NCBI GenBank assembly: GCA_029883565.1 | Contig: JAOUJD010000001.1 | Location: 1 to 47,496 of the forward strand | Direction of reading: 5' to 3' | DNA length: 47,496 nucleotides | From: Burkholderiaceae bacterium | GTDB lineage: Bacteria > Pseudomonadota > Gammaproteobacteria > Burkholderiales > Burkholderiaceae_F | In this document: positions 1 through 47,496 of the stretch, in pieces | Position numbering within the stretch: the first letter of the stretch is position 1 | Layout: the number at the start of each line of letters is the position of its first letter | Program-made: the position numbers and the translations under genes | Notes under the pieces: generated by a model | Told to the model about the DNA's origin: nothing | The model's database searches: none | The model's input: only the letters and a program-made list of their open reading frames with translations

Positions 1-1
1 C

Positions 2-292
2 GGCCTGCTGGAAATCGGCTCGGCCGTCGACATGAAGGCAACACAAGGCTTCTCCAGGTCGGGACCGACCATCGCGGTCCTGCTGGCGGCGCTGCTGTCT
101 TTCTACCTGCTCGCGCTCGCAATGAAGGCGTTGCCGGCCGGTACCGCCTACGCCGTATGGGTGGGAATCGGTGCGGTCGGCGCAGCGATCCTTGGCATCA
201 CCGTGCTCGGGGAGCCGGCGTCGCTGCCGCGGGTCCCCAGCATCCTGCTGATCGTGGCCGGAGTGACCGGCCTGCGACTGTTCCAGGGATGA
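2..292 (+). CDS. sugE: SMR-family small multidrug/guanidinium exporter (SugE/Gdx-like), 5-prime truncated by the window edge
   Basis: The frame is open from base 2 (GLLEIGSAVDMKATQGFSRS...). It closely resembles E. coli SugE ([21 protein letters not shown]...LPVGTAYAVWTGIGAVGAA...GE). About 97 codons are visible of an expected ~105. Confidence 0.85.
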   Translation, partial: GLLEIGSAVDMKATQGFSRSGPTIAVLLAALLSFYLLALAMKALPAGTAYAVWVGIGAVGAAILGITVLGEPASLPRVPSILLIVAGVTGLRLFQG

Positions 293-358
293 ACCGCGCT
301 GCACATTGATATGCTGCGCACCAATCGAACCCCGGGGCACTGCCGTAACCCGTCGCGC

Positions 359-1825
359 ATGAAAGCCCTGCGCCCGCTCGCTGCCCTGGCCGTCGCCGCG
401 CTCCTCGCCGCGTGCCGGCCGGGAGGCGATGGCGCCGCCGCCCGCCTCGAACCTTGCCGCATTCCGGGCGTCGAACGTGAAGTGCGATGTGGAACAGTCA
501 CCGTCGCCGAGGATCCGGACCGGCCGACGGGGCCCGCAATCGACATTCGCTTCGCGGTCGTTCCGGCGGTTGCGCGCAACCAGCAGGCCGATCCAGTCTT
601 CGTGCTCGCCGGCGGTCCCGGGCAGGCTGCGACGCGCACCGCCCGGCAGATGCTGCCGGTCCTGAGCGAGGTCAATTCGCGGCGCGACATCGTCTTCGTG
701 GACCAGCGCGGCACCGGCGGATCACATCCGCTCGAGTGCGAGGTCGAGGAGACATCGCTGGCCGCGACCTTCGAGCAGACGCAGCAGCTCGACCACCTGC
801 GCGCCTGCCTGAAGGGATTGAAAGGCGACCTGCGCCAGTACGCGACGTGGATCGCGGTGCGTGACTACGACGCCGTGCGCGCGCGGCTCGGCGCCGAGCG
901 GATCAATCTATGGGGCGGCTCGTACGGAACGCGCGCTGCGCTCGAATACATGCGGCAGTACCCGGAGCGCGTGCGCAGCGCGGTGCTCGACGGAGTTGCG
1001 CCCGCGGACATGGTCCTGCCGGTGTCCTTCGCGATCGATGCCGACGCGGCGCTCGCGGCCCTCGCGGAGGTCTGCGCGCGCGACGATCGCTGCGCGCGCC
1101 GCTACCCCGACATGGCAAGCCGCGTGGAAGAACTGCTGGCGCAGGCGGACCGCGGCCTCGAGGTGCAGGTGCCGCACCCGCTGACCGGCGCGCCCGAGCC
1201 CGTGCGGCTGAACCGGCAGGTCCTTTCCTCGCTGCTGCGGGTGCCGCTTTACGCCCCGCAGCTCTCCGCGGTGCTGCCCTACGCGCTCGCAAGGGCGGCA
1301 CGCGGCGACTACACGGCACTGGTCGCCCTGAATTCGGCGGTAGCCAGCGGCGTGAACGAGAACTTTGCGGCTGGAATGCACTTCGCGGTGATCTGCGCGG
1401 AAGACGTGCCGCGCGTGGACGCGGAGCAGCGCGCGCGGGTGGCCGCCACCCGCTTCGGCGGCGCGTTCCTCGATGTCTACGAGCAGGCGTGCCGCGAGGT
1501 CCCGGTCCGTCCGGTTCCATCGTCGTTCTACGGGATCCCGGCCAGCAGGGCGCCGGTCCTGGTGCTGTCAGGAGGCCTCGATCCGGCGACACCGCCACGC
1601 CACGGCGAACGCGTGACCGAACGGCTGGGCAACGCGCGACACATCGTGTCGCCCTTCCTGGGGCACATCGTCAGTACGCAGGGCTGCGCGCCGACGCAGA
1701 TCGCGCGCTTCTTCCGCGACGCGTCCTTCGAGCGGATCGACGAAGCCTGCCTGACGCGACTGCCGCCGGCGACGTTCTTCGAACCCATCGTCGCGGCCCG
1801 GCCGGCGGGCAAGGATGCCCGATGA
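359..1825 (+). CDS. Alpha/beta hydrolase lipoprotein, S33 (tripeptidyl aminopeptidase / TAP-like) family
   Basis: There is a lipoprotein signal MKALRPLAALAVAALLAAC, with lipobox LLAAC and its Cys codon at 413-415. The nucleophile elbow is GGSYGT. The C-terminal TAP-like segment reads PVLVLSGGLDPATPP...GH. I prefer the ATG at 359 over the ORF-track start at 311 because it gives a canonical signal peptide. Confidence 0.75.
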   Translation: MKALRPLAALAVAALLAACRPGGDGAAARLEPCRIPGVEREVRCGTVTVAEDPDRPTGPAIDIRFAVVPAVARNQQADPVFVLAGGPGQAATRTARQMLPVLSEVNSRRDIVFVDQRGTGGSHPLECEVEETSLAATFEQTQQLDHLRACLKGLKGDLRQYATWIAVRDYDAVRARLGAERINLWGGSYGTRAALEYMRQYPERVRSAVLDGVAPADMVLPVSFAIDADAALAALAEVCARDDRCARRYPDMASRVEELLAQADRGLEVQVPHPLTGAPEPVRLNRQVLSSLLRVPLYAPQLSAVLPYALARAARGDYTALVALNSAVASGVNENFAAGMHFAVICAEDVPRVDAEQRARVAATRFGGAFLDVYEQACREVPVRPVPSSFYGIPASRAPVLVLSGGLDPATPPRHGERVTERLGNARHIVSPFLGHIVSTQGCAPTQIARFFRDASFERIDEACLTRLPPATFFEPIVAARPAGKDAR

Positions 1826-2574
1826 TCGAGGTCCAGCACCTGTCGAAGCGGTTCGAAGCGCGGGTCGAGGGCAGGCGGGCGCAGGTGGTCGCGATCGACG
1901 ACATCAGCTTCGTCGCCCACGACGGCCGCGTCACGGCGCTGCTCGGCCCCAATGGCGCCGGCAAGACGACCACGATGCGCGTCGTGGCCGGACTGGTGCA
2001 TGCCGACCGCGGCACGGCGCGCGTGGGCGGCGTCGACGTCGCCACCGACCCGCACGCGGTGCGGGCCCAGCTCGGCATGCTGTCGGATGCGCGCGGGCTG
2101 TACGGCCGGCTGACCGCGCGCGAGAACGTCCGCTATTACGCGGATCTGCGCCGCGTGCCGGGCGACGAGTGCGAGCAGCGCCTTGCCATGCTCTCGGACC
2201 TGCTCGACATGAAGGGCCTGCTGGACCGCCGGATCGAGGGCTTTTCAACCGGCGAGCGCATGAAGGTCGCGCTCGCGCGCGCCCTGATCCACGACCCGCA
2301 GCACCTGATCCTCGATGAACCCACCAACGGGCTGGACGTCGTGTCGACCCGAGCGCTGCGCCGCCTCCTGCTGCACCTGCGCGGCGCCGGCAAGTGCATC
2401 GTGGTCTCGACTCACATCATGCAGGAGGTGGAACAGCTGGCCGACGAGATCGTGATCGTCGCGCACGGCCGCACGATCGCGCGCGGAACCGCCGCCGCGA
2501 TCTGCGGCGAAGCCGGCACGGCGACGCTGGAAGACGCGTTCGTCGCGCTGGCCTACGCGGAGCCTGCGCGATGA
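1822..2574 (+). CDS. ABC transporter ATP-binding protein (ABC-2 / NatA-like)
   Basis: Walker A is GPNGAGKTT, the signature-like motif is FSTGERMKV, and Walker B is LILDEPTNGLD. The start ATG at 1822 overlaps the upstream stop (ATGA). The rest of long ORF 910-2574 is out-of-frame read-through of the hydrolase gene. Confidence 0.9.
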   Translation: MIEVQHLSKRFEARVEGRRAQVVAIDDISFVAHDGRVTALLGPNGAGKTTTMRVVAGLVHADRGTARVGGVDVATDPHAVRAQLGMLSDARGLYGRLTARENVRYYADLRRVPGDECEQRLAMLSDLLDMKGLLDRRIEGFSTGERMKVALARALIHDPQHLILDEPTNGLDVVSTRALRRLLLHLRGAGKCIVVSTHIMQEVEQLADEIVIVAHGRTIARGTAAAICGEAGTATLEDAFVALAYAEPAR

Positions 2575-3743
2575 CGACCGCCTGGGTCGTGTTCCGCAAG
2601 GAGCTGAAGGACGCGCTGCGCGATCGCCGCACCTGGATGATCGTTCTCGTCAGCTCGATCCTCGCCGGACCGATCGCGCTGCTGCTCCTGTCGACGTTCA
2701 TCGCGAGCGTCGAGGAGAACGTCGCTCGGCGCGAGGTCTACATGGTCGGGGCCGGTGCCGCTCCGACCCTTGTCAACTTCATCCAGCGCGCGGGCGGCAC
2801 CGTGAAGGAGGCCCCGGCCGGTTTCCGCGAGCAGGTCGCTTCCGGCGAATTGCAGAACGCCGTCGTCATCGTGCCAGCGGACTTCGAGGCCCGCCTCGCC
2901 CGCGGCGAGTCGATCCGTCTGGATGTCGTATTCGACGACACCTCGACTCGCAGCCAGGGCCCGTCACGCGCCACGCTGACGCTGCTGCGCGCGTTCAGCC
3001 GGGAACTCGGCAGCCAGCGGCTGATGGCGCGGGGAGTCAGCCTCCAGGTGCTGGCGCCCGTGGAGGTCGAGGAGATCAACCTGGCTGCCAGCAAGTCGCG
3101 CGGGGCCCAGCTGCTGTTCCTGGTGCCATGGCTCGCCCTGCTCGGCGCGGTGGTCGGCGCCATCAGTGTCGCCATCGACGTGACCGCCGGCGAACGGGAG
3201 CGGGGCTCCCTCGAACCCCTGTTGATGAACCCGGTGTCCACGCCCGCCATCGTGCTCGGCAAGTGGGCCGTGGTGGCGAGCTGTTCGGCCGCCGTCGTGG
3301 TCCTGACGCTGCTCGGGTTCCGCACGGCAATGATGTTCATCCGGAACGAGAGCCTGTCCGCGCTGATGCAGTTCGGCGCGGCCGAGTCCGGGCTGTTCCT
3401 CGCCATGCTGCTGCCGTTCGCGGCCATGGTCGCCGCCGTCAACATGTTCGCCGCCACCTACGGCCGCAGCCACAAGGAAGCGCAGACCTACGCGAGCTAC
3501 CTGACGATGCTGGTCAACTTCGCCCCCGTGATCCCGCTGTTCCTGTCGGTGCGCGACGCAACATGGCAGTTGTTCGTGCCGGCCATGGCGCAGCAGGGCG
3601 TCATGATGCGGGCGCTGCGTGGCGAGGCCATCGGAGCGGTCGATATCCTGCTGCCTGGCGTCATCGCGCTGGCGATCACCGCTCTCGCCCTGGGCGCGCA
3701 GGCACGCTTGCTGCAGCACGAACGCATCGTGTTCTCACGCTAG
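2571..3743 (+). CDS. ABC-2 type transporter permease (NatB-like) with a large extracytoplasmic loop after TM1
   Basis: The ATG at 2571 overlaps the ATPase stop (ATGA). There is an N-terminal TM (WMIVLVSSILAGPIALLLL), a soluble loop of about 190 aa, then about 5 further hydrophobic helices. This is typical NatB / ABC2_membrane topology. Confidence 0.8.
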   Translation: MTTAWVVFRKELKDALRDRRTWMIVLVSSILAGPIALLLLSTFIASVEENVARREVYMVGAGAAPTLVNFIQRAGGTVKEAPAGFREQVASGELQNAVVIVPADFEARLARGESIRLDVVFDDTSTRSQGPSRATLTLLRAFSRELGSQRLMARGVSLQVLAPVEVEEINLAASKSRGAQLLFLVPWLALLGAVVGAISVAIDVTAGERERGSLEPLLMNPVSTPAIVLGKWAVVASCSAAVVVLTLLGFRTAMMFIRNESLSALMQFGAAESGLFLAMLLPFAAMVAAVNMFAATYGRSHKEAQTYASYLTMLVNFAPVIPLFLSVRDATWQLFVPAMAQQGVMMRALRGEAIGAVDILLPGVIALAITALALGAQARLLQHERIVFSR

Positions 3744-3819
3744 ACGACGGCATTGGCGGGGGTTTCGCGGCTTTTCCCGAGATGGGCGCGCACAGGTCCG
3801 GTGCGATAATCGGCGATCC

Positions 3820-5232
3820 ATGTCCGAACCGCTGACCGCCACCGTTCCGCAGGCTGCGTCCGACGAGCCGGTGCCGCCGAAATCGATCGGCCGCTTCACG
3901 ATCCTCAACGAGATCGGACGCGGTTCGTACGGTGTCGTCTACGCGGCGCATGACCCGGTGCTGGGCCGGGAAGTGGCGATCAAGGTCATCCCGCTGTCGC
4001 GCGAGGAACAGTTCCGAACGCAGATGGAGGCGAGCTTCCTGCGCGAGGCAAAGTCGGCCGGCGGGATGAGCCATCCGAGCATCGTCACGATCTACGACGC
4101 CGGCAAGACCGAGTCGCTGGCCTACATCGCGATGGAACGACTGCACGGCCAGGACCTGCACGAGTACCTGGCGAGCGGCAACCGGATGAGCCCGCGGCAG
4201 GCAGCCGCGATGATGATGCGGGTGGCCGACGCCATCCACTACGCCAACAAGCGCGGCCTGGTTCATCGCGACATCAAGCCGAGCAACATCTTCCTGTCGC
4301 GCGACCTCAAGCCCAAGCTCCTCGACTTCGGCACGGCGCTCGCCCCGGTGGCGGACGCGCCGAAGAACGGCTCGAGGCAGCTGGTCGGCACCCCGAACTA
4401 CATGTCGCCCGAGCAGGCCAAGGGCGAGTCGCTCGACGCGCGCAGCGACATCTTCTCGCTCGGGTCCATCCTCTACGAACTGCTGGCCGGGCGACGCGCC
4501 TTCGACGGTCGCACGATCGACGAGACGCTCGACCAGGTGCTGACGGCTGCGCCCAAGCCGGTCGAGAAGATCCGGCCCGACACGCCCCCTCCCCTGGCCC
4601 AGGTCGTGCGAAAGGCGATGTCGCGCGACCCGGCCGAGCGCTACCAGAAGGCCTCCGAACTGCGCAACGCCCTCGCCGAGTTCGTCGACGGATCCCGGCC
4701 GTCGTCGGTCGACGCATCGGTCCCGGCTCCGCCCGAGGGTGCGGTCGCTCCTGCCGCGCAATCACGACGGACGATGTCGGTGCTGATCGGCCTCCTGACG
4801 CTGGTCGGTGCGGCTGGCATCGGAGTCGCGCTGCTGAATCGGGAGCCGCCGGCCCCGCCGCCGCAGCAGGTCGTCGTTCCAACGCCTGTCATTCCGCCGA
4901 TGACTCCGCCGCCTCCCGCGACCCAGCCAACCGGGCCCATGACGGCCGGCGCCGAGACGGCGAAGGCGGAAAGCAAGGCGGCCCAGCGCAAGCGCGCGGA
5001 AGTGGCGGTCGCAGCGCCGCCACCCACCGATGGCACCATCGTCATCGCGGTGGCGCCGTGGGGCGAAGTGGTCGTCGACGGCGCCGTGCAGGGCGTCTCG
5101 CCACCGCTGACGCAGCTCAAGCTGCCGGCGGGGATGCATTCGATCGAGATCCGCAACGGATCATCGCCACCGTTTTCCGCCCGCGTCGAGTTGCGGGCCG
5201 GCGAGAAGCTGCAGATCCAGCATCGGTTCTAG
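3820..5232 (+). CDS. Transmembrane Hanks-type Ser/Thr protein kinase with a C-terminal (periplasmic) PEGA domain
   Basis: All canonical kinase motifs are present: G-loop GRGSYGVVY, VAIK, HRDIKPSN (HRD at 4264-4272), DFG (4324-4332), GTPNYMSPE and DIFSLG. A single TM (MSVLIGLLTLVGAAGIGVALL, about 4774-4836) is followed by a Pro-rich linker. The PEGA-like domain is IAVAPWGEVVVDG...LPAGMHSIEIRN (5029-5229). Confidence 0.9.
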   Translation: MSEPLTATVPQAASDEPVPPKSIGRFTILNEIGRGSYGVVYAAHDPVLGREVAIKVIPLSREEQFRTQMEASFLREAKSAGGMSHPSIVTIYDAGKTESLAYIAMERLHGQDLHEYLASGNRMSPRQAAAMMMRVADAIHYANKRGLVHRDIKPSNIFLSRDLKPKLLDFGTALAPVADAPKNGSRQLVGTPNYMSPEQAKGESLDARSDIFSLGSILYELLAGRRAFDGRTIDETLDQVLTAAPKPVEKIRPDTPPPLAQVVRKAMSRDPAERYQKASELRNALAEFVDGSRPSSVDASVPAPPEGAVAPAAQSRRTMSVLIGLLTLVGAAGIGVALLNREPPAPPPQQVVVPTPVIPPMTPPPPATQPTGPMTAGAETAKAESKAAQRKRAEVAVAAPPPTDGTIVIAVAPWGEVVVDGAVQGVSPPLTQLKLPAGMHSIEIRNGSSPPFSARVELRAGEKLQIQHRF

Positions 5233-5427
5233 TGCGCCGCCCCTGCCGGGCAGCCGCTGCCGGACTCGGGGAAGCGTCCGCGTGTTGACGGACGGCAAGG
5301 ACAACGACGACCGATGCGGCGGATTGCCGCCCTTTTCCGCGCTTCGGGCCGTTGTGACCCCCCGCCGCATCGTCTAGCCTCCTCGAATCGGGAGTCCGCC
5401 GGCATCGCTCGTCGAGCCGTCGTCGTC

Positions 5428-6906
5428 ATGGCAGAAGCGCTGACGCACAACCTCAAGCTGATCGGCCGCTATTCCATCCTGCGCGAGCTGCGACGGGACC
5501 GGTACACGGTCGCCTACCTGGCGTTCGACCCGGTACTGAACCGCGAACTCATCCTGAAGGCGGTCCAGTTGCGACCGCCACCGGGGCAGGAAGCGACGGG
5601 CCACGACCGCATCGATCAGGCGTTCATGCGCCAGGCCCAGGCCGCAGGACGCCTGCACCACCCCCATATCGTCACGGTGTTCGACGCCGGGCGCGTGCAC
5701 AACATCGGTTACCTGGCGCTGGAAAGGGTCGACGGCAAACTGCTCGACGAGGCGATGGCGGAGGGCTTCCGTCCCGGTTTCCTGCAGGCGGCCGACATCG
5801 CAGCACGCATCGCGGATGCCATCGAATACGCGCACGCGCGCGGCGTGCCGCACGGTCACCTCGGCGCTTCCCGCATCTACCTGCAGGGGCCCGAGCGGTC
5901 GCCCAAGGTGATGGGTTTCGGCGGCTGGATCGACAGCGGAGCCACCGGCGACTTCGAACTTGCCGCGACCGAGGTCCTGCTGCCGTTTTTCGAAAGCGAA
6001 CTCAGCCCCGAGGCGCGGCGCAAGGACGTGCGAGCGCTCGGCGCCCTGCTGTTCCTGCTGCTGACCGGCACCCGCCCGGACCTGAAGGCACTGCGCGATC
6101 GGCGCGGCGGCGAAAGCGCCATCATCGACATGCGGCCCGCGGCTCCGCTCGCGCTTGCCGAAATCGCGGAAAGCGCGCTGGAGCTGCGCAACCTGCGCCC
6201 GTTCGGTACCGCTGCGCAGATGCGCAATGCCCTCACCACCTACCTGTGGGGCAGCCGCGAGGCACACGGGCTGCCGAACGCGGCAACGATCACGGGCGCA
6301 CCCGCGCGCCTCGAGATTGCACCGGCCGCGGCAACGCTCGCAGTGCCCACCATGGAAGCCGCCGCGCCGCCAGCGCGGGTGCGCGGTGGCCGCCGGACCA
6401 GCCGGTTCCTGGGCGTCGGCGCGCTGGGCGCAGCGGTTCTTGCGATGCTCGCGATTGCGAGTACGGCGCTGACTGGAGGCGGCGAGCGCGAGCGCGTCAC
6501 CGATCGGGCGGCGGCCGGTTCCGCGGTTGCGTCGGACCCGATGCCCGCGCCCGCGGCCACGGCCACGGCTGCACCCCCTGCGCGGGCAAGCACGCCGGCG
6601 CCATCGGCACAACCCGCCCAGAGAACGTCCGCGCAGACAACCCGGTTCGGGGTCTCGTCCGAGCGCCCCGTTCGGACGGCCGCCGCAGCCCCGGGCAGCG
6701 AGGGCGTCGTCGAGCTCGCGGTGGCGCCGTGGGGCGAGGTGTTCGTCAACGGCGCAGCGCGTGGCACGACCCCGCCACTGCAGCACCTGACGCTGCCCGC
6801 CGGCCGCCACACCATAGAACTGCGCAACGGCGATCGGCAACCGTACATTGCCCAGGTCGTGGTTGCCCCGGACCGGCCGCAGCAGATCACCTACCGTTTC
6901 CAGTAG
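5428..6906 (+). CDS. Predicted pseudokinase: Ser/Thr-kinase-fold paralogue with degenerate catalytic motifs, one TM and a C-terminal PEGA domain
   Basis: The overall architecture matches the upstream kinase, but the catalytic motifs are degenerate. The G-loop is LRRDRYTVAY (no Gly). HRD is replaced by HGH (5851-5859, context PHGHLGASRIYL). DFG is replaced by GFG (5914-5922). No APE motif is present. The beta3 Lys context is retained (ELILK). The TM is FLGVGALGAAVLAMLAIA. The PEGA domain is LAVAPWGEVFVNG...LPAGRHTIELRN (6703-6903). Confidence 0.8.
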   Translation: MAEALTHNLKLIGRYSILRELRRDRYTVAYLAFDPVLNRELILKAVQLRPPPGQEATGHDRIDQAFMRQAQAAGRLHHPHIVTVFDAGRVHNIGYLALERVDGKLLDEAMAEGFRPGFLQAADIAARIADAIEYAHARGVPHGHLGASRIYLQGPERSPKVMGFGGWIDSGATGDFELAATEVLLPFFESELSPEARRKDVRALGALLFLLLTGTRPDLKALRDRRGGESAIIDMRPAAPLALAEIAESALELRNLRPFGTAAQMRNALTTYLWGSREAHGLPNAATITGAPARLEIAPAAATLAVPTMEAAAPPARVRGGRRTSRFLGVGALGAAVLAMLAIASTALTGGGERERVTDRAAAGSAVASDPMPAPAATATAAPPARASTPAPSAQPAQRTSAQTTRFGVSSERPVRTAAAAPGSEGVVELAVAPWGEVFVNGAARGTTPPLQHLTLPAGRHTIELRNGDRQPYIAQVVVAPDRPQQITYRFQ

Positions 6907-6915
6907 GCTCGCGCC

Positions 6916-7362
6916 ATGATGCGGATTCGACGCCACTCCGCCACAGCCAGCGCCGCGCTGCTCGCACTGCTCGCCGGCTGCGCGACCCCGCCCCCGCCGC
7001 CACCCGCGCCACCGACCGTGAGCATCGCGCGCCTGTACGAGCAGCCGGCCGAGCGCGCGTTCCTGAACGCTCTCAGGTTCTACGAGGAAGGCCAGTACGA
7101 GCGCGCCGAAACGCTGTTCCGGCGGGCGCTCGCCGACGGCCTGAAGGACGCGCACGACGCCGCGACCGCGAACAAGCACCTCGCCTTCATCGCGTGTGCC
7201 TACGGTCGCCTGGCGGAATGCGAAACCGACTTCCACTCGGCCTTCGCCGCCGACCCGGATTTCGCGTTGACGCAGGCCGAGGTCGGGCACCCCGTCTGGG
7301 GTCCGGTCTACAAGCGGGTCGCCGCCGAGTGGGGGGCGGGAAAGACGCCCGCGAAGAAGTAG
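6916..7362 (+). CDS. Small lipoprotein with a TPR-like helical region
   Basis: The signal and lipobox are MMRIRRHSATASAALLALLAGC, with the Cys codon at 6979-6981, followed by a poly-Pro linker. A helical repeat-like segment reads AFLNALRFYEEGQYERAETLFRRAL. The C-terminal motif is GHPVWGPVY. The gene starts 9 bp after the pseudokinase stop. Confidence 0.7.
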   Translation: MMRIRRHSATASAALLALLAGCATPPPPPPAPPTVSIARLYEQPAERAFLNALRFYEEGQYERAETLFRRALADGLKDAHDAATANKHLAFIACAYGRLAECETDFHSAFAADPDFALTQAEVGHPVWGPVYKRVAAEWGAGKTPAKK

Positions 7363-7410
7363 CGCCAGCGCACGCGCGGCCGCGATTTCAGCGCGCGCAC
7401 GCGATGCGCC

Positions 7411-8400
7411 CTAGAACCCGATGCGGGACTTCCTCGCCACCCGCTCGTCCATGACGTCTTCCGGCAGCACGGCATTGCGACCGGCGAGCTTCGCGTTGCC
7501 GAACGCGGCCAGCATGGCCCGGCGCATCTCGCGCGGGCTGAGGCGCGCCAGCCGGTCGAGGCTCTCGGCGTCGAGGTCGTCCGGAAACGCGCGCCCCCAC
7601 GCATGCTCGCCGCGTAGTTCGTCGTAAATGCCGCGCGCGATGCGACGGGCGCCTTCCTCGTCGGGCGCGTCGATCTCGTAGACATTCATCCGGTTCAGGA
7701 TCGGTTCCGGGATCGAACGGGCGTCGTTCGCGGTCGCGATCCACACGACGTCCGACGCGTCGATCGGGACCTCGGCGAACTCGTCGACGAACTCGGCCGC
7801 CGTATCGTGCTCGAGAAGCGTGTACAGGCTGCCCAGCGGGTCGTACTGTGCGTCGCCGCCCGCCTTGTCGATCTCGTCGACCACGATGACCGGGTTCGCG
7901 TAATCGCCCTTGACCAGCGCATCGAACACCTTGCCCGGCTTGGCGTTCTTCCACTGGGCCGAGGCGCCCGACAGGATCCAGCCAGCGGTGAGCGAACTCA
8001 TGCCGATGAAGTTGTGCCCGGTTCCGAGCAGCTTCGCCAGGCGACGCGCGAAATGCGTCTTGCCGATACCCGGGTCCCCGAGCAGAAGGATGGGCTCGAG
8101 CTCGAGCGGATCGTCGGACGACAGGCACAGCGCGAGCTGCTTGCGGATGTCCTCGAGCGGCGCCCCGAAGTTCGGCAGCTCCTCGACCAGAGCGTCGATG
8201 TCCGGCAGCGCCGAGGGCTTGATCACGAAGCGCTGGCCGCCGGTGCGGATCATGCGAAGGTAGGTGGCGCGCAGCGCCTCGTTGGCGCCCGAGCCCAGCT
8301 CCTGCAACCCGTTGAGCGCCTCCTCGACGCGCGGGACGCGGTACACGTCCTTGAAGCCGGCGATCGATATCGGGGTCGGGATCGTTGCAGGCAGGCTCAT
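7411..8400 (-). CDS. AAA+ ATPase (classical Lon/FtsH-like AAA module, no protease or other effector domain)
   Basis: Walker A is LLLGDPGIGKTHFA and Walker B is VIVVDEIDKA. The sensor-1 region is WIATAN and the Arg-finger region is PEPILNRM. I chose the ATG at 8400 (MSLPATIP..., GGGAG upstream) rather than the ORF-track start at 8655. Confidence 0.8.
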   Translation of the reverse strand: MSLPATIPTPISIAGFKDVYRVPRVEEALNGLQELGSGANEALRATYLRMIRTGGQRFVIKPSALPDIDALVEELPNFGAPLEDIRKQLALCLSSDDPLELEPILLLGDPGIGKTHFARRLAKLLGTGHNFIGMSSLTAGWILSGASAQWKNAKPGKVFDALVKGDYANPVIVVDEIDKAGGDAQYDPLGSLYTLLEHDTAAEFVDEFAEVPIDASDVVWIATANDARSIPEPILNRMNVYEIDAPDEEGARRIARGIYDELRGEHAWGRAFPDDLDAESLDRLARLSPREMRRAMLAAFGNAKLAGRNAVLPEDVMDERVARKSRIGF

Positions 8401-8608
8401 GCGCGCGCTCCCGTGCGTCGGGCACCGGTGCGCTCGCCGCCGGCACGCTGCGCAATGCCGTGCACCTGCCCGGACAGACTGCGCGTGTGGAATTCCATTG
8501 CCGTTGGGCCCCGGCTGGCTCGAGTATCCCTGCGATCGGTCACGTTGGCTCCTAGGACGCGGCAGCTGGCTACAGAGATATATAGGCAACCCGCTTCCCG
8601 GATTCTGC

Positions 8609-8654
8609 AAAAAGACGGCCAAAAAGCAATGGCACTCGCGGGGCGAGAGTGCCA
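8609..8654 (-). terminator. Rho-independent terminator downstream of narL
   Basis: The minus strand reads TGGCACTCTCGCCCCGCGAGTGCCA (7 bp outer stem TGGCACT/AGTGCCA plus inner CGC/GCG), followed by TTGCTTTTTGGCCGTCTTTTT. It lies 47 nt after the narL stop. Confidence 0.6.
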
Positions 8655-8701
8655 AGCGGGCGGCGAGTCCGGATGGATGAGGTGTGGCGCGGCCTGAGGC
8701 G

Positions 8702-9355
8702 TCAGACCGGGACGCGCAGTCCCTGTTCGGACGCCCAGACCGCCGCTTCCACGCGGGAGCGGAATCCGAGTTTCTTCAGCAGGTGCTTCACGTGCACCTT
8801 GACCGTGCCCTCGGTGATGGAGAGGTTGCGCGCGATCACCTTGTTGCTCTGCCCGCCTGCCAGGCACTTCAGAACGGCGAGTTCGCGGTCGGTCAGGTCG
8901 CGGACGTCGCGCCGTTCGCCGCGCGCCTCGTCGCGCAGAGCGCCCGCGAGCGCGGCCGTCAGCGCGTCGCTGATGACGGTGCGGCCCTCGAGCGCGTCGC
9001 GCACGCGCGCCAGCAGCTGCTCGGGCTCCATGTCCTTGAGAAGGTAGCCGTCAGCGCCGGCCCGGATCGCGGCCATCAGGTCCTCGGGGGCGTCGGACAC
9101 GGTCAGCATGACCACGCGCCGCGAAGGGTCCTCTTCCTTCAGCGCCGACAGGATCTCCAGGCCGCCACTGCCCTTGAGGTTGAGGTCGAGCAGCGTCAGG
9201 TCCGGCTCCTTCTCGGCCGCCAGCCGGACGGCCGCCTCGTAGTCGCCGGCTTCGCCCACGACCTCGAAGCCCGGATCGAGCTGCAGCAGCTGGATCACGC
9301 CGCGGCGAAACAGCGGATGGTCGTCGACGACCAGGATCGTATGGCGTTCTGTCAT
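8702..9355 (-). CDS. narL: Nitrate/nitrite response regulator NarL (receiver + LuxR-type HTH)
   Basis: The receiver domain reads ILVVDDHPLFRRG...LLDLNL. The C-terminal HTH reads LTDRELAVLKCLAGGQSNKVIARNLSITEGTVKVHVKHLLKKLG. The start overlaps the narX stop (TGATG). Confidence 0.9.
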   Translation of the reverse strand: MTERHTILVVDDHPLFRRGVIQLLQLDPGFEVVGEAGDYEAAVRLAAEKEPDLTLLDLNLKGSGGLEILSALKEEDPSRRVVMLTVSDAPEDLMAAIRAGADGYLLKDMEPEQLLARVRDALEGRTVISDALTAALAGALRDEARGERRDVRDLTDRELAVLKCLAGGQSNKVIARNLSITEGTVKVHVKHLLKKLGFRSRVEAAVWASEQGLRVPV

Positions 9356-11262
9356 CAGGAAGTTCCCAGTTCGGTGGACGCGCCGAGCGGCGCTGGCGGC
9401 GGGCCGAACGCCGTCTGCGCATTGAAGGTCAGCCGCACCCGGGTGCCGACCGGATCGCGGCGTTCGATTACAAGCACTCCGCCGACCGACTGCGCGCGGT
9501 CACGCATGATGGACAGGCCGAAGTGGCCGCGCGGGGACGAGGGGCTCACGATCCCGATGCCGTCGTCCTCGACGCAGACGTCGATCGCCTGCCCCTGGCC
9601 GCGGTGCAGCGACACCCAGGCATGGCGCGCGTGCGCGTGATGCTCGACGTTCGTCAGGGCCTCGCGCACCACCTGCAGCACGTGCACCTGTTCGTTGGCC
9701 GACAGCTCGACCCGCAGCAGGTCGTTGACCAGCGTGGCCCGCACGCCGGAACGGCGCTCGAATTCAGCCACGGTATCGCGCAGGGCGCCGGCGAAGCCTT
9801 CGTCGCCGAGGCCGAGCCGGAACGTCGTCAGCAGTTCACGCAGCTCCCGGTACGCGCTGTTGATTCCTTCGCGCAGCTCCCCGAGCACGGCGGCCGACTG
9901 CGGAGCGCTGTCCTCGCGCTCGATATGTGCCGCGAGCCGCGCGATCTGGATCTTGGTGTACGACAGGGACTGCGCGAGCGAGTCGTGCAGTTCGCGCGCG
10001 ATGGCGGCCCGTTCCTCCAGCACGCCGAGTCGCCGGTGCTCGTCGCGCCGCTCGGCAGCCGCCAGCGCCGCGCCGACGTGACGGCCCATCGTCTCGGCCA
10101 GTTCCAGCTGCCACACTTCCAGTCCCTTGCCGGGCGGCAGCACCAGCGGCATCACCCCGTAGGAGACGCCGCCCTCGAGCAGCGGAATGCCGAGGATGCG
10201 CCGCTCACCGGCCTCGCCGGGTTCGGTCCGCCAGGTGACTTTCGCGCCGTCGGCGCAATTGCGGCAGTCGACGCCGCCGCAAGCCTTGATCGTGCTCTCG
10301 TCGCGCGCCAGCGGCATGCCGCGCGTGCTGTCCCCGTGGATCGAACAGATCACCCCGCTTTCCACTCCAAGCGCCTTGCGTACCATCGCCAGCACGCGCT
10401 TGAGTGATTCGGTGTCCACCGGCTTCTCGGCCAGCATGCGCGTTGTCTCGTACAGCAGGGCCAGCGACTCGTTGCGGCGTTCCAGGTCGCGGGTCTTCTC
10501 GGCGACCTGCTTCTCGAGCGAGCCGTACAGGCGCGACAGGTCGTCGACCATGAAGTTGAAGGCCTGGCCGAGCTGCCCGATCTCGTCGGGTCCTGTGCTT
10601 GCCGCCCGCACCCGGAAGTCGCCCGTGCGCACTCTCTTCGCGGCCTCGGCCAGGCGCGCGATCGGCTGGAACACCTCGATGTTCAGCAGGAACAGGGCCG
10701 CCACCACCAGCATCATCATCACGAAGAAACCGACGCCGAGCACCAGGCGCAGCCGCTGGATCCTGCTTTCGAGATCGGTCTCGATCTGACGGACGAGGAC
10801 GTCCACCTTGCTGACGAATGTCGGGACAACACCGAGGAACTCGGCGCGGGACACTTCGTCATCGACGGCTCGCCGCGCCAGCGGCTTGATGCGCGACTCC
10901 CACTCGATGACGATGCCGGAATAGATCCGGTGCACGGGATTGGCGCCGTCGTCCGGAATGCCGCTCATCAGCGAGGGGCTCTTCAGGCGCCGCTCGAATT
11001 CGGTGATCGCTGCCTCGGCCGCATGCTGCCGGTCCTCAGCGGCGCCGCGCGTATCCGCCACCCGCGTGGACAGCGCGTACGACTGCATACGCAGCGAGCC
11101 AGCCATGTTGATCGCGCTCGCCTTGCCCGTCGACTGCTCGGTGAAGACGGTCGCCGCCACGATGATCGACAGGGCCAGCAGTGCCACCACGGACAACACC
11201 AGCCCGACCCGGATCAGGGTCGAGTCCGACCACACGCGGCGCAGCGAAGCGAAGGAAGTCAT
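9355..11262 (-). CDS. narX: Nitrate/nitrite sensor histidine kinase NarX
   Basis: It has two TMs flanking a periplasmic domain with a P-box-like motif, INMAGSLRMQSYAL. A HAMP region is present, and the H-box is ARELHDSLAQSLSY. The C-terminal HATPase reads VEDDGIGI. I chose the ATG at 11262 (MTSFASLRRVW). Confidence 0.9.
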   Translation of the reverse strand: MTSFASLRRVWSDSTLIRVGLVLSVVALLALSIIVAATVFTEQSTGKASAINMAGSLRMQSYALSTRVADTRGAAEDRQHAAEAAITEFERRLKSPSLMSGIPDDGANPVHRIYSGIVIEWESRIKPLARRAVDDEVSRAEFLGVVPTFVSKVDVLVRQIETDLESRIQRLRLVLGVGFFVMMMLVVAALFLLNIEVFQPIARLAEAAKRVRTGDFRVRAASTGPDEIGQLGQAFNFMVDDLSRLYGSLEKQVAEKTRDLERRNESLALLYETTRMLAEKPVDTESLKRVLAMVRKALGVESGVICSIHGDSTRGMPLARDESTIKACGGVDCRNCADGAKVTWRTEPGEAGERRILGIPLLEGGVSYGVMPLVLPPGKGLEVWQLELAETMGRHVGAALAAAERRDEHRRLGVLEERAAIARELHDSLAQSLSYTKIQIARLAAHIEREDSAPQSAAVLGELREGINSAYRELRELLTTFRLGLGDEGFAGALRDTVAEFERRSGVRATLVNDLLRVELSANEQVHVLQVVREALTNVEHHAHARHAWVSLHRGQGQAIDVCVEDDGIGIVSPSSPRGHFGLSIMRDRAQSVGGVLVIERRDPVGTRVRLTFNAQTAFGPPPAPLGASTELGTS

Positions 11263-11370
11263 GTGCCGATTTTCCCACTGAAGTCCGCGGCCCACGGCGT
11301 TGCGAAGGGACTGCTCCGCGGCCGGCTACCTCTGGGGCGCCATTCTGGCGCCCCGTTCGATTCCGCCTTC

Positions 11371-11386
11371 TACCCCTGTCGTGGTA
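11371..11386. promoter_or_regulatory. Candidate NarL 7-2-7 heptamer pair
   Basis: The sequence is TACCCCT-GT-CGTGGTA. The first heptamer fits TACYYMT. The second fits 5 of 7 positions of AKRRGTA. It lies in the narX/narK1 divergent intergenic region, about 53 bp upstream of the candidate FNR box. Confidence 0.35.
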
Positions 11387-11424
11387 GGCCCGCTTTCCTC
11401 CGAGGGCCAAAGGTCCGGAGCGCC

Positions 11425-11438
11425 TTGATTTGGGTCAT
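11425..11438. promoter_or_regulatory. Candidate FNR/Anr/Dnr-type box upstream of narK1
   Basis: TTGAT-TTGG-GTCAT is compared with the consensus TTGAT-N4-ATCAA. A -10-like TAGCTT at 11460-11465 would put the box near -41, the class II geometry. The narK1 ATG is at 11506. Confidence 0.45.
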
Positions 11439-11505
11439 GAAAACGGGGGGCTCCGCCTCTAGCTTGCACCCCAACGCGCGCTTTTGATTGATCAAGGAGA
11501 CCGCA

Positions 11506-12798
11506 ATGGAGGCAGGAGCGGGCAGTTCCCGCGGGGCAGGCACCAGCCTGCGGGCCAGGCAGTGGTCCGTGGTGGTGATGAGTACGCTCGCATTCACGGT
11601 GTGCTTCGCGGTCTGGATGATGTTCGCGGTGATCGGCATCCCGATCAAGAAGATGCTCGATCTCAACGCGACCCAGTTCGGCCTGCTGACGGCCACCCCG
11701 GTGCTGACCGGTTCGCTGGTGCGCGTGCCACTCGGCATGTGGACCGACAAGTACGGCGGCCGGATCGTGTTCTTCGCGCTGATGATGTCGACCGTCATCC
11801 CGATCTGGCTGATCGGATATGCGACCGAATTCTGGCAGTTCCTCGTGCTGGGTCTGTTCGTCGGACTCGCCGGCGGGTCGTTCTCGGTCGGCACGCCGTA
11901 CGTCGCGCGCTGGTTCGACAAGCAGCACCAGGGCTTCGCGATGGGGGTGTTCGGGGCCGGCAACTCGGGCGCGGCAGTCAACAAGTTCGTCGCTCCAACC
12001 ATCGTCGTCGCGTTCGGATGGATCTTCGTACCACAGGTCTACGCGATCGCGATGCTCGTCACGGCGATCGCGTTCTGGATGTTCACCTACAGCGACCCGA
12101 AGCACCTGGTGCCGGCGAACATCACGTATCGCCGCCAGCTCGAGTGCCTGCGCGATCCGAGAGTGTGGAAGTACTGCCAGTACTACTCGATCGTGTTCGG
12201 CGGCTACGTCGCCCTGTCACTGTGGATGGTCAACTACTACGTCGGCGAGTTCGGCCTGGACATCCGCATCGCCGCGCTGCTGGCCGCCTGCTTCTCGCTG
12301 CCGGGCGGCGTGCTGCGCGCCATCGGTGGCTGGATGGCGGACAAGTGGGGCGCGCACCGGGTGACCTGGTGGGTGATGTGGGTCAGCTGGATCTGCCTGT
12401 TCCTGCTCGCCTACCCGGCCACGAGCTACACGGTGCAGACCATCAGCGGACCGGTGACGTTCACGCTCGCCCACAACGTGTGGTCGTTCACCTTCCTGAT
12501 GTTCCTGCTCGGCATCGCCTGGGCCTTCGGCAAGGCCTCGGTGTTCAAGTACATCGCCGACGAGTTCCCCAGCAACATCGGAACCATCTCGGGCGTCGTC
12601 GGCCTGGCCGGCGGCCTGGGCGGCTTCGTGCTGCCGATCATGTTCGGGGCACTCCTCGACCTCACCGGCGTGCGCTCGACCGCGTTCATGCTGATGTACG
12701 CCGTGGTCTGGGTGTCGCTGATCTGGATGTACTGGACCGAAGTCCGCCGCGCGGAAGTGATCGGTCCCCGTTCAACCGAATTCAGCCTGAAGGGCTGA
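11506..12798 (+). CDS. narK1: MFS nitrate/nitrite transporter NarK1
   Basis: This is a 12-TM MFS protein with NarK-like motifs (GMWTDKYGGR, FGAGNSGAA, GGWMADKWG). The ATG at 11506 is preceded by AAGGAG. The ORF-track start at 11488 is a TTG inside the RBS region. Confidence 0.9.
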   Translation: MEAGAGSSRGAGTSLRARQWSVVVMSTLAFTVCFAVWMMFAVIGIPIKKMLDLNATQFGLLTATPVLTGSLVRVPLGMWTDKYGGRIVFFALMMSTVIPIWLIGYATEFWQFLVLGLFVGLAGGSFSVGTPYVARWFDKQHQGFAMGVFGAGNSGAAVNKFVAPTIVVAFGWIFVPQVYAIAMLVTAIAFWMFTYSDPKHLVPANITYRRQLECLRDPRVWKYCQYYSIVFGGYVALSLWMVNYYVGEFGLDIRIAALLAACFSLPGGVLRAIGGWMADKWGAHRVTWWVMWVSWICLFLLAYPATSYTVQTISGPVTFTLAHNVWSFTFLMFLLGIAWAFGKASVFKYIADEFPSNIGTISGVVGLAGGLGGFVLPIMFGALLDLTGVRSTAFMLMYAVVWVSLIWMYWTEVRRAEVIGPRSTEFSLKG

Positions 12799-12825
12799 TC
12801 CCCCTCCACCGCAAAGGACTCCGCC

Positions 12826-14472
12826 ATGAGCGCCGTCACCCCTGCCACGACTCCGCCCAAGCCGACCTCCGGCGTCGACATCGTCGACTGGCGCCCGGAG
12901 GACGCGACCTTCTGGGACACGACCGGAAAGCGCGTCGCCTACCGCAACCTGGCGATCTCGGTCCCCAGCCTGCTCTGCGGCTTCGCCGTGTGGTTGATGT
13001 GGGGAATCATCACCGTGCAGCTGGCCAACCTGGGGTTCCCGTTCTCCCAGCAGCAGTTGTTCACCCTGGCCGCGATCTCGGGGCTGTCCGGCGCGACGCT
13101 GCGCATTCCGGCATCGTTCTTCATCCGGCTGGCGGGCGGACGCAACACGATCTGGCTCACGACCGCGCTGCTGATGATTCCCGCCATCGGAACCGGCATC
13201 GCGCTGCAGGACAAGGCGACGCCGCTGTGGGTGTTCCAGCTGATGGCGCTGCTGTCCGGCATCGGCGGCGGCAACTTCGCCTGCTCGATGTCGAACATCA
13301 ACACCTTCTTCCCGAAGCGGCTGCAGGGCACCGCGCTGGGCATCAACGCCGGCCTGGGCAACTTCGGCGTCACCACGATGCAGGTCGTGATCCCGCTGGT
13401 GATGACGACGGCCGTGTTCATGTCGCTCGGCGGCGACCCGATGACGCTGCTCAAGCCATCGGGCACGCTGATCGGCAAGATCCCCCAGGGCACGCCGACC
13501 TACATCCAGAACGCCGGCTTCATCTGGCTGGTGCTGCTGGTGCCGCTGGCGATCGTCGGCTGGTTCGGCATGAACAACCTGCTGACGATCTCGCCCAACA
13601 TCGGGTCCACGGCCGCCGCATTGGGCAAGATCCTGCTGCTCTACGGCGTCGCGCTCATCACGGCCGGCATCGGCCTGTACCTGTACCTGCCCGCGACGGG
13701 GCTCGGCGTGCTCAACATGTGGGTCGCGATGCCGCTGATCATCGTCGGCACCCTGCTGGCGATGAAGCTGGTCGCCTTCGGCGACATGAAGCCGAACCTG
13801 AAGAAGCAGTTCGAGATCTTCAAGGACAAGCACACGTGGTCGATGACGCTGCTGTACATCGTCACGTTCGGTTCCTTCATCGGCTTCTCCAACGCGCTGC
13901 CGCTGTCCATCACGGTGATCTTCGGGCAGAGCCACGTGCTCGGGCCCGACGGCGTGGTCAGGCACGTTGCCAACCCGAACGCGCCTTCGGCGCTGACCTT
14001 CGCCTGGATCGGCCCCTTCGTCGGCGCCCTGATCCGTCCGGTCGGCGGCTGGATTTCCGACAAGGTGGGCGGCTCCATCGTCACGCAGATCATCTCCATC
14101 GTGATGGTCGGGGCCTCGGTCGCGGTCGGCTACGTGATGATGCTGGCGTACGGCTCCGCCACGCCGGAACAGTACTTCTGGCCGTTCCTGTGGCTGTTCA
14201 TCGTCCTCTTCGCGGCCAGCGGCATCGGCAACGGCTCGACGTTCCGGACCATCGGCGTGATCTATGACCGCACCCAGGCCGGCCCGGTGCTCGGCTGGAC
14301 GTCGGCGGTCGCCGCCTACGGCTCGTTCGTCGCACCGGTCGTCATCGGCGAGCAGATCAAGGCCGGAACGCCGCAGTACGCGATGTACGGGTTCGCGATC
14401 TTCTATGCGCTGTGCCTGGTCCTGAACTGGTGGTTCTACCTGCGCCGCAACGCGTACGTGAAGAACCCCTGA
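12826..14472 (+). CDS. narK2: MFS nitrate/nitrite antiporter NarK2
   Basis: This is a second NarK-type MFS protein (GGNFACSMSNINTFFPKRLQGTALGINAGLGNFG), lying immediately upstream of narG as in narK1K2GHJI operons. Confidence 0.9.
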   Translation: MSAVTPATTPPKPTSGVDIVDWRPEDATFWDTTGKRVAYRNLAISVPSLLCGFAVWLMWGIITVQLANLGFPFSQQQLFTLAAISGLSGATLRIPASFFIRLAGGRNTIWLTTALLMIPAIGTGIALQDKATPLWVFQLMALLSGIGGGNFACSMSNINTFFPKRLQGTALGINAGLGNFGVTTMQVVIPLVMTTAVFMSLGGDPMTLLKPSGTLIGKIPQGTPTYIQNAGFIWLVLLVPLAIVGWFGMNNLLTISPNIGSTAAALGKILLLYGVALITAGIGLYLYLPATGLGVLNMWVAMPLIIVGTLLAMKLVAFGDMKPNLKKQFEIFKDKHTWSMTLLYIVTFGSFIGFSNALPLSITVIFGQSHVLGPDGVVRHVANPNAPSALTFAWIGPFVGALIRPVGGWISDKVGGSIVTQIISIVMVGASVAVGYVMMLAYGSATPEQYFWPFLWLFIVLFAASGIGNGSTFRTIGVIYDRTQAGPVLGWTSAVAAYGSFVAPVVIGEQIKAGTPQYAMYGFAIFYALCLVLNWWFYLRRNAYVKNP

Positions 14473-14495
14473 GATTCCGCTGCGGAGACAAGCCA

Positions 14496-17400
14496 ATGAG
14501 CCACTTTCTCGACCGACTGACCCACTTCACGCTGCCGAAGGAGTCGTTCGCCAACGGCCACGGCGTGGCCACCGGCGAAGACCGCACCTGGGAGGACGCC
14601 TACCGCAACCGCTGGTCGCACGACAAGATCGTGCGCAGCACGCACGGCGTGAACTGCACCGGCTCCTGCTCCTGGAAGATCTACGTCAAGGGCGGCATCG
14701 TCACGTGGGAGACGCAGCAGACCGACTATCCGCGCACGCGGGCCGATCTCCCCAACCACGAGCCGCGCGGCTGCGCCCGCGGCGCTTCGTACTCCTGGTA
14801 CCTGTACAGCGCCAACCGCCTGAAGTACCCGATGGTGCGAGGACGGCTGCTCGAGCGCTGGCGGGCCGCGCGGAAAGTCGCGAAGACGGCGGTCGACGCC
14901 TGGGCGAGCATCGTCGAGGACGCGGCCGCGCGGCGCGACTACCAGAAGGTGCGCGGCATGGGCGGCTTCGTGCGCAGCTCGTGGGACGAGGTCAACGAGC
15001 TGATCGCGGCAGCCAACGTCTACACGGTCAAGACGCACGGTCCCGACCGCGTCATCGGCTTTTCGCCGATTCCGGCGATGAGCATGGTCAGCTACGCCGC
15101 CGGCAGCCGCTACCTCTCGCTGATCGGCGGCGTGTGCATGAGCTTCTATGACTGGTACTGCGACCTGCCGCCCGCCAGCCCGCAGATCTGGGGCGAACAG
15201 ACCGACGTGCCGGAAAGCGCCGACTGGTACAACAGCACCTACCTCATCGCATGGGGCAGCAACGTGCCGCAGACGCGCACCCCGGACGCGCACTTCTTCA
15301 CCGAGGTGCGCTACAAGGGGGCGAAGACGGTGGCCGTCACGCCGGACTACTCCGAAGTCGCGAAGCTCGCCGACCTCTGGATGCACCCGAAGCAGGGCAC
15401 GGACGCGGCCCTGGCCATGGCGATGGGCCACGTGGTGCTGAAGGAGTTCTACTTCAACAAGCGCTCGGCCTACTTCGACGACTACGCGCGCCGCTACACC
15501 GACCTCCCGCTGCTGCTGCGGCTGGATGAAACGACGCTCGCCGACGGCAGCAAGGTCATGGCGCCGGGCCGCTACGTGCGCGCCAGCGACTTCGCCGACA
15601 AGCTCGGCCAGGACAACAACCCCGAATGGAAGTCGGTCGCCTTCGACGCGAGCGGCAAGGTGGTCGTGCCCAACGGCTCGATCGGCTTCCGCTGGGGCGC
15701 GGAAGACCGCGCCGACGCCGGCAAGTGGAATCTCGAGGCGAAGGAAGGCCGCGGCAACGCGGATGTGAAGCTGAAACTCTCGGTGCTCGAGGACGAGCAG
15801 AAGCACGAGGTCGTCGAAGTCGCGTTCCCCTACTTCGCCGGCGCCGATACGCCGCACTTCCCGAACAACGCGCAGCAGGGCGAGTTGAACCGCGCGAAAG
15901 TTCCTGCCGTGCGGATGCGCATGGCCGACGGCTCCGAGGCGCTGGTCGCCACCGTGTTCGACCTGCAGGCCGCGCAGTACGGCATCGATCGCGGCCTTGG
16001 CAGCGGCGCTGCCGACTTCAACGACAACGCGCCGTACACGCCAGCCTGGCAGGAAAGGATCACCGGCGTGCCGCGCGACCAGGTCATCACGGTCGCCCGG
16101 CAATTCGCGGACAACGCCGACAAGACCCATGGCAAGTCGATGATCATCATCGGCGCGGCGATGAACCACTGGTACCACGCCGACATGAACTACCGCGGGG
16201 TGATCAACCTCCTGATGATGTGCGGCTGCATCGGCCAGAGCGGCGGCGGCTGGGCGCATTACGTAGGGCAGGAGAAGCTGCGTCCGCAGACCGGCTGGAC
16301 CGCCCTCGCCTTCGCGCTCGACTGGATCCGGCCGCCGCGCCAGCAGAACTCGACCTCGTTCTTCTACGCGCACACGGACCAGTGGCGTTACGAGAAGCTC
16401 GGGGTCGAGGAAGTCCTTTCGCCGCTGGCCGACCGCAAGGCCTTCGGCGGCAGCCTGATCGACTACAACGTGCGCGCCGAGCGGATGGGCTGGCTGCCGA
16501 GCGCGCCGCAGCTGAAGACCAATCCACTGCGGGTGGTCAAGGACGCACAGGCCGCCGGCATCGACCCGAAGGACTACGTCGTGCGGTCGCTGAAGGACGG
16601 CAGCCTGCAGTTGAGCTGCGAGGATCCGGACGCGCCGCAGAACTGGCCACGCAACCTGTTCGTGTGGCGCTCCAACCTCCTGGGCTCGAGCGGCAAGGGC
16701 CACGAGTACTTCTGCAAGCACCTGCTCGGGACGGAGAACGGCGTGCAGGGCAAGGACCTCGGCGCCGACGACGCCAAGCCGACGGAGGTCGCATGGCACG
16801 AGCAGGCGCCCGAGGGCAAGCTCGACCTGCTCGTGACGCTCGACTTCCGCATGAGCACGACGTGCCTGTACAGCGACATCGTGCTGCCGACGGCGAGCTG
16901 GTACGAGAAGAACGACCTGAACACGAGCGACATGCATCCCTTCATCCATCCGCTGTCGGCAGCGGTGGACCCGGTGTGGCAGGCGCGCTCCGACTGGGAG
17001 ATCTACAAGGGCTTCGCCCGGGCGTTCAGCGAGGTCTGCGTCGGCCACCTCGGCGTCGAGAAGGAGGTGGTGCTGACGCCGCTGATGCACGACACGCCGG
17101 CGGAGCTGGCGCAGCCGCTCGACGTCAAGGAATGGAAGAAGGGGCAGTGCGAGCTGGTGCCGGGCAAGACGGCGCCGCAGATCACGGTGGTCGAGCGCGA
17201 CTACCCGAATGTCTACAAGCGCTTCACCTCCCTCGGCCCGCTGATGGCCAAGGTCGGCAACGGCGGCAAGGGCATCGCCTGGAACACCCAGACCGAGGTG
17301 CAGCAGCTCGGCGAACTCAACGGAGTCGACGACGATGGCCGCCCGCGCATCGTCAGCGACGTCGATGCCTGCGAGGTCATCCTGCAGCTCGCTCCCGAGA

Positions 17401-18275
17401 CGAACGGCCACGTGGCCGTGAAGGCCTGGAACGCGCTGTCGAAGATCACCGGGCGCGAGCACGCGCACCTCGCGCTGCACCGCGAGGACGAGAAGATCCG
17501 CTACCGCGACGTGCTGGCTCAGCCGCGCAAGATCATCAGCTCGCCGACCTGGTCGGGGCTCGAGAGCGAGAAGGTCTCGTACAACGCCGGTTACACCAAC
17601 GTGCACGAGCTGATCCCGTGGCGCACGCTCACCGGCCGCCAGCAGTTCTACCAGGACCACCCCTGGATGATCGCGTTCGGCGAGGGTTTCTCCAGCTACC
17701 GGCCGCCGATCGACCTCAAGACGACCGCGGGCATCCACAACATCAGGCCCAACGGCAACCCGGAGATCCTGCTCAACTTCATCACGCCGCACCAGAAGTG
17801 GGGCATCCACTCCACCTACAGCGACAACCTGATGATGCTGACGCTGAACCGCGGCGGCCCGGTGATCTGGCTGTCGGAGGACGACGCGAGGAAGGCCGGC
17901 ATCGAGGACAACGACTGGGTCGAGCTCTTCAACATCAACGGCGCGATCGCGGCGCGCGCGGTGGTCAGCCAGCGCGTCAATCCCGGCATGACGATGATGT
18001 ACCACGCGCAGGAGAAGATCATCAACACGCCGGGCTCCGAGATCACCGGCGTGCGCGGAGGCATCCACAACTCGGTCACCCGCATCGTGACCAAGCCGAC
18101 GCACATGATCGGCGGCTACGCCCAGCAGAGCTACGGTTTCAACTACTACGGGACCATCGGCACCAACCGCGACGAGTTCGTCGTCGTGCGGAAGATGAAG
18201 AAGGTCGACTGGCTGGACACGCCGCGCGACGACCACCTCGCGAAGGCCTACCAGTCGCAGGGCGAGAACCCGTGA
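14496..18275 (+). CDS. narG: Respiratory nitrate reductase alpha subunit NarG
   Basis: It is near-colinear with E. coli NarG: MSHFLDRL..., [80 protein letters not shown], and a C-terminal [11 protein letters not shown]. Confidence 0.98.
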   Translation: [1259 protein letters not shown]

Positions 18276-18303
18276 TCCAACGCCGATCGGAGAGGAACTG
18301 AAC

Positions 18304-19827
18304 ATGAAAGTACGCGCACAGATCGGCATGGTGCTGAATCTCGACAAGTGCATCGGTTGCCATACCTGCAGCGTCACGTGCAAGAACGTCTGGACCAGCC
18401 GGCCGGGCGTCGAGTACGCCTGGTTCAACAACGTCGAGACCAAGCCCGGCATCGGCTATCCGAAGGAGTGGGAGAACCAGGACAAGTGGAACGGCGGCTG
18501 GGTCCGCAGGTCCGACGGCTCCATCGTTCCGCGCCAGGGCGGCAAGTGGCAGCTGCTGATGAAGATCTTCGCGAACCCGAACCTGCCGGAGATCGACGAC
18601 TACTACGAGCCCTTCACGTTCGACTACGACCACCTGCACTCGGCGCCCGAGATGAAGGCCGCGCCGACGGCGCGGCCGCGCTCGCTGATCACCGGACAGC
18701 GGATGGAGAAGATCGAGTGGGGCCCGAACTGGGAGGAGATCCTCGGCGGCGAATTCGCCAAGCGCAGCAAGGACCGCAACTTCGACGACATCCAGAAGGA
18801 CATCTACGGCCAGTTCGAGAACACCTTCATGATGTACCTGCCGCGGCTGTGCGAGCACTGCCTGAACCCGGCCTGCGTCGCGAGCTGCCCGTCCGGCTCC
18901 ATCTACAAGCGCGAGGAGGATGGCATCGTCCTGATCGACCAGGACAAGTGCCGCGGCTGGCGCATGTGCGTCTCCGGCTGTCCGTACAAGAAGATCTACT
19001 ACAACTGGAAGAGCGGCAAGGCCGAGAAGTGCATCTTCTGCTACCCGCGCATCGAAGCGGGCCAGCCGACGGTCTGCAGCGAGACCTGCGTCGGGCGCAT
19101 CCGCTACCTCGGCGTGCTCCTGTACGACGCCGACCGCATCGAGGAGGCCGCGAGCGCGGAGCACGACAGCAACCTGTACTCGGCGCAGCTCGGCATCTTC
19201 CTCGACCCGAACGATGCGCGCGTGATCGAGCAGGCGCGCGCCGACGGCATCCCGGAAGCGTGGCTGGCGGCGGCGAAGAACTCGCCCGTCTACAGGATGG
19301 CCGTCGACTGGCGGGTCGCGCTGCCCCTGCACCCCGAGTACCGCACCCTGCCGATGGTCTGGTACATCCCGCCGCTGTCGCCCGTGCAGTCGCGCGCGCA
19401 GGCGGGCGAGATCGGCATGAACGGCGAACTGCCGGACGTGCGCAGCCTGCGCATCCCGCTGAAGTACCTCGCGAACCTGCTGACGGCCGGCGACGAGGAG
19501 CCCGTGGCGCGCGCGCTCGAGCGCATGATCGCCATGCGCGTGTTCATGCGCAGCCGCCATGTCGAGGGCGTCGACAAGCCCGCGGTACTCGAGCGCGTCG
19601 GCCTGACGCGCGCCGAGGTCGAGGAGATGTACCGGGTGATGGCGATCGCCAACTACGAGGACCGCTTCGTCATCCCGACCACGCACCGCGAGTACGCCGA
19701 GAACGCGTTCAACGTGCGCGGCGGCTGCGGCTTCTCGTTCGGCAACGGCTGCAGCGAAGGCGTGTCGGAGACGAGCCTGTTCGGCAGCGAGAAGAAGCGC
19801 ACGATCCCGATCAAGGCCACGGTGTAG
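18304..19827 (+). CDS. narH: Respiratory nitrate reductase beta subunit NarH
   Basis: Four Fe-S Cys clusters are present: CIGCHTCSVTCK, CEHCLNPACVASCP, CRGWRMCVSGCPY and CIFCYPR...CSETCVGR. An RBS GGAGAGGA lies upstream. Confidence 0.98.
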   Translation: MKVRAQIGMVLNLDKCIGCHTCSVTCKNVWTSRPGVEYAWFNNVETKPGIGYPKEWENQDKWNGGWVRRSDGSIVPRQGGKWQLLMKIFANPNLPEIDDYYEPFTFDYDHLHSAPEMKAAPTARPRSLITGQRMEKIEWGPNWEEILGGEFAKRSKDRNFDDIQKDIYGQFENTFMMYLPRLCEHCLNPACVASCPSGSIYKREEDGIVLIDQDKCRGWRMCVSGCPYKKIYYNWKSGKAEKCIFCYPRIEAGQPTVCSETCVGRIRYLGVLLYDADRIEEAASAEHDSNLYSAQLGIFLDPNDARVIEQARADGIPEAWLAAAKNSPVYRMAVDWRVALPLHPEYRTLPMVWYIPPLSPVQSRAQAGEIGMNGELPDVRSLRIPLKYLANLLTAGDEEPVARALERMIAMRVFMRSRHVEGVDKPAVLERVGLTRAEVEEMYRVMAIANYEDRFVIPTTHREYAENAFNVRGGCGFSFGNGCSEGVSETSLFGSEKKRTIPIKATV

Positions 19828-19829
19828 CC

Positions 19830-20528
19830 ATGACGAGATCCGATTCGGGAACACCGAAGATGGCGCGCACGCTGCGCGCGCTCGCCTGGCTGCTGCGCTA
19901 CCCGGACGCCGGATTGCGCGCGGCCGCCGCCGAGCTCGGCGCCGCCCTGCGGGACGAAGGGGCGCTTGCAGCGGGCCGCCTGGCCGAGCTCGATGCGCTG
20001 GTCCGGCGGCTCGCCTCCGCCCCGGGCCTGCGCCTCGAAGCCGAGTACGTCGAACTGTTCGACCGCGGCCGGCGCACCGCGCTGCACCTGTTCGAGCACG
20101 TGCACGGCGACAGCCGCGACCGCGGACCGGCGATGGTCGACCTGATCAAGACCTACGACCGCGCCGGCCTGCAGCTCGTGCCGGACGAACTTCCGGACTA
20201 CCTGCCGGTGGTGCTGGAGTTCGCCAGCACGCAGCCGCCGGCGCAGGCGCGCGAGTTCCTGCGCGAAAGCGCGCACATCGTGCGGGCGATCTTCAGCGCG
20301 CTGCTGGAGCGCCAGAGTCCCTACGCCAGCGTGCTGGCCGCCGTCCTCGACCTGGCCGGCGAGCGCGCGCAGAAGGTCGAGATCGCCGCCGAGCCCGGCA
20401 TCGACGACAGCTGGGCCGAGCCCGAGGCCTTCGGCGGCTGCACGTCGCAGGGGCAGGCGCGTCCCCACGAAGCGCAGCCCATCCATCTTGTCCGCCCATC
20501 GCGAGCGCCCAAGCGCGCGGCCGCCTGA
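19830..20528 (+). CDS. narJ: Nitrate reductase molybdenum cofactor assembly chaperone NarJ
   Basis: The start is MTRSDSG... The motifs LLRYPD, EYVELFD and DELPDYLPVVLEF are NarJ-like. It sits between narH and narI. The rest of ORF 18348-20528 is an out-of-frame artefact over narH. Confidence 0.9.
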   Translation: MTRSDSGTPKMARTLRALAWLLRYPDAGLRAAAAELGAALRDEGALAAGRLAELDALVRRLASAPGLRLEAEYVELFDRGRRTALHLFEHVHGDSRDRGPAMVDLIKTYDRAGLQLVPDELPDYLPVVLEFASTQPPAQAREFLRESAHIVRAIFSALLERQSPYASVLAAVLDLAGERAQKVEIAAEPGIDDSWAEPEAFGGCTSQGQARPHEAQPIHLVRPSRAPKRAAA

Positions 20529-20538
20529 GGAGCATTCC

Positions 20539-21264
20539 ATGAAGAACCTCAACGACTTCTTCTTCAATGTCTACCCGTACATCTGCCTGGCGTTCTTCCT
20601 GATGGGCAGCCTCGCCCGCTTCGACCGCGACCAGTACACATGGAAGAGCGACTCCTCGCAGATGCTGCGCGCGCGCCAGCTGCGCTGGGGCAGCAACCTG
20701 TTCCACATCGGCATCCTGTTCCTGCTGTTCGGCCACACGGTCGGCCTGCTGACGCCGCACTGGGTCTACGAGCCGTTCATCAGCCCGCCGACCAAGCAGC
20801 TGCTTGCGATCGTCTCGGGCGGCATCGCCGGAACGATGTGCTTCATCGGCCTGACCATGCTGCTGCACCGCAGGCTCACCGACCCGCGCATCCGGCTCAC
20901 CAGCCATCGCACCGATCTCGCCATCCTGATCATCCTGTGGGTGCAGCTGGTGCTGGGTCTGATCACGCTGCCGTTGTCGTACGCGCACCGCGTCGACGCC
21001 CATGCGATGCTGATCCTCTCCGGCTACCTGCAGGGCGTCGCGACGTTCCGCCCGGACGCCAACCTGCTGACCGCGATCGACTGGCCCTTCAAGGTCCACA
21101 TGGTGCTCGGCATGACGATCTTCCTGCTGCTGCCCTTCAGCCGCCTCGTGCACGTCTGGAGCGGACTCGCGTCGATCGCGTACGTATTCAGGCCCTACCA
21201 GATCGTGCGGTCGCGCCGGCTGAACGTGCCGGCCGGACAGAACGTCCCCGGCCAGGCTTCCTGA
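20539..21264 (+). CDS. narI: Respiratory nitrate reductase gamma subunit NarI
   Basis: MKNLNDFFFNVYPYI...DQYTWKSDSSQMLRARQLRWGSNLFHIGILFLLFGH aligns with the E. coli NarI N-terminus. It has 5 TMs with haem-ligand His residues. Confidence 0.95.
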   Translation: MKNLNDFFFNVYPYICLAFFLMGSLARFDRDQYTWKSDSSQMLRARQLRWGSNLFHIGILFLLFGHTVGLLTPHWVYEPFISPPTKQLLAIVSGGIAGTMCFIGLTMLLHRRLTDPRIRLTSHRTDLAILIILWVQLVLGLITLPLSYAHRVDAHAMLILSGYLQGVATFRPDANLLTAIDWPFKVHMVLGMTIFLLLPFSRLVHVWSGLASIAYVFRPYQIVRSRRLNVPAGQNVPGQAS

Positions 21265-22067
21265 TGGGCGCGACCTTTCCGACGGCGCGACCCGTGTCCG
21301 ACGCCAGCGGGGCGACCATCGACGGAGTTCCGCTCGCCGCCGCGGACGAAGCCCTGAGCGCGCCGCAGCTGCGCAGCCGCGCGAACGTCGAACTGCTGCG
21401 GCAGGCGGCGATCCGCGCCGGCCTGCTGGCGGCGGACGACCCGGTTCCGGTCCGCGGCATCGTCAGCGAAGCGGCCGCGAGCGCCATCGAGACGCTGCTC
21501 GACCGGGAACTCGTGCAGGCGGAGGCCGACGAGGAGAGCTGCCGGCGCTTCCACGCCGCCAACGCGGCGCGGTTCGCCGTCGGCGAGCGGGCGCGCCTGC
21601 GCCACGTCCTGTTCGCCGTCACGGCCGGCGTGGACGTCGACGCGTTGCGCCAGCGTGCGGAAGACTGCCTGCTCGACCTGCGGGCCCGCAGGCATGGCGA
21701 AGCGGACCGCTTCATCGAGGCCGCTGCGCAGCTGTCGAACTGCCCGAGCGGACGCGATGGCGGCGAGCTGGGCTGGCTCACCGCCGCCGAGTGCGCGCCG
21801 GAGTTCGCCGGCGAGGTGTTCGGCCACCCCGAGGTGGGCGTGCTGCCGAGACTGGTGCGCAGCCGCTTCGGCTTTCACGTGGTCGAAGTGCTGGAGCGCG
21901 ATGCCGGAACGGTCCCGCCCTACGAGGCGGTCCGGGCGGCGGTGCGCCAGACCCTCGAGCGACAGGCCTACGCGACCGCGTTGCGCCAGTACCTGCAGGT
22001 GCTGGCGGCGCAGGCCCGGCTGGAGGGTGTCGACCTCGAAACGGCCGATACACCTCTGGTGCAATAA
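21264..22067 (+). CDS. PpiC-type (parvulin) peptidyl-prolyl isomerase, nar-operon associated
   Basis: The parvulin-like core is LRHVLF...SNCPSGRDGGELGWL...RSRFGFHVVEVL. The start overlaps the narI stop (TGATG). A PpiC-type PPIase gene directly after narI is known from Pseudomonas aeruginosa nar operons. Confidence 0.75.
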   Translation: MGATFPTARPVSDASGATIDGVPLAAADEALSAPQLRSRANVELLRQAAIRAGLLAADDPVPVRGIVSEAAASAIETLLDRELVQAEADEESCRRFHAANAARFAVGERARLRHVLFAVTAGVDVDALRQRAEDCLLDLRARRHGEADRFIEAAAQLSNCPSGRDGGELGWLTAAECAPEFAGEVFGHPEVGVLPRLVRSRFGFHVVEVLERDAGTVPPYEAVRAAVRQTLERQAYATALRQYLQVLAAQARLEGVDLETADTPLVQ

Positions 22068-22085
22068 CGAGCCCCGGGGGGGACC

Positions 22086-23405
22086 GTGAAGTCGATCCCG
22101 ATCCTTCCGCGGACCGCCTCCGCCGGCATGCTCGAGGGATTGCCGACGTCGCCCGTGCGCGCGGCGCCACGCCACCTGTTGCTGGCCCCGCACCGGCTGG
22201 CCTTCTTCGCCGGCACGCTGATGCTGCTGCTGGCGGCGCTCGCATGGGCTGCCCTGCTGCTCGCGCAACTGGCGGGAGCGACGGTCGCGACAGTGATGCC
22301 GCCCACGCTGTTGCACGGGGTGCTGTTCGCCGGCGGCTTCATGCCGCTCTTCATGGCTGGCTTCATGTTCACGGCCGGCCCCCGATGGCTCGACATCCCG
22401 CCAGCGACCGCGGCGGCCCTGCGCTGGCCGGTGGGACTGCACTGCGCGGGCGTCGCGTTGATCATCGCCGGGGCGCGCGCGAACCACTCCGTGACGGCCT
22501 TCGGGGCCCTGCTGCTTGCGATGGCATGGACCGCCGTCGGGGTCGGCTTCGCAGGCCAGATCCGGTCCAGCAGCGTGCGCGACAAGCTGCACGCCAAATG
22601 CGTGATGGTCTTCTGGACCATCGGGATCACCTGCGCAACGCTGTTCGCGGCCGGTCTCGCCATCCGCCAGATGTCCGTCGTGGCGGCCGCCGTGTGGCTG
22701 ATGGTGTTCGGTTTCGTCGCGCCCATCCACGCGACCGTCGCGCACCGCGTCCTGCCGTTCTTCACGTCGAACGCCATCGCACGCGTCGTGCCGTGGAAGC
22801 CGAACTGGGCGCTCGGGTTGCTGCTCGCGGCGCTGCTGATGTACGGGATGCTTCAGCTCGCCGGCCGGCTCGATCTGCTGCAGCCGCGCCAGGGCGCCTG
22901 GCTGACGCTCCTGACGGTCGGTCCGGCGGCCGCTGCAATGGCCGCGCTGGCGGTGCGCTGGGGCCTGCTGCAGAGCCTGCGCGGTCCTTCGCTGCGACTG
23001 CTGGCGATGCTGCACCTGGGTTTCGTCTGGTCGGCGATCGCCTTGCTGCTCGCGGCCGCGGACGCCGCCCTGGTCCTGCTCGACGGCGATGCGGCGGTCC
23101 GCCTGGGGCTTGCGCCCATGCATGCCCTCACGATGGGCTTCCTGGGCGGCCTGCTGTTCGCGATGGCAACGCGCGTGACCTGCGGCCATGGCGGCATCCC
23201 GGTGGCGGCCGATCGCTACGTCTGGACGCTGTTCTGGATCCTGCAGGTTGCCGTGCTGCTCCGGCTCGCGGCGTCCGTCTGGCCGCCGCATGCGGCGCCG
23301 CTGTCCGCCGCCGCTGCGCTCACCTGGTGCGCCGTGTGGATCCTCTGGGCGTCGCGCCATCTTCCGGTGTTGCTTCGTCCGCGGCGCGACGGGCGCCCCG
23401 GCTGA
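22086..23405 (+). CDS. nnrS: NnrS family membrane protein (NO-stress associated haem/copper protein)
   Basis: This is a polytopic protein of about 12 TMs with NnrS-like conserved His segments (HGVLFAGGFMPLFMAGFMFTAGPRW; HALTMGFLGGLLFAMATRVTCGHGG). It uses a GTG start with a G-rich RBS. Confidence 0.75.
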   Translation: MKSIPILPRTASAGMLEGLPTSPVRAAPRHLLLAPHRLAFFAGTLMLLLAALAWAALLLAQLAGATVATVMPPTLLHGVLFAGGFMPLFMAGFMFTAGPRWLDIPPATAAALRWPVGLHCAGVALIIAGARANHSVTAFGALLLAMAWTAVGVGFAGQIRSSSVRDKLHAKCVMVFWTIGITCATLFAAGLAIRQMSVVAAAVWLMVFGFVAPIHATVAHRVLPFFTSNAIARVVPWKPNWALGLLLAALLMYGMLQLAGRLDLLQPRQGAWLTLLTVGPAAAAMAALAVRWGLLQSLRGPSLRLLAMLHLGFVWSAIALLLAAADAALVLLDGDAAVRLGLAPMHALTMGFLGGLLFAMATRVTCGHGGIPVAADRYVWTLFWILQVAVLLRLAASVWPPHAAPLSAAAALTWCAVWILWASRHLPVLLRPRRDGRPG

Positions 23406-23437
23406 CCTTCGATTCGTTCCCGCCTGGGTTCGCCCCG

Positions 23438-23827
23438 TTGTACGCCGCCCTGAAGCTCGTTCACGTCGGCGCCGTCGTCCTGTCCGGCGTCGGTTTCGTC
23501 ATCCGGTACGGGTTGGCGGCCGGGGGTGCCCTGCCGGCCGGCGCGCTGGTCCGCGCCGCCCCGCACGTCGTCGACACGGTGCTGCTCGGCAGCGCGCTGG
23601 CGCTCGCCTGGGTCGGCGGCTTCAACCCGCTCCGTGTTCCTTGGCTTGAAGCAAAACTGGTCGGGCTCGCGCTCTATATCTTGCTCGGGACCGTTGCCCT
23701 GAAGCGCGGTCGAACCCCGCGCATACGGGCGGGGGCGTTCGCGGCCGCGCTGGTCGCCTATGGATACATCGTGACGGTGGCGCTGACGAAGAGTCCGCTC
23801 GGGCCCCTGGCTGGAGGACTGCAATGA
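23438..23827 (+). CDS. SirB2/YchQ-like small membrane protein
   Basis: It has four hydrophobic helices, and its N-terminus (M)YAALKLVHVGAVVLSGVGFVIRY resembles the SirB2 family. The start is uncertain: TTG at 23438 is chosen, and CTG at 23402 is possible. The stop overlaps the next gene's ATG. Confidence 0.6.
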   Translation: MYAALKLVHVGAVVLSGVGFVIRYGLAAGGALPAGALVRAAPHVVDTVLLGSALALAWVGGFNPLRVPWLEAKLVGLALYILLGTVALKRGRTPRIRAGAFAAALVAYGYIVTVALTKSPLGPLAGGLQ

Positions 23828-24411
23828 CAGGCACGATCGATTTCCGCACGCCGGGTGCCGGCTTCGATGAGCCGATCGAGATGTGGCGGGCCTGCCACGA
23901 GCGGGTGCAGCGCTTCGCCGCGCTGCTGTCCCGGCTCGCCGTGCACCTGCGCAACCAGGGCGCGGACGAGGATGCCCGGGTGACGGCCACATCGATCCGG
24001 CGCTACTTCAACGAAGCCGCTCCGCGACATCACGAGGACGAGGAAGTCGACATGTTCCCGCGACTGCGGGAACGCCTGCACGCCGACCGCGACAAGACGG
24101 TGCTGGACGTGCTCGGCCAGGTCGAGGCCGACCACCTCGAGATGGCCAGGCTGTGGCGCAAGCTCGATGCGGCGCTGGCCGAAATCTCGAGCGGTCGCGC
24201 AGTGGCACTCGAGCAGCCGCTGATCGACCGCTTCGCGACCATGTACCGGCATCACATCGACGCCGAGGAACGGGTCCTCCTGCCGGCGATGAAGAAGGCC
24301 TTCGGCAAGGGCGACTGGCAGGCGGTGGGGCGCGCCATGGCCGAGCGACGCGGCCTCGAGTGGGAAGAACTCGCCAAGCCGCTGTCGCCAAAGGGTCGCA
24401 GCCCGACCTAG
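23824..24411 (+). CDS. Hemerythrin (HHE cation-binding) domain protein
   Basis: The His/Glu ligand pattern is WRACHERV, HHEDEEVDMFP and YRHHIDAEERVLLP. It has no ScdA_N-type N-terminal domain, so it is not a full YtfE/ScdA. Confidence 0.75.
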   Translation: MTGTIDFRTPGAGFDEPIEMWRACHERVQRFAALLSRLAVHLRNQGADEDARVTATSIRRYFNEAAPRHHEDEEVDMFPRLRERLHADRDKTVLDVLGQVEADHLEMARLWRKLDAALAEISSGRAVALEQPLIDRFATMYRHHIDAEERVLLPAMKKAFGKGDWQAVGRAMAERRGLEWEELAKPLSPKGRSPT

Positions 24412-24457
24412 GCGCCGAGTCGATCGCGGCGCCGGCCGCGACCGACCGCGACGGACC

Positions 24458-25987
24458 TCAGCGCCGCCGCTTCGCTCCACCGAGCAGTGAACCGAGCACC
24501 CCGCGCGCAAGTTCTCGCGCCAGCGACGAGCCGACCGACCGTGCAGCGCTCTTCGCCATCGCATCGACCACGCCTTCGCGCCGACCGCCGCGCGGCCCGG
24601 TCGAGCCGAACAGGATGTCGCCCAGCCCGCCCATGATGCCGCCGCCGGACTCCGCCGGCGCCGCCGCGCCGCCGCCCTTCGCGACACCGCCGCCCGCCGG
24701 GGCGGTGCCACCGCCCGCGCGCTGCTTCAGCATCTCGAACGCCGACTCGCGATCGACCGTCTTCTCGTAGACGCCGGCCACGGCCGAGCCTGCGATCAGC
24801 CGCCTGCGGTCGTCGGGGGTGATGGGCCCGAGCTGCGATCCCGGCGCCAGGATCCACGCGCGTTCCGTGATGCCCGGCGTGCCCTTCGCGTCGAGGAAGG
24901 AGACGAGCGCCTCGCCGACGCCGAGTTCGAGGATCGCCTTCTGGACATCGATCTTCGGGTTGGCGCGCATCGTCTCGGCCGCCGCCTTCACCGCCTTCTG
25001 GTCGCGCGGCGTGAAGGCGCGCAGCGCGTGCTGCACGCGGTTGCCCAGCTGTCCGAGCACCTTGTCCGGGATGTCGAGCGGGTTCTGGGTGACGAAGTAC
25101 ACCCCCACGCCCTTCGACCGGATCAGCCGCACCACCTGCTCGACCTTCTCGACCAGCGCCGCCGGCGCGTCGTTGAACAGCAGGTGCGCCTCGTCGAAGA
25201 AGAACACCAGCCTGGGCTTGTCGCGGTCGCCGACCTCGGGCAGGTTCTCGAACAGTTCCGACAGCAGCCACAGCAGGAAGCTCGCATACAGGCGAGGGTT
25301 ACTCATCAGCCTGTCGGCGGCGAGGATGTTGACGACGCCCTGGCCGTCCTTCGTCTGCATCAGGTCGTCGATGTTGAGCATCGGCTCGCCGAAGAACCGA
25401 TCGCCGCCCTGCTCCTCGATCTGCAGCAGGCCGCGCTGGATCGCGCCGATCGACGCCGTCGAGACGTTCCCGTACTGGGTCTTGAACTGCGCGGCGTTGT
25501 CGCCGACGAACTGCAGCGCCGCACGCAGGTCCTTGAGGTCGAGCAGCAGCAGACCGTTGTCGTCCGCCACCTTGAAGATCAGCGCGAGCACGCCTTCCTG
25601 CGTCTCGTTCAGGTTCAGCAGGCGCGCAAGCAGCAGCGGGCCCATGTCGGACACCGTCGCGCGCACCGGATGCCCCTGCTCCCCCCAGACGTCCCACAGC
25701 GTCGCCGGGCAGGCGCCCCACTGCGGTTCCGGCAGGTCGTGCTCGGCGAAGCGTGCCTTCATCTTGTCGGTGAGCTGGCCCGGCTTCGCGATGCCCGTCA
25801 GGTCGCCCTTCACGTCGGCCATGAACACGGGCACGCCGATCCGCGAGAAGCCCTCGGCCAGCTTCTGCAGGGAGACCGTCTTGCCGGTGCCGGTCGCGCC
25901 GGTGATGCAACCGTGCCGGTTCGCGAGCGCGGGAAGGAGCGCCAGTTCGGTGACTCCGGACTTGGCGATGATCAGGGGTTCGGCCAT
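24458..25987 (-). CDS. HerA-like helicase domain ATPase (YjgR / DUF853 family)
   Basis: Walker A is [12 protein letters not shown] and Walker B is [12 protein letters not shown]. It has a Gly-rich, basic C-terminal tail. I chose the ATG at 25987 ([11 protein letters not shown]). Confidence 0.8.
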
Positions 25988-26088
25988 GGATTGCTCGCGT
26001 GGTTGTGGGCGTGAACGAGGGCGGCAGCAGTGCCGAATGATAGACTCGCGACCCTTCCGGAAACACATTCCCCCGTCGGAGCCGCATC

Positions 26089-26826
26089 ATGGCCGGCCAC
26101 TCCAAGTGGGCCAATATCCAGCATCGCAAGAACCGCCAGGACGCCAAGCGCGGTTCGCTGTGGACCAAGATCATCCGTGAAGTGACGGTCGCCGCCCGCG
26201 ACGGCGGACCCGACCCGGACATGAACCCGCGGCTGAGGCTCGCGCTCGACAAGGCGCGGCTCGGCAACGTGCCCAAGGACAAGCTCACCAACGCAATCCA
26301 GCGCGGCGCCGGCAAGCTCGAAGGCGCGAGCTACGAGGAGATCCGCTACGAGGGCTATGGCATCGGCGGTGCGGCCGTGATGATCGACTGCATGACCGAC
26401 AACCGCACCCGTACCGTGGCCGAAGTGCGCCACGCGCTGACCAAGCACGGCGGCAACCTGGGCACCGATGGCTCGGTCGCGTTCAATTTCAAGCACTGCG
26501 GCCAGTTCCTGTTCGCGCCGGGCGCCTCCGAGGACAAGGTGATGGAAGCGGCGCTCGAGGCGGGCGCCGAGGACGTCGTCGCGAACGAGGACGGCACGGT
26601 GGAAGTCATCTGCGCGCCAGCCGACTTCGAGGCAGTGCGCGCGGGCCTCGAACAGGCCGGCCTCAAGCCCGAGGTGGCCGAGGTCACGATGAAGGCGCTG
26701 AGCGAGACCGTGCTCACGGGCGACGACGCCGACCGGATGCAGAAACTGCTGGACGCCCTCGACGACCTCGACGACGTCCAGCAGGTCTACACCACCGCGG
26801 CCATCGAGGAACAGGCCGGCGGATGA
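26089..26826 (+). CDS. yebC: YebC/PmpR family DNA-binding transcriptional regulator
   Basis: The N-terminus [22 protein letters not shown] is diagnostic for the family. Confidence 0.95.
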
Positions 26827-28097
26827 AGGTTCTCGTGATCGGCGGCGGCGGACGGGAGCACGCGCTGGCGTGGCAGCTGGCGCGTTCGCCGCGCGTGCAG
26901 ATGGTCTACGTCGCGCCGGGCAACGGCGGAACGGCGCGCAGCAAGCGCATGCGCAACGTGCCCTATGCGAGCAACGAGGCGCTGGCCGGGTTCGCCCGCA
27001 GCGAGGGAGTCGCCTTCACCGTCGTCGGTCCCGAGGCGCCGCTCGCCTCCGGCGTGGTCGATGTGTTCCGCGCGGCCGGGCTGCGCATCTTCGGCCCGAC
27101 GCGGTCCGCCGCGCAGCTCGAAAGCTCGAAGGACTATGCAAAGTCCTTCATGCAGCGCCACGGCATTCCGACGGCGGGGTACCGCACCTTCACGGACGCC
27201 ACCGCCGCGCGCGCCTACGTAGCCGAACGGGGCGCGCCCATCGTGATCAAGGCCGACGGCCTGGCGGCCGGCAAGGGCGTGGTGGTTGCGCAGACTGCCG
27301 GGGAAGCAAACGCGGCGATCGACGCGATGCTGCTCGACAACCGGCTCGGCTCGAGCGGCGCGCGCGTGGTCATCGAGGATTTCCTCGATGGCGAGGAAGC
27401 GAGCTTCATCGTGATGAGCGACGGCCGCCACGCCCTGGCGCTGGCGACCAGCCAGGACCACAAGCGCCTGCTCGACGGCGACCAGGGACCGAACACCGGC
27501 GGCATGGGCGCCTACTCCCCGGCGCCGGTCGTGACTCCCACGCTCCACGCCAAGGTGATGCGGGAAATCATCATGCCGACGATCCAGGGCATGGCCGCCG
27601 ATGGCATCCCCTACTCGGGCTTCCTCTATGCGGGCCTGATGATCGGCAAGGACGGCGAGCCGCGCACCCTCGAGTTCAACTGCCGCCTTGGCGACCCGGA
27701 AACCCAGCCGATCATGATGCGACTGAAGAGCGACCTTGCGCAGCTCATCGAGGCGGCGATCGACGCGCGGCTGGACCGCGCCGAGGCGCAGTGGGACCGG
27801 CGCACTGCGCTCGGCGTCGTCGTGGCGGCGCATGGCTATCCCGACGCGCCGCGCCGGGGTGACCTCATCACGCGCCTGCCGGCCGACACCGACGACTGCG
27901 TCACCTTCCATGCCGGCACTGCGCTCGACGACGCCCGGTTGACTGTGACCGGAGGCCGGGTGCTGTGCGTCACCGCGCTGGGCGACTCCGTGCGTGCCGC
28001 ACAGAAGCTCGCGTACCACGCGGTCGAACAGGTGGAGTTCTCCGGCGCCCAGTTCCGCCGCGACATCGGTTACCGCGCGCTCAGGAAGCACGACTGA
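26823..28097 (+). CDS. purD: Phosphoribosylamine--glycine ligase
   Basis: It matches the PurD ATP-grasp fold: [42 protein letters not shown] and [12 protein letters not shown]. The ATGA overlaps the yebC stop. Confidence 0.97.
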
Positions 28098-28199
28098 GCC
28101 AAGGCCGGGCGCGGACCCGGCCGCGGTTGGCCGCCGCCCAGGCGAAACGGACAGCGGCATGGAGCACAATGCGGCCCTTTGCCGGCCGGTTGGGGAGAC

Positions 28200-30188
28200 A
28201 TGGACGCCAGATTCACCGTCGAGCAGCACATCGCCCTGAAGCGCGTGTCGGCGGTCGCGCCCGCGCCGGACGGCAGCTGGCTCGCCGTGAGCGTCCAGCG
28301 CCTGGACCGCGAGGGCGTCAAATTCGCGTCCGACCTGTGGAAGGTGCCGACTGACGGCGGTCCGCCTGTCCAGCTGACGCGGGGCGACAGCAAGGACAGC
28401 GCGCCGGCCTTTCGCCGCGACGGCGCGCTCGGTTTCCTTTCCAACCGCCAGCCGAACGAGGTGAAACCCGACGAGGACGCCGACAAGCGCATGCAGGTGT
28501 GGCTGCTGCCCGCCGGAGGCGGCGAACCGCAACAGCTCACCGACGAGCCGCTCGGTGTGGAAGCGTTCCGCTTCGCCCGCGATGCCGACCGCCTCGTTCT
28601 GCTTGCTCCCGTCCTGCACGACGTGGAGGCCGGCAAGCAACGCGAAGTGGAAGCCGAGCGACGCAAGAAGGGCACGAGCGCCCGCAGGTACACGCGCCAG
28701 CCGGTGCGCCACTGGGACCACTGGCTGCACGAGAGCGCGGACCGGCCTGACACGCACGTGATCGCCTACGCGTCCGACGGTACGGCGCGCCGCGACCTGA
28801 CGCCGCAGGCGCGCCGCGAACTGTCGATCGAGCCCGCATTCGACGTGGCGCGCGACGGCAGGCAGGTCGCCGTCACCTGGCAGACCCCGGGCGCGGACCG
28901 CGAGCTGGATACGTCGATCCTGCTGATCGACGTCGACTCCGGCGCAAGCCGCCTGCTCGGAGCCGAACCCGTCACGAACACAGAGGCGCCGCTGTTCGCG
29001 CCGGATGGCGCCTCCATCGCCGTCATCCGCAGCGCCCGCTCGGCCGCGCAGGTGATGCGGCCCACGCTGTCGCTGATCGATACGGCAAGCGGGGCCGTCC
29101 GGCCGCTCGCCACCGAGTTCGACGCCTGGCCGCTCATCGGCGACTGGAGCGCGGACGGACAGCAGCTCTACATCACGGCCGACCTCGCCGGGCACGTCCC
29201 CGTGTTTTCGGTCCAGGTCGCGTCAGGCCGGGTCGAACGGATCACCGCGAAGCGCAGCGCGGGCGCTCATTCCGACCTGCACACGCTCGCCGACGGACGC
29301 GTCGCCGGCGTGCGCTCGACGTTCCTCGCGCCGCCGGAGGCGTTCGTCGTGCAGCCGCATCCGGAGTCACCGCCGCAGACCCTGGCCCGCCTGTCCGGCC
29401 TCGCCCTGCCCGACTGGGTCGAAGTCGAGAGCCACACGGCCAGGTCGACCGACGGCGCCGAGGTGCAGTACTTCGTCACCAGACCGAAGACGGAGGGGCC
29501 GCACCCGGTGCTGCTGTGGATCCATGGCGGACCGATCGGCATGACAGCCGACGCCTGGCACTGGCGCTGGAATCCGCTGCTCGCCGTGGCTCAGGGTTAC
29601 ACCGTCGTGCAGCCGAACCCGCGCGGCTCGACCGGCTTCGGCCAGCCGTTCGTGCAGGGCATCTGGGGCAATGTGTGGGGCGACCAGTGCTACCAGGACC
29701 TGATGGCCGTGGCGGATGCCATCGAGCGCAGGCCTGACGTGGACCGCACCCGCATCATGGCCATGGGCGGCAGCTTCGGCGGCTACATGACCAACTGGAT
29801 CGGCACGCAGACGCAGCGCTTCCGCTGCCTGATCACGCACGCCTGCGTTGCAACGATGGCGCAGTTCACCGGCACGACCGATCACCCGGCGTGGTGGTAC
29901 CTGGAGATGGGTGGCGAGGATCCCTACGCCGATCCGGTGAAGTTCGACCGCTACGCGCCGATCCGCCACGTCAAGCAGTGGAAGACGCCGGCGCTCATCA
30001 TCCACGGCGAGCAGGACTACCGCTGCCCGATCAACGAGGGCCTGAACCTGTTCGAGGCGCTTCAGTACCACGGCGTGCCCTCGGAACTGCTGATCTTCCC
30101 GGACGAGAACCACTGGATTCTCAAGCCGCGCAACGTCGTCGCCTGGTACGAGGCGGTCCTCGAGTTCCTCGGACGCCACATGAAATGA
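28200..30188 (+). CDS. S9 family serine peptidase (prolyl oligopeptidase / dipeptidyl aminopeptidase-like)
   Basis: The N-terminal part is beta-propeller-like. The C-terminal catalytic domain has GGSFGGYM (Ser), [11 protein letters not shown] (Asp) and PDENHW (His). The ATG at 28200 is preceded by GGGGAG. Confidence 0.85.
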
Positions 30189-31105
30189 AGGAGTTCGTCG
30201 ACGGCCAGGCCGTGCGCGAGTATCTCGTCGGCCTGCAACAGCGCATCGTCTCGACCTTCGAGAATCTCGACGGCCTGCAGTTTCGCGCGGACCACTGGGA
30301 GAAGCCGGCCGACGCTCCGCTCGGGGGCGGCGGGCTCACGCGCATCATCGAGGACGGCAACCTGCTGGAGCGCGGAGGTGTCGGCTTCTCGCACGTGGTC
30401 GGCAGGAAACTGCCTCCTTCGGCCTCGGCCCATCGGCCCGAACTCGCCGGGCGCGGCTTCGAGGCCATGGGCGTCTCGCTCGTGTTCCACCCGCGCAACC
30501 CGCACGTGCCCACCGTGCACATGAACGTGCGCATGTTCCTCGCGCGCGCCGAAGGCGAGGACGACGTCTTCTGGTTCGGCGGCGGCATGGACCTCACGCC
30601 GTACTACGCGACGGCCGAGGATGCGCGTCACTTCCACGCGACCTGCCGCAACGCCCTGGCGCCGTTCGGCGAGGACAAGCACCCGCGGTTCAAGAAGTGG
30701 TGCGACGAGTATTTCTTCCTCAAGCACCGGAACGAGCCGCGCGGCATCGGCGGCGTGTTCTTCGACGATTTCAGCGAGCTCGGGTTCGAGCGGAGCTTCG
30801 CGATGATGCGCGCCGTCGGCGATGCCTTCCTCGATGCCTACGTCCCCATCGTGGAGCGGCGCCGGCACGCTTCGTACGGGGAGCGCGAGCGGACGTTCCA
30901 GGCGGTACGGCGCGGCCGCTACGTGGAGTTCAACCTCGTGTACGACCGCGGCACGCTGTTCGGCCTGCAGTCGGGCGGACGCACCGAATCGATCCTGATG
31001 TCGCTGCCGCCGGTGGTGAACTGGAAATACGACTGGCACCCCGAGCCGGGATCGCCCGAGGCGAAGCTGTACACCGACTTCCTGCCGCCGCGCGACTGGA
31101 CGTGA
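30185..31105 (+). CDS. hemF: Oxygen-dependent coproporphyrinogen III oxidase
   Basis: HemF motifs are present: [39 protein letters not shown] and SLPP. The ATGA overlaps the S9 peptidase stop. Confidence 0.95.
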
Positions 31106-31106
31106 G

Positions 31107-31751
31107 ATGCGGGTGATCGGCCTGCTCGGGGGCAGCTTCGATCCGGTCCACGCGGGGCACCTCCAACTGGCGCGCGATGCGCTCGCCCACCTCCCGCTGT
31201 CGGAAGTCCGCTTCATGCCGGCCGCGCGGCCATGGCAGAAGGGCGAGCTCACGGCAGCAGCGCACCGCGCGCACATGATCGAACTGGCGATCGCCGGCGA
31301 ACCCGGATGCGTGCTGGACATGCACGAGATCGAGCGGGGCGGCACCACGTACACGATCGACACGCTGCGGGCTCTGCGCTCCGGTCCGGACCGCGATGCC
31401 GCTCTCGCACTGATCATGGGCTCGGACCAGTTCGCGCGGTTCGACACGTGGCGCGACTGGCGCGGCATCCTCGAACTGGCGCACCTTGCGGTCGCGCGGC
31501 GCGCCGGCGCACCGGCCGTCCTCAGCCCGACCCTGGCCGAAGCCAACGAACGGCACCGCTGCGCGCCGCAGGACCTGGCACGTCGCCCGGCCGGCGGCAT
31601 CGCCGAATTCCCGATGACGCCGGTGGAAGCGTCCGCCACCGAAGCGCGGAGGCTGGTGCGCGACGCCTCGGCCGAGGCCGCGAGCCGGCTGGCCCGATTC
31701 GTGCCATCGGCCGTGCTCGACTATATTCGTGCGCATCGCCTGTACGCCTGA
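31107..31751 (+). CDS. nadD: Nicotinate-nucleotide adenylyltransferase
   Basis: The GGSFDPVHAGHL (HxGH) motif is present, along with ISATEARR-like (ASATEARR). Confidence 0.9.
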   Translation: MRVIGLLGGSFDPVHAGHLQLARDALAHLPLSEVRFMPAARPWQKGELTAAAHRAHMIELAIAGEPGCVLDMHEIERGGTTYTIDTLRALRSGPDRDAALALIMGSDQFARFDTWRDWRGILELAHLAVARRAGAPAVLSPTLAEANERHRCAPQDLARRPAGGIAEFPMTPVEASATEARRLVRDASAEAASRLARFVPSAVLDYIRAHRLYA

Positions 31752-31755
31752 CCCA

Positions 31756-32160
31756 ATGGACCTGCGCAAACTGCAACGAGTGATCGTCGACGCCCTGGAG
31801 GATGTCAAGGGCCAGGACATCAAGGTATTCAACACCACGCACCTGTCCGACATGTTCGAGCGTGTGATCGTCGCCAGCGGGACGTCGAACCGCCAGACGC
31901 GTGCGCTCGCCTCCTCGGTCGTGGAAAAGGTCAAGGCGGCGGGGGGCGACATCGTCAGCGTGGAGGGGGAGGACAGCGGCGAGTGGGTGCTCGTCGACTG
32001 CGGAGAGGCCGTCGTGCACGTCCTGCAACCGGCCTTCCGCGCCTACTACAACCTGGAGGAGATCTGGGGCGGGAAACCGGTGCGCATGAAATCGAGCGTG
32101 CCGGCGCCGACGGCGGCGAAGTCGCCGCGCAAGAACGCGGTCCGGCGCCGTGCCGCCTAG
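31756..32160 (+). CDS. rsfS: Ribosome silencing factor RsfS
   Basis: MDLRKLQRVIVDALEDVKGQDIKVFN...FERVIVASGTSNRQTRALA is RsfS-like, and the gene follows nadD as usual. Confidence 0.9.
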   Translation: MDLRKLQRVIVDALEDVKGQDIKVFNTTHLSDMFERVIVASGTSNRQTRALASSVVEKVKAAGGDIVSVEGEDSGEWVLVDCGEAVVHVLQPAFRAYYNLEEIWGGKPVRMKSSVPAPTAAKSPRKNAVRRRAA

Positions 32161-32210
32161 CGCGCGTTCCACCCGCTGCGTGGGGCCCGACTTGAACGCG
32201 CGCGCGCTAG
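32158..32210. repeat. Long-stem inverted repeat immediately after rsfS
   Basis: TAGCGCGCGTTC (32158-32169) pairs with GAACGCGCGCGCGCTA (32194-32209) around a loop of about 24 nt that has its own CCAC/GTGG pairing. No T-tract follows. Confidence 0.4.
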
Positions 32211-32244
32211 CCCGTCAGTCGTATCCCGCCGCGCGGTCCCGCGG

Positions 32245-32721
32245 ATGAAAATCACCATCGTCGCCGTCGGCCAGCGCCAGCCGGCCTGGGCGCAGTCGGC
32301 GGTGGACGACTACCTGGGCCGTTTTCCGGCCGACTTCAAGGTGGAGATCAAGGAAGTGAAGGCGGAGGCGCGCAGTGGCAAGGGCAACGAACCGGTGCAG
32401 CGGCTGCTGGCGGCGGAAGCGGCGCGCATTCGCGCCGCGTCGCCGGCGGACGGCCTCGTCGTCGCACTGGACGAGCGCGGTGCCGACTGGACCACGCGGC
32501 AGCTCGCCACGACGCTCGGTCGTTGGCGCGACGACGGCGCCCACCCGGTCTTCGTCATCGGCGGGCCGGACGGGCTCGATGCCGGCATCAAGCAGGGCGC
32601 CCGCGCGCAGGTACGCCTGTCGAGCATGACCCTGCCGCATGCCCTCGCGCGCGTGCTGCTTGCGGAACAGATCTACCGGGCCTGGTCAATGCTGGCCCAT
32701 CACCCCTACCATCGCGCCTGA
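32245..32721 (+). CDS. rlmH: 23S rRNA (pseudouridine1915-N3)-methyltransferase RlmH
   Basis: This is a SPOUT-fold protein of about 158 aa (MKITIVAVGQ...FVIGGPDGL...LSSMTLPH), in the conserved position after rsfS. Confidence 0.92.
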   Translation: MKITIVAVGQRQPAWAQSAVDDYLGRFPADFKVEIKEVKAEARSGKGNEPVQRLLAAEAARIRAASPADGLVVALDERGADWTTRQLATTLGRWRDDGAHPVFVIGGPDGLDAGIKQGARAQVRLSSMTLPHALARVLLAEQIYRAWSMLAHHPYHRA

Positions 32722-33332
32722 TGCCCTCCTCGATCTATCTTGCCTCCCGCAGCCCGCGCCGCCGCGACCTGCTGAAGCAGCTCGGCGTCAAGTTCGATCC
32801 GCTGCTGCTGCGGCTGTCGGGCCCGCGCGGCGCCGACGTCGACGAAACGCAGCACGCGGGCGAGTCGCCGGCCGACTACGTCGAACGCACGGCGCGCGAG
32901 AAGGCGGCGTTCGGACTGCAGGTGCTCGGCATGCGCACGATGCTGCAAAGGCCGGTGCTCGCCGCCGACACGGTCGTGATCGTCGACGGCGATGTGCTGG
33001 GCAAGCCGGCCGACCGCGAGCAGGCGGCGGCGTTCCTGCGTCGGCTCTCCGGCCGCGTGCACGAGGTTCGCACCGCCGTGGCGCTCGCGATGGAGGGTCC
33101 GCTCATGTGCGAGACCTCGGTCTCTCTCGTCAGCTTCCGCGAACTGGCCGAGGACGAGATCCTGCGCTACTGCGCCACGCCCGAACCCTATGACAAGGCC
33201 GGCGGCTACGGCATCCAGGGCCTCGCGGCCCTGTTCATCGAGCGCATCGAGGGCAGCTACACCGGCGTGATGGGACTGCCGCTGTTCGAGACCGGCCGCA
33301 TGCTGACGCAGGCGGGGATCAAGATCCTGTAA
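32721..33332 (+). CDS. maf: Maf-like nucleoside triphosphate pyrophosphatase
   Basis: Maf-family motifs are present: IYLASRSPRRRDLLKQLG, ADTVV and DKAGGYGIQG. The start overlaps the rlmH stop (TGATG). Confidence 0.9.
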   Translation: MPSSIYLASRSPRRRDLLKQLGVKFDPLLLRLSGPRGADVDETQHAGESPADYVERTAREKAAFGLQVLGMRTMLQRPVLAADTVVIVDGDVLGKPADREQAAAFLRRLSGRVHEVRTAVALAMEGPLMCETSVSLVSFRELAEDEILRYCATPEPYDKAGGYGIQGLAALFIERIEGSYTGVMGLPLFETGRMLTQAGIKIL

Positions 33333-33402
33333 CGCCCCGCGGCATGCGAACGGCGTTGCCGATCGAACGTGCGGCGCGCCGCGCCGCGTACACTTTGCGC
33401 GA

Positions 33403-34860
33403 ATGGAAGACATCCTCATCAACATCACGCCGCAGGAGACGCGGGTGGCGGTGCTGCTGGCGGGCGTCGTGCAGGAGCTGCACGTCGAGCGCAGCACGAC
33501 GCGCGGACTGGTCGGCAACATCTACCTCGGCCGGGTGGCGCGCGTGCTGCCCGGCATGCAGTCCGCCTTCATCGACATCGGGCTGGAACGCGCCGCTTTC
33601 CTGCACGTCGCGGACATCTGGGAGTTTCGCCAGTTCACGCAGGAGAAGCCGCCTCCGATCGAACGCCTGATCCACGAGGGCGACACCGTGCTCGTGCAGG
33701 TCGTGAAGGATCCGATCGGCACCAAGGGCGCGCGCCTTTCGACCCAGGTAAGCCTGGCGGGCCGCATGCTCGTCTACCTGCCGCAGGACCCGCACATCGG
33801 GATCTCGCAGCGGATCGAGGACGAGTCGGAGCGCGCTCAGCTGCGCGAGATGCTGCAGCGGCTGGTGCCTGCCGGGGAAAAGGGCGGATACATCATCCGC
33901 ACCAGCGCCGAGGATGCGACCGAGCAGGATCTGGGCAACGACCTGCAGTATCTCGGCGCGCTGTGGGGACGGATCGTCGAACGCCGCGCGACGAGCACAT
34001 CGCCCGCGCTGCTCTACCAGGAACTGTCCCTCGCGCAGCGGATCCTGCGCGACGTCGCCACCGAGGAGACCACGACCATCCAGGTCGACTCGCGCGAGAA
34101 CTTCCAGAAACTGCAGCTGTTCGCCCGGCAGTTCGTGCCGCGCGTCGAGCCCAAGCTGGTCCACTACACGGGCGAGCGGCCGCTGTTCGACCTGTATTCG
34201 ATCGACGCCGAGATCGAGAAGGCGCTCGGGCGCCGCGTCGAGCTGAAGTCGGGCGGCTACCTGATCATCGACCAGACCGAGGCGATGACCACGGTCGACG
34301 TGAACACGGGCGGCTACGTCGGCACACGCAACTTCGACGACACGATCTTCAAGACCAACCTCGAGGCCGCGCAGGCGATCGCGCGGCAGCTGCGCCTGCG
34401 CAACCTCGGCGGCATCATCATCGTGGACTTCATCGACATGATGAACGGGGAGCATCAGGAAGCCGTTCTGTCCGAATTCAAGAAGGCGCTGTCACGGGAC
34501 CGCACGCGCATGACGGTCAGCGGCTTCACGCAGCTCGGCCTGGTCGAGATGACCCGCAAGCGCACCCGCGAATCGCTCGCGCACATCCTGTGCGAACCGT
34601 GCCCGATGTGCCAGGGCCGCGGCGAGGTGAAGACCGCGCGGACCGTCTGCTACGAAATCCTGCGCGAACTGCTCAGGGAGTCGCGGCTGTTCGACGAGAC
34701 CCGCGAATTCCGCATCCTCGCCGCGCAGAAGGTCATCGACCTCTTCCTGGAGGAGGAATCGCAGTCGCTGGCGATGCTGTCGGACTTCATCGCCAAGCCG
34801 GTCTCGATGCAGGTCGAGACGCTCTACAGCCAGGAGCAGTACGACATCGTCCTGATGTAG
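33403..34860 (+). CDS. rng: Ribonuclease G
   Basis: It has an S1 domain (GNIYLGRVARVLPGMQSAFIDIG) and an RNase E/G catalytic core (DVNTGGYVG, IIIVDFIDM). Confidence 0.93.
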   Translation: MEDILINITPQETRVAVLLAGVVQELHVERSTTRGLVGNIYLGRVARVLPGMQSAFIDIGLERAAFLHVADIWEFRQFTQEKPPPIERLIHEGDTVLVQVVKDPIGTKGARLSTQVSLAGRMLVYLPQDPHIGISQRIEDESERAQLREMLQRLVPAGEKGGYIIRTSAEDATEQDLGNDLQYLGALWGRIVERRATSTSPALLYQELSLAQRILRDVATEETTTIQVDSRENFQKLQLFARQFVPRVEPKLVHYTGERPLFDLYSIDAEIEKALGRRVELKSGGYLIIDQTEAMTTVDVNTGGYVGTRNFDDTIFKTNLEAAQAIARQLRLRNLGGIIIVDFIDMMNGEHQEAVLSEFKKALSRDRTRMTVSGFTQLGLVEMTRKRTRESLAHILCEPCPMCQGRGEVKTARTVCYEILRELLRESRLFDETREFRILAAQKVIDLFLEEESQSLAMLSDFIAKPVSMQVETLYSQEQYDIVLM

Positions 34861-34864
34861 GGCG

Positions 34865-35959
34865 TCAGCGCGGGCCTCCCAGCATCTGCACGGCCGCGTC
34901 GACCACGCGGCCGGCCGGGAGCTGGTCGAGGCAATCGGAATGACTGCCGCGATGCCGTTCGCAGCCCTCGAGCTGGCATGGCACGCACGCGAGGTCCGGG
35001 TTCTGCAGCAGCAGCACGTTGCCGCGGCGCTGCTGCGACTCCACGCGCCGATAGGCGGCACCGTCGCGCGCCGGCCACGGCCCCCAGATCGCCGGGTCGG
35101 TCGGCCCATAGAGCGTCACGGTCGGCGTTCCGCAGGCCGCGGCAAGGTGCGTGGTCGCCGTGTCCGGGCCCACGTAGAGCGATGCATGTCGAAGAAGATC
35201 GGCCGTCTGCGCGAGCGACAGGCGGCCGTCGAACCGCGCGTACCGGGTGGCCTCCACGCTTTGCAGCAGCGCATCCAGGTACTCGCGCTCGCCGGCGCCG
35301 GGTCCGCCGGTGACCACCACTCGCAGTTGCTGCGACCACAGGGCGCCGATCAGCGTGCGCCAGCCCTCGGCCGTCCATTGCTTGTAGCGCCAGCGCGGCG
35401 ATGGATGCAGCACCGCGAAGGGCTGTCCCGCCGGATCGAAACCGAGGGCAGCGCCCACTTCACGTGTGCCCCACCCGGCCGTCGGCGCGATCACCGAGGG
35501 GATCGTGTCGATCCCGAGCAGTTCGGCCACCCGCATGTTCTCCAGCACGCGCGCGCCGTTCGGGTCGACCATCGCGTGACGATCGAGCAATGCGCGCTTC
35601 CACCACGACTTGCCGGCTTCCCTCGACACCAGACCGACGCGGCGCCTTCCCGCGGCCCAGCAGAAGAGGAAAGGTCGCGTCCCGGTCTGCCCCATCAACG
35701 CCAGGTCGTACTTCTTCCACAGCGCGACCACCCGCCGCAGGGTGTCCGACTTGTTCTCCCGCTCCGGCACCGCGATCACGCGCGCAACATCGCGGTTGCC
35801 TTCGAACACGCCTTCCGTCCCGGCGAACACCAGCACGTCGACGGCGCACTCCGGGTAGCGCTGCTTCAGCGCGTGCACCAGCGGCGTCGACAGCAGGGCG
35901 TCGCCAAGGTAACGCAATGTGACGACCAGCGCACTGCGCGGCGGTTCAATTTGCCTCAT
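34865..35959 (-). CDS. Glycosyltransferase family 9 (LPS heptosyltransferase, WaaQ/heptosyltransferase III-like)
   Basis: The GT9 N-terminus is VVTLRYLGDALLSTPLVHALKQRYPE and the C-terminal half reads GPDTATTHLAAACGTPTVTLYGPT. A C-terminal Cys cluster reads CVPCQLEGC...C. I chose the ATG at 35959. Confidence 0.8.
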   Translation of the reverse strand: MRQIEPPRSALVVTLRYLGDALLSTPLVHALKQRYPECAVDVLVFAGTEGVFEGNRDVARVIAVPERENKSDTLRRVVALWKKYDLALMGQTGTRPFLFCWAAGRRRVGLVSREAGKSWWKRALLDRHAMVDPNGARVLENMRVAELLGIDTIPSVIAPTAGWGTREVGAALGFDPAGQPFAVLHPSPRWRYKQWTAEGWRTLIGALWSQQLRVVVTGGPGAGEREYLDALLQSVEATRYARFDGRLSLAQTADLLRHASLYVGPDTATTHLAAACGTPTVTLYGPTDPAIWGPWPARDGAAYRRVESQQRRGNVLLLQNPDLACVPCQLEGCERHRGSHSDCLDQLPAGRVVDAAVQMLGGPR

Positions 35960-36004
35960 GAAGACACCACTTCGTCGTCGATGTCGAGCACCACGCGGCA
36001 AACG

Positions 36005-37261
36005 TCATGCTGGCGGCGGCCTGCGGCCGTCGTCGAGGCCCGTCACGGGGCGCGCCAGCATCGCACCGAGGAAGAACGCGAGCAGATGGCCCTCGGAAAA
36101 CGTCTTGAAGTGCGAACTCAGCAGGGAAGTTGCGCACCACGCCAGCAGCATGCCGACCGCAACGACCCGCGCCCGGGTGCCGTCGCCGCGGTCCGCCAGT
36201 GCGGCCAGCAGGAACGCGAGGAAGGCGGCAAGGCCGAAGATGCCCTGCTCGGCGAGCAAGAACAGGTACTGATTGTGCGGATCCACCGTCGGCAACACCC
36301 GCCAGTCCGTGTACTTGCCCTTCACATGCGCGGCATAGGCCGCACCGAACCCCCCGGTGCCGGTTCCCAGCCAGGGCTGCTCGCGCACGATCTCGAGCGT
36401 GTTCTCGTAAAGCACGGCGCGAATGCCCAGTGATGTCGGCTCCGCGAGCGTCGCGGCGTTCTGCCATTCGTTCATCGCCGAGGCGAGCCGATCGCGCGTC
36501 AGAGGCGACAGCGCCATGGCGCCCGCCAGCAGGGCGGCGAGGACGGCGGCCGCGATCGCGCTGCGCCGGTCGCGAAGGTTCAGCGCCGCCAGCACGACCA
36601 GCATGACCGCCAGCGCCAGGAATCCGCTGCGGCCGGGCGTGACGAAAGCCATGTTCAGCACGAACAGCGCCGCGAAGCCTCCGCCGAGCCAGCGCCAGCG
36701 GCGTGACAGTCCCGGATCGGTCACCAGCCAGAGCGCGAGAAAGGCGGATGCCCCGAAGAACATCGACTGGGCACTGTGGTTGCGCAGCATCGAGCCTGCC
36801 AGGTCCCCGACCGTTGTCGGCAGCCGCCCGGTGACGGCAACGATGCCGAACGAGACCAGCACCGCCACGCCACACGTGGCGACATAGGCGATGACGAAGC
36901 GACGCTTCCACGCAAGCGGCCCGAACAGCGCCAGCGCGATCGGAATCATCCACGGCTTGCGCCAGGACCAGAACGAATTGGCACGCTCGACCCAGGGGAC
37001 GTCGGCCCACAGCATCGCGATGGCGATGACGCCAACCAGCACGAGCGTGGCCAGGCCAAGCGGCTGGCTGCACGCCTGCCGCAAGCGCGGCAGCGCCTGC
37101 CCGCTCGCCAGCAGACCAATCAGCATCAGTGCCATCGCCGCGTTCGCCAGGGGAGGCGAAATCATCACGGCGCACGCCGCGACGATCGTCGACCAGCGCG
37201 CGAGGTCGATCCAGCGCGAGCTTGGCACGCTGTGCTCGGCGTCCTGGAACACAGGGCTCAC
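36005..37261 (-). CDS. O-antigen ligase family (Wzy_C/WaaL-like) polytopic membrane protein
   Basis: It has about 11-12 hydrophobic helices with a periplasmic loop in the C-terminal third, which is the typical WaaL topology. It uses a GTG start and sits in an LPS gene context. Confidence 0.7.
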   Translation of the reverse strand: MSPVFQDAEHSVPSSRWIDLARWSTIVAACAVMISPPLANAAMALMLIGLLASGQALPRLRQACSQPLGLATLVLVGVIAIAMLWADVPWVERANSFWSWRKPWMIPIALALFGPLAWKRRFVIAYVATCGVAVLVSFGIVAVTGRLPTTVGDLAGSMLRNHSAQSMFFGASAFLALWLVTDPGLSRRWRWLGGGFAALFVLNMAFVTPGRSGFLALAVMLVVLAALNLRDRRSAIAAAVLAALLAGAMALSPLTRDRLASAMNEWQNAATLAEPTSLGIRAVLYENTLEIVREQPWLGTGTGGFGAAYAAHVKGKYTDWRVLPTVDPHNQYLFLLAEQGIFGLAAFLAFLLAALADRGDGTRARVVAVGMLLAWCATSLLSSHFKTFSEGHLLAFFLGAMLARPVTGLDDGRRPPPA

Positions 37262-37285
37262 GGTGTCTCGCTCGGTTGGTCCATC

Positions 37286-38047
37286 CTAGCGCCAGAGTTG
37301 GTAGATGTATCTGCGGCGCAGGCGCTCGAGCCGATAGCGCAGGCCCTGCAGCCAGTTGGGCAACGCCGGTTCGAGGGACGTTTCAAACAGGCCCAGCTTG
37401 CTCCCCTGCTCGACGACCGGATGCTCGAGCCAGAGAAACTGGATGCCGGCAGCGCGGTCGATGGACTCGAACACGACGTCGATCGGCTTCGTCATCGGCT
37501 GCCTTTCGATATGCGCCAGTCGCAGGGCGGCTTCCTGTGCGCCGATCACGTAGGAGTCCGTGAAGCGGCCTTTGCTCGCCGGGTAGATCCTGCGCCCGGG
37601 CACGCGCTGGCTGGTCGGAGTATAGAAATTGCCCCCAGCCCCGATATAGATGACAAAGGGGTGCGGCTGGGCGCTGGTCTCCTCGAGCGCCGCCCTGACG
37701 CCGGCGGGGAAGTCATCCGCGAGCACGACGTCGTCTTCCAGCACCAGGCAACGCTGCCAGCCCCGTTCGACGATCATCCCGAGGGCCGCGATGTGCTTCA
37801 GGGCGCACGACTTCTGGCCGCGATTCAGTTCCCCGCCCGCAAACCATCTCCGGTCCAGCTCGTCAGTGATCTCGCTCGCGTCGAAGTCGTGGATGAACTG
37901 GCCGCGCAGGCCAAAGCGGCCCAGTTGCGCCTCGACATGGAGCCGCCTTTCGACGAAGCTCCTGACGTTGATGATCAGGATCGCGTCCAGGCCGAGCGCA
38001 TGCATCGCCTCGCCCGCCGTCCGCGCCGATCCGGATGTCGCGCTCAC
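37286..38047 (-). CDS. Glycosyltransferase family 25 (LPS/LOS core glycosyltransferase)
   Basis: The GT25 pattern is ILIINVRSFVERR...FDASEI...GQKSCALKHIAAL...CLVLEDDVVL. The GTG at 38047 overlaps the upstream stop. The alternative start is the ATG at 38005. Confidence 0.7.
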   Translation of the reverse strand: MSATSGSARTAGEAMHALGLDAILIINVRSFVERRLHVEAQLGRFGLRGQFIHDFDASEITDELDRRWFAGGELNRGQKSCALKHIAALGMIVERGWQRCLVLEDDVVLADDFPAGVRAALEETSAQPHPFVIYIGAGGNFYTPTSQRVPGRRIYPASKGRFTDSYVIGAQEAALRLAHIERQPMTKPIDVVFESIDRAAGIQFLWLEHPVVEQGSKLGLFETSLEPALPNWLQGLRYRLERLRRRYIYQLWR

Positions 38048-38631
38048 TTGCGCGGAACGCGACCGAGCAGGTAGAACTCGTCGTTCGGCCGCATGCTGAT
38101 CATGTTCGCCATCCGGTTCGACAGTGCGAAGAATGCCGCGATGGCACCGATGTCCCAGATGTCCTCGTCACTGAAGCCGTGCGCACGCAGCGGCTCGAAG
38201 TCCGCCGGTTCGATCGACCCCGAATCGGATGCCACCTTGAGCGCGAACGCCAGCATCGCCCGCTGCCGCGGCGTGATGTCGGCCTTGCGGTAGTTCACGG
38301 CGACCTGGTCGGCGATCAGGGGATTCTTCTCGTAGATTCGCAGTATGGCGCCGTGCGCAACGACGCAGTACACGCAATCGTTGGCGCCACTGGTGGCGAC
38401 CACGATCATCTCCCGCTCGCCCTTGGTCAGCCCCGAATCGCGCAGCATCAGCGCGTCGTGATACGCAAAGAAGGCGCGGAACTCCTCCGGCCGGTGAGCC
38501 AGGGTCAGGAACACGTTCGGAACGAAGCCGGACTTGTCCTGCACCGCCCGGATGCGGTCGCGGATGTCCTCCGGCAGTTCCGCCAGATCGGGCACGGGCC
38601 AGCGACTGATCGGTCGTACAGGCGTCGTCAT
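38044..38631 (-). CDS. Carboxymuconolactone decarboxylase / AhpD-like 'peroxidase-related' protein
   Basis: The AhpD-type core carries CxxC-H (ATSGANDCVYCVVAHGA). It is 195 aa. Its start overlaps the msbA stop (ATGA) and its stop overlaps the GT25 start (GTGA). Confidence 0.75.
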   Translation of the reverse strand: MTTPVRPISRWPVPDLAELPEDIRDRIRAVQDKSGFVPNVFLTLAHRPEEFRAFFAYHDALMLRDSGLTKGEREMIVVATSGANDCVYCVVAHGAILRIYEKNPLIADQVAVNYRKADITPRQRAMLAFALKVASDSGSIEPADFEPLRAHGFSDEDIWDIGAIAAFFALSNRMANMISMRPNDEFYLLGRVPRK

Positions 38632-40409
38632 CTTGCCACCTCCCTCGTGTTTTCGACTGATGCGAACTGGATTCCATGCAGCCGGGCATAGAGCCCGTCG
38701 CGTGCGATCAGTTCGGCGTGGGAACCGATCTCGACGACGCGCCCGCGCTCGAGCACCACGATGCGGTGCGCCCGCTCGATCGTCGACAGCCGATGCGCGA
38801 CGACGAATGTCGTGCGCCCCCGCATCAGCTGCTCGAGCGAAGCCTGGATGTAGCGCTCGGACTCCGAGTCCAGCGCGGAAGTCGCCTCGTCGAGGAGCAG
38901 GATCGGCGCGTCCTTCAGGATCGCGCGCGCGATCGACAGCCGCTGGCGCTGGCCGCCCGAAAGCTTGACGGCGTTCTCCCCGATGCGGGTATCGAAGCCC
39001 TGCGGCAGCGCCTCGATGAACGGCAGCAGGTAGGCGGCCTCGGCGGCGGCGCGGGTCCGCTCCATCGACGCCCCGCGCTGCGCGCCATAGGCGATATTGG
39101 CCGCCACGGTGTCGTCGAACAGGACGACGTCCTGCGACACGAGGGCCAGCTGCCGTCGCACGCTCGCGAGCGTCAGTTCGGAAACCGGCACGCCGTCGAA
39201 CAGGATCTCCCCGGCAGTCGGCCGCAGGAAGCGCGGCAGCAGGTTGATGACCGTGGTCTTGCCGGCGCCCGACGGGCCGACCAGCGCGATCATCTCCCCG
39301 GGCTGAACCTCGAGCGAGAAGTCATGCAGCGCGTCGGTGGATGCCTCGGGATAGCGGAAGGAAGCACGTCGGAACTCGACTCGCCCGCTGACACGCGCAA
39401 TGTCCCGGGTGCCCGTCTCGGCCTCGGGCGGCAGGTCGATCATGCGGAACACGCTCTCGGCGCCGGCCGCCATGCGCGCCAGTGGCCCGTTCAGCGCCGC
39501 GAGGTGGCGCAGTGCGGGCAGCAGCATCAGCGCAGCCGCGAGGAACGTGACGAAGTCGCCAGGCGTTGCCCGCGAGTCGCGAACCTGCCAGAGCGCGATC
39601 ATCATCACCCCTGCGATGCCGGTCGCACCGACGATCTGCGTCAGCGGCGTGGCCGCCGACCACGCCACCTGCATCCGCATGGCGAATCCGCGCAGCTTGG
39701 CGTTGATGTGGCGGAAACGCTCGTTCTCGTAGGCGTCACCGTCGTAGACCTTGACCACGCGCTGGCCCTCGTGCGCCTCCTGGATCGTGCGCGTCATCTC
39801 GCCCAGCATGGCCTGGCTCTCGAGGTTGAGGCGGCGCAGCCGGCGGCTGAAGCCGCTCAGGGTCAGGCCGATGACAGGCGCCACCACCAGGGTGACCAGC
39901 GTCAGCTGCCAGTTGTAGTAGATCAGCATTCCCAGCAGAGCGATGACGACCAGCGTGTCCCGCACCATCGTGCTCAATACCTCGGCCGCCAGATTCAGCG
40001 CGTTGGTCGCCTCGTTGACGAACTTCGAGATGACGATCCCTGACGGCATGTTCTCGAAAGTCGACGAGGGCCAGCGCAGCATGCGCTCGAACATCGTCAT
40101 GCGCAGATCGACCAGCACGCCCTGCGAAATCCGGTTCAGCAGATACGAGCTCGCGAACGAGCCGAAGCCGCGCACGATGACCAGGCCGACGAACGACAAG
40201 GGCATCCACATCGCGGAACCGGCGTCGCCCGCGAGCAGCGCGCGATCGGTCAGGGTGCCGGTCAGCTTGGCCAGCAGCGGCTCAGTCGCGGCCGCCACCG
40301 CGGTGGCGAGGAGCGCGAATCCAAGGACCTTGCGCTGTGCCAGCACCATGCGCATCAGCCGTCGCAGGTTCGGATCGTTGAGCAGGCGGGAGCGGGATGC
40401 GAAGGTCAT
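38628..40409 (-). CDS. msbA: Lipid A export ATP-binding/permease protein MsbA
   Basis: A 6-TM ABC exporter domain is followed by an NBD with Walker A GPSGAGKTT, signature LSGGQRQR and Walker B ILLLDEATSALD. It sits in an LPS core context. I chose the ATG at 40409 (MTFASRSRLL). Confidence 0.85.
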   Translation of the reverse strand: MTFASRSRLLNDPNLRRLMRMVLAQRKVLGFALLATAVAAATEPLLAKLTGTLTDRALLAGDAGSAMWMPLSFVGLVIVRGFGSFASSYLLNRISQGVLVDLRMTMFERMLRWPSSTFENMPSGIVISKFVNEATNALNLAAEVLSTMVRDTLVVIALLGMLIYYNWQLTLVTLVVAPVIGLTLSGFSRRLRRLNLESQAMLGEMTRTIQEAHEGQRVVKVYDGDAYENERFRHINAKLRGFAMRMQVAWSAATPLTQIVGATGIAGVMMIALWQVRDSRATPGDFVTFLAAALMLLPALRHLAALNGPLARMAAGAESVFRMIDLPPEAETGTRDIARVSGRVEFRRASFRYPEASTDALHDFSLEVQPGEMIALVGPSGAGKTTVINLLPRFLRPTAGEILFDGVPVSELTLASVRRQLALVSQDVVLFDDTVAANIAYGAQRGASMERTRAAAEAAYLLPFIEALPQGFDTRIGENAVKLSGGQRQRLSIARAILKDAPILLLDEATSALDSESERYIQASLEQLMRGRTTFVVAHRLSTIERAHRIVVLERGRVVEIGSHAELIARDGLYARLHGIQFASVENTREVAR

Positions 40410-40501
40410 CGGGTCACGTGCCACAATCCGGGGCCGCACGCATGCGCGTGCCTGACGCGGCAGCGCGTAGTGTATGCGATCGATTTCCTGACCCCGCTGC
40501 C

Positions 40502-41410
40502 ATGACATCCCTGATCGTCCGGCTGCCCAACCACCTCGGCGACGCCTGCATGACGATCGCCGCTCTCGACATGCTGAGCGCGGATGGGCACGCACTCATC
40601 CTGGCCGGTCGCCCGTGGGTCGCACCGCTGTTCGAGGCCTACGACTGGCGGAAGGTCGTGCTGTCCGGCGGACGCCTGGAGCGCGTGCAGGCGCTGCGCA
40701 GCGCGGCCGACGGTGCTGCCGGCCTGCTCTTCACCAATTCATTCAGCACCGCGCTCGAGTTCCGCCTGGCCGGTATCCGGGCGACGGGATACGCACGCGG
40801 AGGACGCTCCCTGCTTCTCGCGCAGGCCGTGCCTGTCGTCCGCACCGACCACATGGTCGAGTACTACCACCGGCTGGCATCGACGCTGGCCTCGCGGTCG
40901 CGGGCGGTCCCAGCGGGGCTCGACCTGCACGTCAGCGCCGGCGCCCGCCTGCGGGCGCAGACGACGCTCGAGAAGGCCGGCGTCCGCGGCCCGTACGTCG
41001 TCGTGTGCCCGGTCGCGGTCGGGCTGCACCATGGCCAGGTGAAGGCGTGGGCAGGATTCACCCGTCTCACGGCAGAGTTGCAGGCTCGATCGCACCGGGT
41101 CGTCGCGTTGCCCGGCCCGGGAGAGACGGGGGCCGTGCGGCGCGCCGTTCCGGACGCCACCGTCCTGCCCGAGAGTGATGTCGGCACCTTTGCCGCGTTG
41201 CTCGCCGGCGCGCGCCTGGTGGTCGCCAACGACAGCGGTCCCGGCCACCTGGCAGCGGCCGTCGGCGCGTCCATCGTCAGCGTGTTCGGCGTCACCGAGC
41301 CGGAGAAAACGCGACCCTGGGGCCCACGCGTCAGGCTGGTGGGTTCCGGCGCCGGATGGCCACGCTACGAGGATGTGCTCGCGGCCACCGACGAATTGCT
41401 GGAGGCCTGA
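40502..41410 (+). CDS. Glycosyltransferase family 9 (heptosyltransferase-like), short form
   Basis: The GT9 N-terminus is LIVRLPNHLGDACMTIAALDML and the C-terminal half reads NDSGPGHLAAAVGASIVSVFG. It is divergent from msbA. Confidence 0.75.
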   Translation: MTSLIVRLPNHLGDACMTIAALDMLSADGHALILAGRPWVAPLFEAYDWRKVVLSGGRLERVQALRSAADGAAGLLFTNSFSTALEFRLAGIRATGYARGGRSLLLAQAVPVVRTDHMVEYYHRLASTLASRSRAVPAGLDLHVSAGARLRAQTTLEKAGVRGPYVVVCPVAVGLHHGQVKAWAGFTRLTAELQARSHRVVALPGPGETGAVRRAVPDATVLPESDVGTFAALLAGARLVVANDSGPGHLAAAVGASIVSVFGVTEPEKTRPWGPRVRLVGSGAGWPRYEDVLAATDELLEA

Positions 41411-41581
41411 GCGTCCGCTCCGGTCGCGGGCGGCACGCCGAGGCGCAGCGCGATCCCGGCCGCCCGCAACGCATCGCGCGTCGGCTGTCGGAAACGGCCG
41501 CATCGGGCATTTGTTCGCGAGCGCCGCTGACGGGGCGCGCGAGCCTTCGCAGGTAAGCTTGCAGCCTCGCACGGAGCGACC

Positions 41582-42370
41582 ATGGCCCGCCTGTCCGTCT
41601 ACATCATCGCGTTCAATGAAGCCGACAAGATCGAGGCCGCCCTCAGGAGCGTCGCCTGGGCCGACGAGATCGTGGTCGCCGACTCGTTCTCGACCGACGG
41701 CACCGCCGAACTGGCTCGTCAGTACACCGACCGCGTGCTGCAGGTGCCGTTTGCGGGCTTCGGCAAGCTGCGCAACGACGTCCTGGATCAGCTCACCGGC
41801 GACTGGGTGTTCTCGCTCGATGCGGACGAACGCTGCACCGAGGCGGCGGCAGCCGAAATCCGGCGCATCATCGAACGACCGGATGCGGCGGACGCCTATC
41901 TCGTGCCACGCCGCAACTTCTTCTTCGGGCGCTGGATCGAGCATTCGGGATGGTTCCCCGACTACCGCCAGCCGCAGTTGTTCCGGCGCGGCAAGCTGCG
42001 CTACACGCCGGACGCGGTGCACGAGACCTACGTGCTCGACGGTACGCTCGGGCGCACCACCGAGCCGATCGCGCAGGTGCCGTTCAAGGACCTGGCGCAG
42101 ATCCTGCACAAGGCACAGCGCTACTCCACGCTCGGTGTCGAGCGGCTTGCCGAGCGCCGCACGGCGCCGTCGATGTGGTCCGCGCTCGCCCACGGCCTCG
42201 GCGCCTTCCTGCGGCACTACGTCGTGCGCGCCGGGTTTCTCGATGGCTGGGCAGGCTTCATCATCGCCTTCTCCAACTTCGAGGGCACGTTCTACCGCTA
42301 CGCGAAGTTCGCCGAGCGCATGAACGCCCTCACCCGCGAACCGCCGCTGCCGAGCAGCCTGAAGCGTTGA
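41582..42370 (+). CDS. Glycosyltransferase family 2 (WaaE/KdtX-like LPS core glycosyltransferase)
   Basis: It reads LSVYIIAFNEADKIEAALRSV.WADEIVVADSFSTDGT, with a DAD motif in VFSLDADE. Confidence 0.75.
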   Translation: MARLSVYIIAFNEADKIEAALRSVAWADEIVVADSFSTDGTAELARQYTDRVLQVPFAGFGKLRNDVLDQLTGDWVFSLDADERCTEAAAAEIRRIIERPDAADAYLVPRRNFFFGRWIEHSGWFPDYRQPQLFRRGKLRYTPDAVHETYVLDGTLGRTTEPIAQVPFKDLAQILHKAQRYSTLGVERLAERRTAPSMWSALAHGLGAFLRHYVVRAGFLDGWAGFIIAFSNFEGTFYRYAKFAERMNALTREPPLPSSLKR

Positions 42371-42375
42371 GGCGA

Positions 42376-43185
42376 ATGCTGATCTCGGTGATCGTCACGA
42401 CGTACAACCGGCCCGACGCGCTGCGTGCCGTGCTCGACGGGCTGGCGGCGCAGGACGACCGCGGCCTGGAAGTGATCGTGGCCGACGACGGATCGCGGAG
42501 CGACACGCGCGAGCTGGTCGAGGCCGTCCGTTCGAGTGCCCCGCTGCGGGTTCATCACGTCTGGCAGGAAGACCGCGGGTTTCGAGCAGGCGCGGCACGC
42601 AACCGGGCCTTCGAGCGGGCAGCGGGCGAGTACCTGCTGTTCCTCGACGGCGACTGCATCCCGCGACCCGACTTCATCGCCCGGCACCGCGCGCTGGCCG
42701 AGCGCGGCTGGATGGTGGCCGGCAACCGCGCACTGCTGTCGGAGGCCTTCACGCGCACGGCACTTCTGGAGCGTTCGCCTCTGCACGCCTGGACGATGCC
42801 CGATTGGCGTGCCGCGAAGCATCGTGGCGACATCAATCGCACGCTGCCCCTGGCCTCCCTGCCCCTCGGTCCGCTGCGCAAGCTCGCCGCCGACCGCTGG
42901 CAGCGCGTGCGCGCCTGCAACCTCGGCGTATGGTCGTCTGACTTCGCCAGCGTCGGCGGCTTCGACGAGACCTTCGAAGGCTGGGGTTTCGAGGACTCGG
43001 ACCTTGCAGTGCGCCTGCTCAATGCGGGCGTACGCCGCAAGGAGGGAGCCTTTGCGACAGGCGTGCTGCACCTCTGGCACCGCGAGAACGACCGCCGGCA
43101 CGAGGGTCGCAACTGGGACCTGCTGCAGGAACGCATCCGCTCGCACGCCACCCTGCCGATGCTGGGCCTGCGCCCCCGCTCCTGA
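42376..43185 (+). CDS. Glycosyltransferase family 2 (with galactosyltransferase-type C-terminal region)
   Basis: It reads ISVIVTTYNRPDALRAVLDGL, VIVADDGS, FLDGDCIP and GWGFEDSDLAVRL. The ATG at 42376 lies in the frame of ORF 41950-43185. Confidence 0.8.
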   Translation: MLISVIVTTYNRPDALRAVLDGLAAQDDRGLEVIVADDGSRSDTRELVEAVRSSAPLRVHHVWQEDRGFRAGAARNRAFERAAGEYLLFLDGDCIPRPDFIARHRALAERGWMVAGNRALLSEAFTRTALLERSPLHAWTMPDWRAAKHRGDINRTLPLASLPLGPLRKLAADRWQRVRACNLGVWSSDFASVGGFDETFEGWGFEDSDLAVRLLNAGVRRKEGAFATGVLHLWHRENDRRHEGRNWDLLQERIRSHATLPMLGLRPRS

Positions 43186-43197
43186 CGCCGCTCGCGG

Positions 43198-46100
43198 CTA
43201 CGGGTACGTGAAGTAGGCGCGGCGCACCTTCGGCTGCGCCGCCAGTTCGGTGACGAGACGGTCTTCGCCGCGTACGCGCCAGTCCTCGGGCAGGGGAATG
43301 TCGACGGTGCCGGCGCCGTTGCTGTAGTTGACTACGATGCGGCAGCCGCTGCCCGTCTGCCCGTTGGTGGTTCGATACGGCATCAGCGCGTCGCGCAGGC
43401 GGCCGACGTCGCCCACGCCGTCGACCTCGATCTTCAGGTGGGCCGCAGCCTTCGCCCGTGCCTCGGTCAGGTCCATCAGGTCCTCGGCCGAGATCGACAG
43501 GCGCTGCGCGAACTCGTCGTAGCGCACCTTGCCGACGACGATCAGCAGCTGGTCTTCCTTCAGCAGCGCGCGCTTGCGGTCGTACAGTTCCGAGAACACC
43601 ATCAGCTCGAGTTGCGCCGTGCCGTCGTCGAGCACCACCACGCCCATGCGGCCGCGCCGCGTGTTCTGGCTGCGGGCGGCAACGATGATGCCGGCGAGCT
43701 TGACGAGGTCGCGCGCCTGCCGGACGTCCGCGAGCGGCGTCGGCGCCAGCCGCCGGGCCTCGGCGGCGTACTCGGCGAACAGGTGCCCGGAGAAGTAGTA
43801 GCCGAGCGCCATCTTCTCGTTCGACAGCTGCTCGCGCGTGCTCCAGCGCGGCGATCTCACGTACTCGATGTGGCGCGTCGCGCCGTCAGGGGCGCCGAAC
43901 AGGCTCGTCTGCCCGGCAGAGGCCGCCTCGTGCTGCGCAGCTTCGATCGCGCGTCCGACCGTCGCGAGGAGGGTCGCGCGGTCGTCGAGCAGTCGGTCCA
44001 GCGCGCCGGCGCGGACCAGCGCTTCCACGACGCGCCGGTTGATGACGTGCTTGTCGACGCGCGCGCACAGGTCGAACAGGTCCGTGTAGGGGCCGCCCGC
44101 GCTGCGCGCGGCGAGGATGGCCTCGATCGCGCCCTGCCCCGTGCCCTTGATGCCGCCCAGCCCGTAGCGGATCGTCCCGGCGTCGACCGGCTCGAAGCGC
44201 CACCCGCCCGCGTTGATGTCTGGCGGCAGCACCGTCAGGCCGAGCACCTTGCAGTCCTCGACCAGGTCCTTCACCTTGTCGGTGTCGTCCATCACGGTCG
44301 AGAGGTTGGCCGCCATGAACGCGGCCGGATAGCGCGCCTTGAAGTACGCCGTCTGGTAGGCGACGACCGCGTAGGCGGCGGAGTGGCTCTTGTTGAAGCC
44401 GTAGCCCGCGAACTTCTCCATGTGGTCGAACAGTTCGGTCGCCACGTCGGCCGACACGCCCTTCCTGGCCGCGCCATCCACGAAGATGGTGCGGTGCTTG
44501 GCCATCTCTTCCGGCTTCTTCTTGCCCATCGCACGGCGCAGCAGATCCGCGCCGCCGAGCGAGTAGCCGCCGACGACCTGCGCAATCCGCATCACCTGCT
44601 CCTGGTAGACCATCACGCCGTACGTCTCGGACAGGATCGGCTCGATCGACGGATGCAGGTACTCGACGCGCTGGCGGCCGTGCTTGCGCTCGATGAAGTC
44701 CGGGATCAGGTCCATCGGGCCCGGCCGGTACAGCGCGTTCAGGGCGATCAGGTCCTCGAGGCGGTCGGGCTTCGCGCGCTTCAGCAACTCGCGCATGCCG
44801 CGCGATTCGAACTGGAAGATCGCCGTGGTGGCCGCTTGCTTGAACACGTCGTAGGTCTTCGGGTCGTCCAGCGGCAGTGTCTCCAGCGTCAGCCCGAACG
44901 ACGGATCGAGCGCGCGGACGTAGGCCAGGGTCAGGTCGAGGATGGTCAGCGTGGTGAGCCCGAGGAAGTCGAACTTCACCAGGCCGATCGCCTCGACGTC
45001 ATCCTTGTCGAACTGGCTGATCGCCGCGTCCGTTCCCTGCGCGCAGTACAGGGGACAGAAGTCGGTCAGCTTGCCCGGCGCAATCAGCACGCCGCCCGCG
45101 TGCATGCCGACGTTGCGGGTCAGGCCCTCGAGAGGCCGCGCGAGCGTGACCAGTTCCTGGAATTCCTCGTCGCCGTCGACCGCCTCGGCGAACGCCGGCT
45201 CCTCCGCCAGCGCACGGTCGAGCGTCCAGGGATCGGCCGGATTGTGCGGAATCAGCTTCGACAGCGTGTCGCACTTCGTGTACGGCAGGTCGAGCACGCG
45301 CCCGGCGTCGCGCACCACCGCCTTTGCGCCCAGCGTGCCGAAGGTCGCGATCTGAGAGACCGCATCGTGACCGTACTTGTGCTTGACATAGTCGATCACG
45401 CGATCTCGATTGTCCTGGCAGAAGTCGATGTCGAAGTCCGGCATCGACACGCGCTCCGGATTGAGGAAGCGCTCGAACAGCAACTCGTAGCGCAACGGAT
45501 CGAGGTCCGTGATGCCGAGCGAATACGCGACCAGCGAGCCCGCGCCGGAGCCGCGGCCCGGTCCCACCGGGATGCCGTGCGCCTTGGCCCAGTTGATGAA
45601 GTCCGCGACGATCAGGAAGTAGCCGGAGAAGCCCATCTTGGCGATCGTCTGCAGTTCAAGGTCCAGCCGAACGGCGTACTCGGGTCGCTTGCCGTCTCGC
45701 TCCTTGGCGTCCTTGTACAGGGCGGCGAGCCGTCTCTCCATGCCTTCGCTCGCCAGCGCGCGGCAGTGGTCGTCCAGCGTCACGCCGGCCGGCGTCGGAT
45801 AGTCCGGCAGGCGGGGCTTGCCGAGCTCGAGTTCGAGGTTGCAGCGCTGCGCGATGGCCAGGGTGTTGGCGAGTGCGATCGGCACATCGGCGAACAGGGC
45901 CGCCATCTCGTCCTGCGACTTGAAGTACTGCTGCTCGGTGAAGCGGCGCGGCCGGCGCGGATCGGCCAGTGTGTATCCCTCGGCGATGCAGACGCGCGCC
46001 TCGTGCGCCCGGAAGTCACCCTGCTCGAGGAACTGGATCGGATGGGTGGCGACGACGGGCAGCGCCGACTGCGCCGCGAGCACCAGGGCCGCCTTCGTCT

Positions 46101-46653
46101 GCGCGGCGTCGCGCTCGTGCCCGGTGCGATGCAGTTCGAGGAAATAGCGACCGGGGAAGGCGGCCGCCATGCGCTGCGCCGCCAGCTTCGCGCTGTCCAT
46201 CTTGCCAGCCAGCAGCAGCGTGCCGACGTCACCGTGCCGGCCACCGGACAGCGCGATCAAGCCATCTGCCCGCCGCCCGCCATCTTCCTCGAACCACTCG
46301 AGTCGCACCTCGGCCCGGTTGCGATGCTGGTTCTCGAGGTACGCGCGCGTCAGCAGGTCGCACAGGTTGAGGTAGCCGCCGCGGTCCTGCACCAGCAGCG
46401 CGAGGCGGTGGGGGTTGTCCCGATCGGCGTCGTTCGTGATCCACAGATCGCAGCCGACGATCGGCTTGACGCCTTTCTTGCGCGCTGCAGCGTAGAACCG
46501 GACCGCACCGAAGATGTTGGAGGTATCGGTCAGCGCCAGCGCGCCCTGACCGTCCCTGGCCGCCTTGCCGACCGCCGCGCCGATCCGCACGATGCCATCG
46601 ACGACGGAGAACTCCGAGTGCAACCGGAGATGGACGAAGCGCGTGCCACTCAT
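43198..46653 (-). CDS. dnaE: DNA polymerase III alpha subunit
   Basis: The PHP N-terminus is FVHLRLHSEFSVVDG. The polymerase core reads GYFLIVADFINWAK..GIPVGPGRGSGAGSLVAYSLGIT and FDFLGL. An OB-fold C-terminus is present. I chose the ATG at 46653. Confidence 0.98.
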   Translation of the reverse strand: MSGTRFVHLRLHSEFSVVDGIVRIGAAVGKAARDGQGALALTDTSNIFGAVRFYAAARKKGVKPIVGCDLWITNDADRDNPHRLALLVQDRGGYLNLCDLLTRAYLENQHRNRAEVRLEWFEEDGGRRADGLIALSGGRHGDVGTLLLAGKMDSAKLAAQRMAAAFPGRYFLELHRTGHERDAAQTKAALVLAAQSALPVVATHPIQFLEQGDFRAHEARVCIAEGYTLADPRRPRRFTEQQYFKSQDEMAALFADVPIALANTLAIAQRCNLELELGKPRLPDYPTPAGVTLDDHCRALASEGMERRLAALYKDAKERDGKRPEYAVRLDLELQTIAKMGFSGYFLIVADFINWAKAHGIPVGPGRGSGAGSLVAYSLGITDLDPLRYELLFERFLNPERVSMPDFDIDFCQDNRDRVIDYVKHKYGHDAVSQIATFGTLGAKAVVRDAGRVLDLPYTKCDTLSKLIPHNPADPWTLDRALAEEPAFAEAVDGDEEFQELVTLARPLEGLTRNVGMHAGGVLIAPGKLTDFCPLYCAQGTDAAISQFDKDDVEAIGLVKFDFLGLTTLTILDLTLAYVRALDPSFGLTLETLPLDDPKTYDVFKQAATTAIFQFESRGMRELLKRAKPDRLEDLIALNALYRPGPMDLIPDFIERKHGRQRVEYLHPSIEPILSETYGVMVYQEQVMRIAQVVGGYSLGGADLLRRAMGKKKPEEMAKHRTIFVDGAARKGVSADVATELFDHMEKFAGYGFNKSHSAAYAVVAYQTAYFKARYPAAFMAANLSTVMDDTDKVKDLVEDCKVLGLTVLPPDINAGGWRFEPVDAGTIRYGLGGIKGTGQGAIEAILAARSAGGPYTDLFDLCARVDKHVINRRVVEALVRAGALDRLLDDRATLLATVGRAIEAAQHEAASAGQTSLFGAPDGATRHIEYVRSPRWSTREQLSNEKMALGYYFSGHLFAEYAAEARRLAPTPLADVRQARDLVKLAGIIVAARSQNTRRGRMGVVVLDDGTAQLELMVFSELYDRKRALLKEDQLLIVVGKVRYDEFAQRLSISAEDLMDLTEARAKAAAHLKIEVDGVGDVGRLRDALMPYRTTNGQTGSGCRIVVNYSNGAGTVDIPLPEDWRVRGEDRLVTELAAQPKVRRAYFTYP

Positions 46654-46852
46654 CCGTGGAATTCTGCCACCCGCGACCCGTTCAAACTGTGGATAACCTG
46701 CCGCAAGGGACGCTTTCGCGGGGCTTTCGTCTGAACGGGGACAACCGATCATCAGTTAGCGGAACGATCGGTCGTCCTTTGCCCGCGATCCGGCGTTTGA
46801 CGGAAACCGCTGACCCGCTATTGTGTGGCGCGCAACCGAAGGGGAGATCGCA

Positions 46853-47368
46853 ATGCACCGAGTCATCGCTGCCGTTTGCCTGGCCGTCGCGCCGGTCGTC
46901 GCCTTCGCTGCGATCTACAAGGTGCAGATGCCAGACGGCACGATCCTGTTCACCGACAGCCCTCCCCCGAATGGCAAGATCCTCGAGGAGCGCGAAACCA
47001 AGCCGACACCGCGCACGGCAGCGCCGAGGAGCGTGACGCCCGCGACGGGCGCGGCGCCCGCCGCGGCGATGCCGGTCCTCCCGTCGCCGGCCGGCGGCAT
47101 CCCGCCCGGGTCGACGGTCCGTCCCATTCCGCAGAACCTGGACGCCGCCAACGCGGAAGTCACGGCCGCCGAGCGCGAGCTCGCGGTGCTCCGCCGCAAG
47201 CTGGAGCTGGGCCGCGAGCCGTTGCCAGGCGAGCGGCTCGGAACCGCAAAGGGCGGGTCGCGGCTTTCGCCCGAGTACGAGAGCCGCATTGCCGAACTCG
47301 AACGCGAGGTCGCGCAGGCGGAGACGCGAGTGAAGCAGGCGTACGAGGCCCGGAACGCGCTGAAGTAA
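46853..47368 (+). CDS. DUF4124 domain secreted protein with a C-terminal coiled-coil-like region
   Basis: The signal peptide is MHRVIAAVCLAVAPVVAFA, followed by the DUF4124 signature IYKVQMPDGTILFTDSPP. The C-terminus is Glu/Arg-rich and helical. An RBS GGGGAG lies upstream of the ATG at 46853. Confidence 0.7.
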   Translation: MHRVIAAVCLAVAPVVAFAAIYKVQMPDGTILFTDSPPPNGKILEERETKPTPRTAAPRSVTPATGAAPAAAMPVLPSPAGGIPPGSTVRPIPQNLDAANAEVTAAERELAVLRRKLELGREPLPGERLGTAKGGSRLSPEYESRIAELEREVAQAETRVKQAYEARNALK

Positions 47369-47430
47369 CGGTCGCGACTCGGTCGCGGCACCCGACCCGG
47401 CGCCGCTCTGTCGCGGGTCCCTGTAAACAA

Positions 47431-47461
47431 AGAGCCCGGCGCTCGGCCGGGCTCTTTTTTC
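47431..47461 (+). terminator. Rho-independent terminator
   Basis: A perfect 10 bp stem, AGAGCCCGGC (47431-47440) / GCCGGGCTCT (47446-47455), encloses a 5 nt loop and is followed by a T-tract (TTTTTT). Confidence 0.85.
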
Positions 47462-47496
47462 GATCGCGCGGCTGCCGCTCAGGCCACCCGACTCCG

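Follow-up and report, generated by a model that had tools for sequence, protein, structure and literature searches.

A T6SS-Independent Cassette of a PEGA Kinase, a Pseudokinase and a TssQ-Family Lipoprotein, with a Proposed Role in Envelope Signalling, Beside a Hydrolase-ABC Operon in a Burkholderiaceae Bacterium

Introduction

TssW of Acidovorax citrulli is an outer-membrane protein encoded between ppkA and fha (PMC12607579). Its binding to the PpkA periplasmic domain was demonstrated in pull-down and two-hybrid experiments (Pei et al., mBio 2025, PMC12607579), and TssM and TssJ were also reported as TssW binders (PMC12607579). In Acidovorax-type T6SS, the protein encoded next to ppkA and fha carries the NCBI label 'TssQ family T6SS-associated lipoprotein' (NF038027). 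The TssQ family is probably TssW, judging by its position in orthologous T6SS loci rather than by the sequence of Aave_1467. TssM proteins of T6SS-embedded TssQ loci are 70-72% identical to TssM of the species named in PMC12607579.

Two other described systems combine similar components. The TagQRST-PpkA-Fha1-PppA pathway of the Pseudomonas aeruginosa H1-T6SS contains a lipoprotein of the outer membrane that acts upstream of a transmembrane Hanks kinase, with an ABC transporter (TagS/TagT) encoded nearby. In the PknS-EcfK system of Xanthomonas citri, a transmembrane Hanks receptor kinase with a periplasmic TPR module controls a T6SS (PMC13147305). PknS carries its three TPRs fused to the kinase itself, lacks PEGA and a separate lipoprotein, and has an ECF sigma factor as its output (PMC13147305).

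In this work, we describe a locus at positions 359-7362 of the window, that is, the whole analysed stretch of 47,496 nucleotides from a Burkholderiaceae bacterium (contig JAOUJD010000001.1). An initial annotation had treated its six genes as a single envelope module resembling, by analogy and not homology, the TagQRST/PpkA pathway. Our analysis divides the locus into two separable units and relates the second of them to the PpkA-TssW(TssQ)-Fha proteins of Acidovorax-type systems, which replace TagQRST as the relevant model.

Organisation of the Locus

All six open reading frames are intact and lie on the + strand. ATGA overlaps join the hydrolase and ATPase genes (1822-1825) and the ATPase and permease genes (2571-2574), while gaps of 76, 195 and 9 nt separate the permease from the kinase, the kinase from the pseudokinase, and the pseudokinase from the lipoprotein, respectively. 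Co-orientation, overlaps and gaps, all read from the sequence, agree with the initial annotation in every detail.

The Hydrolase-ABC Operon

The first three genes (359-3743, unit A) would form a translationally coupled operon for a Hip1/TAP-like serine-hydrolase lipoprotein and an ABC-2 exporter. The hydrolase (359..1825) matches Abhydrolase_1 (PF00561, 70.3 bits) and the TAP-like Abhydrolase_4 (PF08386, 49.8 bits), and its sequence contains a LAAC lipobox and the nucleophile motif GGSYG (GxSxG). Its nearest solved structures are those of Mycobacterium tuberculosis Hip1/CaeA (E 4e-18). An alpha/beta core, a TAP-like C-terminal domain and GxSxG are thus all present, as in S33 hydrolases of the TAP/Hip1-like kind. 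The ATPase (1822..2574) is DrrA/NatA-like; it matches ABC_tran (PF00005) at 103.8 bits and the drrA subfamily model at 203 bits, which is under that model's cut-off. The ABC-2 permease (2571..3743) matches ABC2_membrane_2 (PF12679, 73.8 bits) and ABC2_membrane_3 (PF12698, 71.6 bits), and has six hydrophobic segments with an extracytoplasmic loop of about 130 aa between TM1 and TM2. ATPase and permease both score above the Pfam cut-offs, as is characteristic of an ABC-2 exporter.

Unit A is restricted to the family and is a neighbour of the signalling genes, not a part of them. Homologues of the hydrolase or the ABC-2 genes occur within 10 kb of TssQ in none of 59 loci outside the family, and T6SS-embedded TssQ loci contain no ABC component. 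Within the family, the kinases and TssQ are present without the hydrolase-ABC genes in three loci (L112, L119 and L120), and two others (L118 and L121) carry inserts of 1.9 and 5.8 kb, respectively, between the two units. The hydrolase-ABC-kinase order is preserved across most genera of the family, and of 20 informative loci, 14 have the permease and kinase genes co-oriented and no more than about 250 nt apart; the unrelated flanking genes (ADH, EamA, AAA and narXL-narK) are as syntenic with the kinases as the hydrolase-ABC genes are. The earlier proposal of one six-gene module therefore does not hold: there are two units.

Unit A and the kinases may nevertheless be co-transcribed in this lineage, as the 76 nt gap, in which no terminator or promoter is recognisable, is bridged by a relative's contig (X26 record 11) whose source run carries the label RNA. 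That run also bears the label METAGENOMIC and its coverage is even over both strands, and therefore it may be DNA.

The Kinase and the Pseudokinase

Unit B (3820-7362) begins with P0004 (3820..5232; Pkinase 167.5 bits), composed of a cytoplasmic kinase domain, one transmembrane segment (approximately residues 318-341), a Pro-rich linker and a periplasmic PEGA-like C-terminus. The catalytic motifs GRGSYGVV, VAIK, FLREAK, HRDIKPSN, DFG and SPE are all intact, and 21 orthologues from the family share them. With its Gly-rich loop, VAIK lysine, helix-C glutamate, HRDxxxxN, DFG and APE-like motif, P0004 is, by its motifs, an active Hanks-type Ser/Thr kinase. In the kinase domain, its identity to the T6SS-embedded kinases amounts to only about 24-30%. 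The C-terminal domain scores 18.4 bits for PEGA (PF08308), below the Pfam gathering threshold of 20.8; homologous domains of relatives score 23.6, 21.5 and 35.6 bits against the same cut-off, and PF08308 is precomputed for many database relatives of this domain. An AF2 model of a related PEGA domain has six beta-strands (pLDDT about 90).

The next protein, P0005 (5428..6906), is a paralogue of P0004, with 31% identity over the full length, the same topology (TM at approximately residues 325-351) and the same PEGA-like C-terminal domain, which has no PEGA Pfam match. It scores 32.6 bits for Pkinase, and its functional sites are degenerate, reading RRDRYTVA at the G-loop, HGHLGASR in place of HRD and GFGG in place of DFG. 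A kinase fold is thus combined with the loss of the catalytic Asp, the Mg-binding Asp and the Gly-rich loop. The same kinds of change (RRDRxxV, HRD to HG[HQF], DFG to GFG, and helix-C Glu to Gln) recur in 16 orthologues from different genera, bearing out the earlier description of the second kinase as a pseudokinase; as predicted from these residues, it is a stably degenerate one. The gene is absent from some same-genus relatives (L103, L105 and L005-L007), and hence a kinase-pseudokinase heterodimer cannot be obligatory.

The TssQ-Family Lipoprotein

The last gene (6916..7362) encodes P0006, which passes the NCBIfam model NF038027 with 82.0 bits (cut-off 65); residues 43-137 align to positions 4-98 of the 100 in the model, and a genome search agrees. 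This is the lowest score among family members seen (others 93-131), so P0006 is a divergent member. Its lipobox, LLAGC (residues 18-22), is followed by a poly-Pro tether. Cys22, C94/C102 and the GHPxWGPVY motif are invariant in 39 homologues, which share 44 invariant positions overall, and TssQ orthologues are 65-80% identical. The AF2 model (pLDDT 84) is all-helical over residues 44-141, and among PDB folds its best matches are without exception TPR proteins, each with E >= 0.05. Its TPR region also weakly resembles PilW and BamD, and no TagQ model is matched. Taken together, P0006 is classified, from family match and predicted features, as a TssQ-family TPR-like outer-membrane lipoprotein.

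As P0006 passes NF038027, the resemblance to the T6SS phospho-switch is one of homology. The view that it was only an analogy is overturned by this match and by the same PEGA-kinase pairing inside T6SS clusters, while the suggested likeness of the kinase and lipoprotein genes to the input module of T6SS threonine phosphorylation stands.

PEGA and TssQ Are Paired Across the Order

The real invariant, absent from the initial annotation, is a periplasmic PEGA domain encoded directly upstream of TssQ. Of 60 diverse TssQ loci, drawn from many families, 50 have TssQ directly preceded on the same strand by an ORF that ends in PEGA, with only 0-3 aa between domain and C-terminus in 49 of these 50 ORFs. 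With a custom PEGA HMM, the domain of P0004 was tied to 57 of the 60 loci. A Hanks kinase adjoins TssQ in 42 of the 60; the N-terminal module of the PEGA proteins varies (Hanks kinase, pseudokinase or class-3-cyclase-like), while PEGA and TssQ are constant. Since this order is constant and the hydrolase and ABC genes are found next to it inside the family only, the conserved core is a PEGA receptor plus TssQ. Neighbourhood conservation thus upholds one part of the earlier module, across families, and not the other. Natural fusions of a TssQ-like TPR with PEGA also occur: one lies in a T6SS locus, and at least 24 clusters of proteins contain them; the AF2 model of such a fusion (pTM 0.54) has a disordered linker and no confident inter-domain packing.

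In T6SS-embedded relatives, one or more PEGA-ending kinases, TssQ, Fha (T6SS_FHA_C) and PppA are encoded beside tssJKLM, with TssQ between ppkA and fha. T6SS-free cassettes of other Burkholderiales share the PEGA-then-TssQ core and fall into class II (dual-FHA, PP2C and kinase(PEGA)-TssQ) and class III (cyclase-like(PEGA)-TssQ-tail-anchored kinase); neither class was found described in the literature searched.

The present locus and the TssW-PpkA-Fha system of Acidovorax/Paracidovorax citrulli both encode a small, secreted outer-membrane protein that falls into the same NCBIfam family, and in both its gene immediately follows that of a single-pass kinase-type protein with a periplasmic PEGA C-terminus. 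Here, TssQ lies 9 nt past the pseudokinase and 1.7 kb past the active kinase, and in T6SS locus L045 two PEGA proteins likewise precede TssQ. Unlike that system, the present locus has a conserved pseudokinase as its second PEGA protein, and the window lacks a T6SS, a TagH-type Fha (FHA + T6SS_FHA_C) and an adjacent PppA. In the other T6SS-free cassettes, the extra PEGA carrier is cyclase-like; here it is a pseudokinase paralogue, and the FHA and PP2C genes are unlinked. With the P. aeruginosa pathway, the locus shares its logic, in which a lipoprotein of the outer membrane would act before a transmembrane Hanks kinase, and a nearby ABC transporter. However, P0006 belongs to TssQ, a TagR-like gene, Fha1, PppA and the T6SS are absent, the kinase ectodomain is PEGA-like rather than vWA, and the transporter is of the ABC-2/NatAB rather than the LolCDE/MacB type and shows no conserved linkage to the cassette. 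A cassette with an active kinase and a conserved pseudokinase but without a T6SS is a new form of a known kind.

Absence of a T6SS

No T6SS core genes were detected in the window or in the 3.03 Mb MAG (93.7% complete) by a PF05943 search and by tblastn with TssB, TssC, Hcp, TssM, TssK and TssJ, which extends the earlier observation from the window to the whole assembly. The T6SS association included in the TssQ family description does not apply to this genome. TssQ occurs in 146 of 401 genomes of the order, only 24 of which also encode TssC (absent from 122; odds ratio 0.61), and none of 10 family genomes encodes TssC; therefore, the cassette has long been kept without a T6SS. The TssW partners TssM and TssJ are absent here, so the output must differ from that of TssW-PpkA-Fha. 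Same-genus genomes contain an unlinked operon for a PP2C and a 240 aa dual-FHA protein. No FHA gene was found in the MAG itself, which is probably due to an assembly gap.

Proposed Mechanism and Alternative Explanations

We favour, with a probability of about 0.6, a reading in which a family-specific hydrolase-ABC unit adjoins an envelope-signalling cassette of a type widespread in Burkholderiales, here independent of a T6SS. The core of this type would be a single-pass membrane protein with a terminal periplasmic PEGA domain, followed by a TssQ-family TPR lipoprotein; in unit B, PEGA would be present twice, on the active kinase and on its pseudokinase paralogue. The lipoprotein, lipid-anchored in the outer membrane and extending downward on its poly-Pro tether, may bind the PEGA domains of both proteins, after the example of TssW and PpkA in A. 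citrulli. Such contact could set the position, or the dimerisation and activation state, of the receptor pair, after which the active kinase would phosphorylate cytoplasmic targets on Thr. The dual-FHA protein and the PP2C phosphatase, whose genes adjoin the cassette in other families and lie apart from it in this genus, would probably read and reset the signal.

The contact is questioned by an alternative that we regard as rather unlikely, in which the cassette works without it, TssQ and the kinases being no more than envelope proteins expressed together. TssQ could then be, for example, a PilW/BamD-like TPR assembly factor, with PEGA binding peptidoglycan or another ligand. The similarity to PilW and BamD, the generic TPR fold matches, the fusion model without a confident interface and the additional TssW partners TssM and TssJ (PMC12607579) are compatible with this. 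However, the PEGA-then-TssQ order persists in 50 of 60 loci despite the swapped cytoplasmic module, TPR-PEGA fusions exist, and binding of TssW to the PpkA periplasmic domain was detected by two methods (PMC12607579), all of which argues for contact.

That the six genes form one surveillance system, with the ABC-2 pump and the hydrolase lipoprotein signalling to the kinases as TagS/TagT do to PpkA, appears less probable still. It would account for the shared strand, the featureless and possibly bridged 76 nt gap and the order kept in most family genera; yet the 59 loci outside the family and the T6SS-embedded loci lack such components, unrelated flanks are equally collinear, three family loci lack unit A and two have it displaced by inserts, the transporter type is not that of TagTS, and the bridging run may be DNA. 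We consider it very improbable that unit B is a decaying, functionless remnant of a lost T6SS regulatory module. The name of the lipoprotein family, one catalytically dead kinase, the loss of the pseudokinase from some close relatives and the low score of P0006 would suit decay, but they are set against intact reading frames, invariant TssQ positions, and kinase motifs and pseudokinase substitutions that are both conserved among orthologues, as well as against the 10 family genomes and 122 TssQ-positive genomes without TssC.

Gene content of the region

The window is contig C109 (47.5 kb) of a 3.03 Mb MAG in 393 contigs, with a G+C content of about 70%. The six plus-strand ORFs were recovered just as given in the initial annotation, and the junctions read from the sequence agree with it as well: ATGA overlaps at 1822-1825 and 2571-2574, followed by gaps of 76, 195 and 9 nt. 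P0001 (359-1825, +) encodes an alpha/beta-hydrolase that carries an LAAC lipobox and, at its C-terminus, a TAP-like domain; its closest solved structures are those of M. tuberculosis Hip1/CaeA (E 4e-18). It is followed by an ABC ATPase, P0002 (1822-2574, +), and an ABC-2 permease, P0003 (2571-3743, +), that has six hydrophobic segments and a ~130 aa loop. P0004 (3820-5232, +) is a Hanks kinase in which all catalytic motifs are intact; it has a single TM segment and ends in a PEGA-like domain (about residues 400-470) that scores slightly below the cut-off (18.4 vs 20.8 bits); relatives of this domain clear the Pfam PEGA threshold at 21.5-35.6 bits. P0005 (5428-6906, +) is a paralogue of P0004 that shares its topology, with the PEGA-like domain at about residues 420-492, and has degenerate motifs.

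The last gene, P0006 (6916-7362, +), encodes a lipoprotein with an LAGC lipobox and a poly-Pro tether. Unexpectedly, it lies above the cut-off of NF038027, the "TssQ family T6SS-associated lipoprotein" model (82 vs 65 bits). Its 39 homologues, 65-80% identical, share 44 invariant positions, including two Cys residues (C94, C102) and a GHPxWGPVY motif. The AF2 model (pLDDT 84) is compact, helical and TPR-like, and its fold matches are generic TPR proteins only.

TssQ-family lipoproteins mostly occur without a T6SS

The search of the window's own genome found no TssC, and tblastn with TssB, TssC, Hcp, TssM, TssK and TssJ gave no match there; TssC was likewise absent from all 10 sampled genomes of the same family. 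Across the order Burkholderiales, surveyed by an even sample of 401 genomes, the TssQ family was present in 146 genomes (66 of 168 genera) and TssC in 86. The two occurred together in only 24 genomes (odds ratio 0.61), and therefore the TssQ family is not T6SS-associated at the genome level; about five sixths of its carriers in the order have no T6SS. The initial annotation was right to see here a T6SS-like input module in a setting that lacks a T6SS. The relationship to the T6SS had been called analogy rather than homology; it is in fact stronger than that, because P0006 matches the TssQ family at 82 bits and the link is one of homology.

A PEGA domain is the constant partner of TssQ

A region of 20 kb was fetched around each of 60 TssQ genes from many families. 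A Hanks kinase adjoins TssQ on the same strand in 42 of these loci, upstream in 23 and downstream in 19. A custom PEGA HMM, trained on the last 72 residues of P0004, P0005 and their relatives, matches a protein in 57 of the 60 loci, and in 50 the gene that immediately precedes TssQ encodes a protein with the PEGA domain at its extreme C-terminus. At the N-terminus these PEGA proteins differ, carrying an active kinase, a pseudokinase (L042, L047, L064) or a class-3-cyclase-like domain. The order cyclase-like(PEGA)-TssQ-Hanks kinase was seen in L056, L062, L065, L071, L072, L077-L079, L082-L087, L090-L092, L095, L096 and L098. The downstream kinase of such loci has no ectodomain and is tail-anchored, its sole TM segment lying at the very C-terminal end; sensing domain and kinase therefore reside on separate polypeptides. 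The kinase-TssQ pair is flanked by a dual-FHA gene in 17 loci and by a PP2C gene in 23. Tandem duplication of TssQ was observed in L082, L083 and L092, and also in the sampled genomes G038, G102, G148, G191, G274 and G312.

Domain fusion is classical evidence that two domains work together. In a T6SS locus (L043), a gene at 8879-9667 (+), between ppkA and the TssQ lipoprotein gene, encodes a 262 aa fusion of a signal peptide, a TssQ-like TPR and a PEGA domain, and such TPR-PEGA fusions form at least 24 protein clusters. AF2 modelling of a natural fusion, used to stand in for the complex, predicted both domains with pLDDT > 90 and a disordered linker (pTM 0.54), and gave no confident interface between the folded domains. 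The GHPxWGPxY face of TssQ and the PWGEV face of PEGA are offered as a candidate contact for testing.

T6SS-embedded loci and TssW

A few TssQ genes have TssC at a distance of 6-20 kb. These T6SS-embedded loci take two forms, either ppkA (with a PEGA end), TssQ, fha (T6SS_FHA_C), pppA and tssJKLM, or tssQ-fha-pppA divergent from tssJ. Their TssM shares 70-72% identity with the counterparts from Paracidovorax citrulli, Trinickia fusca and Paraburkholderia aspalathi, sequences listed by Pei et al. 2025 (PMC12607579). In the same work, TssW (Aave_1467) is encoded between ppkA (Aave_1466) and fha (Aave_1468), binds PpkA, TssM and TssJ at their periplasmic domains, and is required for PpkA and the T6SS to be positioned non-polarly (PMC12607579). 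We take TssW to be a TssQ-family protein from its position in loci with so similar a TssM, not from the Aave_1467 sequence itself. Querying 401 genomes of the relevant family with TssM gave a best identity of 76%, and primer-derived termini of Aave_1467 matched none of the proteins compared.

The fitting model system is PpkA-TssW(TssQ) and not the TagQRST pathway named in the initial annotation. Other proteins called TssQ in the literature, namely the transmembrane TssQ of Bacteroidota and the differently named tssQ of Proteus, are unrelated. Xanthomonas PknS was rejected as a relative, its ectodomain being TPR and not PEGA.

The pseudokinase

The pseudokinase substitutions recur in 16 orthologues from different genera, where the Gly-rich loop has become RRDRxxV, the helix-C Glu is Gln, HRD has become HG[HQF] and DFG has become GFG. 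This indicates that the pseudokinase is long-lived and under selection. It has been lost in close relatives, some of the same genus (L103, L105, L005-L007), where the kinase-TssQ pair is kept with a spacer of ~140 nt; it thus modulates the system and is not essential to it.

The hydrolase/ABC genes form a separate unit

All six genes had been proposed to form one envelope module, which is attractive, and within the window's family, where TssQ occurs in 66 of 121 genomes (17 of 26 genera), the order hydrolase-ABC-kinase-(pseudokinase)-TssQ-AAA is indeed common among the 21 loci inspected. Unrelated flanks are equally collinear there, with ADH-EamA-(SMR) upstream and AAA-narLX-narK downstream, and outside the family none of 59 loci has a hydrolase or ABC-2 homologue within 10 kb of TssQ. 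Three family loci (L112, L119, L120) keep the kinases and TssQ without hydrolase-ABC, and inserted DNA separates the permease from the kinase genes in L118 (1.9 kb, ~11.7-13.6 kb) and L121 (5.8 kb, 2542-8360). The permease-to-kinase gap spans 63-5814 nt in family loci; the gap into TssQ is tight throughout. The six genes thus fall into two separable units that are neighbours through inherited gene order, and the ABC/hydrolase genes are not in the signalling unit. This corrects the six-gene "TagQRST-like" model, which is unsupported.

A permease-seeded search returned only three related loci and was uninformative, and scanning for promoters and terminators yielded nothing useful in DNA of 70% G+C. 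RNA-labelled Logan contigs of relatives (93-97% identity) run across both intergenic gaps, but their small number, and the chance that some libraries are DNA, mean that they cannot define operons.

Possible output and role of the cassette

Same-genus genomes carry one unlinked PP2C + dual-FHA operon (L125 7504-8995, L126 7552-9047), whose orthologues elsewhere adjoin the cassette. In the MAG itself, contig C134 begins inside the PP2C gene (59-238), the start of which falls at the contig edge, and the assembly lacks the FHA gene. We infer that PP2C and dual-FHA are most plausibly the kinase's eraser and reader.

A more far-reaching reading, given a probability of about 0.4, is that PEGA and TssQ together form a sensing cassette between outer and inner membrane, ancient and general in Burkholderiales, with varied cytoplasmic outputs. 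Evolution would have plugged it into a kinase, a pseudokinase-kinase pair or a cyclase-like domain, and the T6SS switch (PpkA-TssW-Fha) would be one minority use, in about one sixth of carriers. In the window's family, one lipoprotein would bridge a kinase-pseudokinase heteromeric receptor, which may signal the state of the envelope to a Thr-phosphorylation network (dual-FHA/PP2C) unrelated to the T6SS.

TssW, the sole experimentally studied member of the family, has been read purely as a T6SS positioning factor, and the name "T6SS-associated" perpetuates that view. As the lipoprotein is constantly paired with a periplasmic PEGA domain and not with the secretion machine, the family is better viewed as a general trans-envelope sensor. 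The kinase-pseudokinase pair is also a simple bacterial system in which pseudokinase regulation can be studied. Three points are new relative to the literature searched: most of the TssQ family is T6SS-free, its pairing with PEGA is invariant, and the window has the kinase + pseudokinase variant.

Neighbouring genes and minor observations

At 1801-2100, over the Walker region of the ABC ATPase, RNA-labelled runs show a 30- to 100-fold depth spike. It was rejected as expression, the loose ends being those of contigs from unrelated organisms that match the conserved motif.

Convergent with the TssQ gene lies a gene for a 329 aa AAA+ ATPase (7414-8400, -). Within the family it is the region's best conserved gene (77-93% aa identity), and outside the family it is never found next to TssQ; no Pfam family matches the first ~100 aa of its product. 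Beyond it, narL-narX (8702-11295, -) is divergent from narK1K2GHJI (11484 onward, +). In many of the family's genera the nar genes and the cassette are collinear, and this served as the control for background synteny; a nar-regulatory role, suggested by the adjoining narXL-narK, was rejected as mere family-level collinearity. At the contig start, an ORF truncated at its 5' end (2-292, +) is probably the SMR (small multidrug-resistance) gene that precedes the hydrolase, judging from synteny with the loci L002 and L005.

Follow-up and report, generated by a model that had tools for sequence, protein, structure and literature searches.

The window analysed here, the whole 47,496-nt stretch at positions 1 to 47,496 of the forward strand of JAOUJD010000001.1 (GCA_029883565.1), carries a conserved three-gene module encoding an active Hanks-type Ser/Thr receptor kinase (K), a pseudokinase paralogue (PsiK) and a predicted TssQ-family, TPR-like outer-membrane lipoprotein. 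The genes of K (470 aa; 3820..5232), PsiK (492 aa; 5428..6906) and the lipoprotein (148 aa; 6916..7362) all lie on the + strand, as do the features within them. We propose that the three genes form a trans-envelope sensing receptor in which PsiK is an allosteric activator or scaffold partner of K, a reading to which we assign a probability of roughly 45%. The module is likely an envelope-sensing receptor related to the switches controlling type VI secretion, and K/PsiK is a case in which bacterial kinase/pseudokinase pairing could be put to the test.

The initial annotation had described two neighbouring same-strand genes for a kinase/pseudokinase pair. Both ORFs are present and the description held in each point examined, but the conserved unit comprises three genes, the TssQ-family lipoprotein having been overlooked. 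The starts at 3820 (MSEPL...) and 5428 (MAEAL...) are the best supported, the latter being common to the orthologues, and the lipoprotein gene begins 9 nt past the PsiK stop. K and PsiK might be under separate regulation because a 195-nt spacer lies between them; neither a consensus promoter nor a consensus terminator was found in it. When related genomes were surveyed, K and PsiK were adjacent in every locus extending far enough, and the order K-PsiK-TssQ-like was observed in all of these ~60 loci, which all come from uncultured Burkholderiaceae/Burkholderiales MAGs. With 4 exceptions among the 64 related loci, the TssQ-like gene comes directly after PsiK, and the three-gene order also occurs in lineages with a PsiK 37-54% identical and with different other neighbours. 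An ABC ATPase (1822-2574, +) and an ABC-2 permease (2571-3743, +; Pfam ABC2_membrane) are encoded directly upstream of K in the window, are conserved upstream in the closer ~40 loci, and are missing in divergent lineages keeping the three-gene core. The ABC genes are thus syntenic context, and their membership of the module is uncertain. The lineage carrying the module is one of uncultured soil Burkholderiaceae.

K has both the fold and every catalytic motif of a Hanks-type Ser/Thr protein kinase. Its kinase domain (~residues 23-290) was matched by Pkinase (PF00069) in a profile search with E=4.8e-49, and the match to PknB had an E value of 3.8e-47. GRGSYGVVY, VAIK, HRDIKPSN, DFG and SPE, the complete set claimed in the initial annotation, were all found together with the alphaC Glu, and the catalytic motifs were canonical in 49/49 orthologues. 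One hydrophobic TM helix with an Arg-rich N-terminal (positive-inside) flank (residues 321-339, nt 4780-4836) is followed by an Ala/Pro-rich linker and a PEGA-type ectodomain (residues 403-470, nt 5026-5229).

Judged from its sequence, PsiK is a true pseudokinase. It is a full-length paralogue of K (30% identity, E=1e-51 by BLASTP) and has the shared architecture that had been proposed, with a kinase-fold domain (residues 10-280, nt 5455-6267; Pkinase and AF2), a single hydrophobic TM helix preceded by an Arg-rich stretch (~residues 327-347, nt 6406-6468; the hydrophobic helix itself 327-345), a disordered linker and a PEGA-type ectodomain (residues 425-492, nt 6700-6903; AF2). The Pkinase profile gave 32.6 bits against a cutoff of 31.7 (E=7e-8), and the AF2 model showed a confident kinase fold and a beta ectodomain, with Stk1/PknB as the best Foldseek matches (probability 1.0). 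The kinase fold is therefore retained, but the beta3 Lys is the sole catalytic residue kept. Alignment to StkP and PknB upheld all the losses listed in the initial annotation (Gly loop, HRD, K..N, DFG and APE). The glycine-rich loop is replaced by LRRDR (L21-R25, 5488..5502), which is invariant in alignment A1 and of the RRDR/RRER type in nearly all of 54 orthologues. HGH stands for the catalytic-loop HRD (H142-G143-H144, 5851..5859), with HG(H/Q) in 54/54 orthologues, and GFGGWID for DFG (G163-D169, 5914..5934), with GFGGW in 54/54 orthologues and G163-D169 invariant in A1; the positions previously given for HGH (5851-5859) and GFG (5914-5922) are right and, with 5428 as the start, correspond to residues 142-144 and 163-165. 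The same alignment showed Ala for the catalytic-loop Lys, Arg for the Asn, Gln for the alphaC Glu and no APE. The initial annotation had mentioned neither the alphaC change nor the retained beta3 Lys, which belongs to a (L/V/A)(I/V/L/T)(L/V/I)K motif with Lys in 54/54 orthologues (K44 invariant), and beta3 Lys, RQAQA, HG(H/Q) and GFGGW were all present in 54/54. No solved precedent for this motif set was found by StkP/PknB alignment or Foldseek.

The pseudokinase state of PsiK is ancient and under purifying selection. PsiK was a single intact ORF in 53/64 related loci, its motif set recurs over 37-95% identity among orthologues, and dN/dS was 0.06-0.08 for the kinase-like domain and 0-0.015 for the ectodomain, the value for the lipoprotein being 0.057. 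The earlier view that the gene is maintained is borne out by these values and by the same altered motifs in 54/54 orthologues, beside a K that is canonical in 49/49. A functionless, decaying duplicate might be read from the marginal Pkinase score and from ORF splits in ~10 loci, but most splits occur in assemblies that also break up genes nearby (kinase, ABC-2 permease, AAA, TssQ-like); dN/dS, intactness and motif conservation refute this explanation and leave it practically no chance.

The ectodomains of K and PsiK are ~51% identical (49-51%), the recomputed 51% agreeing with the 34/67 identical positions first counted by hand, and have the surface motifs PWGE...PPL...IE(I/L)RNG in common. 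When the PEGA profile (PF08308) was run, K and PsiK scored 18.4 and 18.9 bits, under the gathering threshold of 20.8; a match was obtained for 19/27 orthologues and for 28/31 diverse wider-family ectodomains at E<=0.01 (best E=1.7e-10). The PEGA label given in the initial annotation thus holds at the family level, although neither window protein reaches the gathering score. The PsiK ectodomain model (pLDDT 93) is a 7-strand beta-sandwich matching transthyretin-like/carboxypeptidase-regulatory folds. Its top Foldseek match, alone below 1e-3, was 9k1u chain B (PpkA in the RtkS-PpkA complex; E=2.6e-4), followed by 9k1u chain D (1.2e-3), with TM 0.67-0.73 for these matches, and the ectodomain sequence profile ranked 9k1u_D first (E=7e-4). 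By profile and model comparison, the ectodomain shares ancestry with the part of the Serratia T6SS kinase PpkA that lies in the periplasm and binds its regulator. One mark of the PpkA pathway, a bitopic Hanks kinase with a periplasmic domain resembling the regulator-binding one, was thus found. Kinase activity depends on RtkS, which attaches to the periplasmic domain of PpkA (PMC6082577). The PsiK ectodomain shares 57-58% identity with tol-linked kinases and slightly less with K (49-51%), and the PsiK kinase domain is only marginally nearest to the K clade, so co-evolution of K and PsiK does not follow.

The lipoprotein matched NCBIfam NF038027 (TssQ family) with 82 bits against a cutoff of 65 and has the lipobox LAGC at residues 19-22 (Cys22), a lipobox-like motif being found in 49/57 orthologues. 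Outside the K-PsiK clade, a TssQ-like gene directly follows the kinase gene in 5/6 sampled contexts, and most wider-family members comprise a single kinase and TssQ without a pseudokinase, indicating that the pseudokinase is dispensable for the basic mechanism. FHA and PP2C genes, whose absence had been noted in the initial annotation, were not found among the scanned window ORFs or in the Pfam lists of three closely related loci (L001-L003).

Residues R10, L33 and D76 of the PknB back-to-back interface align with R, L and D in K and with R14, L37 and D86 in PsiK. The triad was RLD in 49/49 K orthologues, R(L/M)D in 52/54 PsiK orthologues and R(L/I)D in 100/~113 wider-family members; since it is family-wide, its retention in PsiK could equally mean PsiK homodimers or K:PsiK heterodimers. 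Back-to-back pairing is activating in PknB-type kinases (PMC13434768), and in the back-to-back dimer formed by the MviN pseudokinase the corresponding Leu and Asp are retained (PMC12599244). The strict adjacency of K and PsiK, together with back-to-back residues in both sequences, fits a heteromeric pair. In the proposed mechanism, the TssQ-like TPR lipoprotein would be anchored in the outer membrane, and K and PsiK would span the inner membrane once, each placing its PEGA-type beta-sandwich in the periplasm and its kinase-fold domain in the cytoplasm. By analogy with the RtkS-bound Serratia PpkA, the ectodomains may dock a periplasmic or outer-membrane partner, most likely the lipoprotein. 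A change in the envelope would alter the contact between ectodomains and partner, and the altered contact would join the cytoplasmic domains via the N-lobe back-to-back interface. The dead PsiK would then serve K as its own allosteric activator or scaffold, and K would autophosphorylate and phosphorylate cytoplasmic targets. The K:PsiK heterodimer, the binding between lipoprotein and ectodomains, the direction of regulation and the output are the parts of this scheme that we infer.

PsiK might instead be a negative regulator or decoy that competes for the lipoprotein or the K dimer interface and keeps K off until a signal arrives. It shares the ectodomain fold, conserved surface motifs and N-lobe triad of K, and since the single-kinase relatives work without a pseudokinase, the extra copy may be a brake and not an essential activator. 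Sequence cannot tell an activator from an inhibitor, but as PknB-type back-to-back pairing is activating, a partner on that face is expected to activate, and a decoy role is considered unlikely. Precedent also exists for a pseudokinase acting mainly as a substrate and scaffold, in that PknB recruits FhaA by phosphorylating the tail of the MviN pseudokinase (PMC12599244), and K could likewise phosphorylate the PsiK linker or activation segment so that phospho-PsiK recruits an effector. The PsiK linker is long and disordered, two Thr of the activation-segment region, Thr173 and Thr181, are invariant or near-invariant, and the invariant RRDR, HGH, GFGGWID and TGDFEL suggest a conserved binding surface. 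However, T181 is the structural P+1-loop Thr, the linker evolves under the weakest constraint within PsiK (dN/dS 0.23), and the ORFs and Pfam lists mentioned above yielded no FHA-domain gene, making this role quite unlikely. It is very unlikely that PsiK is not dead at all, with Lys44, Asp24, His142/His144 and Asp169 rebuilding a non-canonical kinase or nucleotide-dependent site. In favour of such a site, only charged or polar residues that do not vary have taken the lost positions, and the beta3 Lys does not vary either, whereas all seven described bacterial pseudokinase families show its loss (bioRxiv 10.1101/2025.01.12.632604); but the Gly-loop glycines, alphaC Glu, HRD Asp, catalytic-loop Lys/Asn, DFG Asp and APE are jointly lost, and the region around Asp169 (residues 165-181) is of low confidence in the AF2 model.

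A different question is whether the module is a PpkA/TagE-type threonine-phosphorylation input, with its genes detached, to a T6SS encoded elsewhere. The lipoprotein exceeds the TssQ family cutoff, Serratia T6SS PpkA has a homologous ectodomain, and a Burkholderia T6SS cluster (L072/L073; B. stagnalis / B. arboris chromids) with TssA, TssM, TssL, TssK and TssJ also holds a genuine TssQ (127 bits against NF038027; window lipoprotein 38% identical) and a 785-aa kinase whose ectodomain is 41-43% identical to the window ectodomains (43% for K). No publication describing the pairing of this kinase with the TssQ lipoprotein was found. Against such an input, no gene for TssA/B/C/E/J/K/L/M or Hcp was found in the window and the 10-kb flanks of the 64 related loci (1.16 Mb), and Fha and PppA were not found among the scanned window ORFs or in L001-L003. 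The nearest TssQ-like relatives of the lipoprotein (120-144 bits) adjoin tol-pal, two-component or PP2C genes, whereas the T6SS-cluster TssQ is farther away (58-62 bits). We regard a detached T6SS input as somewhat unlikely and retain the envelope-sensing receptor with PsiK as activator or scaffold as the preferred reading.

Among known systems, Serratia marcescens PpkA (TagE)/RtkS (PDB 9k1u; PMC6082577) is likewise built on a bitopic Hanks kinase with a small periplasmic beta-sandwich, which binds a dedicated envelope regulator, RtkS, encoded nearby and controlling kinase activity. RtkS is a 328-aa periplasmic protein, whereas the candidate partner in the window is a 148-aa TPR-like lipoprotein; the window module adds a second, dead kinase copy, its ectodomain identity to PpkA is ~20%, and no Fha, PppA, TagF or T6SS core genes lie near it. 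The Burkholderia T6SS-cluster locus resembles the window in pairing a Hanks kinase having the same C-terminal ectodomain with a TssQ-family lipoprotein, but its one kinase stands without a pseudokinase among TssA/M/L/K/J, and the triad is E/L/H, so that the R and D of the back-to-back interface are missing. The TagQRST-PpkA-Fha1-PppA pathway of Pseudomonas aeruginosa (PMC13584744) also has a sensor lipoprotein of the outer membrane acting upstream of a bitopic Hanks kinase, and genes for an ABC transporter adjoin the kinase gene. In its PpkA, the periplasmic domain has a fold other than that seen in Serratia (PMC6082577), and TagQ and TagR showed no relation to TssQ in the comparisons made. 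TagTS belongs to the COG4591/COG1136 transporters (PMC13584744), the window permease to the ABC-2 type, and the Fha1 and PppA of the pathway have no counterparts at the window module.

A parallel in a pseudokinase is Mycobacterium tuberculosis PknB/MviN (ActPs3; PMC12599244), in which a membrane pseudokinase keeping N-lobe dimer residues works with an active Hanks kinase. MviN differs in being actinobacterial, fused to a lipid II flippase-like protein and not adjoining its kinase gene. It has also lost the beta3 Lys and carries a large activation-loop deletion, the ActPs3 type being marked by such a deletion and by loss of all three catalytic motifs, the beta3 Lys among them; PsiK keeps the Lys and has no large deletion relative to PknB, and was rejected as an ActPs3 (MviN-type) member on these grounds. 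Like PsiK, the GLW family is proteobacterial and membrane-anchored and has lost the HRD Asp and DFG Asp (PMC12599244; bioRxiv 10.1101/2025.01.12.632604), and PsiK, from Burkholderiaceae MAGs and with a TM helix, agrees with it in this respect. The defining features of GLW members are GLW where HRD would stand and Leu/Trp (LLLL/W) where the beta3 Lys would stand (PMC12599244), and the HG(H/Q)L and beta3 Lys of 54/54 PsiK orthologues go against this definition. By its motifs and the published definitions, PsiK falls outside all seven families of bacterial pseudokinases described so far.

In eukaryotic pairs of the EGFR-family HER3 type and in RAF/KSR, a dead paralogue with the fold and dimer interface is the allosteric partner. 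Relative to the HER3 and RAF-KSR pairs, the putative K/PsiK pair has another dimer geometry and evolved independently. It is possible, though on balance doubtful, that PsiK represents an eighth pseudokinase family (RRDR for the Gly loop, beta3 Lys retained, alphaC Gln, HG(H/Q) and GFGGWID) and an obligate heterodimer partner of K with a shared lipoprotein co-receptor, its Arg-rich pocket and Lys binding an anionic regulatory ligand, and that kinase/TssQ modules are general envelope sensors in which pseudokinases have arisen several times. If so, such modules would sense envelope state at T6SS, tol-pal and other loci, and K/PsiK would be a bacterial counterpart of the eukaryotic receptor kinase/pseudokinase pairs.

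ORF analysis of the window (G+C about 69%) recovered the two same-strand ORFs reported by the initial annotation, and orthologue alignments placed the start of the active Hanks kinase, K, at position 3820 (MSEPL...; gene 3820-5232, + strand) and that of its pseudokinase paralogue, PsiK, at 5428 (MAEAL...; gene 5428-6906, + strand). The 470-aa K matched Pkinase (E=4.8e-49) and Mycobacterium tuberculosis PknB (E=3.8e-47) and was catalytically complete as claimed, with GRGSYGVVY, VAIK, HRDIKPSN, DFG and SPE as well as the αC Glu. The 492-aa PsiK barely exceeded the Pkinase gathering score (32.6 versus 31.7 bits). Its alignment to StkP and PknB confirmed that the Gly loop is lost (LRRDRYT instead), that HRD is replaced by HGH (5851-5859) and DFG by GFG (5914-5922), that Ala and Arg occupy the positions of the catalytic-loop K..N and that APE is absent; in addition, the αC Glu is replaced by Gln, and the β3 Lys is kept (ILK). 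K and PsiK are paralogous over their entire length (30% identity, E=1e-51), and the paralogy noted earlier for their C-terminal ectodomains amounts to 51% identity. Each protein has one hydrophobic helix, and the Arg-rich flank in front of it is consistent with an N-in/C-out topology. All factual statements of the initial annotation held on checking. The two genes are separated by a 195-nt spacer (5233-5427), into which the longest PsiK ORF (from 5314) extends; orthologues begin at the MAEAL/MPEAL position, and a consensus scan for promoters and terminators across 3600-7600, which covers the spacer, found none.

A further gene, missed at first, lies 9 nt downstream of PsiK (6916-7362, + strand) and encodes a 148-aa product with a LAGC lipobox, which scored 82 bits against NCBIfam NF038027 ('TssQ family T6SS-associated lipoprotein'; curated cutoff 65). 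The Bacteroidota TssQ and the Proteus tssQ were rejected as the sense of this name, being unrelated proteins or merely positional gene names. Several hundred full-length proteins are related to PsiK at 58-95% identity; with one genome scanned per species, PsiK turned up in about 61 genomes (37-83% identity), all of them uncultured Burkholderiaceae/Burkholderiales MAGs from soil and peat. The survey of co-occurrence proposed earlier, performed by tblastn and ORF analysis of 64 related loci, found K and PsiK adjacent, and the order K-PsiK-TssQ-like preserved, in every locus that was long enough. The genes upstream on the same strand (311-3743), encoding an alpha/beta-hydrolase (TAP-like), an ABC ATPase and an ABC-2 permease and ending 76 nt before K, are syntenic in closer lineages only (about 40 loci) and absent from divergent loci, and the conserved core therefore consists of three genes.

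PsiK was an intact single ORF in 53 of the 64 loci, a count to be read with caution where it draws on frameshifted contigs, which are mostly MFD assemblies. Split copies came mostly from MFD MAG assemblies and from one hybrid assembly, in which K, ABC-2 permease, AAA or TssQ genes were split as well; related loci L025, L028, L033, L034, L036, L040, L041, L057, L060 and L063 carry frameshifts in many genes beyond PsiK. In a motif census, all catalytic motifs were kept in 49/49 upstream K proteins, and RRDR/RRER, the β3 Lys, RQAQA, HG(H/Q) and GFGGW were common to 54/54 PsiK proteins. Nei-Gojobori dN/dS of the window sequences against relatives of 91% and 95% identity was 0.06-0.08 for the PsiK kinase-like domain, 0.23-0.24 for its linker, 0-0.015 for its ectodomain, 0.057 for the lipoprotein and 0.14 for the C-terminal two-thirds of K. 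PsiK evolves slightly faster than K (mean pairwise identity of the kinase domain, 0.65 versus 0.75). PsiK is clearly under purifying selection, and the earlier view that it is maintained was borne out: dN/dS, ORF intactness and motif invariance together refute a decaying duplicate. Origin by a simple recent tandem duplication was also considered and found no clear support.

The remainder of the window is ordinary chromosome. Convergent to the module lies an AAA ATPase gene (7411-8655, − strand) encoding a Lon-like ATPase module without protease domain. Identity of this ATPase within the clade is 74-89%, and its gene adjoins the module in most loci; as its orthologues are about 330 aa long, the longest ORF probably begins upstream of the true start. 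A complete nitrate respiration block follows (8702-24411), with narL, narX, two narK-type MFS genes, narG, narH and narI and an inferred narJ, and then NnrS and a hemerythrin-domain protein; the narX orthologue in the related locus L003 has a PilJ-type sensor domain. Other genes encode a HerA-like ATPase, YebC, PurD, RNase G, LPS-core glycosyltransferases, MsbA and DnaE. No FHA or PP2C protein was present among the window ORFs scanned, in agreement with the initial annotation.

The PEGA assignment made earlier for the ectodomains holds at the family level, the window proteins themselves scoring 18.4 and 18.9 bits, slightly below the Pfam threshold of 20.8. PEGA was matched at E<=0.01 by 19 of 27 PsiK orthologues and by 28 of 31 diverse ectodomains of the wider kinase family (best E=1.7e-10), and the ectodomain, modelled by itself with AlphaFold2, reached pLDDT 93 and showed seven strands; these family-level matches and the confident model justify the label 'PEGA-type'. 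Foldseek comparison of the ectodomain with the PDB returned 9k1u chain B ('crystal structure of RtkS and PpkA complex') as the best and sole match below 1e-3 (E=2.6e-4), followed by chain D (E=1.2e-3), with TM scores of 0.67-0.73, and then by generic transthyretin-like and carboxypeptidase-regulatory sandwiches. Independently of structure, a profile of the 31 diverse ectodomains also ranked 9k1u_D first (E=7e-4). The window ectodomains are therefore homologues of the PpkA periplasmic domain, which in Serratia is bound by RtkS, a protein needed for PpkA stability and Fha phosphorylation (PMC6082577); that domain is known as the site where a T6SS kinase docks its envelope regulator.

When 1.84 billion representatives were searched exhaustively with a profile, 436 proteins matched at E<=1e-30. 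The RRDR/HGH/GFGGW pseudokinase accounts for about 20 of them, and the remainder are mostly kinases with canonical catalytic motifs (HRD or HCD) that share the architecture kinase-TM-PWGE...IEIRNG; the otherwise canonical non-RD subgroup with HCD is large and includes representatives P0258, P0265, P0266 and many others. Degenerate members comprise P0305 (VAIN, HGA, GFG; contig L078:2616-4268) and P0309 and P0295 (HGN with αC Gln; L079:6693-8687 and L080:9255-10958), and P0304, P0376 and P0387 are also degenerate with the same architecture. Pseudokinases thus seem to have arisen several times, independently, in this kinase family; no active kinase adjoined these independently degenerate members in the contigs seen.

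With a custom HMM, a TssQ-like gene was detected directly after the kinase gene in 5 of 6 sampled contexts (120-144 bits). In the unrelated metagenomic contigs L079 (6693-10223), L080 (8066-11353) and L081 (538-6453), a single kinase of this architecture lies between ribH-nusB and TolQ/TolR-type genes (MotA_ExbB, ExbD). In L080 and L081 the kinase is followed by a TssQ-like gene, and in L081 a YbgC-like gene (4HBT) comes next, before the TolQ/TolR-type genes; a TssQ-like ORF was looked for in L079 and not found. The order ribH-nusB-kinase-TssQ-like and then TolQ/TolR-type genes opens what resembles a tol-pal cluster and points to a link with tol-pal and the cell envelope, away from T6SS. Other contexts contain two-component genes or a divergent PP2C phosphatase. 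A T6SS context was found in the Burkholderia stagnalis and B. arboris chromids (L072:1-15309 and L073:1-15267), unannotated records in which ORFs were called and profile-scanned here. Their best TssQ-like match (127 bits on NF038027) adjoins TssJ, TssK, TssL, TssM, a 785-aa Hanks kinase, TssA, TssB, TssC and Hcp, the C-terminus of the kinase being a window-type ectodomain (VRFNVRPWGDIYVNGARRGASPPL...IEIRNG; 41-43% identity). Across both stretches, which also encode TssE, the kinase measures 785-840 aa and has the same PEGA-type ectodomain, and a divergent bona fide TssQ accompanies the T6SS cluster; no publication on this kinase/TssQ pair was found. The T6SS-cluster TssQ is the more distant from the window lipoprotein (38% identity, 58-62 bits). 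This distance and the varied contexts indicate that kinase and TssQ form a general two-gene envelope module, for which T6SS is one context among several and into which the window clade inserted a pseudokinase between the two genes.

The full-length PsiK model showed a confident kinase fold at residues 1-280, except for the uncertain activation segment (165-181), and a confident TM helix (331-347) and beta ectodomain (425-490). Foldseek matched it to the Stk1 and PknB kinase domains with probability 1.0, and several top structures were the PknB mutants L33D and D76A, which break the back-to-back N-lobe dimer that keeps the αC helix in its active position (PMC13434768). PknB R10/L33/D76 align with R/L/D in K and with R14/L37/D86 in PsiK, all three invariant in a 27-sequence PsiK family alignment. 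The triad was RLD in 49/49 K and R(L/M)D in 52/54 PsiK; of about 113 members of the wider family, 100 had R(L/I)D. An analogous Leu and Asp are retained by the MviN pseudokinase for its back-to-back dimer (PMC12599244). Retention of the triad is the main, indirect support for a putative N-lobe pairing and is compatible with heterodimers or homodimers alike. A 6-residue deletion lies directly before the αG region of PsiK (5428-6327 aligned to PknB). In PknB this region contains V222, a residue at which mutation reportedly disrupts the front-to-front dimer (PMC13434768), and PsiK may thus have lost the front-to-front interface while retaining the back-to-back one.

The observed anatomy, selection, linkage and homologies lead us to a model of the module's contacts, regulatory sign and output, in which K, PsiK and the TssQ-like lipoprotein would form a trans-envelope receptor. 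The lipoprotein would sit at the outer membrane and be docked by the PEGA-type ectodomains of the inner-membrane paralogues; the cytoplasmic N-lobes of K and PsiK would pair, and through this contact dead PsiK would serve active K as its dedicated allosteric partner or scaffold. We hold this tentatively, at a probability of about 0.45. Among the rival readings, which sequence does not tell apart, a PsiK that acts as a decoy or brake on K is regarded as unlikely. An MviN-like phospho-scaffold is less probable still. That PsiK, with its β3 Lys kept and HRD and DFG lost, has residual non-canonical activity is highly improbable. As to output, the module might regulate a T6SS encoded elsewhere in the genome, as its TssQ and PpkA homologies could suggest, but the window and the flanks of related loci, 1.16 Mb in total, contain no T6SS core gene, and this reading is somewhat unlikely.

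Bacterial pseudokinases have been catalogued, yet are almost wholly uncharacterised. Here, a natural, strictly conserved three-component system provides the partner kinase and a likely periplasmic co-receptor by gene order, so that the allosteric-partner hypothesis is directly testable with recombinant domains and L37D, D86A and K44M substitutions, which should concern specialists in bacterial Ser/Thr signalling. TssQ, a lipoprotein family named but undescribed, is now connected with one particular class of kinases that carry PEGA ectodomains. That the two are paired well outside T6SS loci as well, tol-pal among the settings, bears on envelope-state sensing in Gram-negative bacteria.

A 2025 review groups bacterial pseudokinases into seven families of unknown function, and term searches of it turned up neither a heterodimer nor an adjacent partner kinase. 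GLW proteins, as defined in PMC12599244, are proteobacterial and membrane-anchored, with GLW replacing HRD and Leu/Trp replacing the β3 Lys, whereas PsiK proteins carry HG(H/Q) and their β3 Lys is invariant. Membership of PsiK in GLW, and likewise in ActPs3, was rejected on their defining motifs. The PsiK family lies outside all seven and represents an undescribed pseudokinase family; it is known from MAGs only, a possible reason why a catalogue built on RefSeq/UniProt lacks it. The position of the ABC genes beside K resembles that of TagTS beside PpkA in Pseudomonas, although the window transporter belongs to another family. We rate the module as belonging to a known kind of system, receptor kinases of the PpkA/TagE type that have an envelope regulator, and as carrying an undescribed pseudokinase family.
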